A DNA stretch of 32,167 bases from an uncultured Bifidobacteriaceae bacterium (GTDB lineage Bacteria > Verrucomicrobiota > Verrucomicrobiia > Limisphaerales > UBA11358). The notes under the pieces were generated by a model. The model was not told the DNA's origin and made no database searches. It worked only from the letters and a program-made list of their open reading frames with translations. The stretch lies in assembly GCA_964538105.1 (NCBI GenBank), contig CAZIFP010000002.1, positions 1-32,167 on the forward strand, written 5' to 3'. The position numbers and the translations under genes are program-made. Shown piece by piece: positions 1 through 32,167 of this stretch. Each line of letters begins with the position of its first letter. Position 1 is the first letter of the stretch.

Positions 1-27
1 ACATTGAAAGTCTCTCAGTTTTTTTCC

Positions 28-2907
28 CTATTTCACGCGCACCGCGTAAAGCGACGTTCGGGCCGCAATGAAAAGCGTTTTGCCGTCTTTGCCGCCGAAC
101 ATCAACTGCGTCGGACGTCCGGGAACTCCGATGGTGTCAATCAGTTTGCCCGCCGGATCATAAACATAAATCTGGCCGGCGGCGATATAGACATTGCCGC
201 GCGAATCCGTCGTCACGCTTTCACCGCCTTGTTCCGCGAACAGCCGGAAATTTTTCAAGCTCCCGTCTGCGCTGACATCCGCCGCCCAAGTCCGCAAATT
301 CGATTCGTCGGTGACATAAAACGGCTCGCCCGGCACGGCGTGGCCCAGACCGAAGGCGCGGATGGGCGGACTGGATTTGACGCCCCAACTGGTTGCTCCA
401 CCGAGAAAATCCCGGCCAACTGGCAGAATGGTCGTCTGGTCCGGTGAAATAAAATATGCTGCGGGATGAGATAGTGAATCTTGGTTTAGATGCCAGTCGC
501 TGACCGGCAGAAATAAATTTTTTCCGGGCCAGTTGGTGACGGCTTCAGGCGTAAGCGGCGTGATTTCGCCGCCGGCATTCGACGTATAAACCACGCCGTT
601 GCCCGAATAGGAAACGACCATCAGGTTTCCCGTTTCATCCACGGCAAGATTATCCGGATCCATCGGCGCATCACAGACGGTTGTAAGCTGCCGCGCCGTG
701 GCATTCCAACAATAAATTCGTTGCCAGTGCGCATCCACAAAATAGAAATCACCGTGCGGCCCGGCTGCGCCACCGGAGATGTTGAAAAATTCGCCGGCCA
801 GTTTTTCCATTTTTGCGCCGCGCGCGACGACGGATGAAGTTTTGGCAGCTTGGCGCGGCGGTTCCTGGCTCGAAATATCCAGCCCGGCAAATTCATGCTG
901 GCGAATTTCGAGGTTTTGCGTCTGGTCATAAATGGCGGAGTCAAAACTTACCTTGCTGTTGCTGTCGCAGTGAAAATTACGGAAATGGATGTCGCGCGAA
1001 TTGGAAACCTTCACGGCCCACGGAAACGGCTGGTAGGAACTGATGACGCGGTAGCTGTGATAATTGGCAAAGGTGATATCATGCGACGAATCAATTTCAA
1101 CCGGCAGGCAGAAGCCGCTTTCACCGCGCTCTTCTTCCGTTTGCAACGCATAAAAGCTCCAGTTGGCCGCATTGCGCACCTGAACCTCGTGGCGGACATG
1201 ATGCTCGCTCGAAATCTGGTAGGCGCGCCCTGGAGTTTCGGTGTCGGAAACCACCATCCCCGCCTGGGCAAAAGTTGAAGGCGTCCAAATATCCAAAAAT
1301 GTTCCGCCGCCGCCGTCGGTGACCCAAAGGCTGGGATACTGGCCGTCCCAATGGCGGTTCGGGTCAGGATCGGCGTTGTGACTTTCGTTATACGGCCTTT
1401 GACGGGAACCATCGGGCAACGGCGTGCCGTGTCCGCCCAGAAAACGATCGTCGTTCATCATCGAATTGGAACCGGCCTTCCAGAGCGCGGCAACGGCCCG
1501 CTGGTTATTGCCGCCTGTGTAAAGCCCGATGCCGATGACAATGTTGCTGCCGCCTTTGGGCGCTTCCAGCAACGCTTTGGGCGCACCGATGCCCTGATAG
1601 GCGGGCGTGCCGTCGGGTAAAATAATCTGCGTCGCGCCCGGATGCAGCCCGATCAGCACGGTATCGGACTTCAATTTCAAAGTGTCGCGCACAACGTAAA
1701 AACCTGAGGGAATATAAATCGTGCGGTGATCGTCAATGGCTTTTTGCAACACGGCGGTGTCGTCGGTCTGACCATCACCCTTCGCGCCCAAGTCACGCAG
1801 GTTGACCCAGGTGTAGCACGCCGGCAGTTGGGCGAGATCGGAGGCGACCGCCGGTGGCAACACGGTCAGCGGCGTGGCATCAAAACGGGTTTCAATTTCC
1901 GGCACGGCTCCCATGTCGGCGTAGTTCAGCCCGTGGGAAAAAATGTTCACGCCATAAATTTCGGCGGGAGCGGCAAACTTTTTGCCACTGTCACCCAACG
2001 CGGCGAAAACCGGCACGTTGCGGCAGGTCACGCCTTCCATGTTGATCTCGGTGCGCGGACTTTTTTCCATGCCGAAGATGAATGCCGGGCCGGAAATGTC
2101 TTCGAGCCGTGCGTTCTTGACCCAAAGTTCATCCGCCCAGTCCGGCTCGATTTCAACGGCGGTGGGCACTTGCCGGAAGTGCGGACGAATCAGCGTGAGG
2201 CCGGCTTCGTGTTCCAGAATGGCCGCCTCGCGCTGGCCTTCAAAAGTGGAATCAATGACCGTCAACTGCCAGCCGGGCGAAGGCTTTGCCGTCCAAATCG
2301 CGTGCGTGCCGCCGAAGAAGTGGACGTCCTCGATCACATTGCCGCCTTCGTGAACGCCCGCCAGCGCCGGGCCGAGATGAAAATCCATGTGCGCGAGAAA
2401 ACAGTGCTGGGCATAGCGCGCCCGCACCACGACCGCGCCGGCATTTCCGTCCTCAACCGTGAAATCAATATTGGCGAGCGCGGAATAAAACGTGCCCGGA
2501 TTGGCATCGGGAACGGAACTGGCATCAGCCTGTGGGTCGCGAGGTCGTGCGCCGGCGAAAAAAATCATGAGCTTTTCGTGCGCCGCATCACCAAAGCCCG
2601 GCGTGGTGGCGGGCAGAACAATCATCGGCCGTTCGGCACCGTAGCCAATCAACCGGATGCCGGGCCAAATATAAATGGTATCGCGAATGTGATATTGTCC
2701 CGGCGCAAGCATGACGATGCCCTGGCCGGTGGTTTCCTGAACCCGGTTGATCGCCTGCTGCAATGCTGCGGTGTCGTCGCCGCCACCGGAGGGAGTGACA
2801 TAGACCGCGTTGGAATCTTCCAACCGCTGCGAGTAAAACGAGGCGGACCAGGCTGGCATCGGCGTGGCAAGCCCCAGCAAAACCGGAATCAAAAATCTGA
2901 AATTCAT
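28..2907 (-). CDS. Secreted GH55-like tandem beta-helix (pectate-lyase-superfamily) protein fused to a C-terminal SMP-30/gluconolactonase-like beta-propeller
   Basis: 959-aa ORF with ATG at 2907 and signal peptide MNFRFLIPVLLGLATPMPAWSA. Two pectate-lyase-3-type caps (GGGDDTAALQQAINRV and VNLRDLGAKGDGQTDDTAVLQKAIDD) match the two-lobed GH55 layout. The last ~300 aa end like SGL/lactonase propellers (GRPTQLMFGGKDGKTLFIAARTSLYAVRV). Family call is from motif memory only. Confidence 0.6.
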   Translation of the reverse strand: MNFRFLIPVLLGLATPMPAWSASFYSQRLEDSNAVYVTPSGGGDDTAALQQAINRVQETTGQGIVMLAPGQYHIRDTIYIWPGIRLIGYGAERPMIVLPATTPGFGDAAHEKLMIFFAGARPRDPQADASSVPDANPGTFYSALANIDFTVEDGNAGAVVVRARYAQHCFLAHMDFHLGPALAGVHEGGNVIEDVHFFGGTHAIWTAKPSPGWQLTVIDSTFEGQREAAILEHEAGLTLIRPHFRQVPTAVEIEPDWADELWVKNARLEDISGPAFIFGMEKSPRTEINMEGVTCRNVPVFAALGDSGKKFAAPAEIYGVNIFSHGLNYADMGAVPEIETRFDATPLTVLPPAVASDLAQLPACYTWVNLRDLGAKGDGQTDDTAVLQKAIDDHRTIYIPSGFYVVRDTLKLKSDTVLIGLHPGATQIILPDGTPAYQGIGAPKALLEAPKGGSNIVIGIGLYTGGNNQRAVAALWKAGSNSMMNDDRFLGGHGTPLPDGSRQRPYNESHNADPDPNRHWDGQYPSLWVTDGGGGTFLDIWTPSTFAQAGMVVSDTETPGRAYQISSEHHVRHEVQVRNAANWSFYALQTEEERGESGFCLPVEIDSSHDITFANYHSYRVISSYQPFPWAVKVSNSRDIHFRNFHCDSNSKVSFDSAIYDQTQNLEIRQHEFAGLDISSQEPPRQAAKTSSVVARGAKMEKLAGEFFNISGGAAGPHGDFYFVDAHWQRIYCWNATARQLTTVCDAPMDPDNLAVDETGNLMVVSYSGNGVVYTSNAGGEITPLTPEAVTNWPGKNLFLPVSDWHLNQDSLSHPAAYFISPDQTTILPVGRDFLGGATSWGVKSSPPIRAFGLGHAVPGEPFYVTDESNLRTWAADVSADGSLKNFRLFAEQGGESVTTDSRGNVYIAAGQIYVYDPAGKLIDTIGVPGRPTQLMFGGKDGKTLFIAARTSLYAVRVK

Positions 2908-2925
2908 TGCGAGATGTTTTTCGGC

Positions 2926-3618
2926 TTACGGTTTAAAATCAAGATAGGCCAGATTCATGTTGCCTTCGGTGACAATGTGCAGCGTCAAAACGCTGACGCC
3001 TTTCGACAGCTTCACCTCAGCGACATTCGTCATGACATTCCAATGATGCCATTGACGCCAGGCGACGGGGTCCTGGTCGTTGCGGGTTGAAATAATGTTG
3101 ATCGCCGGAACCAAAGGCTTGCCGTTCCGATCCAGCGAAATTATCCCGCCGCGATTCGAGGTGTAAAGGAGATCAATCGAATAAACGCCGGCGTGTTCCA
3201 CCTCAACGGTCAGGTTGAACCATTCGCCTGGTTCCGTCCAGCCGACGTAAAGCTGGTTCTCCGGCGGCTGCACCAGGTCGTAAGGATTGTTGTCAATCGC
3301 GTCGTGGAATTTCGTGTAGGACGTGTCTACGCCTTCGTGCATCCGAAACTCGTTGAGATAGGTTCCGTCGGCGGGATTCAGCTTGCCGCTGCCGTTATTC
3401 ACCGCGTCCGAATCATGATAGGCAATCCCTTCGCCACCCAAATCATAATAAGCGCATTGCACGCGTCCGGGAATTTTCTGCGGGCCACCGGCGTGGCGCG
3501 CGTCTTGGTAAGGCTTGCCCGCATACGAATTTAGTTTGCCGGACACGCAGCCGCCGACAGGCAAGCCGGCGGCAAGCATCAAACAGGTCTGAAGAATAAA
3601 TCGAATTTTTGTTTTCAT
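2926..3618 (-). CDS. Lipoprotein with CBM6/CBM35-like carbohydrate-binding module
   Basis: 230-aa ORF with ATG at 3618 and lipobox LAAGLPVGGC. IPGRVQCAYYDLGGEGIAYHDSD and GWTEPGEWFNLTVEVEHAGVYSIDLLY resemble the CBM6 pattern (IPGRIEAExYD.GG.G.AY ... GW...GEW..Y.V). It lies 18 bp upstream of the GH55-like gene on the same strand. Confidence 0.6.
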   Translation of the reverse strand: MKTKIRFILQTCLMLAAGLPVGGCVSGKLNSYAGKPYQDARHAGGPQKIPGRVQCAYYDLGGEGIAYHDSDAVNNGSGKLNPADGTYLNEFRMHEGVDTSYTKFHDAIDNNPYDLVQPPENQLYVGWTEPGEWFNLTVEVEHAGVYSIDLLYTSNRGGIISLDRNGKPLVPAINIISTRNDQDPVAWRQWHHWNVMTNVAEVKLSKGVSVLTLHIVTEGNMNLAYLDFKP

Positions 3619-3708
3619 GTCGGCATGACCAACGGTCTGCTGGAATCGGGTTCCAGCGTATAAACGACTTCCCGGCCATGAAATAAAAATCTTTCGCGAA
3701 CGCCGCTC

Positions 3709-4479
3709 TCACCTGACGAACTGCGGCTTGAACACCGGGCCGAGCTGGTGTTTCCGCAGCAATCCGCAAAACCTCGCGATGCCGCGCTTTTCATCCTCCG
3801 CGAGGTGGTAATGAATGATCCACTCGAAATAATCGCGCCGGAAATTCTCGTCATATTCGTCGTGCGTTTCAATAATGCCGTCCAGCGTTTCCATGCCGAA
3901 ACGCTTCGCGTCACGCAATTCCTGGCGCAAACCCCTGTTTTCAATTCCTCGCCGCAACGCCCAGACTGCATAAACAAAGGGCAGATTCGTCATCTCCGTC
4001 CACGCCGAGCCGAGATCGAAAATTTCGTGCGCGTGCGGCGCGCGCTGGAAATCAATCGCCCGGTCACCGATCAGCAGCACAAAATCCTTTTCAACCGCGG
4101 CTTCATAATTTTCCAGCGGCGCGAATTTGGGAAATAGATTTTTCTCGGCCAGCAAAACCTTCAGCAGATTCACGCTCGTGAGCGACGCGGTGTCGCAAAA
4201 AACTTCCGTCACCTCCGCCAGCGGCTTTTTGTGCGCGAGAATCACGCTGTAAACTTCACCCAGCGATGCGATGGCGATGCCGTCCAAAATATCGTAGCGG
4301 TCGTTCAGCAAAACCTCGGTGATACTGACGAGCGCGGCGTCGAGTTCGTCGCGCCGGAGCATTTCGGCGAGCTTGGCGGGCGTGGCGAAAATGATTTCGC
4401 TCTCGATGCCGCGCGTCAACGGCACGGCGTTCAAATACTGCACCGAGCCGATGCGAAATTGGGGAATATCCGATGACAT
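3709..4479 (-). CDS. mqnA: Chorismate dehydratase MqnA (futalosine menaquinone pathway)
   Basis: N-terminus is MSSDIPQFRIGSVQYLNAVPLTRGIE, typical of the MqnA/VitK2_biosynth family, and the size is ~256 aa. I prefer the ATG at 4479 (2 bp after the upstream stop) over the ORF-track start at 4578, which would overlap the upstream gene by 97 bp. Confidence 0.75.
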   Translation of the reverse strand: MSSDIPQFRIGSVQYLNAVPLTRGIESEIIFATPAKLAEMLRRDELDAALVSITEVLLNDRYDILDGIAIASLGEVYSVILAHKKPLAEVTEVFCDTASLTSVNLLKVLLAEKNLFPKFAPLENYEAAVEKDFVLLIGDRAIDFQRAPHAHEIFDLGSAWTEMTNLPFVYAVWALRRGIENRGLRQELRDAKRFGMETLDGIIETHDEYDENFRRDYFEWIIHYHLAEDEKRGIARFCGLLRKHQLGPVFKPQFVR

Positions 4480-4481
4480 GA

Positions 4482-5348
4482 TTATCCGGGCCGCGAGCTG
4501 ATGACCACTTTCAACGTCGAGGATTTTCCCGGCGCGAGCAAAATTTTGTTCTGCTTCACGTTGCCGGATTCCACGCAAACCATTTGCGAGTATTCCGCCG
4601 GATCGAAGTCATCCGGCAGTTTCTGCGTTGTCCACGGATTCCAGACGACGGTGGAATTCGAGCCGGATTTATCCACGCGGATGACGCGCTTCAACTTTTC
4701 GTCGTGGATTTCCACGTCGCTGGTCGTGTCCAAATAAATACGGTTGGTTTCTTTGGCAATGCGCAGCGCCGCCTCGTCTTGGATTTTGCGCTCGCCGTTG
4801 CCGCCGGCGGCGTTGTCCAGAAACGCCGCGCCTTGCAGGCCGGTGAGCGACACCTTGCCTATGTCGCCGACGTGAAAATAAGTGTGCAGACAGTTTTCAA
4901 TCTCCAGCGTCTTTTCACAAGAATCATTCATGGCGATCAATTCCATCGTGAGCTTGTCGGAAACCGTGACAACAAATTCCACCCGCAGATTTTTCCAAGC
5001 AGCGCGGCCGGGAATTTCCGGCAGCGCAAAATGCAGCGTCACCGCACCGTCCGGCGCGGCGGAAGTTTTGACGAGCTGCCATTCAGTGATACGGGCGAAA
5101 CCGTGCGACGGTTCGCCGTCGCGGTTGCCGAACCATGGAAAACAAATCGGCACACCGCCGCGAATCGGCTGGCCCGGCGCAAAATGACTTTTGTGGCTCA
5201 TGAAAATCAGCGGCGGCTCGTCATTTTTCCGGAAGCCGGCGACGTGCGCACCGTGCGGATAAATTTCCGCCGCGCTCCACGGCGTTTGGATTTTGGCCAG
5301 CGACAACCCGCCGTTGCCGGCGGCTAATTCAACAGGTTTTGCGTTCAT
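4482..5348 (-). CDS. D-hexose-6-phosphate mutarotase (aldose 1-epimerase family, YeaD-like)
   Basis: 288 aa with ATG at 5348. GGVPICFPWFGNRDGEPSHGFAR and the HTYFHVGD-type motifs fit the glucose-6-P 1-epimerase subfamily. It starts 9 bp after the mutS stop. Confidence 0.75.
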   Translation of the reverse strand: MNAKPVELAAGNGGLSLAKIQTPWSAAEIYPHGAHVAGFRKNDEPPLIFMSHKSHFAPGQPIRGGVPICFPWFGNRDGEPSHGFARITEWQLVKTSAAPDGAVTLHFALPEIPGRAAWKNLRVEFVVTVSDKLTMELIAMNDSCEKTLEIENCLHTYFHVGDIGKVSLTGLQGAAFLDNAAGGNGERKIQDEAALRIAKETNRIYLDTTSDVEIHDEKLKRVIRVDKSGSNSTVVWNPWTTQKLPDDFDPAEYSQMVCVESGNVKQNKILLAPGKSSTLKVVISSRPG

Positions 5349-5357
5349 AAAATCAAA

Positions 5358-8078
5358 TCAGCGTCCAAACAAATCCATCTGCGGCACGGGCGCGAGGTTT
5401 TTCAATTTCTCGCGGTCCTGCTGGCGTCGCGGCTGGCGCACGTTGCCTTCCGGCGTCAGTTCGGATTCTTCGAGATTGCCGAGAATTTGTTTGGCGCGTT
5501 CCAAAACCTCCTTCGGCACGCCGGCCAGCCGCGCGACCTGGATGCCGTAACTTTTGTCCGTGCCGCCCTCGACGATTTTGCGGAGAAAAACAATCTGGTC
5601 GTGCCACTCGCGCACGGCGACGTTGAAATTTTTCAAACGCGGCAACCGCGAGGAAAGTTCCGTCAGTTCGTGATAATGCGTGGCGAACAACGTTTTCGCG
5701 CCGACCTGATTATGCAGGAATTCCACAATGCTCCACGCGAGCGACAGGCCATCAAACGTGCTCGTGCCGCGCCCGATTTCGTCCAGCACGATGAGGCTGC
5801 GCGGCGTGGCGTTGTTCAAAATGTTCGCCGTCTCGGTCATTTCGACCATGAACGTGGATTGTCCGCGCGACAAATCATCGCTCGCGCCGATGCGCGTGAA
5901 GATGCGGTCCACCAGATCAATCCGCGCTTCCGCCGCCGGAACAAAACTGCCGGTGTGCGCGAGCAGCGCGAGCAGCGCGACCTGCCGGATGTAGGTGGAT
6001 TTGCCCGCCATGTTCGGCCCGGTGATGAGCGCGATTTGCGGCGTAGTGGCACAGGCGTCCCGCCTGTGTGTTTCTTGATGAACTGGTTTTTCGCCGGTGG
6101 AAATTGTTTTGGAACTCACAGGCGAGACGCCTGTGCCACTACCCAGTCCCGCGTCGTTCGGCACGAAGCGTTCCTCGACGAGCTGCTGTTCCAGAACCGG
6201 ATGCCGGCCGTCGCGGATTTGCAGCACGCCTTCGTCGGCAACCTGCGTGCGGCAATAATTGTGCAACCGCGCCGTCTCGGCGAACGATGCGAGAACATCC
6301 AATTGCGCCAGTGCGGAAGCGGTCTGCTGGATTTTCGACAACTGGCCTAGCACTTCCTCGCGCACGCGCTGGAAGATTTCGTATTCCAGTTTCACGCTGC
6401 GCTCTTCCGCGCCGAGGATTTTGCCTTCCATCGCCTTCAACTCCGGCGTGATGAATCGCTCGCCGTTCGCGACGGTCTGCTTGCGGTGGTAATGCGCCGG
6501 CACCTTGTCGAGATTGGCTTTCGTGACTTCGATGTAATAACCAAACACGGAATTGAACCGGACTTTCAGCGATGAAATTCCGGTCGCGGCAATTTCATCC
6601 GCCTGCAATTTGGCAATCCAATCCTTGCCGCCGCGCTGCGCGGTGCGGAGTTCATCGAGCGCCGCGTCAAAACCGTCGCGGATCATCCCGCCTTCTTTGA
6701 TCGGCAGCGGCGGCTCGTCCACGATGGCGCGGGAAATGATTTCGACCAAATCCGGCGATTCGGAAATCAGCAAATCCAATTCGGAAATCAAGCTGGTGGG
6801 ACGAGCGTCCTCGCGAGCCGGAGCTTCATCGTGAATCAGATTTTCGGCTCGCGTGGAGTCCTTGCGGACGGCCACCGTTTCCAATGTCTGCTTCAGCGCC
6901 GGAATTTGTTCGAGCGCCATACGCAACGCGGCTAGGTCGCGCGCATTACCGCTGCCGGAACTCAAGCGGCCGAGCGTGCGTTCCAAATCGCGGACGTTGG
7001 CAAGTTGCTGACGAAAGGCGTCGAGGCCGAAGGAATTGTTGATGAAAGTTTCCACCGCGTCCTGTCGCTGACGGATCGGCTCCACTTTGGCCAGCGGCTG
7101 CGAAAGCCAGTTGCGCAACAGCCGCGCGCCCATCGGCGTGACGGTCTTGTTGAGCGCGCCGTAAAGCGAGGCGTTGCGCGGGGCGTCGTGATGCTGCGGT
7201 TCGAGAATTTCAAGATGCCGCAGCGTTGTATAATCGAGCGTGAGAAAATCGCTGCGCTGATAAAACGTAATGCGCTTGAGATGCTTCACATCTCGCCGCA
7301 AATTTTGCGTGAGATAATGCAGCGCGCCGCCGGCCGCACCGATGGCGGCGGTTTTGTCCTTCAGGCCGAAGCCGTCGAGCGAGGCGACCTTGAATTGTTC
7401 TTTGACGGTGTAAAACGCGGTTTCCGGCGCGAAGGTCCAGTCGTCGTAGCCACTCAAAATCTGGAATGCGCCACGCAGCAAATCGCGCACAGCAACCGCC
7501 TCCGTGGGGAAAATAATTTCCGCCGGCCGCAGGCGTTCGAGTTCGGCGAGCAACGCAGCATCATTTTCCAACTCCGTCGTCAGAAAATCGCCGGTGGTCA
7601 GATCCACCAGCGCGAGACCAAAGATTTTTCCCGACGGGTAAACTGACGCCAAAAAATTATTCCGTTCTGCGACGAGCATCCGTTCGTCAAAATGCGTGCC
7701 GGGCGAAAGGATTTGCGTAACCTCGCGGTTTACCAATTTTCCCGGACGCGCGTCTTCGGTCTGATCGCAGATGGCGACCTTGCGTCCGCTTTTCAAAATG
7801 CGGGCGATGTAGCCGTTGGCGGCGTGATGCGGCAGACCGCACATCGGCACGCCGTTGCGGGCGGTGAGCGAAAGGTTGAGGAGCTGCGCGCCAGCCTGCG
7901 CGTCCTCGAAAAACATCTCGTAAAAATCGCCGAGGCGGAAGAGCAGCAGGGCGTCTTTTGGCAGTTCGCCTTTGATGCGGCGATACTGCGCCATCATGGG
8001 AGTGAGTTGCGCTTCGGCGGACACGGCGGGAAAGCTATCCGCGAACGCGGGCAAAATCGAACAAGATTTATTCACCAC
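5358..8078 (-). CDS. mutS: DNA mismatch repair protein MutS, carrying in-frame extra segments
   Basis: Motifs TPMMAQYRRIKGE, LFRLGDFYEMFFEDA, Walker A ITGPNMAGKST, STFMVEMTETANIL and DEIGRGTSTFDG are present. The ORF-track start is GTG at 8078. TTG at 8054 or GTG at 8024 would give a more typical short N-terminus, so the start is uncertain. Confidence 0.95.
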   Translation of the reverse strand: MVNKSCSILPAFADSFPAVSAEAQLTPMMAQYRRIKGELPKDALLLFRLGDFYEMFFEDAQAGAQLLNLSLTARNGVPMCGLPHHAANGYIARILKSGRKVAICDQTEDARPGKLVNREVTQILSPGTHFDERMLVAERNNFLASVYPSGKIFGLALVDLTTGDFLTTELENDAALLAELERLRPAEIIFPTEAVAVRDLLRGAFQILSGYDDWTFAPETAFYTVKEQFKVASLDGFGLKDKTAAIGAAGGALHYLTQNLRRDVKHLKRITFYQRSDFLTLDYTTLRHLEILEPQHHDAPRNASLYGALNKTVTPMGARLLRNWLSQPLAKVEPIRQRQDAVETFINNSFGLDAFRQQLANVRDLERTLGRLSSGSGNARDLAALRMALEQIPALKQTLETVAVRKDSTRAENLIHDEAPAREDARPTSLISELDLLISESPDLVEIISRAIVDEPPLPIKEGGMIRDGFDAALDELRTAQRGGKDWIAKLQADEIAATGISSLKVRFNSVFGYYIEVTKANLDKVPAHYHRKQTVANGERFITPELKAMEGKILGAEERSVKLEYEIFQRVREEVLGQLSKIQQTASALAQLDVLASFAETARLHNYCRTQVADEGVLQIRDGRHPVLEQQLVEERFVPNDAGLGSGTGVSPVSSKTISTGEKPVHQETHRRDACATTPQIALITGPNMAGKSTYIRQVALLALLAHTGSFVPAAEARIDLVDRIFTRIGASDDLSRGQSTFMVEMTETANILNNATPRSLIVLDEIGRGTSTFDGLSLAWSIVEFLHNQVGAKTLFATHYHELTELSSRLPRLKNFNVAVREWHDQIVFLRKIVEGGTDKSYGIQVARLAGVPKEVLERAKQILGNLEESELTPEGNVRQPRRQQDREKLKNLAPVPQMDLFGR
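6043..6142. mobile_element. ~100-bp MITE/REP-like palindromic element embedded in frame in mutS
   Basis: Terminal inverted repeats 6043-6068 and 6117-6142 pair over 26 bp with 1 mismatch (gtagtggcacaggcgtc / gacgcctgtgccactac are perfect). Each arm is itself a hairpin (cacaggcg-N3-cgcctgtg). It encodes ...GSGTGVSPVSSKTISTGEKPVHQETHRRDACATT..., which has no counterpart in E. coli MutS between FIANPLNL and IITGPNMGGKS. Confidence 0.65.
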
Positions 8079-8182
8079 GCTGCTTCCTTTTGGTCAATGC
8101 GGAAGGAAACCTGCCGCGGCCGTTCTGCGCGTGAACCGGAATGCAGCTTGAGTCCAAGTCAAATTGCTGTAGCTTGTCTGAA

Positions 8183-8752
8183 ATGAACCAGTGGATTAAC
8201 GATTACGTCAAAGCCCAGAAAGCCGCGTTGGATTCCGTGTCCGCCGACGCCGTCGCGAAGCTCATCGGGCTGCTGCGCGACGCGCTCAAGGCCGACAAAA
8301 ATATTTACTGTTTTGGCAACGGCGGCAGTGCAGCGAACATCTCGCACTTCGCCACCGACCTCGGCAAGGGCGCGTCCGACAAGCTCGGCAAACGCTTCCG
8401 CGTCCTCTCGCTCAACGACAACGTGAGCTGGATGACCGCGCTCGCCAACGATTATTCCTACGAGGACGTGTTCGCCGGCCAGTTGCAGAACTACGGCCGC
8501 GCCGGTGACGTCGCGCTGTCCATCAGCGTCAGCGGCAACTCGCCCAACTGCGTGAAGGCGCTCGACTGGGCGAAGAAACACGGCCTGCAGACCATCGCGC
8601 TCGTCGGCGGCAAACGCGGGCGCATGGCGGAGATCGCCGACCACGTCATCGTCATCGGCGACACGCACTACGGCCGCGTCGAGGACGCGCAGATGAACAT
8701 TTTGCACCTGCTCTGCTACGCCTTCATGGAAAATCCGCAGTGGGCGAAATAA
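8183..8752 (+). CDS. gmhA: SIS-domain sugar-phosphate isomerase, phosphoheptose isomerase (GmhA)-like
   Basis: The ATG at 8183 gives 189 aa, the size of GmhA. YCFGNGGSAANISHFATDLGK matches the GNGGSAADAQHFAAEL motif. C-terminus is HVIVIGDTHYGRVEDAQMNILHLLCYAF. The ORF-track start at 8141 adds 14 unlikely residues. Confidence 0.65.
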   Translation: MNQWINDYVKAQKAALDSVSADAVAKLIGLLRDALKADKNIYCFGNGGSAANISHFATDLGKGASDKLGKRFRVLSLNDNVSWMTALANDYSYEDVFAGQLQNYGRAGDVALSISVSGNSPNCVKALDWAKKHGLQTIALVGGKRGRMAEIADHVIVIGDTHYGRVEDAQMNILHLLCYAFMENPQWAK

Positions 8753-8757
8753 CCATA

Positions 8758-8818
8758 TCGTAATCTTAATTCGTAATCTTAATCAAAAAAAGCCGATTAC
8801 GATTAAGATTAGGATTGA
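8758..8818. repeat. AT-rich convergent GATTA-hexamer arrays / imperfect long hairpin between convergent genes (possible bidirectional terminator)
   Basis: tcgtaatcttaat is repeated in tandem (8758-8770, 8771-8783), followed by caaaaaaagcc, then gattac-gattaa-gattag-gattga (8795-8818). 8761-8778 can pair with 8795-8811 with one bulge. The structure lies between the gmhA-like stop (8752) and the SDR stop (8855). Confidence 0.6.
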
Positions 8819-8854
8819 AACCGTGGGCTATTCTCATTCACGCTTCCGGCGCAA

Positions 8855-9814
8855 TTATTCCGCCGTCAGCCGGATGATTTCGCGGAGCGGTGTCTGCGGC
8901 TTGAATTTCACGAAGCGTTCCAGTTTTGCCACGAGCGGTTTGCGGCGGCGCATGTCGTCAAAGCCCGGCGCGTAAGCCTGGTCGTAGGGAATCAGCTCAA
9001 TTTTGGATTTCGAGCAGAGCGTTTTCACCACGAGCTGCGCGAGTTCGAGCATGGAAACCTCCTCCGTGCCGCCAATGTTGAAAATTTCCCCGCGCGCCTT
9101 TTCACACTGCTGCAAACGCACCAGCGCTTCCACCACATCGTGGACAAAACCGAAGCAGCGCGTCTGTTTGCCGTCGCCAAAAACTTTCAGCGGCTCGTTG
9201 TTCTTCGCCGACGCGATGAAGCGCGGCAGCACCATGCCGTAGCGCCCGGTCTGTCGCGGGCCGACGGTGTTGAACAGCCGCGCGATGGTGACGGGCAGGT
9301 TTTTCTCGCGCGCGTAGGCGAGCGCGAGAAATTCGTCCGTGAGCTTGGCGCTGGCGTAGCTCCAGCGCGAATGCCCCGGCGGCCCGATGAGCAAATCGTC
9401 GTCCTCGCTGAACTCCGGCTTGGCGCTCTTGCCATAAACTTCCGAGGTGGAAGTCAACAGCAGCGGCGTGGAATTTTTGGCGGCGGCGAGCAGCAACATT
9501 TGTGTCTCGTTGAAGCTCGTCTCCAAAACATGCAGCGCCGATTTTACGACCAGATCAACACCGACCGTCGCCGCAAGGTGAAAAATAAAATCGGTTTCCG
9601 CCGCGAGTTTGGGCAGTTCGGCGCACTCGGAAATTTTCGCGCGAACAATTTTTAACCGTGGATTTTTCCTCACCGGCCGCAGATTTTCCATGCTGCCGGT
9701 TGAAAAATCGTCAACGATGACAACGCTTTTGCCGTCATTCAACAGACGCTCGACGAGGTGCGAACCGATGAATCCCGCGCCGCCCGTGACCAAAATGTGT
9801 TTTGTCTTTTTCAT
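8855..9814 (-). CDS. NAD-dependent epimerase/dehydratase (extended SDR, UDP-sugar epimerase/decarboxylase-like)
   Basis: 319 aa with Rossmann motif ILVTGGAGFIGSHLVERLL, catalytic YASAK, and GDGKQTRCFGFVHDVVEAL. Its start overlaps the amidase stop by 4 bp. Confidence 0.8.
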   Translation of the reverse strand: MKKTKHILVTGGAGFIGSHLVERLLNDGKSVVIVDDFSTGSMENLRPVRKNPRLKIVRAKISECAELPKLAAETDFIFHLAATVGVDLVVKSALHVLETSFNETQMLLLAAAKNSTPLLLTSTSEVYGKSAKPEFSEDDDLLIGPPGHSRWSYASAKLTDEFLALAYAREKNLPVTIARLFNTVGPRQTGRYGMVLPRFIASAKNNEPLKVFGDGKQTRCFGFVHDVVEALVRLQQCEKARGEIFNIGGTEEVSMLELAQLVVKTLCSKSKIELIPYDQAYAPGFDDMRRRKPLVAKLERFVKFKPQTPLREIIRLTAE

Positions 9815-10950
9815 TTTAGCGCCGCCGCGACCGTTTCCGCCAGTTTCTGGCGATACGCCGCGCTTTCGATTTTTTCCGCTTCCGCCGGATTGGAAAGGTA
9901 TCCGGCTTCAATCAAAATCGCCGGGCGTTTTTGCCCGATCAAAACACCCATGAAGCGCGCGCGCCGCACGCCGCGATCCACCGCGCCGGTCGCGTGGAGC
10001 AGCGCGCCCTGCAAGCGCGCGGCGAGCTGGAGATTTTCCGAGTCAAAACGGTTGTTCGGAAAGCTTTCCGACCACAGGTCGGCGAAGTTGCGCGTGAGCG
10101 TCGAAGGCATTCCGACCGGCGTGAGGCAATAGGTTTCGAGGCCGGCCTGGTTGGTTTCCGGCGCGGCGGAATTGAAATGCAGGCTGATGAACGCATCCGC
10201 GCGGTGCGCCTCGGCAAACGCGACGCGGTTGGACAGCGACAGCTCCGAGTCGTTCGTGCGTGTGAGAAAGACCGCCCAGCCGTTGGATTCAAGCAGCGGT
10301 TTCAGCCGTTCCGCCCAGTCGAGCGTGAATTCCTTTTCAAACCGGCCATCCAAAACACTGTGCGTGCCGGTGTTGCTGCCGCCGTGGCCGGGGTCAATGA
10401 CGATGATGCGGTTGGTGCCGAACATCAGCGGCGGCGCACACAACAGCGGTTCGAGATTTTTCTGCAAATCCAGTCCGTGCAGGAAAACTTCGCCGTCAAT
10501 GAGCTGCGGCTCGAAGCCGAGATCAATTCCGATGCCGTTCCACGCCGCCTCGTGGCTGCCGATGGCCAGGATCATTGTGCCGTTGATCGAGCTGACAGCA
10601 TAAGTCGTCAGCGGCGTGCTGGACAGGAAGTGCGGCGTGCCGACCTGGTGTTCCGCCGTCCAGCGCTTGAGCGAAGTCCAGGTTAGAACGGGTGCCGGCT
10701 TCGGCAGGACTGCCGGCGGGCGATTCGGAAGCGGAACGACGGGCGGATTTGTCTTCGCCGCGGGCTTTTGACCGAAGCCGGACGCCGACCAGTTCAGCGC
10801 AGAATCCCCACTGTTTGCGGGTGGCGACGAAATGGTTTCTTCCGGCATTTTCGGCGTGGTGGCGCAGCCCGCCAGAAAAAGAGCCAGCGCGGCGCAATAA
10901 AAGATTCCCGCAGATTTGAACACGCGGCTACGCCAGATTTTATAAACCAT
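9811..10950 (-). CDS. N-acetylmuramoyl-L-alanine amidase lipoprotein (Amidase_3, AmiC-like)
   Basis: 379 aa with ATG at 10950 and lipobox ALFLAGC. Amidase_3 motifs are IVIDPGHGGSNTGT, AFISLHFNS and PAILIEAGYLSNPAEAEKI. Confidence 0.85.
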   Translation of the reverse strand: MVYKIWRSRVFKSAGIFYCAALALFLAGCATTPKMPEETISSPPANSGDSALNWSASGFGQKPAAKTNPPVVPLPNRPPAVLPKPAPVLTWTSLKRWTAEHQVGTPHFLSSTPLTTYAVSSINGTMILAIGSHEAAWNGIGIDLGFEPQLIDGEVFLHGLDLQKNLEPLLCAPPLMFGTNRIIVIDPGHGGSNTGTHSVLDGRFEKEFTLDWAERLKPLLESNGWAVFLTRTNDSELSLSNRVAFAEAHRADAFISLHFNSAAPETNQAGLETYCLTPVGMPSTLTRNFADLWSESFPNNRFDSENLQLAARLQGALLHATGAVDRGVRRARFMGVLIGQKRPAILIEAGYLSNPAEAEKIESAAYRQKLAETVAAALK

Positions 10951-11281
10951 TTGATTCTAAAGGGGATTATCAATTTACTGTGGCTGGGCTACACGCAGGA
11001 TACATATAGCCTCAACCACTTCGTTTTCATATCCAGCCACGGTAATAGTCCGCGCTGTCCGTGTCCAGTCGCTTGCACGTTGGTTTCTGGCGCGCGGGTG
11101 CTGCCGGTGCCGGCCCGGCGCACCCCATGTTCGCGCAAGGCACAGGGCGGGCCGAAGGATCCCAGAACATAAGGCGCGGCGCTGAAGAGTAATCGGCGCA
11201 GCAAGGCCAGAAAGGCCGCCGGCTCACGCTCCATGTGGAAAAAATTAACCCCGTAAACCTGGATTTAAGCTGAATTTCTCA

Positions 11282-13855
11282 TCACTGGCGCAACCGGAAA
11301 AACTGTTGAGGCGCGGTCAACAACAAATTCGTGTAGGGACTGCTGGCTCCGGGCAGATCAGCATAACTTCCTTCGACGTTGGTGGCGGTCTGCAATGTGA
11401 AGCCGCTATTCCACTGCAAGACTAGATTGCCAGCGCCTGGCAAAATATTCAATGTCGGCCCGATGATCGTGAAGTTTGAAACATCGTTGGTGGCAAGCCA
11501 TGGCCGGGCATCCGCCGAAGTCGCGCTGGTGAAACAATTGGTGAAAGTCACGTTGGTCGCGTGCCGGATATAATAGCCGTAAGCCGGCAGATTTCCCCAC
11601 ATGGTGTTTTCGGGATACTCGCCGGCATACTCCGGCGGATTTGACGGGATGGAGCCCAAGCCGCCGGAGAAGGAAATGTTTACATTGTCGAAAAGAATAT
11701 TTTTCAACTGATAAGTAACGCCGTTGGTAAGGGTGCCGGAAACGGGGCAACCCCGCGTGTCCGTCATGCCGAAGCCGGTGATGTCGCGAAAAGTGATTCC
11801 GTTGATGCTGCCAGGTGTCACGCCGGAGTCGCGGCTCCCCAGGATGATGAAGATGGCATTCTGGCAGGAGGAAAAATTGATTCGCTGAAAAGTGACATCG
11901 GTGATCGTGCCGCCGTCAACCGACTCGACCGCCATCGCCGAGTGCGCCGTGTTCATCACCGTGCAGTCTTGGAACGTGATGTTGGTGAAAAGTCCCGTGC
12001 TGGCGGTGCCAAATTTCAAGCCGTTGGATTGCGATTTGGTAATCGTGCAGTTCTTCACCAATAGATCATTGATGCCGCGCGGATTGCCGCTCTTGAGGCA
12101 GATCGAATCGTCGCCGGAATCAATCGTGCAATTGGCAATCGTCACATGCCAGCAATCCACCACGTCGCAGCCGTCACGGTTTCCGTTCAAGCCGTCATCG
12201 TTGACGGTCATGTTGCTGATGGTCAGATAGTCGGATTGCATGTTGACCACCGTCCACATCGCCGCGTCCACGATATTGATGTTCTGGATGTTCACCTGGT
12301 TGCAGAGCGCGGTCCAAATGGAAATCGGTCGGGTGGCCTCGACTCCAGAGGTGAAATTATTGCGGCCGTTGCCGTTTATCGTCCCGCCGCCGGTGATGGT
12401 GATGTTCGTGCAGCTTTGCGCGTAAACTAGGGCCATGTCACAGTTGACCTTCTGGCTGTTGTTGGCGGGCGGATTGAGAATCGGATAATCGTTGGCGGAT
12501 CCGCTGCCCAACAGGGTCGCAGTTGGGTCAATGAAAAGCGTCATGTTGCTTTTCAGAACAATTGTTCCCGAAAGGAAAGTGCCGTTGTGCAGCCAGACAA
12601 ATCCACCGGGCGGACAGGCGTTAATAGCAGCTTGGAGGTTGGTGGTGTTCATCGTGACGCCATCGCCCACCGCACCAAAAGCATCAACATCCAGCCACAG
12701 CGAGTTTGTTTGCGCCGTGCTAAAACTAAAACTGTTGGTCGCGCTGTTGCCGTTGATGTCGGTGGCGACGATGGTGGCAGCATATTGAACATTGGTCGCC
12801 AGCGGCGTGGTGTTGGTTGCCAACAGTTGTTGCGTCGCGCCGTTGGTGTTGAACACCAGGGTTTGTGCGACGCCGTTCAGCAGCAGAGTCACGTTCGCGC
12901 CGAGAAGATTTTGGCCGGATGAATCCACCTCGAAAGAAATATTTGTCTGTGGATTGACAAAAACACTTCCATCCGCCGGCTGCACGTTGACGATCACCGG
13001 CGGGATAAGCGTCGTGGAAACAATTTGCATCCGGTTGTAGTTCTGGTCGCCGCCGCTGGAACCGCTGCCGGTGGTTTGGTTGGCAAACAGCGCCACACTG
13101 TCAATGGTGGATCCAACCGCGCCCGTCAGCGGCTGGCCATCGAGAAAAGCAAGCACCTCGTTGTTCGTTGCGCTTCTGACAACAAACCGGTAGGTGTCGT
13201 TCGGCTCCAGGGTGAATTCGCAGTTCAAGCCGGTGGCGCCGATGTGGCTGCCAGCGGAATTTCCGTAGCCCGCGGCAAAGGGAAGTCCGACCGCGGTGAC
13301 ACCGTTGCCATCCTTGATCAGGTAGGAGTTTGTTCCGCCACCGGCATAATAAAATTCAAAGCGATAGCCGGTTTCATACGAACCAACGCCGGCAGTCGAG
13401 TTGCCATCGCGCAAAACAAATCCGCCATAATTCGTCGCCGCCGAGCCGATGCCTTCGGACATCCACTGGAGCTTGAAGGTCACATTCGTCGTCAGCGAGC
13501 TTGCGAAGCCGCGATAAGCGACCGTCCGGTTGCCGCCCGCCGGCGCGGTTCCGTTGGCATAAATTCCCCACGAACAATTCGTGTAAGCCGTGCCGCCAAA
13601 ATTAGTGGGCGTGGCGATGGCATAGCCGTTGTTGAGATACCAGCCCCTTGAGCCGCCGCCGCTGAAACTGTTGGTGGCCAGCACCCATGAAGTAAATCCA
13701 AAACCCTGGTTTGCACCATTCGTCCAGTTGGCAGTTTTGTAGTAGGCCGCCGCATCGTCGTAAGCAATGATTTGGGCTGGCGCTGAACTTGCAAACATAA
13801 GCGTCGCAAGGGTGCTGGCGACTAGCATTGCAATTTTAATTTTGAAAGGTTTCAT
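11282..13855 (-). CDS. Secreted multidomain protein: N-terminal unknown ~300-aa domain, Ig-like region, GH28-like beta-helix catalytic domain, and ~55-aa C-terminal FFRL module
   Basis: The ATG at 13855 is followed by signal peptide MKPFKIKIAMLVASTLATLMFASSAPAQ (857 aa). The beta-helix part has DVDAFGAVGDGVTMNTTNLQAAINA, GNRDGCDVV and DSGDDSICLKSG (GH28-type NTD and DD motifs). The GHG and RIK motifs are replaced (QSNGLKFGT), so it is divergent. The C-terminus is LQWNSGFTLQTATNVEGSY...QQFFRLRQ. Confidence 0.8.
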   Translation of the reverse strand: MKPFKIKIAMLVASTLATLMFASSAPAQIIAYDDAAAYYKTANWTNGANQGFGFTSWVLATNSFSGGGSRGWYLNNGYAIATPTNFGGTAYTNCSWGIYANGTAPAGGNRTVAYRGFASSLTTNVTFKLQWMSEGIGSAATNYGGFVLRDGNSTAGVGSYETGYRFEFYYAGGGTNSYLIKDGNGVTAVGLPFAAGYGNSAGSHIGATGLNCEFTLEPNDTYRFVVRSATNNEVLAFLDGQPLTGAVGSTIDSVALFANQTTGSGSSGGDQNYNRMQIVSTTLIPPVIVNVQPADGSVFVNPQTNISFEVDSSGQNLLGANVTLLLNGVAQTLVFNTNGATQQLLATNTTPLATNVQYAATIVATDINGNSATNSFSFSTAQTNSLWLDVDAFGAVGDGVTMNTTNLQAAINACPPGGFVWLHNGTFLSGTIVLKSNMTLFIDPTATLLGSGSANDYPILNPPANNSQKVNCDMALVYAQSCTNITITGGGTINGNGRNNFTSGVEATRPISIWTALCNQVNIQNINIVDAAMWTVVNMQSDYLTISNMTVNDDGLNGNRDGCDVVDCWHVTIANCTIDSGDDSICLKSGNPRGINDLLVKNCTITKSQSNGLKFGTASTGLFTNITFQDCTVMNTAHSAMAVESVDGGTITDVTFQRINFSSCQNAIFIILGSRDSGVTPGSINGITFRDITGFGMTDTRGCPVSGTLTNGVTYQLKNILFDNVNISFSGGLGSIPSNPPEYAGEYPENTMWGNLPAYGYYIRHATNVTFTNCFTSATSADARPWLATNDVSNFTIIGPTLNILPGAGNLVLQWNSGFTLQTATNVEGSYADLPGASSPYTNLLLTAPQQFFRLRQ

Positions 13856-13893
13856 ATTCAGTCTGGAGGCAATTATGGCAGTCAGTGTTAAAT

Positions 13894-15261
13894 TTACAAA
13901 GTCGGGCCGATGATTGTCAGATTTGAAACATCGTTGGTGGCGATCCACGGCCTGGCATCCGCCGAGGCTGCGCTGGTGATACAATTTGTAAAAGTCACGT
14001 TGGTCGCGTGCCGGATATAATAGCCGTAGGCCGGCAGATTGCCCCACATGGTGTTTTCAGGATATTGCCCGGCATATTCGGGCGGGTTTGAGGGAATGGA
14101 ATCCAAACCGCCGGAGAAGGTGATGTTCACATTGTCAAACAGGATGTTATTCAACCGATAGGTGATACCGTTGGTAATGCATCCCGAGAGGGGGCAGCCG
14201 CGCGTGTCCGTCATGCCGGAGCCGGTGATGTTCCGGAAGGTGATGCCGTTGACACTGCCCACCGTTGCACCGCGCCGTTTCCCCAAACCGATAAAGACCG
14301 CGTTTTGGCAGTCAGAAAACCTGATCCGCTGAAACGTGACGCCGCTGATCGTGCCGCCGTCAACCGATTCAACCGCCATCGCCGAGTGCGAAACATTTTG
14401 CAACGTGCAATCTTGAAACGTGATGTTGGTGAAGGTTCCCGTGCTGGCGGTGCCAATTTTAAAGCCGTTGGATTGCGACCGGGTGATCGTGCAATTTTTC
14501 ACCAACAGATCATTTATGCCACGGGAGTTTCCACTCTTAAGACAGATTGAATCATCGCCGGAATCAATGGTGCAATTGGCAATGACCGCATGCCAGCAAT
14601 CCACCACGTCAAAACCATCCCGGTTCCCGCCTAATCCGTGGTCGTTAATTTCAACATTGGTAATCGTCAGATAGTCCGATTGCATGTTGACCACGCTCCA
14701 CATCCCCGCATCCACGACTTTGATGTTCTGGATTTTGACCTGATTGCATAATGCGGTCCAAATGGAGATGGGCCGATAGGCTTCAAGAACTTTTCGGGCG
14801 CCGCCGGGTGACCTGAAATGGGTGCGGCCATTCCCGTTGATGGTTCCGCCACCATCAATCACGATGTTGGTGCAACCTTCCGCATAAACGAGGGCCATGT
14901 CGCACGCGTGCTTTTGCGTGTTGCTGGTGGGCGGATTTAGAATTGAATAATCGTTGGTTGAGCCGCTTCCCAGCAGCGTTGCGGTCGGATCAATGTAAAG
15001 CGTCAGGTTGCTTTTCAAATAAATCGTGCCCGAAAGAAAAGTGCCGTTGTGTAGCCAGACGAATCCGCCGGCCGGACAGGCGCTGATGGCTGACTGGATG
15101 GCCGCAGTGTCCATCGAGACTCCATTTCCAACGGCCCCAAAATTTTTCACATCCAGCCAGAGAGAATTCGTCTGCACTGTGGAGGCGGGAGTCCTGGTTT
15201 GGGCTGGCAAATAACTGGCTGACGCGAGCATCGCAATGGCGACGGTAATAAAACGCATCAT
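13894..15261 (-). CDS. Secreted GH28-like beta-helix glycosidase, catalytic-core-only paralog of 11282..13855
   Basis: The ATG at 15261 is preceded by GGAG 9 nt upstream. Signal peptide is MMRFITVAIAMLASASYLPAQ (456 aa). I hand-counted 91/116 identical residues with the neighbour over the first aligned stretch. The same NRDG and SGDDSICLKSG motifs are present. It ends at ...IIGPTL, exactly where the neighbour continues into its C-terminal module. Confidence 0.8.
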   Translation of the reverse strand: MMRFITVAIAMLASASYLPAQTRTPASTVQTNSLWLDVKNFGAVGNGVSMDTAAIQSAISACPAGGFVWLHNGTFLSGTIYLKSNLTLYIDPTATLLGSGSTNDYSILNPPTSNTQKHACDMALVYAEGCTNIVIDGGGTINGNGRTHFRSPGGARKVLEAYRPISIWTALCNQVKIQNIKVVDAGMWSVVNMQSDYLTITNVEINDHGLGGNRDGFDVVDCWHAVIANCTIDSGDDSICLKSGNSRGINDLLVKNCTITRSQSNGFKIGTASTGTFTNITFQDCTLQNVSHSAMAVESVDGGTISGVTFQRIRFSDCQNAVFIGLGKRRGATVGSVNGITFRNITGSGMTDTRGCPLSGCITNGITYRLNNILFDNVNITFSGGLDSIPSNPPEYAGQYPENTMWGNLPAYGYYIRHATNVTFTNCITSAASADARPWIATNDVSNLTIIGPTL

Positions 15262-15434
15262 GCTTCCAGTCTCCATGACGAAACACACTTTTTGCCTCAT
15301 GCGCGTCCCAACCACTGACGGCATTGCCGTTGTATGCCCGGCAAATGAAAATGAAGCTGTCCACCCCGGCAGACGCATCCCAAGTGGAGCAGCATCCGTC
15401 CCAATCCAAATCTCGCCCAGCATCAACAAATGGC

Positions 15435-16307
15435 TTACTTCCGCTGGCGACGGAACAGCATCAGTGACAGCCCGCCTAGACCAACCAAAGCCAGCGTGGC
15501 CGGTTCGGGCACCGCTTCCGTGTATTGATCCAGGGTCGTCAAGTTAACTTGGGCTGTTGCGGAATAGGTCCCGGAAGCGGTCTGCGCAGTTCCACCATTA
15601 ACATAATAGGTTCCACCTTGAAGCGCCCCTGGAGCAGCCAAGTCGCCATAAGCAGTCTGACCCAAGCCGGAGTCGCCCGTGCTGGCAACGTCGAAATCGA
15701 AAGTTGAGCCCAGATTTGATAAATCACTCAACGGGACGGTGAGGGTGAGAACAGTCGGGTTGCCTCCCGAGCCATTGCCTATCGTCACGGTTCCTTCGGG
15801 CTGATTTTCGACTACCGTCCAGCTACCGCCACTGAAGACAGCGTCGAACCATCCAAAGGTGTAGGGACTGCTGCCACTTGTGTATATTCCTATCATATCC
15901 GTCATTCCGCCAAAACCACTGTCAATGGATATGGCGCGAGTCTGTGATCCTCCGCTCCAAGCGTTAAATGCATTACCGAGGGTCGTGCCGTTGGCGGAGG
16001 TGTCGCCACCGGCGGAAGGACTGCCGGAGGTCATGACCATGGCATAATCAAAACCGCCTTGAGACGTTGCGTTGCCCTGTGGTTGGAGAGCGATTGAGAT
16101 GTAGAGATTGTTCGCGTCATTGGCGATGGTTGCGGAGTTGATTTGGCGCCCCTTGTTGGCACTCCCCTGCCCCGTGTCATTGCCGGTATAGGTAAAGCCG
16201 CTTATGCCCGTCTGATTTATGGTATCGGCGCACATCGCCGGATAAACGGCATAAGCGAGCGCGGCCAGTCCGACTGCCAATCCTTTGATTTGTTTTCGAA
16301 TGTTCAT
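15435..16307 (-). CDS. PEP-CTERM sorting-domain protein (G/S/T-rich secreted protein)
   Basis: 290 aa with ATG at 16307 and signal peptide MNIRKQIKGLAVGLAALAYAVYPAMCA. The C-terminus VPEPATLALVGLGGLSLMLFRRQRK is a textbook PEP motif plus TM helix plus basic tail. Confidence 0.85.
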   Translation of the reverse strand: MNIRKQIKGLAVGLAALAYAVYPAMCADTINQTGISGFTYTGNDTGQGSANKGRQINSATIANDANNLYISIALQPQGNATSQGGFDYAMVMTSGSPSAGGDTSANGTTLGNAFNAWSGGSQTRAISIDSGFGGMTDMIGIYTSGSSPYTFGWFDAVFSGGSWTVVENQPEGTVTIGNGSGGNPTVLTLTVPLSDLSNLGSTFDFDVASTGDSGLGQTAYGDLAAPGALQGGTYYVNGGTAQTASGTYSATAQVNLTTLDQYTEAVPEPATLALVGLGGLSLMLFRRQRK

Positions 16308-16388
16308 AAATTTACAGTTTTTGAGTTTAAATGTTCTCTTTTGATGGGGACATCTGCCCTCATAATGCGTGAGGTAGCAAAATTTTCA

Positions 16389-16412
16389 TAGCCCCCAAAA
16401 ACTGGGGGATTT
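16389..16412 (-). promoter_or_regulatory. Box copy a: AAATCCCCCAGTTTTTGGGGGCTA (gene-sense reading)
   Basis: Intergenic, with the core edge 84 nt upstream of the PEP-CTERM gene ATG (16307). CCCCCA can pair with TGGGGG, leaving a 5-nt loop. Confidence 0.6.
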
Positions 16413-16521
16413 GAGATGTCTTAAAGCAGCGCCACATGCCTTTATGGTTGTGACGTCAAGCCAGGGCGCCGGGGGCGGTTCAATTTGGTGGGATCATGTC
16501 GTTGCCAAAAAATGAAGGTGG

Positions 16522-16609
16522 GGCGCGTCACTCCGTGCGCGCCGGCTGACAAAAAAGCATCGGAAACGCACGTTTTTCTCCATGCGCGGCGGGCAGAGGA
16601 CTGCCCGCC
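16522..16609. repeat. GC-rich hairpin (REP-like) sequences in noncoding DNA
   Basis: ggcgcg-N10-cgcgcc lies at 16522-16543 and ggcgggcag-agga-ctgcccgcc at 16588-16609 (9-bp perfect stem). Translations such as RVTPCAP and RRAEDCPPC resemble the spurious peptides produced by GC-rich palindromic repeats in related phyla. That resemblance is from memory and was not searched. Confidence 0.45.
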
Positions 16610-16676
16610 CTGCCAGCTTTGTCCCGTTGTTTGTCAACGACATGATCCCGCAATCTGGCGCTCTTGCCCGGCCGGC

Positions 16677-16709
16677 AAGAAAAACGGCGCGTCTTGCGGC
16701 GCGCCGTTT
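16677..16709 (-). terminator. Intrinsic terminator-like hairpin downstream of the LysR fragment
   Basis: The 10-bp GC-rich stem aaacggcgcg (16682-16691) / cgcgccgttt (16700-16709) has an 8-nt loop. On the minus strand it is followed by TTTTTCTT. It starts 21 bp after the stop at 16730. Confidence 0.5.
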
Positions 16710-16729
16710 GTCTGGCTTCATCATGCCCA

Positions 16730-17311
16730 TCAGGACACGTAGCGGGTCACGTCCATGCTCCACGCGCTGTAGCCGGTGAGGCCGCCGAAGGGATGCTGCG
16801 GATGGCAGATGAAGGCCAGCGGCTCGCGGCGCGTGATGTCCAGGACCAGTCCGGGCCGGTGCTGCGGATGAATGGTCAGGCCCAGATCCGCCTCCATGTT
16901 TTCCACGGCGTCATGCACGCCGGCGGGCGTGCCGTAACTGACCGTCACCCGCGCCGCCGGGTGCGCGGCCCGGAACCGGCGGAGCCGGGCGGGCAGTTGA
17001 TGGAAACCGATGGCGAAGCAGACGGCCAGTTCAAATTCGTTGGCGGCCAGTTCATGCGCCCGCAGCAATTCCGCGTCCAGCCGGTGGAAGATCCCGGTCA
17101 TCTGCGCGCAATACGGGTGGCAGGCCCGGCCGTCCGGAGTGAGCCGGATCTCCCGGCAGCGACATTCGGCCAGCTCGGTCTGCAATTCGTGTTCCAGCAA
17201 CGCGAGCTGGCGGCGGGCGGCCTTCCGGGTGAGGTGCAGGCGGCGGGCGGTGGCGGTGAGGCTGCGGGTTTCGGCAAGGTCGCAAAACATCCCAAAGGCC
17301 TCCAATTGCAT
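16730..17311 (-). pseudogene. Truncated, degenerate LysR-family transcriptional regulator
   Basis: From the ATG at 17311 it reads MQLEAFGMFCDLAETRSLTATARRLHLTRKAARRQLALLEHELQTELAECRCREIRLTPDG, which fits a LysR wHTH but is degenerate. It is only 194 aa against ~300 expected and stops inside the effector-binding domain. Local GC content is visibly higher than the flanks. Confidence 0.55.
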
Positions 17312-17370
17312 CAGCGATATTATGCAGGCGGGCGGTGGCGTCAACCGGTTAATACGCCTGGGGCAATCCA

Positions 17371-17600
17371 ATTTGGCTGCGCATCCTGCTGGTGGATGGC
17401 GGCTACAACGGCGAAACGTTCGCTCAATGGGTCAAAGGACTCCGCCCCACAAACTGGCCGTCGTCGTCAAACGCTCCGATGACACCTCTGGTTTCAAAGT
17501 CCTGCCGCGATCACGAAACCACTGGAACCAGCGCCGTGGCGTGGATTTACATCGCCATGATCCAGATTCAACTCCGCGACCGGCCTGATTCCTCATCCAT
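17371..17600 (+). pseudogene. Remnant of the 3' end of an IS5-family (DDE) transposase gene
   Basis: Frame A reads LLVDGGYNGETFAQWVKGL, frame B reads KLAVVVKRSDDTSGFKVLPR, and frame A resumes with RDHETTGTSAVAWIYIAMIQIQLRDR. Together these match the IS5-type C-terminus (ADGGY.GE.F..WV ... VVKR....GF.VLPRRWVVERTFAWL..RRLSKDYE..SEA.IY.AMI.LMLRRL). The match requires two frameshifts and loss of the RWVVERTFAWL block. The N-terminal two-thirds are absent. Confidence 0.55.
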
Positions 17601-17619
17601 CATGATTTTCAAACAGAGT

Positions 17620-18495
17620 CTAATCCGCCGGCGTGTGCTGCGCCAGCCAGGCCATGTCCGCATTTTGGGTATAAGTTACTCCCCCGGTTCCCGGATACTT
17701 TGTGTATGTGACCGGAACACGGAACGCGCTGGTGGTCCATTTATGAACCTCCGCATGGCCGTCGGCAAAGGAAATTCCGCAACCGCCGCCCAGATAGCTT
17801 GAGGGCACCTCGATCAGTGTTCCCGTTCCGCCCGTTGCCCGCGGATCGTCGTAAAAGATCCCGTCGTCAATGCTGTCCGGGTGCTCATTGATAAACACCC
17901 AGCTCGAACTTGGGCCTGGATTCATCAACTGGCTCATCTTCCCCGCCACGAAAAATGGACTAAGAGTTGAAAGCGAGGCCGGCGGTTTAACACCACCACC
18001 GGCCACCCCAACGGGACCGCCAACGGCCGCATCCATGGCGACGCTCCGGGCCCGATGGTGAACAATTGCGCCAAAAGTCAGGGCCCGCTGCAGGGGAGAT
18101 AGAAAGACATCCCCCGGCGAGGTGTAAATTGCAGATTGACCGGCACAATACTGGGCCAGCTTATTGGTCGCAAGGTATGCCACGTTTGTGTTGGCCGTGG
18201 CGGTGCCCCAATCCATGTGACATTGCCCGGGAATCCACGACTCAACTCCGTTGACGGCTGCCGACTGGTCGGCATTGAGCACCAACGTGTCGCTGTTGTC
18301 CCCGGCATACATATACCACGCCAGCATCAACTGCTTTTTATTGCTCATGTCCATCGTTATCTGCGCCTTCGTCTTGGCGGCGGAGAGGGCTGGCAATAAC
18401 ATGGCGGCGAGGATGGCAATGATGGCAATCACCACCAACAACTCGATCAAGGTGAAGCCGCTGGGCTTGGCATTATTCTTTGTTTGCAAATACAT
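17620..18495 (-). CDS. Prepilin-type N-terminal cleavage/methylation protein, H-X9-DG family-like (variant without the His)
   Basis: The ATG at 18495 gives [45 protein letters not shown], a class III signal with a G|FTLIELL site. The C-terminus is [18 protein letters not shown]. The ORF-track GTG at 18513 is less likely. Confidence 0.85.
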
Positions 18496-18563
18496 GGCAG
18501 ATTTCCCGTCCACACCAAAGCACGAACTCTGGCGTGGAACGGGTGGCGGTGATCATTTATTAA

Positions 18564-20468
18564 TCAAAACGGCTGGATCAACTGGAAGAAGCTAGCGCCG
18601 GCGCCCACCGGGTAATTCGTCGCGTTCTGGCCATCGGTGTTGGTCAGCTCCAGCCACGCGCCCGTGGTCAGGTTTGTCTTCGTCTGCAAATAGACGCCCG
18701 GAAGACCCAGCCAGGTGATCGGAACTATCCCGGCTGATTTTGATCCGATGGCCAGATTGCCGAACGCCGGTTCCTGAACCATGCTGCCGAATGTATCCTC
18801 CGGCAGGACATAGCTCCCTGTGGACCGGATATAACGGACGTGATTGGTGCCGCCGAGAGCCTCAATGGGAAGGCCGTTGAAGGTATATTGATAGGAAAGC
18901 TTCAACGGGTATCCCCCCGGAATCGATCCCGACGGAACCGGCACCGTGATTGTATAGACCTCGCTGCCCACTGGATTGTTTGCCATCTGGAAATTACCCA
19001 ACGGGTTGCCCGCCGGCGCGTTGGTCCACGGATCAAACGAGTAGTATCCCACCGAATTGGTAATATCCATGCCGTTAAGATAAACATTGTCCGTGCTGGG
19101 ATTGAATACTGACAAATCCGTTCCCACCGCGTTGGTCATGTTCACAGTAAAGGTCACCATGGTGGGGGCCGGCAGCACGGTGTAGGTTGATACGTCGTCG
19201 AAATAAACCGTGGGCAGGGTCAAATTGCTTCTGGTTACACTCGGCATGGCGATTTCCCGGTTTTGATTGCCGCCAAGAACTGAGGGAAAGCCAGGGTAGG
19301 TATGGGTGGGATTGTTTTCGTAGTTGCCATTGACGTAACCAAACTTGAATTGTGTCGTGGCGCCGTATCCATTGGTGATAAATATTGTCGTGCTGTAGAT
19401 GTTGGTGTTGGCGGCGTTGGGATTATTCGTGCAGGTGTTCAAGCCGGTTGTATCCCAATTGTTGAAATCCCCGCTCAAGCGAATTTGTTGACTGCCCATT
19501 TCCCCGTCCAAAACTTCACGGGTCATGTCCACCGAGAAGGTGAACTGGTTTGTTCCAATTGGCGCGAAGGGCTGGTCGCTGAAAAAGACAATCGGATACA
19601 CGGTGTTGGTGGTCAGAAAAAAGAAGCGGTTTTCGCTGTTTTGCTGGATTCCGTTAACGGGGCTAGGGGCTTCGTATACGGCAGATGGCTGGATTCTATA
19701 TTTGAATTGTCCATTCTGCCCTGCTGAACCGGCAATGGGATTGGCGAGATTTCCGACATATACATTGGAACTCACCAAACCAAACTGGTTGGTTCTCAAA
19801 ATGGTGGGATCATTGGTCAAGGTGTTGCCGCTGGGGGTGGTGCCCTGGCCGAACCCGAAATTATTGCCGCTGCCCAAGCTGCCGTCGACTTCCACCGTTT
19901 GGGTCGCGGGATTGAAAGTCCCAAGGGCGATTTGCTGCGACATGTCCACTTGGAACCAAGGGTTGGCAGTGGTAATTCCTTGGGGGGATGAACTGTTGGG
20001 CCCTTGATCGGCGAAGAACTGAAGGGGCAAAGTCAGACTCTGCTGCCCGCTGCCTGCGGGCAAAAGCGTGACCCGGTTGTCGTTGTAAGTCGCCGTTGTT
20101 TCATAGCCGCTTGCGGCAGGGGCGCTGGCGCTAATCCCAGGGGAATAAAACTTATATTGCATTTGGGCACCGTTGGTCTGAAACGTATAGTCAACCGTTA
20201 CCATATAAAGATTGGTATTGACGCCAGCGGGATTGTTGGTCAGCAGGATGCCAACGCTATTGATATTCGTATAGGTAGGAGGGGTTCCATCGGGACCAAA
20301 CGTTCGCACATAAAGCGAACTCACCCCGTTGGTGAAGTAGCCATTTTGAACCTGATACGTCATGTCACACTGAAAGGTGACAAGTGTGTCTGCGTAAACC
20401 GACCCGGCGGTGCCCAGCATAAGCCCGGCAAACAACGTGGACGAAAGAACGGCAGTTATGTTCTTCAT
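18564..20468 (-). CDS. Secreted protein with four tandem ~125-aa CBM20/CBM48-like beta-sandwich modules and a C-terminal FFQL module
   Basis: 634 aa with signal peptide MKNITAVLSSTLFAGLMLGTAGSVYA. Module heads repeat as VTFQCDMTYQV, WFQVDMSQQI, FTFSVDMTREV...RLSGDFNNWDT and VTFTVNMTNAV...VYLNG, resembling starch/glycogen-binding modules (VTF.V.M ... G.FN.W). The C-terminus is YLQTKTNLTTGAW...ASFFQLIQPF. Confidence 0.7.
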   Translation of the reverse strand: MKNITAVLSSTLFAGLMLGTAGSVYADTLVTFQCDMTYQVQNGYFTNGVSSLYVRTFGPDGTPPTYTNINSVGILLTNNPAGVNTNLYMVTVDYTFQTNGAQMQYKFYSPGISASAPAASGYETTATYNDNRVTLLPAGSGQQSLTLPLQFFADQGPNSSSPQGITTANPWFQVDMSQQIALGTFNPATQTVEVDGSLGSGNNFGFGQGTTPSGNTLTNDPTILRTNQFGLVSSNVYVGNLANPIAGSAGQNGQFKYRIQPSAVYEAPSPVNGIQQNSENRFFFLTTNTVYPIVFFSDQPFAPIGTNQFTFSVDMTREVLDGEMGSQQIRLSGDFNNWDTTGLNTCTNNPNAANTNIYSTTIFITNGYGATTQFKFGYVNGNYENNPTHTYPGFPSVLGGNQNREIAMPSVTRSNLTLPTVYFDDVSTYTVLPAPTMVTFTVNMTNAVGTDLSVFNPSTDNVYLNGMDITNSVGYYSFDPWTNAPAGNPLGNFQMANNPVGSEVYTITVPVPSGSIPGGYPLKLSYQYTFNGLPIEALGGTNHVRYIRSTGSYVLPEDTFGSMVQEPAFGNLAIGSKSAGIVPITWLGLPGVYLQTKTNLTTGAWLELTNTDGQNATNYPVGAGASFFQLIQPF

Positions 20469-20546
20469 AATTAAATATATTGGTTATTGGTTTGGGTATA
20501 GGTGTTCTTACTTGCGTTACAATAAGCCCGAACCTTGTGTCCCGCC

Positions 20547-20569
20547 TAGCCCCCAAAAACTGGGGATTT
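20547..20569 (-). promoter_or_regulatory. Box copy b: AAATCCCCAGTTTTTGGGGGCTA
   Basis: Intergenic. It lies 18 nt after the GH13 stop (20584), and its core edge is 81 nt upstream of the ATG at 20468. Confidence 0.6.
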
Positions 20570-20583
20570 CGTGGAATCTGAAT

Positions 20584-22677
20584 TTAGTTTGGCGGCGATG
20601 CTTTGCCAGTGCCGACGCAGCGGAAACGTGACTCGAACCCGGCGTAAAATGTTTTTCGGGAATCGGCGGCGCGCGCCGTGTCGCCGAGATGCACGGTGAC
20701 CAGCGTGAGCGGCTGGAAGCCGGGGCTTTCCGGTGTGAACGTCATCTCGTCGCCTGCGGCCGTCCAGGTAAACGCGCCTTTCACCGGCGGCTCTGTTGAG
20801 AACGCACGTTCGACGCTGGCATTGTTCATAGGCTGACTGAAATGAATCACCATCGGCGCGGTTGGCAGAATTTCGCTGGCGTCGTGTGCGGGTGAAATGG
20901 CGGTTACCACCGGATCGAGCGGACGGATTTCGGATTTGGCGACGAAAATTTTTGCTGACGTGCCCGGCACGACAATGGGCGGTGTTTGCCCGCCGGCCTG
21001 CGCGGTAACAGTTTCCTTTTCGTCAAGCACGTTGACCAATTTTGTTCCCGCCGGGTATGTCGCCGGACATGCCGGCAGGATTTGGTTCGTCTCCGCCGTG
21101 TTGAAAACCACGAACGCTTCCTGCGGGCCGAGCCGCCGCGTGTAGGCGAACAGGCCGGGACCGGTGGCGTCGCTCCACAGATTCGATTGAACGCCGGTTT
21201 GCAGCTCCGGATACAACCGCCGGAAATTATTCAGCTTGGCGACGAGCTGAAAAAGCGGATGCGTCATGTTGAAGTTGTCGCCGAGCGACGGTCCCCACTC
21301 GAATTGTCCGGCGAACATGTCTTCCCGATCGAATGGATCCTTCTTTCCATTGAAGGCCTGCTCCGTGCCGTAATACAAACATGGAATGCCGCGCGCGGTG
21401 TAGAGAAAAACCAGCGCCACCTTGAGCCGTTCCAGATTATTACTCGCGCCTTTGTCGCTCAAAAAGCGGGGCTGGTCATGATTGTCGAGAAATGTCACCA
21501 GCCGCGTTTGCGCCGACGGATCATAATCGCGCGCCACCGCCGAGTAGTGATCTTGAAGCTGTTTTGTATTGCCGGTCGCGGTGGCAAACACGCTGTTGAT
21601 TTTGAAATACAGCGGATAGTCCACGGTCGAATCCAGCTTGAACGGGCCGCCGTCTTTTGCGCCGACATAGGAACTGCACTTGGCGTCGGCGTGATCCAGC
21701 ACTTCGCCGAACATAAAAAAATCCGGCCTGCCGTGCGCCGCCGCGAACGCACGGACGGCCGGACACCATTCCTGCCAGAATCCCATCTCGACATGTTTGA
21801 CAGTGTCAATGCGGAAGCCGTCGAAGCCCGCTTGCTCGATCCAATACTCGTAAATTTTCTCCATCTGTGTCCGCACATAGGGCGTTTCGGTGCGAAAATC
21901 ATCGAGACCGCTCAGTTCGCCCAGCTCTACCTGGGTTGGATCATGGTAATCATGGATGAAGCCGTTGTTGTGAAACAGATTTGTGAGCGACGGATTGGTG
22001 GCATTGAGATCAAATGGCGGCGGATATTGTTTGGCGGGATCGCGGAACCGCAAATGGTATCCATCCGGCGGATATTTGAAAGCCGGGTAGCCCGGATCGG
22101 CGCTGTCCACGAGGTTGCCGCCGTGATTCACCACGATGTCGTCAATGACCAGGATGCCGCGAGCGTGAGCCGCTTTAATCATGTGCTGCAAATCCGCCAG
22201 CGTGCCCCAGTGCGGATCCACCTTGTAAAAATCCACCCCGGCGTAACCGTGAAATTCGCCGCGCTCATTCAACACGACCGGCGAAATCCAGATGGCCGTC
22301 GCGCCGAGCGATTTGATGTAATCCAGTTTTTCCTCGATGCCCTTGAAATCGCCGCCGTGAACGGACGTTCCCCGGTGGCCGGCCGGATCGTAATTGCCGT
22401 CGGCATTGTCGTTTGACGGGTCGCCGTCGTAAAAGCGGTCGGTGATGATTTGATAAATGCTTTGCGCCTGCCAGAAACTGTTGGAAACCGATTGGGCTTC
22501 TGTTTGTGCCGCGAGAAAAACAGACGCCGCGATGATGAACGAAGCACCAATCTTCAAACTCGCTTTGCGCGGGTTTGGGAGCTTTGTTCTTGAAGTTTCT
22601 CTGGATGTTGGAGCCTGGTGTTTGGAACTTTTGCCTTCCAATTCTTTCCGCTGAAAACTTCGGAATGGCCCGATCAT
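20584..22677 (-). CDS. GH13 alpha-amylase-family glycosidase with C-terminal Ig-like domain
   Basis: GH13 regions are GGDFKGIEEKLDYIKSLGATAIWISPV, VVNHGG, GFDGFRIDTVKHV, FGEVLD and FLDNHDQPRF. The C-terminus resembles an SbsA/Big_5 Ig domain (PVVTAISPAHDASEI...). The ATG at 22677 overlaps the upstream stop (ATGA). A 40-aa basic leader precedes the signal peptide, and an alternative TTG at 22557 would start directly at MKIGASFIIAASVFLAAQTEAQS. Confidence 0.9.
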   Translation of the reverse strand: MIGPFRSFQRKELEGKSSKHQAPTSRETSRTKLPNPRKASLKIGASFIIAASVFLAAQTEAQSVSNSFWQAQSIYQIITDRFYDGDPSNDNADGNYDPAGHRGTSVHGGDFKGIEEKLDYIKSLGATAIWISPVVLNERGEFHGYAGVDFYKVDPHWGTLADLQHMIKAAHARGILVIDDIVVNHGGNLVDSADPGYPAFKYPPDGYHLRFRDPAKQYPPPFDLNATNPSLTNLFHNNGFIHDYHDPTQVELGELSGLDDFRTETPYVRTQMEKIYEYWIEQAGFDGFRIDTVKHVEMGFWQEWCPAVRAFAAAHGRPDFFMFGEVLDHADAKCSSYVGAKDGGPFKLDSTVDYPLYFKINSVFATATGNTKQLQDHYSAVARDYDPSAQTRLVTFLDNHDQPRFLSDKGASNNLERLKVALVFLYTARGIPCLYYGTEQAFNGKKDPFDREDMFAGQFEWGPSLGDNFNMTHPLFQLVAKLNNFRRLYPELQTGVQSNLWSDATGPGLFAYTRRLGPQEAFVVFNTAETNQILPACPATYPAGTKLVNVLDEKETVTAQAGGQTPPIVVPGTSAKIFVAKSEIRPLDPVVTAISPAHDASEILPTAPMVIHFSQPMNNASVERAFSTEPPVKGAFTWTAAGDEMTFTPESPGFQPLTLVTVHLGDTARAADSRKTFYAGFESRFRCVGTGKASPPN

Positions 22678-24941
22678 TTCGTCTGCGTTTCCAATATCAC
22701 CGTCATTTTACGGACGGGATCGCCGGACGATTTGTCAACCGGCGTGTTCGTGTCAACGTTGATCACCACCGTGAAATGACGGGTGACCGGATCGTATTGG
22801 ACATCGTCATCTTCTCCGAGCAGCACCGTTGCCTTCGGCGCCGACGGCGCGTAGCCGTGCAGCACGACGGATTTTTCATTGGCCGCCAGCACGACGCCGA
22901 CCGTCAACTTGCCGGCTTCATCGTGGAGCGATTCAATCCGTTGTCTGCCCGTGCCGACAAATTTGTCCTTGTCGCCGAGAAAAGCGATGCCACTTTTGCC
23001 GACCGGCGCCACGACATAAAACGCGCTGGCGTCCTTGCCCAGCGGCGCGGAGAATTTGGCGCGGGCATCCAGCCGTTGAGACGCGCCGGAAAAATAATCA
23101 TAAACGTAAGCCGGCCCGTTCACACCGAGTTCGCCGAGCGTGAAATGGACTTTGTCATCCGGCGTCTTGGGCCGGTTGAAAGCGAAGACATATTCGGTTT
23201 TGATTCCGTCACGGTCCGTGTAGGTGCTGGCAGTCATCGGCACCGCTTTTTTCTCCGCGTCGGCGACGTAGCTGCGATCCAGCGGCACGATGGACGCATC
23301 GGGTTTGACAATCACCCCGTCGGCGCGGACAGCCTGAAAAAGATTGGCCTTGTTTTCGGCGCCCATCGCATCACCGGTGCCAACCGGCCCTGCGGAAAGC
23401 GTGGACAGCAGGACGTTGTTGATTTCGCCGCTCATGTAAACATCCGCCCACGGCCAGATGCCCATCGAGGAGGCCAGACGTGAGGTGTAGAGAAAATCAT
23501 TCCACTTGTTGGTATTGAACCGGTCGCCGCTGGTGCGGATGCTCGTCAAATTTTCGTAGCGGCTGCCCTGCAGAAAATAGCATGGATACGGCATGCAATA
23601 TTGCATCGTGATGCCCTGTTCCTGGCAGGCACGCGCCATATTGTCGAGAAAGGCCGCACCAGTATCCACGTTGCTGCTGAACGCCGGGGAATAGGTGTAG
23701 ATGCGGTCCAGCCAGTCCTGCTCGTAGGTGGCAATGCCGGAAGCCTTCATGTAATCCGCAATGCTGTCCCACCATTTCGGATCCACGGCGGCGACGCCGG
23801 AAATTTCATAGCGTTGATGATATGGGCTGGCCGGGTCAATCCAGCGGTTGTGGGTGATGAGCGGCAGACCGACTGTCTTTTGAAAGGCATCCAGTCCGTT
23901 CGGGAAAAGATCGGTATGCGCCCTGTATTCCAGCAGGCCGCCGTAGCGGTTCCATTCGCCCGCCGGCAGCCTGTTCGATTTTTTCTCCTTGCCCGGCTTG
24001 CCATCGGCATCCGTGGTCGTCTTGTAATACCACCACGAATCCAGTTGCAGGTAGCGGATGGGAATCTGCTCCTGGCGATAGCGCTCCACCAGCGACTGGA
24101 GCGTGCCGGCGTAGCCTTTGTCAAAATCGTAATTGTAATAATAGTTTGCGCCGTTGTCGGTCCAGTAACCCAGATATTTCAGCACCGCATCCGCGTCATC
24201 GGCCGGCCGCTTCGAACCTTGCAAATCAACCAATGCGCGGCCCCACAAATCCCAGGTTTTGTTGATTCCCTTGCCGAACGCCACGATCGTTTGCTGCGTG
24301 AAACCCGCCGGCAAATTCCGCAAATTTGGATTGAAGCCGCTGGCCACCTCCTTCCGGCCATCCCCAATCATGCTGGCGACCATGAAATGCGACGCGGGTG
24401 AAATGACGAAGGCGTCGACGTCGTCATCGAACAGCAGCCACGGCGTCGAGATTTCGGTGGTGCTGAAATCCGGCGGCGCAAATTCATGATGACCGTAGCT
24501 GAAAATGTGCAACGACTCCGGCAGCTTGGTGAACGCCGGGAAAGCGGCGGGCGGCGTTTCCTCCGCCGCGCCACACGTCTGCGAAAACAGCGCCAGCGCC
24601 TTTTCATTGTAAATCCGGATCTGGCCGCTCATCAGCTTTTGTCCATCCTGCCACTCAAAGGCAATCTGCTGATAGTCGCCAATCACATCACGACCTTGAC
24701 TGGCTGCCACATTTTTGAGGGACTGATTCACGCTGCCGCTGAAATTCCACGCCGGCTGTTTGGCGGTGAGTTGATAGCTGCCAGTGCTTGCGTCCAGTCG
24801 CAGGGACACACCGCTGGCGGAACTGATGACCGCCGCTTCGCAGCGATTCGCCGCCAACATCAGCGCAAAGGCAGCGAAGAAAGGTTGGAAAATAGACTTC
24901 CAAACCCGGCGACGACAATCCTGTGAAGATGAATTCATCAT
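22674..24941 (-). CDS. Secreted putative glycoside hydrolase, (beta/alpha)8 + beta-sandwich, clan GH-D-like, family unassigned
   Basis: 755 aa with ATG at 24941 and a signal peptide ending LAANRCEA. KYLGYWTDNGANYYYNY and IRYLQLDSWWYYK recall the FGWC.WDAFY / IDDGW strands of GH27/GH36/raffinose-synthase-type enzymes. The C-terminal Greek-key-like tail reads PAYVYDYFSG...FYVVAPV. I cannot place it in a named family by eye. Confidence 0.45.
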   Translation of the reverse strand: MMNSSSQDCRRRVWKSIFQPFFAAFALMLAANRCEAAVISSASGVSLRLDASTGSYQLTAKQPAWNFSGSVNQSLKNVAASQGRDVIGDYQQIAFEWQDGQKLMSGQIRIYNEKALALFSQTCGAAEETPPAAFPAFTKLPESLHIFSYGHHEFAPPDFSTTEISTPWLLFDDDVDAFVISPASHFMVASMIGDGRKEVASGFNPNLRNLPAGFTQQTIVAFGKGINKTWDLWGRALVDLQGSKRPADDADAVLKYLGYWTDNGANYYYNYDFDKGYAGTLQSLVERYRQEQIPIRYLQLDSWWYYKTTTDADGKPGKEKKSNRLPAGEWNRYGGLLEYRAHTDLFPNGLDAFQKTVGLPLITHNRWIDPASPYHQRYEISGVAAVDPKWWDSIADYMKASGIATYEQDWLDRIYTYSPAFSSNVDTGAAFLDNMARACQEQGITMQYCMPYPCYFLQGSRYENLTSIRTSGDRFNTNKWNDFLYTSRLASSMGIWPWADVYMSGEINNVLLSTLSAGPVGTGDAMGAENKANLFQAVRADGVIVKPDASIVPLDRSYVADAEKKAVPMTASTYTDRDGIKTEYVFAFNRPKTPDDKVHFTLGELGVNGPAYVYDYFSGASQRLDARAKFSAPLGKDASAFYVVAPVGKSGIAFLGDKDKFVGTGRQRIESLHDEAGKLTVGVVLAANEKSVVLHGYAPSAPKATVLLGEDDDVQYDPVTRHFTVVINVDTNTPVDKSSGDPVRKMTVILETQTK

Positions 24942-24967
24942 TAATGATTATGCGCAGTGGATGACGT

Positions 24968-24993
24968 CTGGCCAGCCCCAAAAAACTGGGGTA
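24968..24993 (-). promoter_or_regulatory. Box copy c: TACCCCAGTTTTTTGGGGCTGGCCAG
   Basis: It sits in the 82-bp gap between the prepilin-like stop (25024) and the glycosidase ATG (24941). The core edge is 34 nt from the ATG. Confidence 0.6.
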
Positions 24994-25023
24994 ATTGCAC
25001 GACATAGGTAAGATTCAATTGCT

Positions 25024-25890
25024 TTATTGCTGGCTGCTGGTCCGTTGTTGCAGCCAAGTCATGTCATCGGGCGAATTCTTGCCGAGGTCCGGACAGGGAT
25101 TCACCCTTGCGACGGGTGCTTTGGTGTTTACGTCCAGCCATTGCTTGATTTCCGAATGGCCATCGGCGAAAGACAATCCGGCGGCCCCCCCATGAGTCGA
25201 AGCGGGCAGTTCGACCCAGTTGGCAGCGGAGCCTCCCTGCATGGGCACCTTAAAATAATCGTCATCAATGCTGTCCGGGCATTCGCAGATCAACACCCAC
25301 GTCTTCGCAGGGCCGGGATTGGCACAGTCGCTGGTTTTCAAAAATCTGCGCCAGCCGGGATTATCTTTCCCATTGAAATTCATTGTGTCGCCCACGAAAC
25401 CATTCATCGCGTAGCTCCGCACCCGCGGACCCCACCGGCCGGGATAAATGTCCGCCGGACACTTGAAAATTCCAACGTTCTTGACCACATACGGACCGAT
25501 CTCGCCACCGGTCAAATAAATGGTATTTGTATTTTCGGTGCTGGGATATTTTGGGGGCAGATCCCAACTCATATTGCCGGTGACCCAGGCATTGAAGTTG
25601 ATGATGTTTCCGGTGTTATCGGGAAATGCCTGATGGTTGTCATCGGCATACATTTCGATCGCCAACTGCACCTGCTTGAGATTGTTCATGCAGTATATTG
25701 TCTGCGCCTTTTGCTTTGCCTTGCTCAAAACCGGGAGCAACATCGCCGCCAGAATGGCGATGATGGCGATGACAACGAGCAGTTCGATGAGTGTGAACGC
25801 CGCCCTCGTCGTTCCGCAGCCTGGCCGGGAAACCCGTTGGGGCGATTCCCCGGGGAAAATGCTCCGATGTTTCTTCTGATGTAGGTTCAC
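25024..25890 (-). CDS. Prepilin-type N-terminal cleavage/methylation protein with C-terminal H-X9-DG motif
   Basis: GTG start at 25890. The N-terminal part reads ...[45 protein letters not shown]. The C-terminus [23 protein letters not shown] fits H-X9-DG exactly (H, 9 residues, DG). Confidence 0.85.
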
Positions 25891-25920
25891 TAACTCTAAT
25901 TTATGCGAGAAGTTTCCAAA

Positions 25921-25944
25921 CTGACCAGCCCCAAAAACCTGTGG
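25921..25944 (-). promoter_or_regulatory. Box copy d (degenerate): CCACAGGTTTTTGGGGCTGGTCAG
   Basis: It sits in the 81-bp gap between the response-regulator stop (25972) and the prepilin-like start (25890). The core edge is 38 nt from the start. The left arm is degenerate (CCACAG for CCCCAG). Confidence 0.5.
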
Positions 25945-25971
25945 TAGTGGAAACGGCTGCCGGCGCGAACC

Positions 25972-26607
25972 TCACATGCTTTTCCGGCGGCCGAGAAATT
26001 TCAAAGCTGCCTGGGTGCGCGAACGGACGTGCAGCTTGGTGTAAATGTGCCGCAGATGCCAGGTCACGGTCTCGATGCTGATGGAAAGCTTGTCCGCAAT
26101 TTCCTTGTTTGCGCAGCCTTGGGACAGCAGTTCCAGCACCTCCTGTTCGCGCCGGGAAAGATTCTGATCCTCCGCCGGCGCCGGCGCCGGCTCGCGAAAC
26201 ACGCCGAGGACCTTGCGCGCAATCTCGCTCGACATCGGCACGCCGCCGGCGTGGACTTCCCGTATGGCCTGCAAAATCTGCTCCGGCGCCACGCGTTTGA
26301 GAATATAGCCGCTTGCCCCGGCACGCAGGGAGTTGAAAACTTTTTCGGTGTCGCCATAGACGGTGATCATCACCACCTGCGCCGATGGCAGCAGTTCCTT
26401 GATGCAGGCGGTGCATTCGATGCCCGAGCGGTCAGGCAGGTTGATATCCATGAGAATAACCTGCGGTGCGGCCTTCGGAAGCGTGCGCAGCGCCTCCTCG
26501 GTGTTCTTGCAGGCCGCGACGCACGAAAATTCCGACGACGACTTCAGCAGCCATTCCAAACTGCGGCGGATACCCGCGTCATCCTCAACTATCGCCACGG
26601 TGATCAT
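25972..26607 (-). CDS. NarL/LuxR-family response regulator (REC + LuxR HTH)
   Basis: 211 aa. The receiver reads MITVAIVEDDAGIRRSL...VILMDINLPDRSGIE. The output domain LSRREQEVLELLSQGCANKEIADKLSISIETVTWHLRHIYTKL is a GerE/LuxR HTH. Confidence 0.9.
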   Translation of the reverse strand: MITVAIVEDDAGIRRSLEWLLKSSSEFSCVAACKNTEEALRTLPKAAPQVILMDINLPDRSGIECTACIKELLPSAQVVMITVYGDTEKVFNSLRAGASGYILKRVAPEQILQAIREVHAGGVPMSSEIARKVLGVFREPAPAPAEDQNLSRREQEVLELLSQGCANKEIADKLSISIETVTWHLRHIYTKLHVRSRTQAALKFLGRRKSM

Positions 26608-26688
26608 TTTCTTTTTTTACGGAACAATTTTAACAAGGCAATTGATTGCAGAAAAAATATGGGACAGGTTTTTCGGGTTGTTATGCCG

Positions 26689-29600
26689 TCACTCATACTG
26701 CCTGGTCCGCCGCGCGGCAAGCGGCAAAGACAAGCTGACGGAAACTCCGCCGGCCGGCCGGTTGACAATTTCGCACCGGCCGCCGATCTGGGCCATTCGC
26801 TGGCGCAAGTTGATCAGACCGTCCGCGTCTTCCTTTACCGTCGGTGACAGGCCGCGTCCATTGTCTTCAACGCCGATGAACAAACGGCTTTTTTCCTCGA
26901 CGGAAATTTTGACGCGGACTTCGGTTGCGCCGGAATGTCTTACCACGTTGGTCAAGGCTTCCTCGAAAGCCAGAAAAAGATTGTGCCGTTGTTCCGAGTT
27001 CAAGGGCTGATCGGGTTCCGTTTCCTGCATTTCCAAACGGCAGCGGATGGCCGTCGGCTCCAGAAAACCCTGCGCGTAGCGACAGAGATAACCGCCGAGC
27101 GAATTCACCGAGTCGTCCCGCGGGTTGACCGCCCACACAATTTCATCCAGCGCCATGACCAGATCGCGGCTGCGCTGGACAATTCGGTCCAAAGCCTCCT
27201 GCTTGCGGGTCGGGAGCCGCGCCGGATCCTGAAGCAGCCCGCCAAGCAGCCCAATCTCGGTCAGGCCCGCGCCGAGGTCGTCGTGCAAATCCCGGGCGAT
27301 GCGCGACCGCTCGCGCTCCAGCTCATGCTGGCGTTCCAATCGTTCCAGCCGGCGATGCATCCGCCGACGCATGGTAATCACAACTGTGAAGGACAACCCC
27401 GCCATCACCAACAAACCTGCGCCGCCGCGGAACCAGGCCGTCTGATAGAAAAACGGATTCACCTTTACTGAAAGCAGCGCGCTGTCGTCGCTCCAGACGG
27501 AATCGCTGTTGCAAGCCATGACGTGAAAAACATACCGGCCCGGCGGGACATGGCGGTAGATGGCTTTTCTTTCCGCGCCAGCATCGTTCCATCCGCTTTC
27601 CAGTCCATCAAGGCGGTATTTGAACCGGACATCCGCCGCCGAACCGAGGCTCAATCCGGCGTAATAGAATTCGAGATCCCCGCGACCGGGACCGACCTTG
27701 ATTTCCGGCGTGGCGGCGTGGCCGTCTTCAATGGTTTCATGAGCCGTCAGGACTGCGCCGACGTTCACCGGCCCAACTCGTTTGTCATCGGCCCACATAT
27801 CTTCCAGCACCACCGTCGGCGGCGAGGGATTGATATGAACTGCTGCCGGATTCACCGTCGCCACGCTGTTTGCCATGGCAAAAAACAAGGAGCCGTCCCG
27901 CCCGCGCCAGCAGTTCGGCTGGTAGACAATCGCGCTGCCAATCGTCTGCAAACCGTCCGACCGCCCATAGACACTCACCGGCAGTTCGTCCAATTTGCCG
28001 CGTTCGAATTGTGCCAGTGCGGCGGCGGGGATGCGGGCGATGCCGGCGCGCGTTCCCAGCCACAGATTGCCAGCGGCGTCGCCCAAAATCTGAACGATGC
28101 TGTCTGAAGGCAGCCCGTTCTTCATCGTATATCGGAAAAATTTGCCGTTGCTCCAGTGCAACAAACCGCCTTGCTCCGTGCCCGCCCACAAGCTGCCGTC
28201 TGGAGCCGCCCACAACGCCCAGATTCGTCCCAGCGAATTCCGATCCGGCGGCGATAGCGGGACAAATTGTTTGCCGTCCCAGCGCATGAGCAGTCCGTCC
28301 AGTGTTCCCGCCCAAACCGTGCCGTCTGCCGCCTCCGCCAGCGCCGTCGGGTGACCGCCTGTGCTTTGCGAGGCGTATTCAAAGGAAAGATTTCCATTCG
28401 TGACGCTGATGATGGAAGAAAGTGTTCCGACCCAGAGGCGGCCATCGCGGCATGGCAACAGCAGACGCGGATAACTCTTCAGTTGCGTCTCCGTGGCGAT
28501 TGGCTGCAACTGTCCGGCTTCTGACATCAACAGGCCGATGCCCTGCGCGCCAATCCAAACCCGTCCGCGCGCGTCGGCCACAACGCAACTGTCTTGCGTG
28601 CGTCCGGATCCTTGCAAAACGATGTTCGTGCAGACGCCGTTCTCATAACGGCCTACGATGCCGCTGTGCGTGCCAATCCACACGGCACCGTGAGCGTCTT
28701 CGCACACGGTGTTGATCAGGCTGTCACCCAACCCTTGTTCCTTCCCGATGATCCCGAATAATCGCCTCCGCAACTGCACCAAGCCGCCCCGTTCGTAACC
28801 CGTCCAGATGTTTCCGTCGTGATCCTCATAGGCAAAGTGAACCACATTGCTGGGCAATCCATCCCGCGTGGTCAGGCGCTGGAAGGCGCCGTCCGCGGCA
28901 ACGTGGATCAATCCCAGATCACCGGCGCCGGCCCACAAACCGCCTTCGCTGTCGCCCTGCACAAAGTGCAACGAAGTCCTTCCGCCGAGTTCGCGGTTCC
29001 AGCCATCGGATTCGGACAGCCATTGCCGTCCGGCGCAACGCCGCATCCGGCCGTTGGCTTCCACCCAGATAGTGCCGCCGCCGGAGGGAACAATTCTCTT
29101 CACGTCCAGCACGGCCTCGCCATTGGTCGGTGTCATCACTTCAAAATGATTCGTCCGCCACACGGCCAGGGTCTGGTCCGTGCCAATCCAAATTCGTCCC
29201 TGCGCGTCGGCGGCCAGCACTTTGAGGATCTGATCTTCCAGCCCTGCCGTCAGTGCGAGGGTTTTGGTTTCCTGGCCGCTCCAGATGCCAATTTTGTTTT
29301 CGCTTTGCAAATACCAAATCCGGCCTTCGGCATCAGCGCATTGCTGACCCTGCGACGAAACATCCGGCGGCGTCACCGTCTGCCAGTTCCATTGCTCGCG
29401 CGTTTTTTGGCCCGCCAGCAATCTCCCGTCGCCATAGATAAAAATGACCGTGCCCGGCGCCGACCACAACAAGCGGGCGGGCCGGTTGGTGCTGTTGAAC
29501 ACCGAGCGGAAACCTTGTTTGTCCCACGTGGTCAAGCCGCCATCAACCATGCTGATCCAAAGCGTGCCTGCCTGGTCCACCATGAGCCGGGGCACGCCCC

Positions 29601-29883
29601 ATTTCTGTGAAAATACCGGCGTGTTCGCGGAGTTGTATTTGGCGAAGCGCGTGCCATCGAAACGCAGCACGCTGCCAAAGAGCGTGCCGACCCATAAATA
29701 GCCTTCCGGGGTTTGCGCGACATCCGTGACCGAGCTTTCGGTCAAGCCTTCATCCGCACCCCAGAGTTTGACAACATAATCCTGGCCTGCGGAATCGTCT
29801 ACATTTGCACACACAAATGGTGGCAGTGCCGGGCTGAGGAACAACCCCAGCCAAAAGAGGAGAGTTCTCGCGGCTGGTTGCAT
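26689..29883 (-). CDS. Sensor histidine kinase with periplasmic two-component-regulator propeller repeats + Y_Y_Y domain, TM helix, HisKA_3 and HATPase_c
   Basis: The ATG at 29883 gives MQPAARTLLFWLGLFLSPALPPFVCA; the ORF-track start at 29901 is TTG. The N-terminal ~750 aa carry many repeats of the type W.GT..GL (LWVGTLFG, IWIGTDQ, VWIGTHSG, LWAGTEQGGL, LWLGTRAGI). FKYRLDGLESGW is Y_Y_Y-like. The TM segment is GLLVMAGLSFTVVI, the H-box is ERSRIARDLHDDLGAGL, and the ATP-binding part is NVVRHSGA...VEDNGRGL. Confidence 0.9.
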   Translation of the reverse strand: MQPAARTLLFWLGLFLSPALPPFVCANVDDSAGQDYVVKLWGADEGLTESSVTDVAQTPEGYLWVGTLFGSVLRFDGTRFAKYNSANTPVFSQKWGVPRLMVDQAGTLWISMVDGGLTTWDKQGFRSVFNSTNRPARLLWSAPGTVIFIYGDGRLLAGQKTREQWNWQTVTPPDVSSQGQQCADAEGRIWYLQSENKIGIWSGQETKTLALTAGLEDQILKVLAADAQGRIWIGTDQTLAVWRTNHFEVMTPTNGEAVLDVKRIVPSGGGTIWVEANGRMRRCAGRQWLSESDGWNRELGGRTSLHFVQGDSEGGLWAGAGDLGLIHVAADGAFQRLTTRDGLPSNVVHFAYEDHDGNIWTGYERGGLVQLRRRLFGIIGKEQGLGDSLINTVCEDAHGAVWIGTHSGIVGRYENGVCTNIVLQGSGRTQDSCVVADARGRVWIGAQGIGLLMSEAGQLQPIATETQLKSYPRLLLPCRDGRLWVGTLSSIISVTNGNLSFEYASQSTGGHPTALAEAADGTVWAGTLDGLLMRWDGKQFVPLSPPDRNSLGRIWALWAAPDGSLWAGTEQGGLLHWSNGKFFRYTMKNGLPSDSIVQILGDAAGNLWLGTRAGIARIPAAALAQFERGKLDELPVSVYGRSDGLQTIGSAIVYQPNCWRGRDGSLFFAMANSVATVNPAAVHINPSPPTVVLEDMWADDKRVGPVNVGAVLTAHETIEDGHAATPEIKVGPGRGDLEFYYAGLSLGSAADVRFKYRLDGLESGWNDAGAERKAIYRHVPPGRYVFHVMACNSDSVWSDDSALLSVKVNPFFYQTAWFRGGAGLLVMAGLSFTVVITMRRRMHRRLERLERQHELERERSRIARDLHDDLGAGLTEIGLLGGLLQDPARLPTRKQEALDRIVQRSRDLVMALDEIVWAVNPRDDSVNSLGGYLCRYAQGFLEPTAIRCRLEMQETEPDQPLNSEQRHNLFLAFEEALTNVVRHSGATEVRVKISVEEKSRLFIGVEDNGRGLSPTVKEDADGLINLRQRMAQIGGRCEIVNRPAGGVSVSLSLPLAARRTRQYE

Positions 29884-29934
29884 GGCGCGAGTATGAAACA
29901 AACGACAGTTTCATCGCCACAACAAAATCAGATG

Positions 29935-29958
29935 CCCCAGTTTTTGGGGGCTGGTCAG
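29935..29958 (+). promoter_or_regulatory. Box copy e: CCCCAGTTTTTGGGGGCTGGTCAG
   Basis: It lies in the 110-bp divergent region between the kinase start (29883, minus) and the GH127-like ATG (29994, plus). It is in sense orientation for the plus-strand gene, with the core edge 43 nt from the ATG. A TATATT hexamer follows at 29972-29977. Confidence 0.6.
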
Positions 29959-29993
29959 GCTGCTGAACTTCTATATTAAGAACCAGAGATAAA

Positions 29994-32033
29994 ATGAGAT
30001 TCAATCGAAGCTTCATCACCGCTGCTCTAATATTTGGACTGGCCGGCAACAGCTTGGCACTGCTTCAACCCGCGTTGGCTGCGTCAGTGCCGGGACAATT
30101 CAAGGTCAGGTATTACGGGCAATTTTCGGAATTGCCGGTCGGCTCGGTTCAGCCGCGCGGCTGGATTCAAGAATGGCTGAAGCGGCAGGCGCAGGGTTTG
30201 ACCGGGCATCCTGAAAACATGTCCTACCCTTACGACACCTGCATGTATGCCGGCGTCATCCCGCCGCCGCCGGTCAAAGACAAATATTGGAAGGACTGGT
30301 GGCCATACGAACAGTCAGCTTACTATGTGGACGCCACCACGCGCTTGAGCTGGCTCATCAACGATGATGCCATCGGCAAAAGGCGCGACGCCAATCTCAA
30401 TTACATTCTGGACCACTCGACCGGCACCAACTACGGTGGCTCACACTGGTGCTGGCCCAACGCGGTGGTGGGGCGCGCGTTGATGGCACAATTTTCAGCG
30501 ACCGGAGATCCGCGCGTGGCGACAACGATGAAAAACTGGCTGTTGACGAGTGCCGGTGAGATTGAGCAAGGCGGACGCAGCGGCGCAAATTTTGAAGAGG
30601 CGTTTTATCTATACGGCCTGACCGGAGACCCGCGCCTGCTGGAACTTTGCCGCAAGGTGTATGGCGACTATTTGAACGACACCAATTCATTCTGCACGAC
30701 GGCAAAAATTCAAATCGAGACTCCATTCCACGAACACGGCGTCACGGCGGCAGAAGAATTAAAATGCCTGCCGCTGATGTATTCCTACACTGGCAAAACG
30801 GAAGCGCTGCGACTGGCAAAACGGGCTTATGAAAAAGTTTTGGACAACAGCCTCATGCCCGACGGCGGCATTGTCAGCTCGGAGCACTTGGGGCCGGCGG
30901 CGTTTTATTCGGTCCATGAAAGCTGCGACATCACCGACTGGTCATGGAGTCTGGGTTATATGTTCATGGCGACAGGCGAACCACGCTATGCTGATTTGAT
31001 TGAACGCACCACGTTCAACGCGCTGCCCGGCGCGGTGACGAAAGATTTCAAGCAGCTTCAATATTTTTCCGCCGTGAACCAGATGGTGATTGCCGCCACC
31101 AACAGCCACACGCCGCACTGGCCCACGCGCATGACTTATCGGGCGGCGCACGACACGGAATGCTGCGCCGGCAACATCAACCGCGCCATGCCGAATTACG
31201 TCATCCGCATGTGGATGCGCCCACAGGACGGCGGTCTCGCTGCGGTTTATTACGGGCCGAGCGAACTCACCACCACCGTCGCCGGGAAAAAAATTACCGT
31301 CACGGAAGAAACGGATTATCCTTTTCGCGACTCCATTTCGTTTCTGATAAAAACCGCCGTGCCGGTCAAATTCAACTTCCAGTTCCGCATCCCCGAATGG
31401 TGCAGCAACGCGACGATTCAGGTGAACGGAAACGACCTGCGCAAAACGCCCAAAGCGGGAGCGTTTGCCTCGGTAAAAAAAGAATTCCGCGACGGCGACG
31501 TCGTGAATTTGAAACTACCCATGACCGTGGGAGTTGAAGATTGGTTTCACGGCCAAAGCGTCTGTTTCGTGCGCGGACCGCTGGTCTATTCCCTCCAGAT
31601 TGACGAAAAGCGCGTGGCGCACAGCAGTGATCCCGACAACATCAGAGCTTTTATGGCTGGCCACGACATCCAGGGATTTCCCGAAGTTGAGTTCTTGCCT
31701 CAAAGCGACTGGCGTTACGGTTTCAATGCGGCACAGAAAAATAATTTGTCGAAAATCCAGGTTGTCGAATCGGGCATGACGGACAACCCATTCCTCGAAA
31801 ATCAAACTCCAGTGCGACTCGAAGTTCCAGTTTGTCAGCTAACCGATTGGGGGTTGCCAACGGATAAAGACAGAAGTTTTTTGAACGAGCCGTCAGGCCT
31901 GCCGGTGACCAATGATGAGCCGGCCGAAGACCAGCAAACGACCAAATTATTTGTTCCCTACGGCGCTACGCATTTACGTTTGACCACGATTCCGGTGGTT
32001 CCGGCCAGGCACGCTGATAATTCTCAAAATTAA
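29994..32033 (+). CDS. GH127/GH146-like (DUF1680) beta-L-arabinofuranosidase-family protein
   Basis: 679 aa with signal peptide MRFNRSFITAALIFGLAGNSLALLQPALA. VHESCDITDW (E-x-C) and HDTECCAGNINRAMPNY (Cys-Cys pair) match the Zn/cysteine catalytic signature known from GH127 HypBA1-type enzymes. Confidence 0.7.
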   Translation: MRFNRSFITAALIFGLAGNSLALLQPALAASVPGQFKVRYYGQFSELPVGSVQPRGWIQEWLKRQAQGLTGHPENMSYPYDTCMYAGVIPPPPVKDKYWKDWWPYEQSAYYVDATTRLSWLINDDAIGKRRDANLNYILDHSTGTNYGGSHWCWPNAVVGRALMAQFSATGDPRVATTMKNWLLTSAGEIEQGGRSGANFEEAFYLYGLTGDPRLLELCRKVYGDYLNDTNSFCTTAKIQIETPFHEHGVTAAEELKCLPLMYSYTGKTEALRLAKRAYEKVLDNSLMPDGGIVSSEHLGPAAFYSVHESCDITDWSWSLGYMFMATGEPRYADLIERTTFNALPGAVTKDFKQLQYFSAVNQMVIAATNSHTPHWPTRMTYRAAHDTECCAGNINRAMPNYVIRMWMRPQDGGLAAVYYGPSELTTTVAGKKITVTEETDYPFRDSISFLIKTAVPVKFNFQFRIPEWCSNATIQVNGNDLRKTPKAGAFASVKKEFRDGDVVNLKLPMTVGVEDWFHGQSVCFVRGPLVYSLQIDEKRVAHSSDPDNIRAFMAGHDIQGFPEVEFLPQSDWRYGFNAAQKNNLSKIQVVESGMTDNPFLENQTPVRLEVPVCQLTDWGLPTDKDRSFLNEPSGLPVTNDEPAEDQQTTKLFVPYGATHLRLTTIPVVPARHADNSQN

Positions 32034-32167
32034 ACTAATTTAAGTCATGTTCAGCAGGGACGATCATCAATTGACATAAGGCAACAATGAATTCCAGCCA
32101 ATAAGGACGGGCGGGCAATGTGCCTGGCAGCAGGCAGCGGCAAGCCTTCCGCGCATTTGAACAGGCG

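Follow-up and report, generated by a model that had tools for sequence, protein, structure and literature searches.

Palindromic repeats in bacterial genes

The role of REPs and of RAYT (the REP-associated tyrosine transposase) is a long-standing question, and the locus described here bears on it. To our knowledge no one has yet tested the reported enrichment of REPs in DNA-repair genes, and we know of no dedicated transposase for the Rickettsia palindromic elements (RPEs). MITEs move as a unit, make target-site duplications and are derived from DDE insertion sequences. The GTAG tag of REPs and its GTGG variant were defined in Opitutus terrae by Di Nocera et al. 2013 (PMC3733652); the same work previously reported intragenic REPs in verrucomicrobial DNA-repair genes, gives the tag of the RPEs as CGTC, and holds a single case of different REPs at about one site, in recB of two Xanthomonas species. 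Neither its text nor those of its supplements that were searched mention mutS, and the hairpin described below has no match in these supplements; the literature searched gave no report of mutS REPs or of a multi-family series at one site.

The mutS gene

The window (the whole stretch of DNA that was analysed, 32,167 nucleotides) carries on its minus strand an intact mutS gene, in which a palindromic insert is located close to the ATPase site. The host gene and its landmarks, taken from the sequence and its translation and, for the gene, from the open reading frame list, are as follows.

5358-8078, minus strand: mutS open reading frame, 906 codons from the GTG at 8078, stop codon included
5994-6020, minus strand: Walker A / P-loop codons (GPNMAGKST)
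6153-6167, minus strand: FVPND codons, the conserved block directly N-terminal of the insert

The database protein for the mutS product (P0001) is 879 aa long, counted from an ATG at 7997, and the five MutS Pfam domains MutS_I to MutS_V are recorded for it (PF01624, PF05188, PF05192, PF05190 and PF00488). The translation has the GDFYE, GPNMAGKST, DEIGRGT and FATHY motifs of a MutS1 mismatch-repair ATPase, whose hallmarks are domains I-V, a Phe-X-Glu motif for mismatch binding, Walker A and B and a helix-turn-helix at the C-terminus, and matches E. coli MutS structures with E = 3.5e-93. In the alignment with E. coli MutS, query residues 120-154 are unaligned and fall between E. coli residues 603 and 608; the beta-strand QIALIT separates the insert from the Walker A / P-loop. 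The MutS core has a dN/dS of 0.04-0.09, indicating strong purifying selection, and the gene is a recombination mosaic in which blocks of 98-100% identity adjoin blocks of 81-82%. An AlphaFold2 model of the 879-aa protein with 59 close orthologs was discarded (mean pLDDT 35.5, pTM 0.21); on homology and evolutionary tolerance we infer that the insert is a surface loop.

Structure of the inserted element

The insert is a near-perfect palindrome of 100 nt, with FVPND on one side and the Walker A strand on the other.

6043-6142, no strand assigned: REP doublet (REPIN-like palindrome), in frame in mutS, encoding part of GSGTGVSPVSSKTISTGEKPVHQETHRRDACATT
6043-6072, plus strand: REP unit 1, with GTAG/GTGG tag at 6043-6049, stem 6050-6057 / 6061-6068, loop TCC and tail TGTT
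6073-6112, no strand assigned: spacer between the REP units, locus-specific, with a homologous spacer only in the L204 mutS allele
6113-6142, minus strand: REP unit 2, inverted, with stem 6117-6124 / 6128-6135, loop AGA (plus strand) and the GTAG tag at its outer end

The two arms, 30 nt each and 40 nt apart, are 93% complementary, and both contain an exact 8-bp stem, CACAGGCG/CGCCTGTG, closed by a 3-nt loop, as in REP stem-loops of 20-40 nt with a 6-9-bp stem. GTAGTGG-CACAGGCG is read in both arms, so that they also carry the GTAG/GTGG tag of REPs, and the two inverted REPs form one long hairpin, which is the architecture of a REPIN. A sequence-only reading of this DNA had described a ~100-bp inverted-repeat unit in an intact mutS open reading frame, with 26-nt terminal repeats that pair with one mismatch and an 8-bp-stem hairpin in each arm, and the arms, frame, motifs, exact stems and 3-nt loops all bear it out. 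The position that it gave for the inserted peptide is likewise correct, but its length of ~33 aa is not: the quoted peptide has 34 aa, and the net gain over the canonical 7-residue linker is 31 aa.

No arm match is expected by chance (none with a 23-nt arm in 100 shuffles of the window). Folded as single-stranded DNA, the 100 nt reach -34.1 kcal/mol as compared with -11.8 +/- 2.4 for shuffled sequences (z = -9.45), and the mRNA-sense strand has a fold z of -7.84. The element is open in only one of the three reading frames, which is the frame used by mutS, and the intact doublet is single copy within the 32-kb window. Rfam gave no match to the element at gathering thresholds and, at permissive thresholds, only miRNA models of the generic long-hairpin type, which scored far under their cut-offs; a tRNA search found none.

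A second such doublet is located farther upstream in the same gene, at a place referred to here as site 2.

about 6795-6876, minus strand: second REP doublet, GTGG-tagged and partly decayed, with the peptide VRKDSTRAENLIHDEAPAREDARPT; recognised by alignment with the doublets of L204 and L121, which are intact

Its right arm is intact and its left arm is broken by a 6-nt insertion and substitutions, leaving an inverted repeat at 6808-6820 / 6845-6857. Orthologs have other families at site 2.

The insert site among MutS orthologs

Among 120 orthologs whose MutS cores differ by at most 10%, 117 have an insert at the identical position and three are empty. The alignment of orthologs, which had been proposed as the check for lineage or strain specificity, thus shows the insert to be clade-wide rather than strain-specific. 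The inserts fall into at least 11 unrelated palindromic families by single-linkage clustering of the insert peptides, a lower bound, since single linkage merges several families through chimeric alleles. Of those inserts for which there is DNA sequence, 9 of 14 are strongly palindromic; several decayed alleles have palindromy z-scores above -2, and a nested allele (L205), a composite allele (L206) and decayed forms also occur. In the window, L121 and L123 alike, the strong palindromes of the locus lie mostly or entirely within mutS. The single-linkage cluster of the window allele comprises 20 proteins, among them that of L204, from independent JGI, ENA and NCBI assemblies. The related bacteria with such repeats at the mutS site are soil bacteria, and their mutS is intact.

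The linker has a canonical length of 12-16 residues in 130 of 136 MutS representatives. Conservation of the segment across distant MutS proteins, which would have spoken against an insertion, is accordingly not what is seen: MutS generally has this 12-16-aa linker, and relatives carry unrelated inserts.

No clean junction between an empty site (L201) and the filled alleles could be reconstructed. The filled alleles share derived flanks, x-L ... P-QIAL, and the empty alleles read TAFNPEL, a difference that exceeds simple insertion; the L201 flank looks like a recombined segment that is divergent. The shared flanks suggest one founding event for all the filled alleles. Metagenome unitigs placed on the site yield no copy number for this genome, since they end at the palindrome and the data combine many strains. 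Unitig joints that skip 6039-6152 represent other alleles and do not demonstrate excision. Contigs from RNA libraries connect the mutS flank with other REP families, where DNA carry-over is possible, and the window's own spacer is spanned by no metatranscriptome contig.

The arm family and its RAYT association

The ~30-nt arms are part of a family of dispersed repeats that occurs in Verrucomicrobiota and other phyla. The extended arm TAGTGGCACAGGCRTCYYGCCTGTGWGTT is also present in other Verrucomicrobiota MAGs; among 149 matches to the hairpin (GTGGCACAGGC), GT precedes GGCACAGGC in almost all, and dispersed arm copies occur on at least 120 contigs, several of them within one MAG. Arms with many different flanks are found in metagenome X1, which holds the source organism, and in metatranscriptomes, and in other Verrucomicrobiota arms are in frame inside hisF-type (His_biosynth), aspS (AspRS), panC (PanC) and prpD (PrpD-family) open reading frames. 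The hairpins show compensatory stem variants. With the arms recurring in many contexts, and close orthologs having unrelated inserts or none, the earlier proposal of a repeat-derived palindrome inserted in frame is well founded.

Elsewhere the arms are either single or paired about different spacers, 17-65 nt long, and one metagenome variant has identical arms about a 17-nt spacer. The 40-nt spacer 6073-6112 was not found outside the homologous mutS allele of L204 in the partial genome data searched; doublets elsewhere have other spacers, and the doublet with its spacer does not recur as a unit in the manner of a REPIN. No flanking direct repeat or target-site duplication is seen at 6043-6142, and no related insertion sequence with matching terminal repeats was found.

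A RAYT domain (NF047646; RAYTs are tyrosine transposases of the Y1/HUH type) is detected in the relatives L127 and L204 with E = 1e-18, at 67.7 bits, which is below the NCBIfam curated cut-off of 80. In both, same-family REPs (GTGG-NACAGGC-N-TCC) lie on either side of it, and it forms an in-frame part of a helicase gene. The window open reading frames that were scanned gave no match to Y1_Tnp or RAYT.

A probably tolerated REP doublet at a hot spot

The element is best explained as a doublet of two inverted GTAG/GTGG-tagged REP units, REPIN-like in form, lying in frame in the loop that joins the FVPND strand to the beta-strand before the P-loop. For the locus overall, the best explanation, and one that is probably correct, is a tolerated in-frame REP doublet at a clade-wide hot spot, with MutS functional and the alleles turning over and recombining. 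Since 117 of 120 orthologs have an insert while the core retains its low dN/dS of 0.04-0.09, the loop is a tolerated and clade-wide one; the mutS site is a tolerated hot spot, and the gene is not broken. Of the two outcomes between which the sequence-only reading had hesitated, a mutator state and a tolerated loop, these figures favour the latter, and the insert does not indicate a strain-specific mutator. It may have a mild effect on repair.

RAYT-type single-strand (hairpin) transposition would have placed the REPs, or an earlier resident palindrome would have been replaced, and selection would have removed insertions in stop-containing frames or in intolerant loops. The extra 31-38 residues would be translated as a surface loop, with MutS remaining functional. 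Alleles would then turn over by nested insertion and deletion, and would spread between strains by homologous recombination. Movement of the whole doublet in one piece can at most be presumed, as its spacer is not a repeated sequence.

Alternative explanations

It is improbable that the palindromes have been selected for a function, whether as DNA or RNA structure (a replication or translation pause, or an RNase target) or as a variable peptide loop. The site is filled in 117 of 120 orthologs, but empty alleles persist within the clade; mutS has most or all of the strong palindromes in the window, L121 and L123, but several alleles have decayed (z above -2), site 2 of the window is degraded, and the families are mutually unrelated, so that they share no conserved peptide or RNA motif. 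The compensatory stem variants of the hairpins, which would suit a selected structure, are a general property of REP subfamilies. A variant of this explanation places the function in the tuning of mismatch repair or anti-recombination, for example by a heritable and exchangeable mutator or modulator switch beside the ATPase site; the report of intragenic REPs enriched in repair genes, with its speculation on mutators (PMC3733652), is in keeping with a selected function. In a similarly doubtful proposal, the two MutS loops would be landing pads for cassette-like swaps of GTAG-tagged palindromes, through RAYT/HUH tag cleavage or hairpin-driven template switching, yielding alleles that modulate mismatch repair or anti-recombination. 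If this were true, then, with a RAYT domain in frame and under purifying selection in a YoaA/DinG-type repair helicase, REP-RAYT would be functionally integrated with DNA repair, beyond being tolerated by it.

The element had been called "MITE-like"; it does measure ~100 bp, has terminal inverted repeats and lacks coding capacity of its own. An identity as a classical MITE (a non-autonomous insertion-sequence derivative of 100 bp, moving as a unit and making target-site duplications) is very unlikely: the flanking direct repeat is absent, the spacer is unmatched elsewhere in the partial genome data searched, and the arms, which recur as units of only ~30 nt, alone or with 17-65-nt spacers, are self-complementary tagged REP hairpins associated with RAYT and not with a DDE transposase. 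As the arms recur alone, the spacer does not, and there is no target-site duplication, "REP doublet" or "REPIN-like" is a better fit than "MITE".

An ancient lineage-specific MutS loop that evolved in place and is palindromic by chance would account for the extra residues in nearly all clade members, but is scarcely credible when the inserts of close relatives are unrelated, empty alleles exist within the clade, and the arm sequence recurs in other genes, intergenic DNA and other phyla. Equally far-fetched is an assembly artefact, a chimeric metagenomic join at the repeat, since, although the window has the look of a metagenome contig and unitigs do break at palindromes, the reading frame is intact and the allele family is found in independent JGI, ENA and NCBI assemblies (20 proteins), including L204 with its homologous spacer.

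Uses of the allelic series

Returning to the tolerated doublet, the orthologs provide a natural allelic series at one codon position beside the MutS ATPase site, comprising empty alleles, intact doublets of many families, nested alleles and decayed ones. The proteins are otherwise nearly the same, and complementation and mutation-rate assays could draw on the series directly; the permissiveness of the MutS loop that it demonstrates is useful for MutS tagging or engineering. It also follows that palindromic peptides in metagenomic proteins (e.g. GTGILPV...THRQDACAT) can be real translated insertions and are not necessarily annotation errors.

Comparison with known systems

Bacterial MITEs such as Correia and Nezha share with the mutS element small size, a non-coding nature, terminal inverted repeats and an occasional location in open reading frames; unit movement, target-site duplication and a DDE origin are not seen here. 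The RPEs, to which the element had also been likened, are similarly palindromic repeats that lie in frame in housekeeping genes and are tolerated as extra peptide loops. The parallel is one of analogy and not of membership: RPEs are a different sequence superfamily, with a CGTC tag in place of GTAG/GTGG, in a different phylum.

The REPIN-RAYT system (Bertels & Rainey 2011, PMC3116915) has in common with this locus the two inverted REPs that form a long hairpin and, in the relatives, a RAYT with same-family REPs on both sides. REPINs, however, are almost always extragenic and replicate as whole doublets, whereas here the spacer is unrepeated and the element is within a reading frame, and the RAYT of the relatives differs in being located in frame in a helicase gene. 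Closest are the GTAG-tagged REPs (PMC3733652), which likewise have an 8-bp stem with the GTAG tag (GTGG variant) at one end, form inverted dimers with 20-100-bp spacers, comprise subfamilies with compensatory stem changes, and occur inside verrucomicrobial genes, often DNA-repair genes, where they encode 20-30 or more aa. The mutS locus is distinguished from these by the presence of at least 11 families at one site in one narrow clade.

An in-frame palindrome in mutS

The minus-strand ORF at 5358-8078 encodes a complete MutS with Pfam domains I-V and the motifs GDFYE, GPNMAGKST, DEIGRGT and FATHY. Within it, inverted-repeat search located a single intact copy in the window of the following element:

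6043-6142, inside minus-strand mutS: near-perfect palindrome of 100 nt

The arms (6043-6072 and 6113-6142) are 30 nt each, 93% complementary and separated by 40 nt, and each is itself a hairpin with an exact 8-bp stem, CACAGGCG/CGCCTGTG, and a 3-nt loop. Shuffles of the window give a chance expectation of none for a 23-nt arm. The single-stranded DNA fold is -34.1 kcal/mol, compared to -11.8 +/- 2.4 for shuffles (z = -9.45), and the mRNA-sense strand also folds strongly (z = -7.84). The element is translated within GSGTGVSPVSSKTISTGEKPVHQETHRRDACATT, flanked by FVPND and QIALITGPNMAGKST. Inverted-repeat search, translation and Pfam thus agree with the sequence-only reading that an in-frame palindrome lies in an intact mutS between FVPND and GPNMAGKST; its estimate of ~33 added residues was right in scale, the exact count being 34 aa and the net gain 31 aa. 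On alignment to the E. coli MutS structure, query residues 120-154 are unaligned and fall between E. coli residues 603 and 608, which would place the insert in a loop, presumably the one connecting the strand of the adenine-stacking Phe with the P-loop strand. Only one of the three reading frames of the element is open, whichever its orientation, and the open one is the frame used, the pattern expected after selection against gene disruption; it yields the recurrent peptides GTG[VI][SL]PV and HR[RQ]DACAT, and another frame is stopped by the TAG of the GTAG tag.

Two other repeats were noted in the window, whose gene content includes PEP-CTERM, N_methyl/DUF1559, GH28 and GH127 proteins. An inverted repeat at 16490-16512 / 16627-16649 (23 nt, 91% complementary, arms separated by 114 nt), with no sequence relationship to the mutS element, lies between ORFs 15435-16307 (PEP-CTERM protein) and 16664-17482. 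An AT-rich palindrome at 8757-8819, TTAATTCGTAATCTTAATC / GATTAAGATTAGGATTGAA, directly downstream of a SIS-domain ORF, looks like a bidirectional terminator or operator between convergent genes.

Identity of the element

The element shares its features with the GTAG-tagged REP superfamily, which has 6-9-bp stems and a terminal GTAG, degenerate (GTGG) in one Opitutus terrae family, and often occurs as inverted dimers spaced 20-100 bp apart; compensatory stem changes distinguish its subfamilies (PMC3733652, Di Nocera et al. 2013). Both arms read GTAG-TGG and then the stem. At the innermost stem position the window has G-C in each arm, the relative's locus L204 has A-T, and L123 has T-A and C-G, compensatory variants as in the published subfamilies. 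The hairpin GGCACAGGCRTCYYGCCTGTG occurs in at least 120 contigs in a scan of species-representative genomes, several of them from the same MAG; GT precedes it in almost all of the 149 matches listed, giving GTGG-CACAGGC. Among these matches, hosts of the 21-nt GT(GG)-tagged hairpin include Planctomycetota (Phycisphaerae and others), Verrucomicrobiota, Desulfobaccales, filamentous cyanobacteria (Microcoleus, Nostocales), Acidobacteriota, Chloroflexi and others, and the longer arm of the window, TAGTGGCACAGGCRTCYYGCCTGTGWGTT, is common to verrucomicrobial copies, including identical extended arms in Limisphaerales MAGs. The source organism is probably a verrucomicrobium of peat or soil, judging by the identical extended arms in MAGs of Limisphaerales and other Verrucomicrobiota, by the gene content of the window and by the metagenomes in which the sequence occurs. 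In three of the matching contigs (L037, L081, L100) the hairpin forms tandem arrays with 30-41-nt spacing.

The element had been called a MITE-like palindromic insertion, and of this the in-frame, repeat-derived origin stands. In the soil metagenome containing the organism the arms are matched by 17 unitigs (identity of at least 92%), which show several unrelated flanks; one variant combines the arms of the window with a spacer of 17 nt. The 40-nt spacer was not found in other contexts among these unitigs and related loci, nor is a target-site duplication visible in the window flanks or on comparison with ortholog alleles. Since the arms alone are repeated and no duplication is seen, "REP doublet, REPIN-like" fits better than "MITE"; a classical MITE is contradicted by these observations and by the REP/RAYT features. 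On this reading mutS is functional and its palindrome is a REP doublet with GTAG/GTGG tags, at a hot spot that many families occupy across the clade.

State of the site among MutS orthologs

A protein search gave 120 MutS orthologs of 87-100% identity to the query, with core divergence of at most 10% (mean 4.8%, variable regions excluded). Inserts occupy this position in 117 of them, the FVPND-to-GPNMAGKS stretch being 27-67 aa, and in the other three the linker is short and canonical (TAFNPEL or TNFNVNM). The inserts are many, mutually unrelated "palindrome peptides", including these families at the pre-P-loop site:

GTGILPV...THRQDACAT, the type of the window
IANCQLPIEN...KLEIENRKLEI
ADCGLRIEK...SEIRNPKSEI
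SIGRADLLVSQDAQQRVPTT
SGRESAQT...SRLTSAAT
SPSPPQSGGEGRGE...PLPVGRGEGE
VKSLNGYIVES...LTIQRFNDS

Grouped conservatively by single linkage, the filled alleles fall into at least 11 types, a lower bound because chimeric alleles fuse several families. Where the DNA was obtained, 9 of 14 inserts are strongly palindromic (z <= -3.9) and 5 are decayed. The nearest kin of the window have its site-2 peptide (see below) in common, yet show four states at the pre-P-loop site: the family of the window, ADCGLRIEK (P0002), IANCQLPIEN (P0003, P0004, P0007) and empty (P0025). Distant MutS proteins (45-70% identity) nearly always have the canonical linker (12-16 residues in 130 of 136 representatives), which makes the site a clade-specific hot spot. 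An assembly artefact is contradicted by recurrence of the allele family in independent assemblies and by the intact frame. An ancient MutS loop evolved in place is likewise contradicted: the segment is not a conserved protein loop, as close orthologs carry unrelated inserts or an empty linker, and the arm recurs elsewhere.

Turnover, recombination and a second site

Comparison of mutS between the window and the related locus L202 gives 90-nt blocks of 98-100% nucleotide identity beside blocks of 81-82%, and in L204 identity is 97% immediately 3' of the site and ~80% 5' of it. mutS is thus a fine-scale recombination mosaic, in which site alleles would be shuffled among strains by homologous recombination, in keeping with the frequent horizontal transfer known for mismatch-repair genes. 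Alleles of three relatives suggest that new content is also generated in place: in L205 the outer palindrome (GTAGCAGCGGACGTGAG...) is GTAG-tagged and has a centre of (AAATCGG)n repeats of a different family, L206 is a 183-nt composite with extra hairpins nested in a GTGG-CGGCAGGCA-TCC doublet, and L207 is a clean GTAG-tagged inverted repeat of 24 nt. The flanks x-L ... P-QIAL are common to all filled alleles and differ from those of empty alleles, which suggests one founding insertion, whose content would then have been replaced repeatedly, rather than many independent insertions into an empty site.

Further inserts in mutS are:

~6795-6876, minus strand (site 2): GTGG-tagged doublet, half decayed, peptide VRKDSTRAENLIHDEAPAREDARPT
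L127:10602-10658, N-terminal half of mutS in a relative: third palindromic insert, "SPLPxGRGEGE" type, CACCCCTCACCCCGTCCCTCTCCCCATC / GATGGGGAGAGGG..., absent from the mutS of the window

The site-2 doublet is intact in L121 and L204, and at least four other families occupy site 2 in other orthologs; site 2 is a second hot spot of MutS. The strong palindromes detected in the window, L121 and L123 all lie within mutS, which is no independent test of enrichment because the loci were picked for mutS and the sites are homologous. Gene order beside mutS differs between strains, and in one relative (L203:2792-4628) a DpnI-like restriction enzyme gene and an HTH regulator are inserted directly downstream of mutS.

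Effect on MutS

Whether the insert creates a mutator state or is a tolerated loop had been left as a question, and the evidence favors the latter. The mutS core of insert-bearing lineages has dN/dS of 0.04-0.09 at dS 0.2-0.7, i.e. strong purifying selection, the catalytic motifs are all intact in the translated window MutS, and nearly every clade member carries an insert (117/120). Taken together these sequence data argue for a tolerated loop and against a strain-specific mutator allele in the window; repair could still be affected quantitatively. A selected function of the palindromes, through their structure or through a modulating peptide, is also possible, but the families have no common motif and decayed alleles are frequent.

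Intragenic REPs and the RAYT cassette

In other Verrucomicrobiota MAGs the REP family of the window is also found in frame, within aspS, panC, two members of the PrpD family and one His_biosynth gene of HisF/HisA type, the host proteins being checked with Pfam. Neither this kind of element nor its occurrence inside verrucomicrobial genes is new to the literature: intragenic GTAG REPs were reported to be commonest in the verrucomicrobium O. terrae, many of them in genes for replication or repair (uvrA, uvrB, uvrD, polA, recBCD, dnaE2, ligase), with mutator effects raised as speculation (PMC3733652). The text and supplements of that paper do not mention mutS, and a full-text literature search for in-frame REPs of mutS gave no relevant result. 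Nor did the searchable literature yield this place in mutS, a series of alleles at a single codon position, or the RAYT cassette, described next, that a repair helicase carries in frame.

No RAYT was matched among the window ORFs scanned. Two relatives bear one, L127 (MutS 82% identical) and L204 (MutS 91% identical, with the insert family of the window), in each case within a YoaA/DinG-like helicase of 952-955 aa:

L127:17127-19994, helicase with cassette
L204:15736-18594, helicase with cassette

The cassette of ~250 aa follows TSATL in frame and reads REP doublet - RAYT domain - REP doublet; the orthologous helicase of L205 (704 aa) is without it. The RAYT domain matches NCBIfam NF047646 (E = 1e-18; 67.7 bits, under the curated cut-off of 80) and Pfam Y1_Tnp (E = 2e-6), and its segment has dN/dS = 0.10 between L127 and L204. 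On both sides, in both loci, the flanking REP units are GTGG-GACAGGCT-TCC-AGCCTGTC, identical in tag, core and loop to GTGG-CACAGGCG-TCC-CGCCTGTG of the window, with two compensatory stem differences. The cassette would be a complete REPtron, translated as part of a repair helicase. In REPtrons a REP family lies beside its RAYT, and the same arrangement, seen here only in the relatives L127 and L204, points to a REPtron-like association of this REP family with a RAYT.

Follow-up and report, generated by a model that had tools for sequence, protein, structure and literature searches.

Dimers of the GerE family, such as DosR (DevR) of Mycobacterium and the lux-type regulators, recognize dyads of ∼18–20 bp, G/C-rich in the arms and A/T in the centre, which overlap the –35 element in a class-II-like manner. 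The DosR consensus has the arms GGGAC and GTCCC, and LuxR solos lack a receiver domain. In Bacteroides, hybrid two-component systems (HTCS) control polysaccharide utilisation loci and sense oligosaccharides. Sites for NarL of Escherichia coli are inverted heptamers, e.g. the engineered TACCCCT-AA-AGGGGTA, and activating 7-2-7 sites lie at –40 to –49 of napF and at –38 to –47 of yeaR (PMC4549865).

Here we describe a comparable arrangement in the window, i.e. the whole 32,167-nt stretch of DNA analysed, in which five copies of a short box precede genes of a cluster that also encodes a sensor kinase and a NarL/FixJ-family response regulator (Table 1). The box is probably the operator of this regulator, forming one unit with a predicted sigma-70-type core promoter. 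This would make it the mark of a new regulon of a familiar kind, rather than a new type of element, covering conserved sugar-degrading and surface-protein genes of uncultured soil Verrucomicrobia.

The window regulator shares its REC plus GerE HTH architecture with NarL and NarP; the half-site of the box (TACCCCA/TACCACA) resembles the NarL sequence TACCCCT, the arrangement is inverted around an A/T centre in both, and the predicted position of the box (∼–36 to –53) is comparable with that of the activating napF and yeaR sites. The two systems differ in the spacer (2 bp in high-affinity NarL-type sites versus 5 bp, GTTTT, in the box), in the right half, TGGGGGC, which complements the left (TACCMCA) only inexactly, in the invariant T-tract of the box, in the recognition helix (K-V...K for NarL versus T-W...R at equivalent positions), and in the signal, which is nitrate via NarX/NarQ in one case and presumably a glycan via the Reg_prop/Y_Y_Y kinase in the other. 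The first-pass annotation did not recognize the box as a described operator, and we likewise found no described match in the literature and Rfam searched, although the half-site is NarL-like. DosR and lux-type boxes have the same dyad layout and class-II-like placement, but the DosR arms are unlike those of the window box, and the signals of these systems differ as well. As in the Bacteroides HTCS, a periplasmic Reg_prop β-propeller/Y_Y_Y sensor is encoded beside a cluster of glycoside hydrolase and surface-protein genes that it presumably controls, with one private regulator per glycan cluster; several paralogous kinase/regulator systems are found across related contigs. HTCS proteins are hybrids with an AraC-type output, whereas the window kinase, which carries HisKA_3, and its GerE/NarL-type regulator are separate proteins. 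The window ORFs contain no SusC/SusD pair, and the targets instead include prepilin-like (N_methyl/DUF1559) and PEP-CTERM proteins.

Five boxes in the window

The five copies follow the consensus CC[C/A]CAG-T5-GGGGGCT, for which ∼0.1 matches would be expected by chance. Scanning the window for CCCCAGTTTTTGGGG with at most two mismatches gave four matches (16393–16407(–), 20551–20565(–), 24977–24991(–) and 29935–29949(+)), compared to a mean of 0.11 in dinucleotide shuffles, none of which contained four. Box d has three mismatches to CCCCAGTTTTTGGGG and was accepted by synteny, because the orthologous position elsewhere reads CCACAG/CCCCAG-TTTTT-GGGGGCT. A weight matrix derived from 62 independent metagenome sites, with no window sites used, scored the five boxes at 35.6–41.5 bits, versus 6.7 bits for the next window position and 13.9 bits for the best of 20 shuffles. 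Given this gap, the window contains exactly five boxes and none in the first 16 kb. The coordinates and sequences reported by the first-pass annotation were all verified, and each copy is intergenic and identically oriented with respect to the next gene (5/5).

The first 16 kb had been described as housekeeping, which does not hold for 11.3–15.4 kb, where two GH28 genes lie. These are probably part of the operon driven by box a, and the order PEP-CTERM, GH28, GH28 is retained downstream of the box in other genomes. The 634-aa and 755-aa proteins, previously called a four-fold CBM protein and a glycosidase, have no Pfam or NCBIfam match, leaving both assignments unconfirmed; the 755-aa and GH13 genes overlap by 4 nt. 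The GH127-like protein matches an aceric acid hydrolase weakly in NCBIfam, and its orthologues lie downstream of the box in other genomes. Box e lies in the 92-bp region that separates this gene from the divergent kinase gene, which starts at TTG 29901 or ATG 29913. Among solved structures, the regulator (recognition helix SIETVTWHLRH) is closest to VraR, NarL and DevR, and its best NCBIfam match is NarL, under the equivalog cut-off (142 versus 250 bits).

Table 1. Boxes, putative promoter elements and genes of the cluster (window coordinates)
Feature	Position	Strand	Sequence or annotation
Box a	16390–16407	–	CCCCAGTTTTTGGGGGCT; 35.6 bits; upstream of PEP-CTERM gene
Promoter a	16390–16385; 16367–16362	–	–35-like TATGAA; –10-like CATTAT
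Target operon a	11282–16307	–	PEP-CTERM 15435–16307; GH28/β-helix 13894–15429 and 11282–14047 (Pfam)
Box b	20548–20565	–	CCCCAGTTTTTGGGGGCT; 39.7 bits; upstream of ORF 18564–20468
Promoter b	20548–20543; 20525–20519	–	–35-like TAGGCG; –10-like TTATTG(T)
Target operon b	17620–20468	–	634-aa protein 18564–20468; prepilin-like N_methyl protein 17620–18513
Box c	24974–24991	–	CCCCAGTTTTTTGGGGCT; 41.5 bits; upstream of ORF 22674–24941/GH13 pair
Promoter c	24974–24969; 24952–24947	–	–35-like TGGCCA; –10-like CATAAT
Target operon c	20584–24941	–	755-aa protein 22674–24941; GH13 α-amylase-family enzyme 20584–22677
Box d	25927–25944	–	CCACAGGTTTTTGGGGCT; 38.1 bits; between adjoining regulator stop codon and prepilin-like gene
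Promoter d	25927–25922; 25905–25900	–	–35-like TGGTCA; –10-like CATAAA
Target d	25024–25890	–	Prepilin-like protein; N_methyl, DUF1559
Regulator, proposed box binder	25972–26607	–	NarL/FixJ family; Pfam Response_reg, GerE (REC + GerE HTH)
Sensor histidine kinase	26689–29913	–	Pfam Reg_prop repeats, Y_Y_Y, HisKA_3, HATPase_c
Box e	29935–29952	+	CCCCAGTTTTTGGGGGCT; 35.9 bits; faces GH127-like gene
Promoter e	29952–29957; 29974–29979	+	–35-like TGGTCA; –10-like TATTAA; ATG 29994
Target e	29994–32033	+	GH127-like glycoside hydrolase; Pfam GH127 catalytic and middle domains

Promoter geometry

A –35-like T[G/A]G[G/T]CA comes directly after the box, and a –10-like TAnAAT follows 16–17 nt later, at each of the five window copies and at ∼100 related sites; both elements are called by consensus, in a phylum with poorly characterised promoters. 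The boxes are promoter-attached DNA sites and, because this spacing begins directly downstream of them, they are predicted to lie at ∼–36 to –53 in promoters of the sigma-70 type, outside the 5′-UTR. A promoter scan recovers TGGCCA-16-CATAAT at box c, and the ATG at 24941 lies just 6 nt past this –10, such that the gene looks leaderless. The same appears to hold for the target of box d, with GTG 25890 positioned 10 nt past the –10, making two such genes; in both gene families, the start codon (ATGAACCC) falls 6–10 nt past the –10 in the window and at related sites.

The box had been described as palindromic, and the arms CCCCA and TGGGG do pair around an axis at T8, but they span only 5 bp, and most orthologous sites have CCACA as the left arm. 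The same arms underlie the earlier suggestion of a 5′-UTR hairpin. An RNA stem-loop acting as an attenuator or stabiliser in a leader or read-through transcript, or an intrinsic terminator of the upstream gene, would be consistent with the fold of copy a (–12.4 kcal/mol, z = –2.4), with a terminator scan, which picks out box e on its reverse strand, and with other phyla, where the same 18-mer serves as an ordinary terminator (AGCCCC...GGGGCTTTTTT). However, the box is upstream of the –35 and –10 elements, and at two genes just 32–36 nt from the start codon; in Verrucomicrobia neither strand has a T-run after the stem; copy d is unfolded; and copies b, c and e fold no better than shuffles. Moreover, of 37 unbiased sites, 27 have A at position 3 but 35 keep G at the pairing position 13, so that the change is never compensated; the T-tract of the loop is as strongly conserved as the stem, and Rfam holds no match for the box. 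These data make a nucleic-acid hairpin very improbable.

We propose instead that the Reg_prop/Y_Y_Y kinase, as a glycan sensor, would detect a glycan fragment outside the cell or in the periplasm and phosphorylate the regulator, a dimer of which would then bind TACC[C/A]CA-GTTTT-TGGGGGC. The promoter-proximal half-site would stop one base short of a weak –35 hexamer, with the centre of the box near –44/–45, and the bound dimer may recruit or stabilise RNA polymerase in class-II-like fashion. This would turn on five units: PEP-CTERM–GH28–GH28, the 634-aa protein with the pseudopilin, the 755-aa protein with GH13, the prepilin-like gene, and GH127. Activation and repression are indistinguishable from sequence alone, and the same operator might be used the other way round, with the (unphosphorylated) regulator sitting on the –35 and blocking polymerase until a signal arrives, or in a mixed role in which GH127 is activated and the divergent kinase/regulator operon repressed. 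Such a role would fit the overlap or abutment of box and –35, the repression of some promoters by NarL (PMC4549865), and the kinase start codon, which is only 21–33 nt from box e, so that the box and the promoter of the kinase gene must overlap. We consider it unlikely, as the –35 hexamers (TGGCCA, TAGGCG and TATGAA) are weak, like those of activator-dependent promoters, and the predicted position of the box agrees with that of the sites from which NarL activates napF and yeaR, both being arguments by analogy.

Conservation in other genomes and metagenomes

At least 14 Verrucomicrobia subdivision-3 genomes and dozens of metagenome contigs share the box, its geometry and the gene cluster, which in every case encodes a NarL-type response regulator and a sensor kinase of the Reg_prop/Y_Y_Y type; the kinase is co-conserved with regulator and boxes in all genomes examined. 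Footprinting among genomes whose proteins are ∼70–80% identical, a check put forward in the first-pass annotation, reveals the box as a block of 100% identity between diverged intergenic flanks. At the orthologous promoters, box a is kept in seven genomes, as is box b (with diverged flanks), and the kinase-divergent position of box e carries a box in 11 of the 13 loci that were found through the regulator and extend far enough upstream. Prepilin-like genes are the most frequent type downstream of the box, with a homologue following 24 of 60 boxes.

A genome scan yielded 30 exact matches, or ∼40 sites including neighbours, in ∼14 verrucomicrobial genomes. All ∼40 are in or beside the conserved kinase/regulator cluster or else precede an orthologue of a cluster gene, and they always face the gene concerned. 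Could the box simply be a dispersed repeat (REP/MITE-like, or a recombination site) devoid of regulatory function? The box is short and G+C-rich, forms an imperfect inverted repeat and has several copies in 14 kb, but all ∼100 copies are intergenic, oriented at a gene start and at constant distance from the –10. Copies share only ∼20 bp within unrelated flanks, and they are found at orthologous positions even though the proteins are only ∼70% identical. Furthermore, a 4.6-Mb contig contains just two exact copies, both at members of the gene set, with one box 170 kb from the kinase. On these grounds, we give a dispersed repeat almost no credence.

The box tracks the recognition helix

For a reciprocal test, we retrieved 80 metagenome loci via the regulator protein. 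Among orthologues (≥75% identical), a box lies 10–220 nt past the regulator stop codon, the position of box d, in 33 of 46 loci, or 37 of 46 with degenerate copies included; the remaining 9–13 are mostly short contigs or rearranged clusters. Among paralogues (49–63% identical), only 1 of 33 has a box. When these loci were sorted by recognition helix, the box was present in 35 of 44 with a window-type helix (ETV[T/A]WHL[R/K]H) and in none of 31 (∼270 kb) with other helices. The presence of the box follows the helix rather than overall identity. At locus L122, the regulator and kinase are only 58% and 30% identical, respectively, but the helix is the same, and the box is present. In a clade with helix SIVTVTWHL[Q/R]H (75% identical overall), the box is altered to C[T/C]ATAG[T/G]TTTTG[A/C]GGGCT (eight sites in five loci). 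The R-to-Q change tracks the box imperfectly, since P0002/L156 combines R with the variant box, and because the co-variation is at clade level, shared ancestry could mimic co-evolution. Together with confinement to the cluster and conservation at the same promoters, this tracking supports the original idea of a local regulon under a dimeric DNA-binding protein, for which the NarL-type regulator was the candidate.

Conservation is strongest across the right half of the box together with GCTGG, a stretch that overlaps the –35, and so polymerase or sigma contacts could be behind part of the conservation. Taken further, the box might be an extended –35/UP-like element read by a dedicated alternative sigma factor (e.g. 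an ECF sigma encoded elsewhere), with the regulator a mere syntenic neighbour. In line with this, the most invariant bases (T8–T11, G13–T18 and G19–G20) continue into the –35, box-to-–10 spacing is constant within 1 nt, and degenerate copies retain the right half and CTGG while losing the left arm. Yet the conserved cluster contains no sigma or anti-sigma gene, the TATAAT-like –10 is of the housekeeping rather than the ECF type, and the box follows the regulator helix even where synteny is lost (L122) and changes when the helix does. We therefore regard this explanation as quite unlikely and favour the regulator as the binder of the box. Paralogous regulators also have different boxes at an equal position: their kinase/regulator loci carry private inverted heptamers of the NarL-like 7-2-7 type (TATGCCA-TT-TGGCATA and TACGTCA-TT-TGGGGGA), the proximal half-site of which is ∼22 nt from the –10, the same distance as for the box.

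Five oriented boxes within a glycan cluster

The first-pass annotation had listed five intergenic copies of a palindromic box, alike in orientation relative to the gene that follows, and none in the first 16 kb. All five strings are present where they were reported, letter for letter, and each (5/5) lies outside genes and is directed at the next gene. A search for CCCCAGTTTTTGGGG with ≤2 mismatches gave four sites in the window, compared to 0.11 expected. Box d, CCACAGGTTTTTGGGGCT, is a diverged copy that was confirmed later by synteny. When the window was scored with a weight matrix built solely from 62 sites of independent metagenome contigs, the five copies reached 35.6–41.5 bits, the next position 6.7 bits, and the top of 20 shuffled windows 13.9 bits. 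Because of this gap between the five sites and the rest, we count exactly five copies in the window, and the first 16 kb is indeed free of them. The five-box observation is real and highly non-random.

The genes that accompany the boxes are listed in the table. Judging by their spacing, there are probably five transcription units, with a single box at the head of each. Boxes lie next to the response regulator gene in the window, and almost every related locus shows this adjacency as well. Pfam/NCBIfam gave no annotation for the 634-aa and 755-aa targets or for the 1300-aa GH28-like protein, and no SusC/SusD-like Pfam match among 20 window ORFs.

Boxes, promoter elements and genes of the cluster, and boxes of paralogous systems. 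Coordinates refer to the window unless a locus (L number, a locus or contig from the genome or metagenome comparisons) is named. Hexamers are read in the sense of the downstream gene; –10-like hexamers lie 16–17 nt after the –35-like hexamer.
Feature	Coordinates	Strand	–35-like	–10-like	Remarks
Box a	16390-16407	-	TATGAA	CATTAT	before PEP-CTERM gene
Box b	20548-20565	-	TAGGCG	TTATTG	before 634-aa gene
Box c	24974-24991	-	TGGCCA	CATAAT	before 755-aa gene
Box d	25927-25944	-	TGGTCA	CATAAA	before prepilin-like gene
Box e	29935-29952	+	TGGTCA	TATTAA	before GH127-like gene
PEP-CTERM protein, then two GH28 enzymes					Pfam/NCBIfam
634-aa protein without family match, then second pseudopilin-like gene					Pfam/NCBIfam
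755-aa protein without family match, then GH13 enzyme					Pfam/NCBIfam
Prepilin-like N_methyl/DUF1559 gene					Pfam/NCBIfam
NarL/FixJ-type response regulator, Response_reg + GerE	25972-26607	-			Pfam/NCBIfam; closest structures VraR, NarL, DevR
Reg_prop/Y_Y_Y/HisKA_3 sensor kinase	26689-29913	-			Pfam/NCBIfam scans
GH127-like hydrolase					Pfam/NCBIfam; divergent from kinase
Paralogue box TATGCCA-TT-TGGCATA	L133, L142-L145 (e.g. L133 1344-1361)				helix TIKVHLEH
Paralogue box TACGTCA-TT-TGGGGGA	L134, L147, L152, L153 (e.g. L152 6138-6153)				helix TVRTHLGH

The box abuts a probable sigma-70-type promoter

At all five copies, a –35-like hexamer directly follows the box, such that the final T of the box is the first base of the hexamer. 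A generic promoter scan independently finds TGGCCA-16-CATAAT at copy c. The arrangement T[G/A]G[G/T]CA – 16–17 nt – TAnAAT, at constant distance from the box, is seen in 5/5 copies and in a 37-site unbiased profile, as consensus-level matches only. Thus, at the level of consensus, both the –10/–35 spacing and the placement of a site abutting or overlapping the –35 are those of a sigma-70-type promoter with a class-II-like activator site. A sigma-54 reading of CTGGTCAG... was rejected, as no TTGC is seen by eye at the required 11–12 nt.

The ATG of the 755-aa ORF (24941) begins 6 nt past the –10-like hexamer, and the GTG of the prepilin-like gene (25890) begins 10 nt past it. Because these start codons lie only 6–10 nt past the –10-like hexamer, the two transcripts look leaderless, which suggests that leaderless messages are made from these genes in this verrucomicrobial lineage. 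The sequence ATGAACCC is kept at both starts (24939-24952 and 25888-25905) and in ∼30 related loci (e.g. L077 10664-10720), leaving no space for a ribosome-binding site.

Assuming a transcription start ∼7 nt after the –10, the box falls at roughly –36 to –53, and hence outside the 5'-UTR. This bears on a second proposal of the first-pass annotation, that the repeat might act as a short 5'-UTR hairpin, which we abandon: the box sits upstream of the core promoter, and its stem is not compensated, with the frequent change of C3 to A never matched at G13. Copy d is unfolded, and the other copies are unremarkable compared to shuffles (z –0.3 to –2.4); over all copies, fold z-scores span –2.4 to +1.4. 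No T-run/U-run follows the stem, and a scan of the window gave no match to an Rfam family. An RNA hairpin or terminator is, on these data, highly improbable.

Conservation of the box in related genomes

We searched one genome per prokaryotic species for exact CCCCAGTTTTTKGGGGCT, viewing the results as 8-kb tiles around exact matches; 73 tiles were returned. Thirty exact matches fall within 22 tiles from ∼14 Verrucomicrobia subdivision-3/Limisphaerales genomes, in which the common composite is aaAT-box-CT[A/G]G[G/C]CAG, ∼15 nt, TAnAnT. Based on tblastn, all 30 verrucomicrobial matches lie inside a conserved cluster or ahead of an orthologue of a cluster gene. The conserved order is kinase, regulator, prepilin-like, 755-aa/GH13, 634-aa/pseudopilin and PEP-CTERM/GH28/GH28, and the gene divergent from the kinase encodes either GH127 or the 1300-aa GH28-like protein. 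Looser matching brings in diverged copies, for a total of ∼40 sites, each directed at a downstream gene. The 4.6-Mb contig CAWDIX010000002 contains only two exact copies, one beside the kinase and the other 170 kb away, before a PEP-CTERM orthologue.

Footprinting in related genomes, a check proposed in the first-pass annotation, bore out the element. In alignments of orthologous promoters the box is a fully identical block; upstream flanks and spacers have diverged, and conservation is partial at the –35, the –10 and the start codon. A mobile or dispersed repeat of the REP/MITE kind would be expected in many copies with conserved ends, varying in orientation and location. Here only the ∼20-bp core is common and the flanks are unrelated, all copies are promoter-proximal and oriented, and there are few per genome. 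We assign this explanation next to no probability.

Hits outside Verrucomicrobia were set aside: they are either terminators of the ordinary kind (AGCCCC...GGGGCTTTTTT) or single matches due to chance. In rumen Bacteroidales MAGs (L007, L012, L019, L023, L026, L031, L070), the same 18-mer occurs in a different, well-conserved context, ttataaaaagcCCCCAGTTTTTGGGGGCTgcaaatatacgg, where it looks like an ordinary hairpin/terminator beside a conserved gene and has no relation to the box studied here. The complete verrucomicrobial cluster, at 70–80% protein identity, is also carried by DATJNM010000060.1 (L045/L060) and CAVPSH010000003.1 (L006/L044); the label of one contig is Candidatus Sulfopaludibacter (Acidobacteriota), that of another 'uncultured bacterium'. 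These MAGs are probably mis-binned or mislabelled.

Box presence and sequence follow the regulator's recognition helix

A metagenome scan with the regulator protein as query yielded 80 loci, ranging from 97% to 49% identity. As these loci were not chosen by motif, they provide an unbiased profile, tTA-CC[A>C]CAG-TTTTT-GGGGGCTGG, with most information in T8–T11 and G13–T18. For orthologues (≥75% identical), a box with ≤3 mismatches lies 10–220 nt past the stop codon in 33/46 cases, or 37/46 when degenerate copies are included, and the kinase-divergent region has a box in 11 of the 13 loci with enough upstream sequence. For paralogues (49–63% identical), the corresponding figure is 1/33. All of the ∼60 boxes across these loci face a gene. 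The commonest target is the prepilin-like gene (24); further targets are the 1300-aa GH28-like, 755-aa, PEP-CTERM and 634-aa families, a GH63-like enzyme and adhesin-like repeat proteins. Three loci have a box facing the regulator gene itself.

We then sorted the 80 loci by recognition helix, aligned to TVKVHVKH of NarL. Of 44 loci whose helix is of the ETV[T/A]WHL[R/K]H type, 35 carry a box, the misses being 1–3-kb contigs; the figure for any other helix is 0/31 loci (∼270 kb covered). In two cases, helix and general similarity can be told apart. Locus L122 encodes a regulator 58% identical and a kinase only 30% identical, yet its helix is unchanged and the box is present. A clade with SIVTVTWHL[Q/R]H, 75% identical overall, shows an altered box, C[T/C]ATAG[T/G]TTTTG[A/C]GGGCT, which occurs eight times across five loci; three of these loci were fetched on purpose to check the variant-box prediction. 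Both the presence and the sequence of the site thus follow the recognition helix. This co-variation is at the level of clades and is suggestive, not proof of contact. An Arg to Gln change in the helix was rejected as the sole cause of the G to A change in the box, because one protein (P0002, locus L156) has Arg and the variant box; an E to V change just ahead of the helix tracks the variant box perfectly.

Other helix variants are TVIWHLKH in L158 and TVAWHLSH in protein P0084. No box was seen after the regulator gene of L158. In its place, at 1081-1172 of that locus, a long inverted repeat rich in A/T (CTTACTCCTAATC...GATTAGGAGTAAA) precedes genes for a 766-aa protein and a GH28 protein; it may be a terminator or some other operator.

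The explanation best supported by comparisons across these loci, and a probable one, is that the adjacent NarL-family response regulator uses the box as its operator, joined directly to promoters of the sigma-70 type. The regulon so defined would be small, conserved and glycan-responsive, in subdivision-3 Verrucomicrobia that are as yet uncultured. An alternative is that the box is read by polymerase carrying a dedicated alternative sigma factor, and the extension of the most conserved bases into the –35 speaks for this. ECF-sigma promoters typically come with a sigma/anti-sigma pair nearby, a GGAAC-like –35 and a CGT-like –10. The conserved cluster contains no sigma gene, its promoters have a TATAAT-like –10, and the motif varies in step with the helix of the regulator, all of which make a dedicated sigma factor unlikely.

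Comparison with NarL sites and paralogous systems

An operator of the adjacent regulator would be of a kind already familiar, namely a two-component-system operator in a class-II-like position, and no new element class. The particular motif had not been recognised as a described operator in the first-pass annotation, and we likewise found no earlier description of motif or regulon in the literature; searches on verrucomicrobial promoter motifs and on Y_Y_Y two-component systems in Verrucomicrobia gave nothing relevant. To our knowledge, almost nothing is known of transcriptional control in free-living Verrucomicrobia.

Written as half-sites, the box is TACC[C/A]CA-GTTTT-TGGGGGC. Its spacer is 5 bp, with an invariant T-tract and the dyad axis at T8, in contrast to the 2 bp that separate the inverted heptamers (TACYYMT type) of a high-affinity 7-2-7 site. 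We know of no characterised NarL-family site with half-sites as far apart, the spacing here being 3 bp larger. Its distal heptamer (TACCCCA/TACCACA) matches TACCCCT at 5–6 of 7 positions, whereas the proximal half, TGGGGGC, matches AGGGGTA/TGGGGTA in the G-run only; the engineered high-affinity NarL site is TACCCCT-AA-AGGGGTA (PMC4549865). Activating NarL 7-2-7 sites lie at –40 to –49 at napF and –38 to –47 at yeaR (PMC4549865). By analogy, we favour activation rather than repression at the boxes, since the –35 hexamers are weak and the position is napF/yeaR-like.

On related contigs, paralogous pairs of a Y_Y_Y/HisKA_3 kinase and a NarL-type regulator have repeated boxes of their own, which follow the regulator gene and recur at promoters nearby (2–3 promoters each). 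Both paralogue boxes in the table are textbook 7-2-7 inverted heptamers, with the proximal half-site ∼22 nt from a –10-like element, as in the window box. The paralogous boxes look like a family of private operators.

The kinase start (TTG 29901 or ATG 29913) is only 21–33 nt from box e, and hence a protein bound at this box could at the same time repress the kinase/regulator operon or autoregulate it. The minus strand of 29901-29960 reads TGACCA (29957-29952), then the 17-nt box, then A/T-rich sequence. The kinase/regulator promoter may use box e as its spacer, with autoregulation possible. In L111, L112, L115, L117, L156 and L157, a box lies directly upstream of the regulator gene.

Implications for glycan utilisation in Verrucomicrobia

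In soil and peat, free-living Verrucomicrobia are abundant and degrade polysaccharides. In the HTCS of Bacteroidetes, a Reg_prop/Y_Y_Y sensor is fused to kinase, receiver and AraC output, and the PUL contains a SusC/SusD pair. The window cluster shares the Reg_prop/Y_Y_Y sensor domains, but its regulator is a separate NarL-type protein and Pfam recognises no SusC/SusD-like protein among 20 window ORFs. One reading, offered tentatively and with more doubt than confidence, is that soil/peat Verrucomicrobia (subdivision 3) run glycan-degradation clusters by a family of two-protein systems, in which a Reg_prop/Y_Y_Y kinase is paired with a separate NarL-type regulator and each pair has a private operator joined to the –35 at promoters that are often leaderless, with prepilin-like (DUF1559) and PEP-CTERM surface proteins, not SusC/D, as core targets. 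This would be a PVC counterpart of Bacteroidetes PUL/HTCS logic, in which the 7-5-7 spacing would imply a different dimer geometry or composite recognition of a half-site and sigma region 4.

What goes beyond the routine here is the 7-5-7 spacing with its invariant T-tract, the apparently leaderless targets, and the prepilin-like/DUF1559 and PEP-CTERM proteins that seem consistently to be under control with CAZymes, among paralogous systems each with a putative private box. Prepilin-like/DUF1559 proteins are enigmatic and hugely expanded, and the boxes predict a direct regulatory link between them and carbohydrate degradation. The analysis provides a sharply defined putative operator, the sensor and regulator that probably belong to it, a regulon that is small and portable (GH28, GH127, GH13, pseudopilin-like and PEP-CTERM surface proteins), and a usable promoter model (–35/–10, probable leaderless starts) for an uncultured lineage. 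Uses could include genetic parts for inducible expression and the prediction of co-regulated glycan-utilisation genes from metagenomes.

Other features of the cluster

Two 5'-UTR blocks that lie past the promoters are conserved in seven genomes. One, GATTCTCCCCCATCAGGAAGAGAAAC (∼16320-16352, minus strand), precedes the PEP-CTERM gene and contains a small TTCTC/GAGAA hairpin; the other, AGAACACCT (∼20497-20505, minus strand), precedes the 634-aa gene. Either could have a translational role or be a small-RNA site.

A LysR ORF (16730-17371, minus strand) was considered as a box binder and rejected. It encodes 213 aa with the substrate domain cut short; the closest relative has a frameshift in it (L018 3778-4348), and no other genome has it in the cluster. 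Being truncated and missing from related clusters, it is not a candidate regulator, and is probably a decaying insertion. As listed, the two GH28 ORFs have 154 nt in common (13894-14047). Homologues of the 921-aa GH28 ORF align only from residue 53–104 onward, and so its true start is probably downstream of 14047.

Follow-up and report, generated by a model that had tools for sequence, protein, structure and literature searches.

A promoter-box-marked glycan locus without SusC/D in a Limisphaerales-type bacterium pairs pilin-like genes with a starch-binding-like protein and glycosidases

The window, the whole stretch of 32,167 nucleotides analysed here, holds a locus in which two members of the huge, function-orphan H-X9-DG family of prepilin-like proteins (pilA and pilB) are paired with a starch-binding-like protein (p634) and with glycosidases, a testable lead on polysaccharide capture in a Sus-free system. 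We read it as a putative polysaccharide-utilisation regulon of a Verrucomicrobiae bacterium from peat or soil (order Limisphaerales/Pedosphaera-like) whose pilins would act as dedicated partners of exported glycan proteins, and give this whole reading a probability of roughly 0.45. A functional tie between the pilin-like genes and the glycan genes, as opposed to chance proximity, is supported by a locus-specific promoter box, a core gene order kept in about 20 loci, pilin subtypes that co-vary with the partner gene and RNA running from p634 into pilB, in agreement with the link drawn in the initial annotation. In contrast to Bacteroidota systems with SusC/D, the locus carries neither protein, and the pilins are proposed for the partner role.

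Table 1. Positions of genes and box copies in the window.
Feature	Coordinates	Strand	Evidence
GH28 genes, two in tandem, 3' of the PEP-CTERM gene	11282..15429 (13894-15429; 11282-14047)	-	Glyco_hydro_28 3.7e-25, 3.3e-23
PEP-CTERM (exosortase-sorted) surface protein gene, in the box-marked set	15435..16307	-	PEP-CTERM 2.9e-6, TIGR02595
Box copy 4, exact match, 82 nt 5' of the PEP-CTERM gene	16390..16407	-	
pilB, second prepilin-like protein, 51 nt 3' of p634	17620..18513	-	N_methyl only, 7.4e-9
p634, 634 aa, Sec-exported, non-catalytic, four CBM20/48-like beta-sandwich modules and a ~65-aa C-terminal domain	18564..20468	-	
Box copy 3, exact match, 79 nt 5' of the p634 start codon	20548..20565	-	
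GH13 alpha-amylase-family enzyme with C-terminal Big_5	20584..22677	-	Alpha-amylase 9.3e-65, Big_5 1.3e-8
p755, 755 aa, Sec-exported glycosidase, uncurated family, predicted GH36-like (clan GH-D) fold	22674..24941	-	AF2 and Foldseek
Box copy 2 (CCCCAGTTTTTTGGGGCT), 32 nt 5' of the p755 start codon	24974..24991	-	
pilA, prepilin-like	25024..25890	-	N_methyl 1.7e-6, SBP_bac_10/DUF1559 1.6e-5 (weak)
Box copy 1 (CCACAGGTTTTTGGGGCT), 36 nt 5' of the pilA start codon	25927..25944	-	
NarL/LuxR-type response regulator (receiver and GerE helix-turn-helix)	25972..26607	-	Response_reg 1.4e-25, GerE 2.9e-20
Sensor histidine kinase	26689..29901 (TTG) or 29883 (ATG, likely start)	-	Reg_prop 6.6e-31, Y_Y_Y 2e-14, HisKA_3, HATPase_c (Pfam)
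Box copy 5, exact match, 41 nt 5' of the divergent GH127-like gene, beside the kinase start	29935..29952	+	
GH127-like (beta-L-arabinofuranosidase family) gene, divergent	29994..32033	+	Glyco_hydro127M 1.9e-21, GH127 catalytic domain 1.6e-16

The seven genes named in the initial annotation (kinase, regulator, pilA, p755, GH13, p634 and pilB) are all present and co-directional on the minus strand (17620-29901); the locus itself had been drawn too short, as the box-marked set runs on to the PEP-CTERM gene at one end and the divergent GH127-like gene at the other. The conserved core is kinase-regulator-pilin-p755, an order kept in about 20 loci with p755 identities of 58-96%, whereas the downstream part varies (GH13, p634, GH28). 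The GH28 pair, whose ORF limits overlap since each start given is the maximal one, probably belongs to the same box-marked set as the PEP-CTERM gene; GH28 follows the locus in L003, L008, L011 and L049, and a box stands 5' of the GH28a orthologue in L006. GH28b shares the C-terminal domain of p634, yet has no adjoining pilin gene, and the GH127-like gene partially matches aceric acid hydrolase, far under the cutoff of that model. With PEP-CTERM, GH127-like and, probably, GH28 genes in the set, the locus is composite and does not serve starch alone.

The box, CCCCAGTTTTTGGGGGCT, is 18 nt long with the core CCCCA-N5-TGGGG and occurs five times where 0.04 copies are expected by chance, standing 5' of pilA, p755, p634, the PEP-CTERM gene and the GH127-like gene; both pilin-like genes lie behind this locus-specific box, and the repeated box noted earlier is confirmed. 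Its placement is conserved: 33-37 nt 5' of the pilin gene in most orthologous loci surveyed, before p755 in L003, L005, L008, L010 and L011, before p634 in L003, L005, L008, L011 and L049, and before the PEP-CTERM gene in L008, L011 and L049, with minus-strand boxes of orthologous loci found 5' of GH127 or of a large GH28-like gene. Among 84 related loci, the box stands at the same promoters throughout and only where an orthologous kinase-regulator pair is present, and no box was found in nine paralogous alpha-glucan loci with paralogous kinases. In locus L016 two promoters carry a version with two changes that keeps its symmetry (CCACA...TGTGG). The extended consensus from 38 sites reads box-gGcCAG-N15-cATAATt; the centre of the inverted repeat lies ~44 nt 5' of the inferred transcription starts, where it abuts a weak -35. 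The repeat is a candidate site most likely bound by a dimer of the regulator, though a factor other than the NarL-type protein could read the box as a shared promoter element.

Pfam domains bear out the propeller/Y_Y_Y sensor kinase and the NarL regulator, the latter having NarL as its top NCBIfam match, with a score under the NarL cutoff. The kinase consists of a signal/TM segment, periplasmic Reg_prop beta-propellers with Y_Y_Y, a second TM segment, HisKA_3 and HATPase_c. Its periplasmic part resembles Bacteroides HTCS sensors (4A2L, the BT4663 sensor domain, E 4.4e-41; 3V9F, E 3.6e-37); unlike those hybrid systems, it is built as a classical kinase with a separate NarL-type regulator, and its cytoplasmic part matches DesK-type kinases.

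The p755 sequence had no match in Pfam, NCBIfam or PDB. Its AF2 model (pLDDT 93.8) has an N-terminal beta-sandwich, a (beta/alpha)8 barrel and C-terminal beta-sandwiches, and Foldseek ranked first the GH36 alkaline alpha-galactosidase 7EXF/7EXG (E 7e-28, TM 0.64-0.67), followed by GH97, GH31 and GH27; these empty sequence searches and the GH36-first ranking justify the label of unclassified GH-D-like glycosidase that it had been given. When the family profile (2361 clusters at 50% identity) was compared with 7EXF (E 4e-4), D409 aligned with D383 and D473 with D447; we are confident, on the model, of a GH36/clan-GH-D fold with both catalytic Asp retained. The start of GH13 overlaps the p755 stop codon (ATGA), confirming the overlap described earlier; GH13 is closest to alpha-amylases in PDB (E 5.7e-80 to 6e-67) and regions I-IV are readable in its translation (DDIVVNH, GFRIDTVKH, GEVLD, FLDNHD).

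As for p634, the four starch-binding-like modules described earlier are there (22-37% pairwise identity in the module alignment) and their predicted fold is CBM20-like, but the canonical G-x-F-N-x-W tryptophan is lost in modules 1 and 2, and a fifth, C-terminal domain exists. The AF2 model is all-beta (pLDDT 79), with Foldseek returning CBM20 2Z0B (probability 1.0, TMt 0.63) and also CGTase C-terminal domains. The copy in the window has no CBM Pfam match; among 28 family members, AMPK1_CBM is matched by 19, CBM_48 by 12, CBM53 by nine and CBM_20 by six.

Both pilin-like proteins start as type IV prepilins do, pilA with RAA/FTLIELLVV... and pilB with PSG/FTLIELLVV..., each with Glu at +5. The ~220-aa globular domain of pilA contains the H-X9-DG motif, and its homologues at 90% identity carry the JGI name "prepilin-type processing-associated H-X9-DG protein"; in the alignment pilB has L-X9-DG, Leu replacing His, so only one of the two proteins annotated as H-X9-DG carries the motif in full. 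In PDB, type IV pilins and GspG match the alpha1 helix, and no solved homologue was found for the globular domain beyond it. Across pilin subtypes otherwise just 37-46% identical to pilA, 20 residues of the alpha1 region are invariant, which fits one common assembly machine; in the globular domain, D84, W102, W109, R156, R158, D206, D210, D243, H245, W251 and W279 are invariant in all three subtypes. The family is very large (at least 7999 matches; 68-91 copies per planctomycete genome). In Verruconatronum alginivorum a pulG-like pseudopilin with 67 paralogues lies inside an alginate-induced gene cluster, and among the three other proteins over-expressed on alginate one is a pseudopilin (PMC13274419); in Tuwongella, genes for secreted proteins frequently adjoin those encoding N_methyl+SBP_bac_10 proteins (PMC8567305).

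The pairing of pilins with glycan genes recurs across loci. In about 20 of the 84 loci, p755 has an H-X9-DG pilin gene directly 5' of it. After clustering by globular domain, 12 of 13 pilA-type pilins fell in p634-containing loci, in at least seven gene orders (counts inflated by shared ancestry), versus none of ten pilins of a third type (type 2), which precede p755 in these ten loci; the nominal Fisher p is 1e-5, for loci that share ancestry. Nine of ten pilB-type pilins begin 7-106 nt past a p634-like gene, and the pairing extends to distant p634 homologues (39-40% identity), two of three having a pilin gene directly 3' and the third one 3.8 kb off. All six of the closest pilA paralogues sampled have a GH13 gene no more than 7 kb away, and five of them are also accompanied by a p634-like gene, another pilin, a Y_Y_Y kinase and a GerE regulator, with gene order differing between loci. 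Because many loci in these counts are orthologues of one another, the figures lack independence; moreover, window-type loci have p755 without a type-2 pilin, hence the pairing of pilin with partner is not strictly one-to-one. Six "bystander" pilins had mixed neighbours, about half of them CAZyme-like.

In eight peat and wetland metatranscriptomes RNA of p634 and pilB was detected, with little or none from GH13 and the pilA-specific region; the expected co-expression of pilins with glycan genes is therefore seen for p634 into pilB and not for pilA or GH13. The p634 RNA begins just 3' of box copy 3 and continues into pilB: contigs stop at 20501/20502 in two runs, ~12 nt 3' of the predicted start and with zero coverage upstream, and the p634-pilB junction is crossed by contigs from two further runs (X26, 18497-18698; X32, 18482-18672).

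In the mechanism that we propose, the kinase would sense a periplasmic oligosaccharide and phosphorylate the NarL-type regulator, which would switch on five promoters (pilA; p755-GH13; p634-pilB; PEP-CTERM, probably with GH28; GH127). The predicted Sec-exported products would be a retaining alpha-glycosidase of GH36-like fold, an alpha-amylase-family GH13 and the multivalent alpha-glucan-binding p634. Prepilin peptidase would cleave the pilin-like proteins, and their near-invariant alpha1 helix, with Glu at +5, would dock in a single type-IV-filament machine common to them all, whether T2SS pseudopilus or pilus; T2SS, T4P and prepilin peptidase genes are absent from the window. The variable globular domains may then bind cognate cargo, p634 for pilB and pilA and p755 for the third pilin type in sister loci, and the cargo would in this way be escorted over the outer membrane or anchored on the cell surface, enabling glycan capture.

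The strongest reading in the initial annotation took the pilins for glycan receptors. H-X9-DG domains would bind polysaccharide on an extended, retractile type-IV-like fibre and reel chains via a secretin into the periplasm, as a functional analogue of SusC/D. In Planctomycetes dextran does bind pili-like fibres and accumulate periplasmically (PMC5394234), and in Akkermansiaceae the acquisition of mucin and fucoidan is linked to MUL2, a locus for a type-IV-like pilus (PMC13174399). Pilin subtype follows locus content, and the invariant Asp, Trp and Arg resemble residues of sugar- or calcium-binding sites. These polar and aromatic residues, however, are common to all three subtypes, whose loci differ in content, and so by themselves cannot encode glycan specificity. 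The protein to which the pilA and pilB types are most tightly linked, p634, already carries binding modules, which makes a second, pilin-borne site unnecessary, and the locus has no linked retraction ATPase or secretin; we consider pilin receptors unlikely.

Ligand-presenting co-sensors are known, such as ChvE for VirA and LuxP for LuxQ. Instead of forming filaments, the pilins could be cleaved and stay anchored by alpha1 in the inner membrane as periplasmic binding proteins, enzyme chaperones or kinase co-sensors. The pilin gene is directly 3' of the kinase-regulator pair in all ~16 orthologous loci and near a Y_Y_Y kinase in most paralogous ones, DUF1559 bears the Pfam label "SBP_bac_10", and 91 Tuwongella proteins with N_methyl and SBP_bac_10 fractionate with membranes (PMC8567305). 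Yet the Pfam match of pilA covers profile positions 2-43 of 268 only, just past the helix, a plain anchor would need neither Glu at +5 nor 20 helix residues that stay invariant across paralogues, and the partner of pilB is p634 and not the kinase. With a box of its own, the pilin gene seems to be among the genes under regulation and not a component of the sensor unit, and an anchored role seems doubtful to us.

Adjacency without functional meaning, with some of about a hundred H-X9-DG paralogues per genome falling into CAZyme clusters by chance and being co-inherited, would suit the massive expansion of the family, the heterogeneous neighbours of the bystander pilins and the orthology of many counted loci, but is very improbable given that the same subtypes and partners recur in at least seven gene orders, that the box specific to the locus stands at constant spacing before the pilin genes, that the p634-pilB pair persists in distant homologues, and that transcripts read through p634 into pilB.

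All seven genes named in the initial annotation were recovered, on the minus strand and at the positions collected in the table, and the claim that their arrangement is not of the Sus type stood as well: no SusC, SusD or TonB-receptor domain was found in the ORFs scanned with Pfam, which comprised every assigned gene of the locus (the mutS, epimerase and SIS-like ORFs at 5358-9814 were left out). Because the defining SusC/D pair is absent, the locus is not a member of Sus (SusRABCDEFG of Bacteroides thetaiotaomicron), its closest functional analogue. Likeness to Sus, a substrate-induced system, lies in the GH13 enzymes (SusA, SusG), in SusB (GH97, with a clan-D-like fold), which is among the fold matches of p755, a 755-aa protein, and in the multi-module starch binders SusE and SusF, which resemble p634, a 634-aa binding protein. 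Apart from SusD and the SusC TonB-dependent transporter, the differences are that p634 has no lipid anchor, that two-component regulation takes the place of SusR, that two genes for type-IV-pilin-like proteins (pilA and pilB) are found here and not in Sus, and that a GH127 gene and probably the GH28 genes belong to the set marked by a shared upstream element, hereafter the box. Both Verrucomicrobiota and Planctomycetota, which to our knowledge lack SusC/D, play a large part in breaking down polysaccharides in soils, peat, oceans and the gut.

Positions and principal features of the seven genes
Gene	Position	Strand	Features
Sensor kinase	26689-29883/29901	minus	Reg_prop repeats, Y_Y_Y, HisKA_3, HATPase_c
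Regulator	25972-26607	minus	receiver and GerE; NarL is the best match
pilA	25024-25890	minus	class III signal peptide, cleavage context RAA; N_methyl 1.7e-6
p755	22674-24941	minus	no Pfam match; GH36-like fold
GH13	20584-22677	minus	PF00128 9.3e-65
p634	18564-20468	minus	all-beta model, AF2 pLDDT 79
pilB	17620-18513	minus	class III signal peptide, cleavage context PSG; N_methyl 7.4e-9

The periplasmic part of the kinase, a Reg_prop beta-propeller with Y_Y_Y, is homologous to the sensor domain of the Bacteroides hybrid two-component system (HTCS) protein BT4663 (PDB 4A2L/4A2M; E 4.4e-41 for 4A2L), and Bacteroides sensor domains of this type sense glycan breakdown products. The likeness is confined to the sensor domain: an HTCS joins sensor, kinase, receiver and AraC domain in one polypeptide, whereas the kinase described here has a non-hybrid core of the DesK/NarX type and stops after HATPase_c, receiver and GerE output being encoded by a separate gene.

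For p755, the earlier description as an unclassified GH-D-like glycosidase was borne out. No Pfam or NCBIfam model for GH36, GH27, GH31 or GH97 matched it at E ≤ 0.01, and single-sequence PDB searches with p755 and with p634 returned nothing useful. An AlphaFold model built from a 40-sequence alignment (AF2 pLDDT 93.8) displays an N-terminal beta-sandwich, a (beta/alpha)8 barrel and C-terminal beta-sandwiches; its best Foldseek match, at only 13-14% identity, is the Arabidopsis GH36 alkaline alpha-galactosidase RS6 (7EXF; E 7e-28, TM 0.64-0.67), followed by GH36-like FpGalNase, GH97 enzymes including SusB, GH31 and GH27. At sequence level, too, 7EXF is recovered by the family profile (E 4e-4), which aligns YEQD409W to KVD383 and RTSGD473 to RASDD447; D383 is the residue mutated in the D383A crystal entries, and D447 is what we take to be the acid/base residue. 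Both D409 and D473 are conserved in at least 90% of 40 family members. We predict that p755 is a retaining alpha-glycosidase. It differs from the alkaline alpha-galactosidase/raffinose-synthase group of RS6, to which these features liken it, in being bacterial and Sec-exported and in giving no Pfam match to Raffinose_syn or Melibiase. Its family is very large and uncurated and counts more than 3166 close homologues, all labelled hypothetical, which form 2361 clusters at 50% identity and come from Verrucomicrobiia, Planctomycetota, Armatimonadota, Acidobacteriota and Steroidobacteraceae. Around the distant homologues in other phyla we found GH31, an MFS transporter, a PEP-CTERM/dockerin protein and unrelated enzymes, which gave no clue to a substrate.

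The GH13 start codon overlaps the stop codon of the upstream p755 gene (ATGA), as had been proposed, and the assignment to the alpha-amylase family holds on three counts, namely the domain match, best PDB matches that are alpha-amylases (E 5.7e-80) and the four conserved regions, which read DDIVVNH, GFRIDTVKH, GEVLD and FLDNHD in translation. The claim that p634 consists of four starch-binding-like modules stood in part. Four modules with 22-37% pairwise identity, followed by a fifth, C-terminal domain, are seen in a MAFFT alignment and in the family consensus only, self-BLAST finding no internal repeats. At E ≤ 0.1 no CBM model matched p634 of the window; among 28 family members, AMPK1_CBM (CBM48) matched 19, CBM_48 12, CBM53 9 and CBM_20 6. 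Whole-chain Foldseek results were dominated by generic strings of Ig domains, the informative matches being the CBM20 crystal structure 2Z0B (probability 1.0, TMt 0.63) and the starch-binding end of CGTases. In the lineage of the window, modules 3 and 4 retain the tryptophan of the G-x-F-N-x-W motif, which modules 1 and 2 have lost, so that four-fold valency is not assured. Together, the GH13 enzyme and the CBM20/48-like modules point to alpha-glucan as a substrate. Given two GH28 genes, GH127 and a variable downstream content, the locus is composite, and its conserved core of sensor, regulator, pilin and p755 may respond to something other than starch.

The C-terminal domain of p634 (~55 aa, 18564-18770) has a similar counterpart in the 921-aa product of GH28b, the second of two tandem GH28 genes (11282-11450; pattern ...W/LQW..G..LQT.T......L.......FF(Q/R)L.Q), and the other tandem GH28 copy (13894-15429) ends just before the point where it would begin. 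The domain has no Pfam match, and it may be a shared sorting or attachment domain.

Turning to the pilin-like proteins, both pilA and pilB have Ala or Gly before the cleavage site, Phe at +1, Glu at +5 and a hydrophobic helix, which are the sequence features of type IV pilins and pseudopilins; TIGR02532 also matches their N-termini, and their PDB matches are the alpha1 helices of type IV pilins and GspG. Nothing similar to the globular parts (~220 aa) was found in the PDB, and a profile of 29 pilins matched the alpha1 helix and nothing else there. With the T2SS pseudopilins (GspG-K) and type IV pilins they thus share the class III signal peptide, the (G/A) before cleavage with FTLIE after it, and an alpha1 matching GspG, PilA and geopilin. 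They differ in a head without detectable similarity to any solved pilin head, in genes that are single and dispersed beside cargo genes rather than gathered in a gsp/pil operon, and in a family size of tens to hundreds of paralogues per genome. No prepilin peptidase or assembly gene is present in the window.

Both pilins had been assigned to the H-X9-DG family, and of the two only pilA has the full motif. Its 90%-identical homologues are annotated as H-X9-DG proteins by JGI, and it matches DUF1559/SBP_bac_10 (PF07596) with 25.6 bits (cutoff 23.3), over profile positions 2-43 of 268 only; pilB has Leu in place of His, retains DGH and has no DUF1559/SBP_bac_10 match in Pfam. The TIGR04294 model gave no match in NCBIfam for the pilins, including their C-terminal halves at E = 10. 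pilA probably belongs to the N_methyl/DUF1559/H-X9-DG family of planctomycetes and Verrucomicrobia, the largest paralogous family in these phyla, with tens to ~100 copies per genome. That this family is massively expanded agrees with published counts of 68-91 paralogues in planctomycetes (PMC10632474, PMC8567305) and 67 in Verruconatronum alginivorum (PMC13274419).

The order kinase-regulator-pilin-p755 is kept in ~20 loci of Verrucomicrobiia, with p755 identities of 58-96%. What follows is variable: GH13-p634-pilB-PEP-CTERM-GH28 as in the window, p634 without GH13, a large GH13 and then GH13, or GH28 directly. When 41 pilin globular domains were clustered at ≥50% identity, 12 of the 13 pilA-type members lay in loci with p634, whereas the ten members of a third type, the type-2 pilins, were encoded directly upstream of p755 in loci none of which has p634 (nominal Fisher p = 1e-5, uncorrected for shared ancestry); of ten pilB-type genes, nine begin 7-106 nt behind a p634-like gene. 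The closest paralogues of pilA (60-66% identity) are found in other loci, and all six sampled lie ≤7 kb from a GH13 gene; in five of these six loci, whose gene orders differ, there is also a p634-like gene immediately followed by one for a second pilin, together with genes for a GerE regulator and a Y_Y_Y kinase. Of three distant p634 homologues (39-40% identity), two have a pilin gene immediately downstream and one has a pilA-type gene 3.8 kb away.

The box (CCCCAGTTTTTGGGGGCT, 18 nt), whose core is a 5-5-5 inverted repeat, CCCCA-GTTTT-TGGGG, occurs five times in the window against 0.04 copies expected by chance, preceding pilA, p755, p634, the PEP-CTERM gene (15435-16307) and, on the opposite strand, the divergent GH127-like gene (29994-32033). 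The set of genes that it marks probably includes the GH28 genes too. In loci without a box between pilin and p755, the pilin is the first gene behind the box. In 38 sites from related loci the sequence downstream follows the consensus gGcCAG-N~15-cATAATt, in which we would see a weak -35 that adjoins the box, followed by a -10-like element, the repeat centre then lying near -44. In the pilin and p755 genes the start codon comes only 6-9 nt after cATAATt, without a Shine-Dalgarno sequence (24941-24991, 25890-25944 and 38 related sites), which suggests that these mRNAs are leaderless or nearly so; leaders of the p634 and PEP-CTERM genes, unlike these, would measure ~45-60 nt.

Of 84 loci with p755 homologues, every one in which the box was found also has the orthologous kinase-regulator pair, and the promoters that it marks do not vary. 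In ~60 other loci there were only three matches with 3 mismatches, approximately the chance expectation, and the box is absent from nine paralogous alpha-glucan loci (L085-L093) that have paralogous kinases. One related locus, L016, carries the variant CCACA...TGTGG (CCACAG..TTGTGG) at two promoters (9790-9815 and 12340-12365), with both arms changed and the symmetry kept. Locus specificity, absence from the paralogous loci and this symmetric variant all fit the box being a putative operator of the locus's own NarL-type regulator. A general promoter motif of the phylum was rejected, as the box is absent from ~60 related loci, and an RNA hairpin or terminator is unlikely from its position upstream of the -10-like element and of RNA 5' ends.

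The L016 variant would be a natural test case for co-evolution of operator and regulator. An analogous operator was sought in L085-L093, where the repeats of L086 and L088 were checked and nothing stood out. Large TPR proteins (~670-760 aa) recur in six of these loci (L085, L086, L088, L091, L092 and L093), and a carbamoyltransferase with a small partner gene occurs in L085, L088 and L092 (DUF5989 in the first two, SxtJ-like in L092); all of these genes are absent from the window.

The sequence of the window was found in soil, peat, bog and wetland metagenomes and, in part, in peat and wetland metatranscriptomes; the latter are assembled contigs, so that little can be concluded from a lack of coverage. 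Over eight RNA runs, the best-covered gene of the locus was p634 (depth ~20 in run X24), and in two of them its contigs end at 20501/20502, with adapter beyond; the start predicted from the box lies ~12 nt upstream of this point. Contigs bridge p634 and pilB in X26 (18497-18698, without mismatch) and in X32 (18482-18672), and X24 has coverage of pilB. No contig of the eight runs covers 20730-21875 within GH13, the rest of which is represented by one short 5'-end contig each in X26 (22530-22725) and X28 (22459-22653), and the pilA-specific region is likewise uncovered in the eight runs. The stretch encoding the invariant pilin helix (25731-25801, and 18398-18461), which many paralogues share, reaches depths of up to 97-210 with contigs that match this part only; mRNAs of many H-X9-DG paralogues are hence abundant in peat and wetland communities.

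Taken together, comparative genomics, the shared cis-element and some RNA in situ make the link between the pilins and glycan genes well supported, and to this extent the capture and utilisation system proposed at the outset is supported in part; its display, capture or secretion role for the pilins and their analogy to SusC/D are what we infer beyond that link. In our reading the locus would be a glycan-sensing two-component regulon without SusC/D whose pilins act as dedicated partners of exported proteins, entering a shared filament and escorting or tethering cargo to or beyond the outer membrane, to which we give a probability of roughly 0.45. Cleaved by prepilin peptidase, they would use the common helix to join one filament that they share, T2SS-like or T4P-like, and their variable heads would escort or tether the cognate cargo, pilB and pilA acting with the multi-CBM p634 and the type-2 pilin with p755, so that starch-binding modules and enzymes would come to lie at the outer membrane or outside it. 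We favour this chiefly because the tightest partner of two pilin subtypes is an anchorless, non-catalytic binding protein.

Type-IV-like pili have been tied to glycan acquisition in Akkermansiaceae (PMC13174399) and dextran-binding fibres have been seen in Planctomycetes (PMC5394234); beside the partnership with p634, pilin heads that bind glycan themselves, with retraction driving import, seem to us unlikely. Family proteins of Tuwongella, to which no function is assigned, fractionate with membranes, and the genes on either side of theirs often encode secreted proteins (PMC8567305). Subtypes whose identity to pilA is otherwise only 37-46% share 20 invariant positions in the alpha1 region, which argues that they must all fit one processing/assembly machine; that the pilins are instead inner-membrane-anchored accessories or co-sensors of the periplasm we consider improbable. 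Adjacency by mere chance is very improbable: the conserved gene order, the neighbourhoods of paralogues, the clustering of subtypes and the common helix all speak against it.

The dedicated-partner reading can be extended to the H-X9-DG family of the PVC phyla, whose members would be modular adaptors, each subtype coupling a particular Sec-exported binding protein or CAZyme to one shared type-IV-filament machine; the resulting fibres, which in this locus would bear starch-binding modules, would capture glycans in place of SusC/D/E/F. We regard this wider proposal as tentative and, on balance, somewhat unlikely. If it were true, it would give a function to thousands of genes labelled hypothetical or generic prepilin-domain, amount to a strategy of glycan acquisition distinct from Sus, and explain 'selfish' polysaccharide uptake in phyla without Sus; p634, pilB and pilA would then be the first defined cargo-adaptor set, under a defined operator. 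The locus and its relatives provide entry points in the pilin-pilin-CBM trio, the 18-nt putative operator with its regulator, and a GH36-like family of >2000 clusters (50% identity).

The literature found on H-X9-DG, TIGR04294, PF07596 and pseudopilins with CAZymes holds almost nothing on function, and it states no subtype-partner rule or shared operator for the family; what sets the locus apart from published descriptions of that family is the association of particular subtypes with particular partners (p634, p755) and with a defined cis-element. A similar case is V. alginivorum, where a pulG-like pseudopilin, also from a large paralogous family, lies among the CAZyme genes of an alginate-induced cluster; three further proteins are over-expressed on alginate, one of them a pseudopilin too (PMC13274419). 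Substrate, order (Opitutales) and enzymes are different there, the authors invoke general T2SS export, and the paper describes neither a CBM-protein partner nor a shared operator (PMC13274419). The MUL2 locus of Akkermansia (Amuc_1099-1102) is likewise verrucomicrobial, centred on a type-IV-like pilin and concerned with glycan acquisition (PMC13174399); it is a single conserved locus with PilM and an archaeal-type pilin, in contrast to the dispersed, cargo-adjacent H-X9-DG pilins.

Some further features of the window and of related loci were recorded. The gap between pilB and the PEP-CTERM gene measures 1.3 kb in the window. In L049 it is 121 nt long, in L011, where it follows the second pilB copy, 230 nt, and in L008 a similar gap of 1257 nt contains a second pilB-type copy; the tandem pilB duplication after p634 spans 16246-18240 in L008 and 16345-18329 in L011, and the window has a single copy. 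Its gap holds, within 16730-17610, a truncated LysR-type gene (HTH_1 and the first 91 of 209 LysR_substrate positions). Read by eye, 17383-17610 might be the frameshifted C-terminal end of an IS5-type transposase, a candidate dropped for lack of Pfam support. RNA contigs match only 17463-17509 and diverge on both sides as for a repeated element. At 16485-16650 lies an element of ~165 nt with 23-nt inverted repeats (GGGATCATGTCGTTG...CAACGACATGATCCC, 91% complementary) and GC-rich internal hairpins, which matches neither Rfam models nor tRNAs, scans for both being negative over the window; its metatranscriptome depth is 10-43, some contigs skip 42-46 nt (16544 to 16587/16590), and it may represent a small structured RNA or a repeat of the MITE type. 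Outside the box-marked set, a 230-aa secreted protein without a Pfam match (2926-3618) adjoins a 959-aa secreted protein (28-2907) that has two pectate-lyase-like regions (Pect-lyase_RHGA_epim) and an SMP-30/gluconolactonase-like C-terminal domain.
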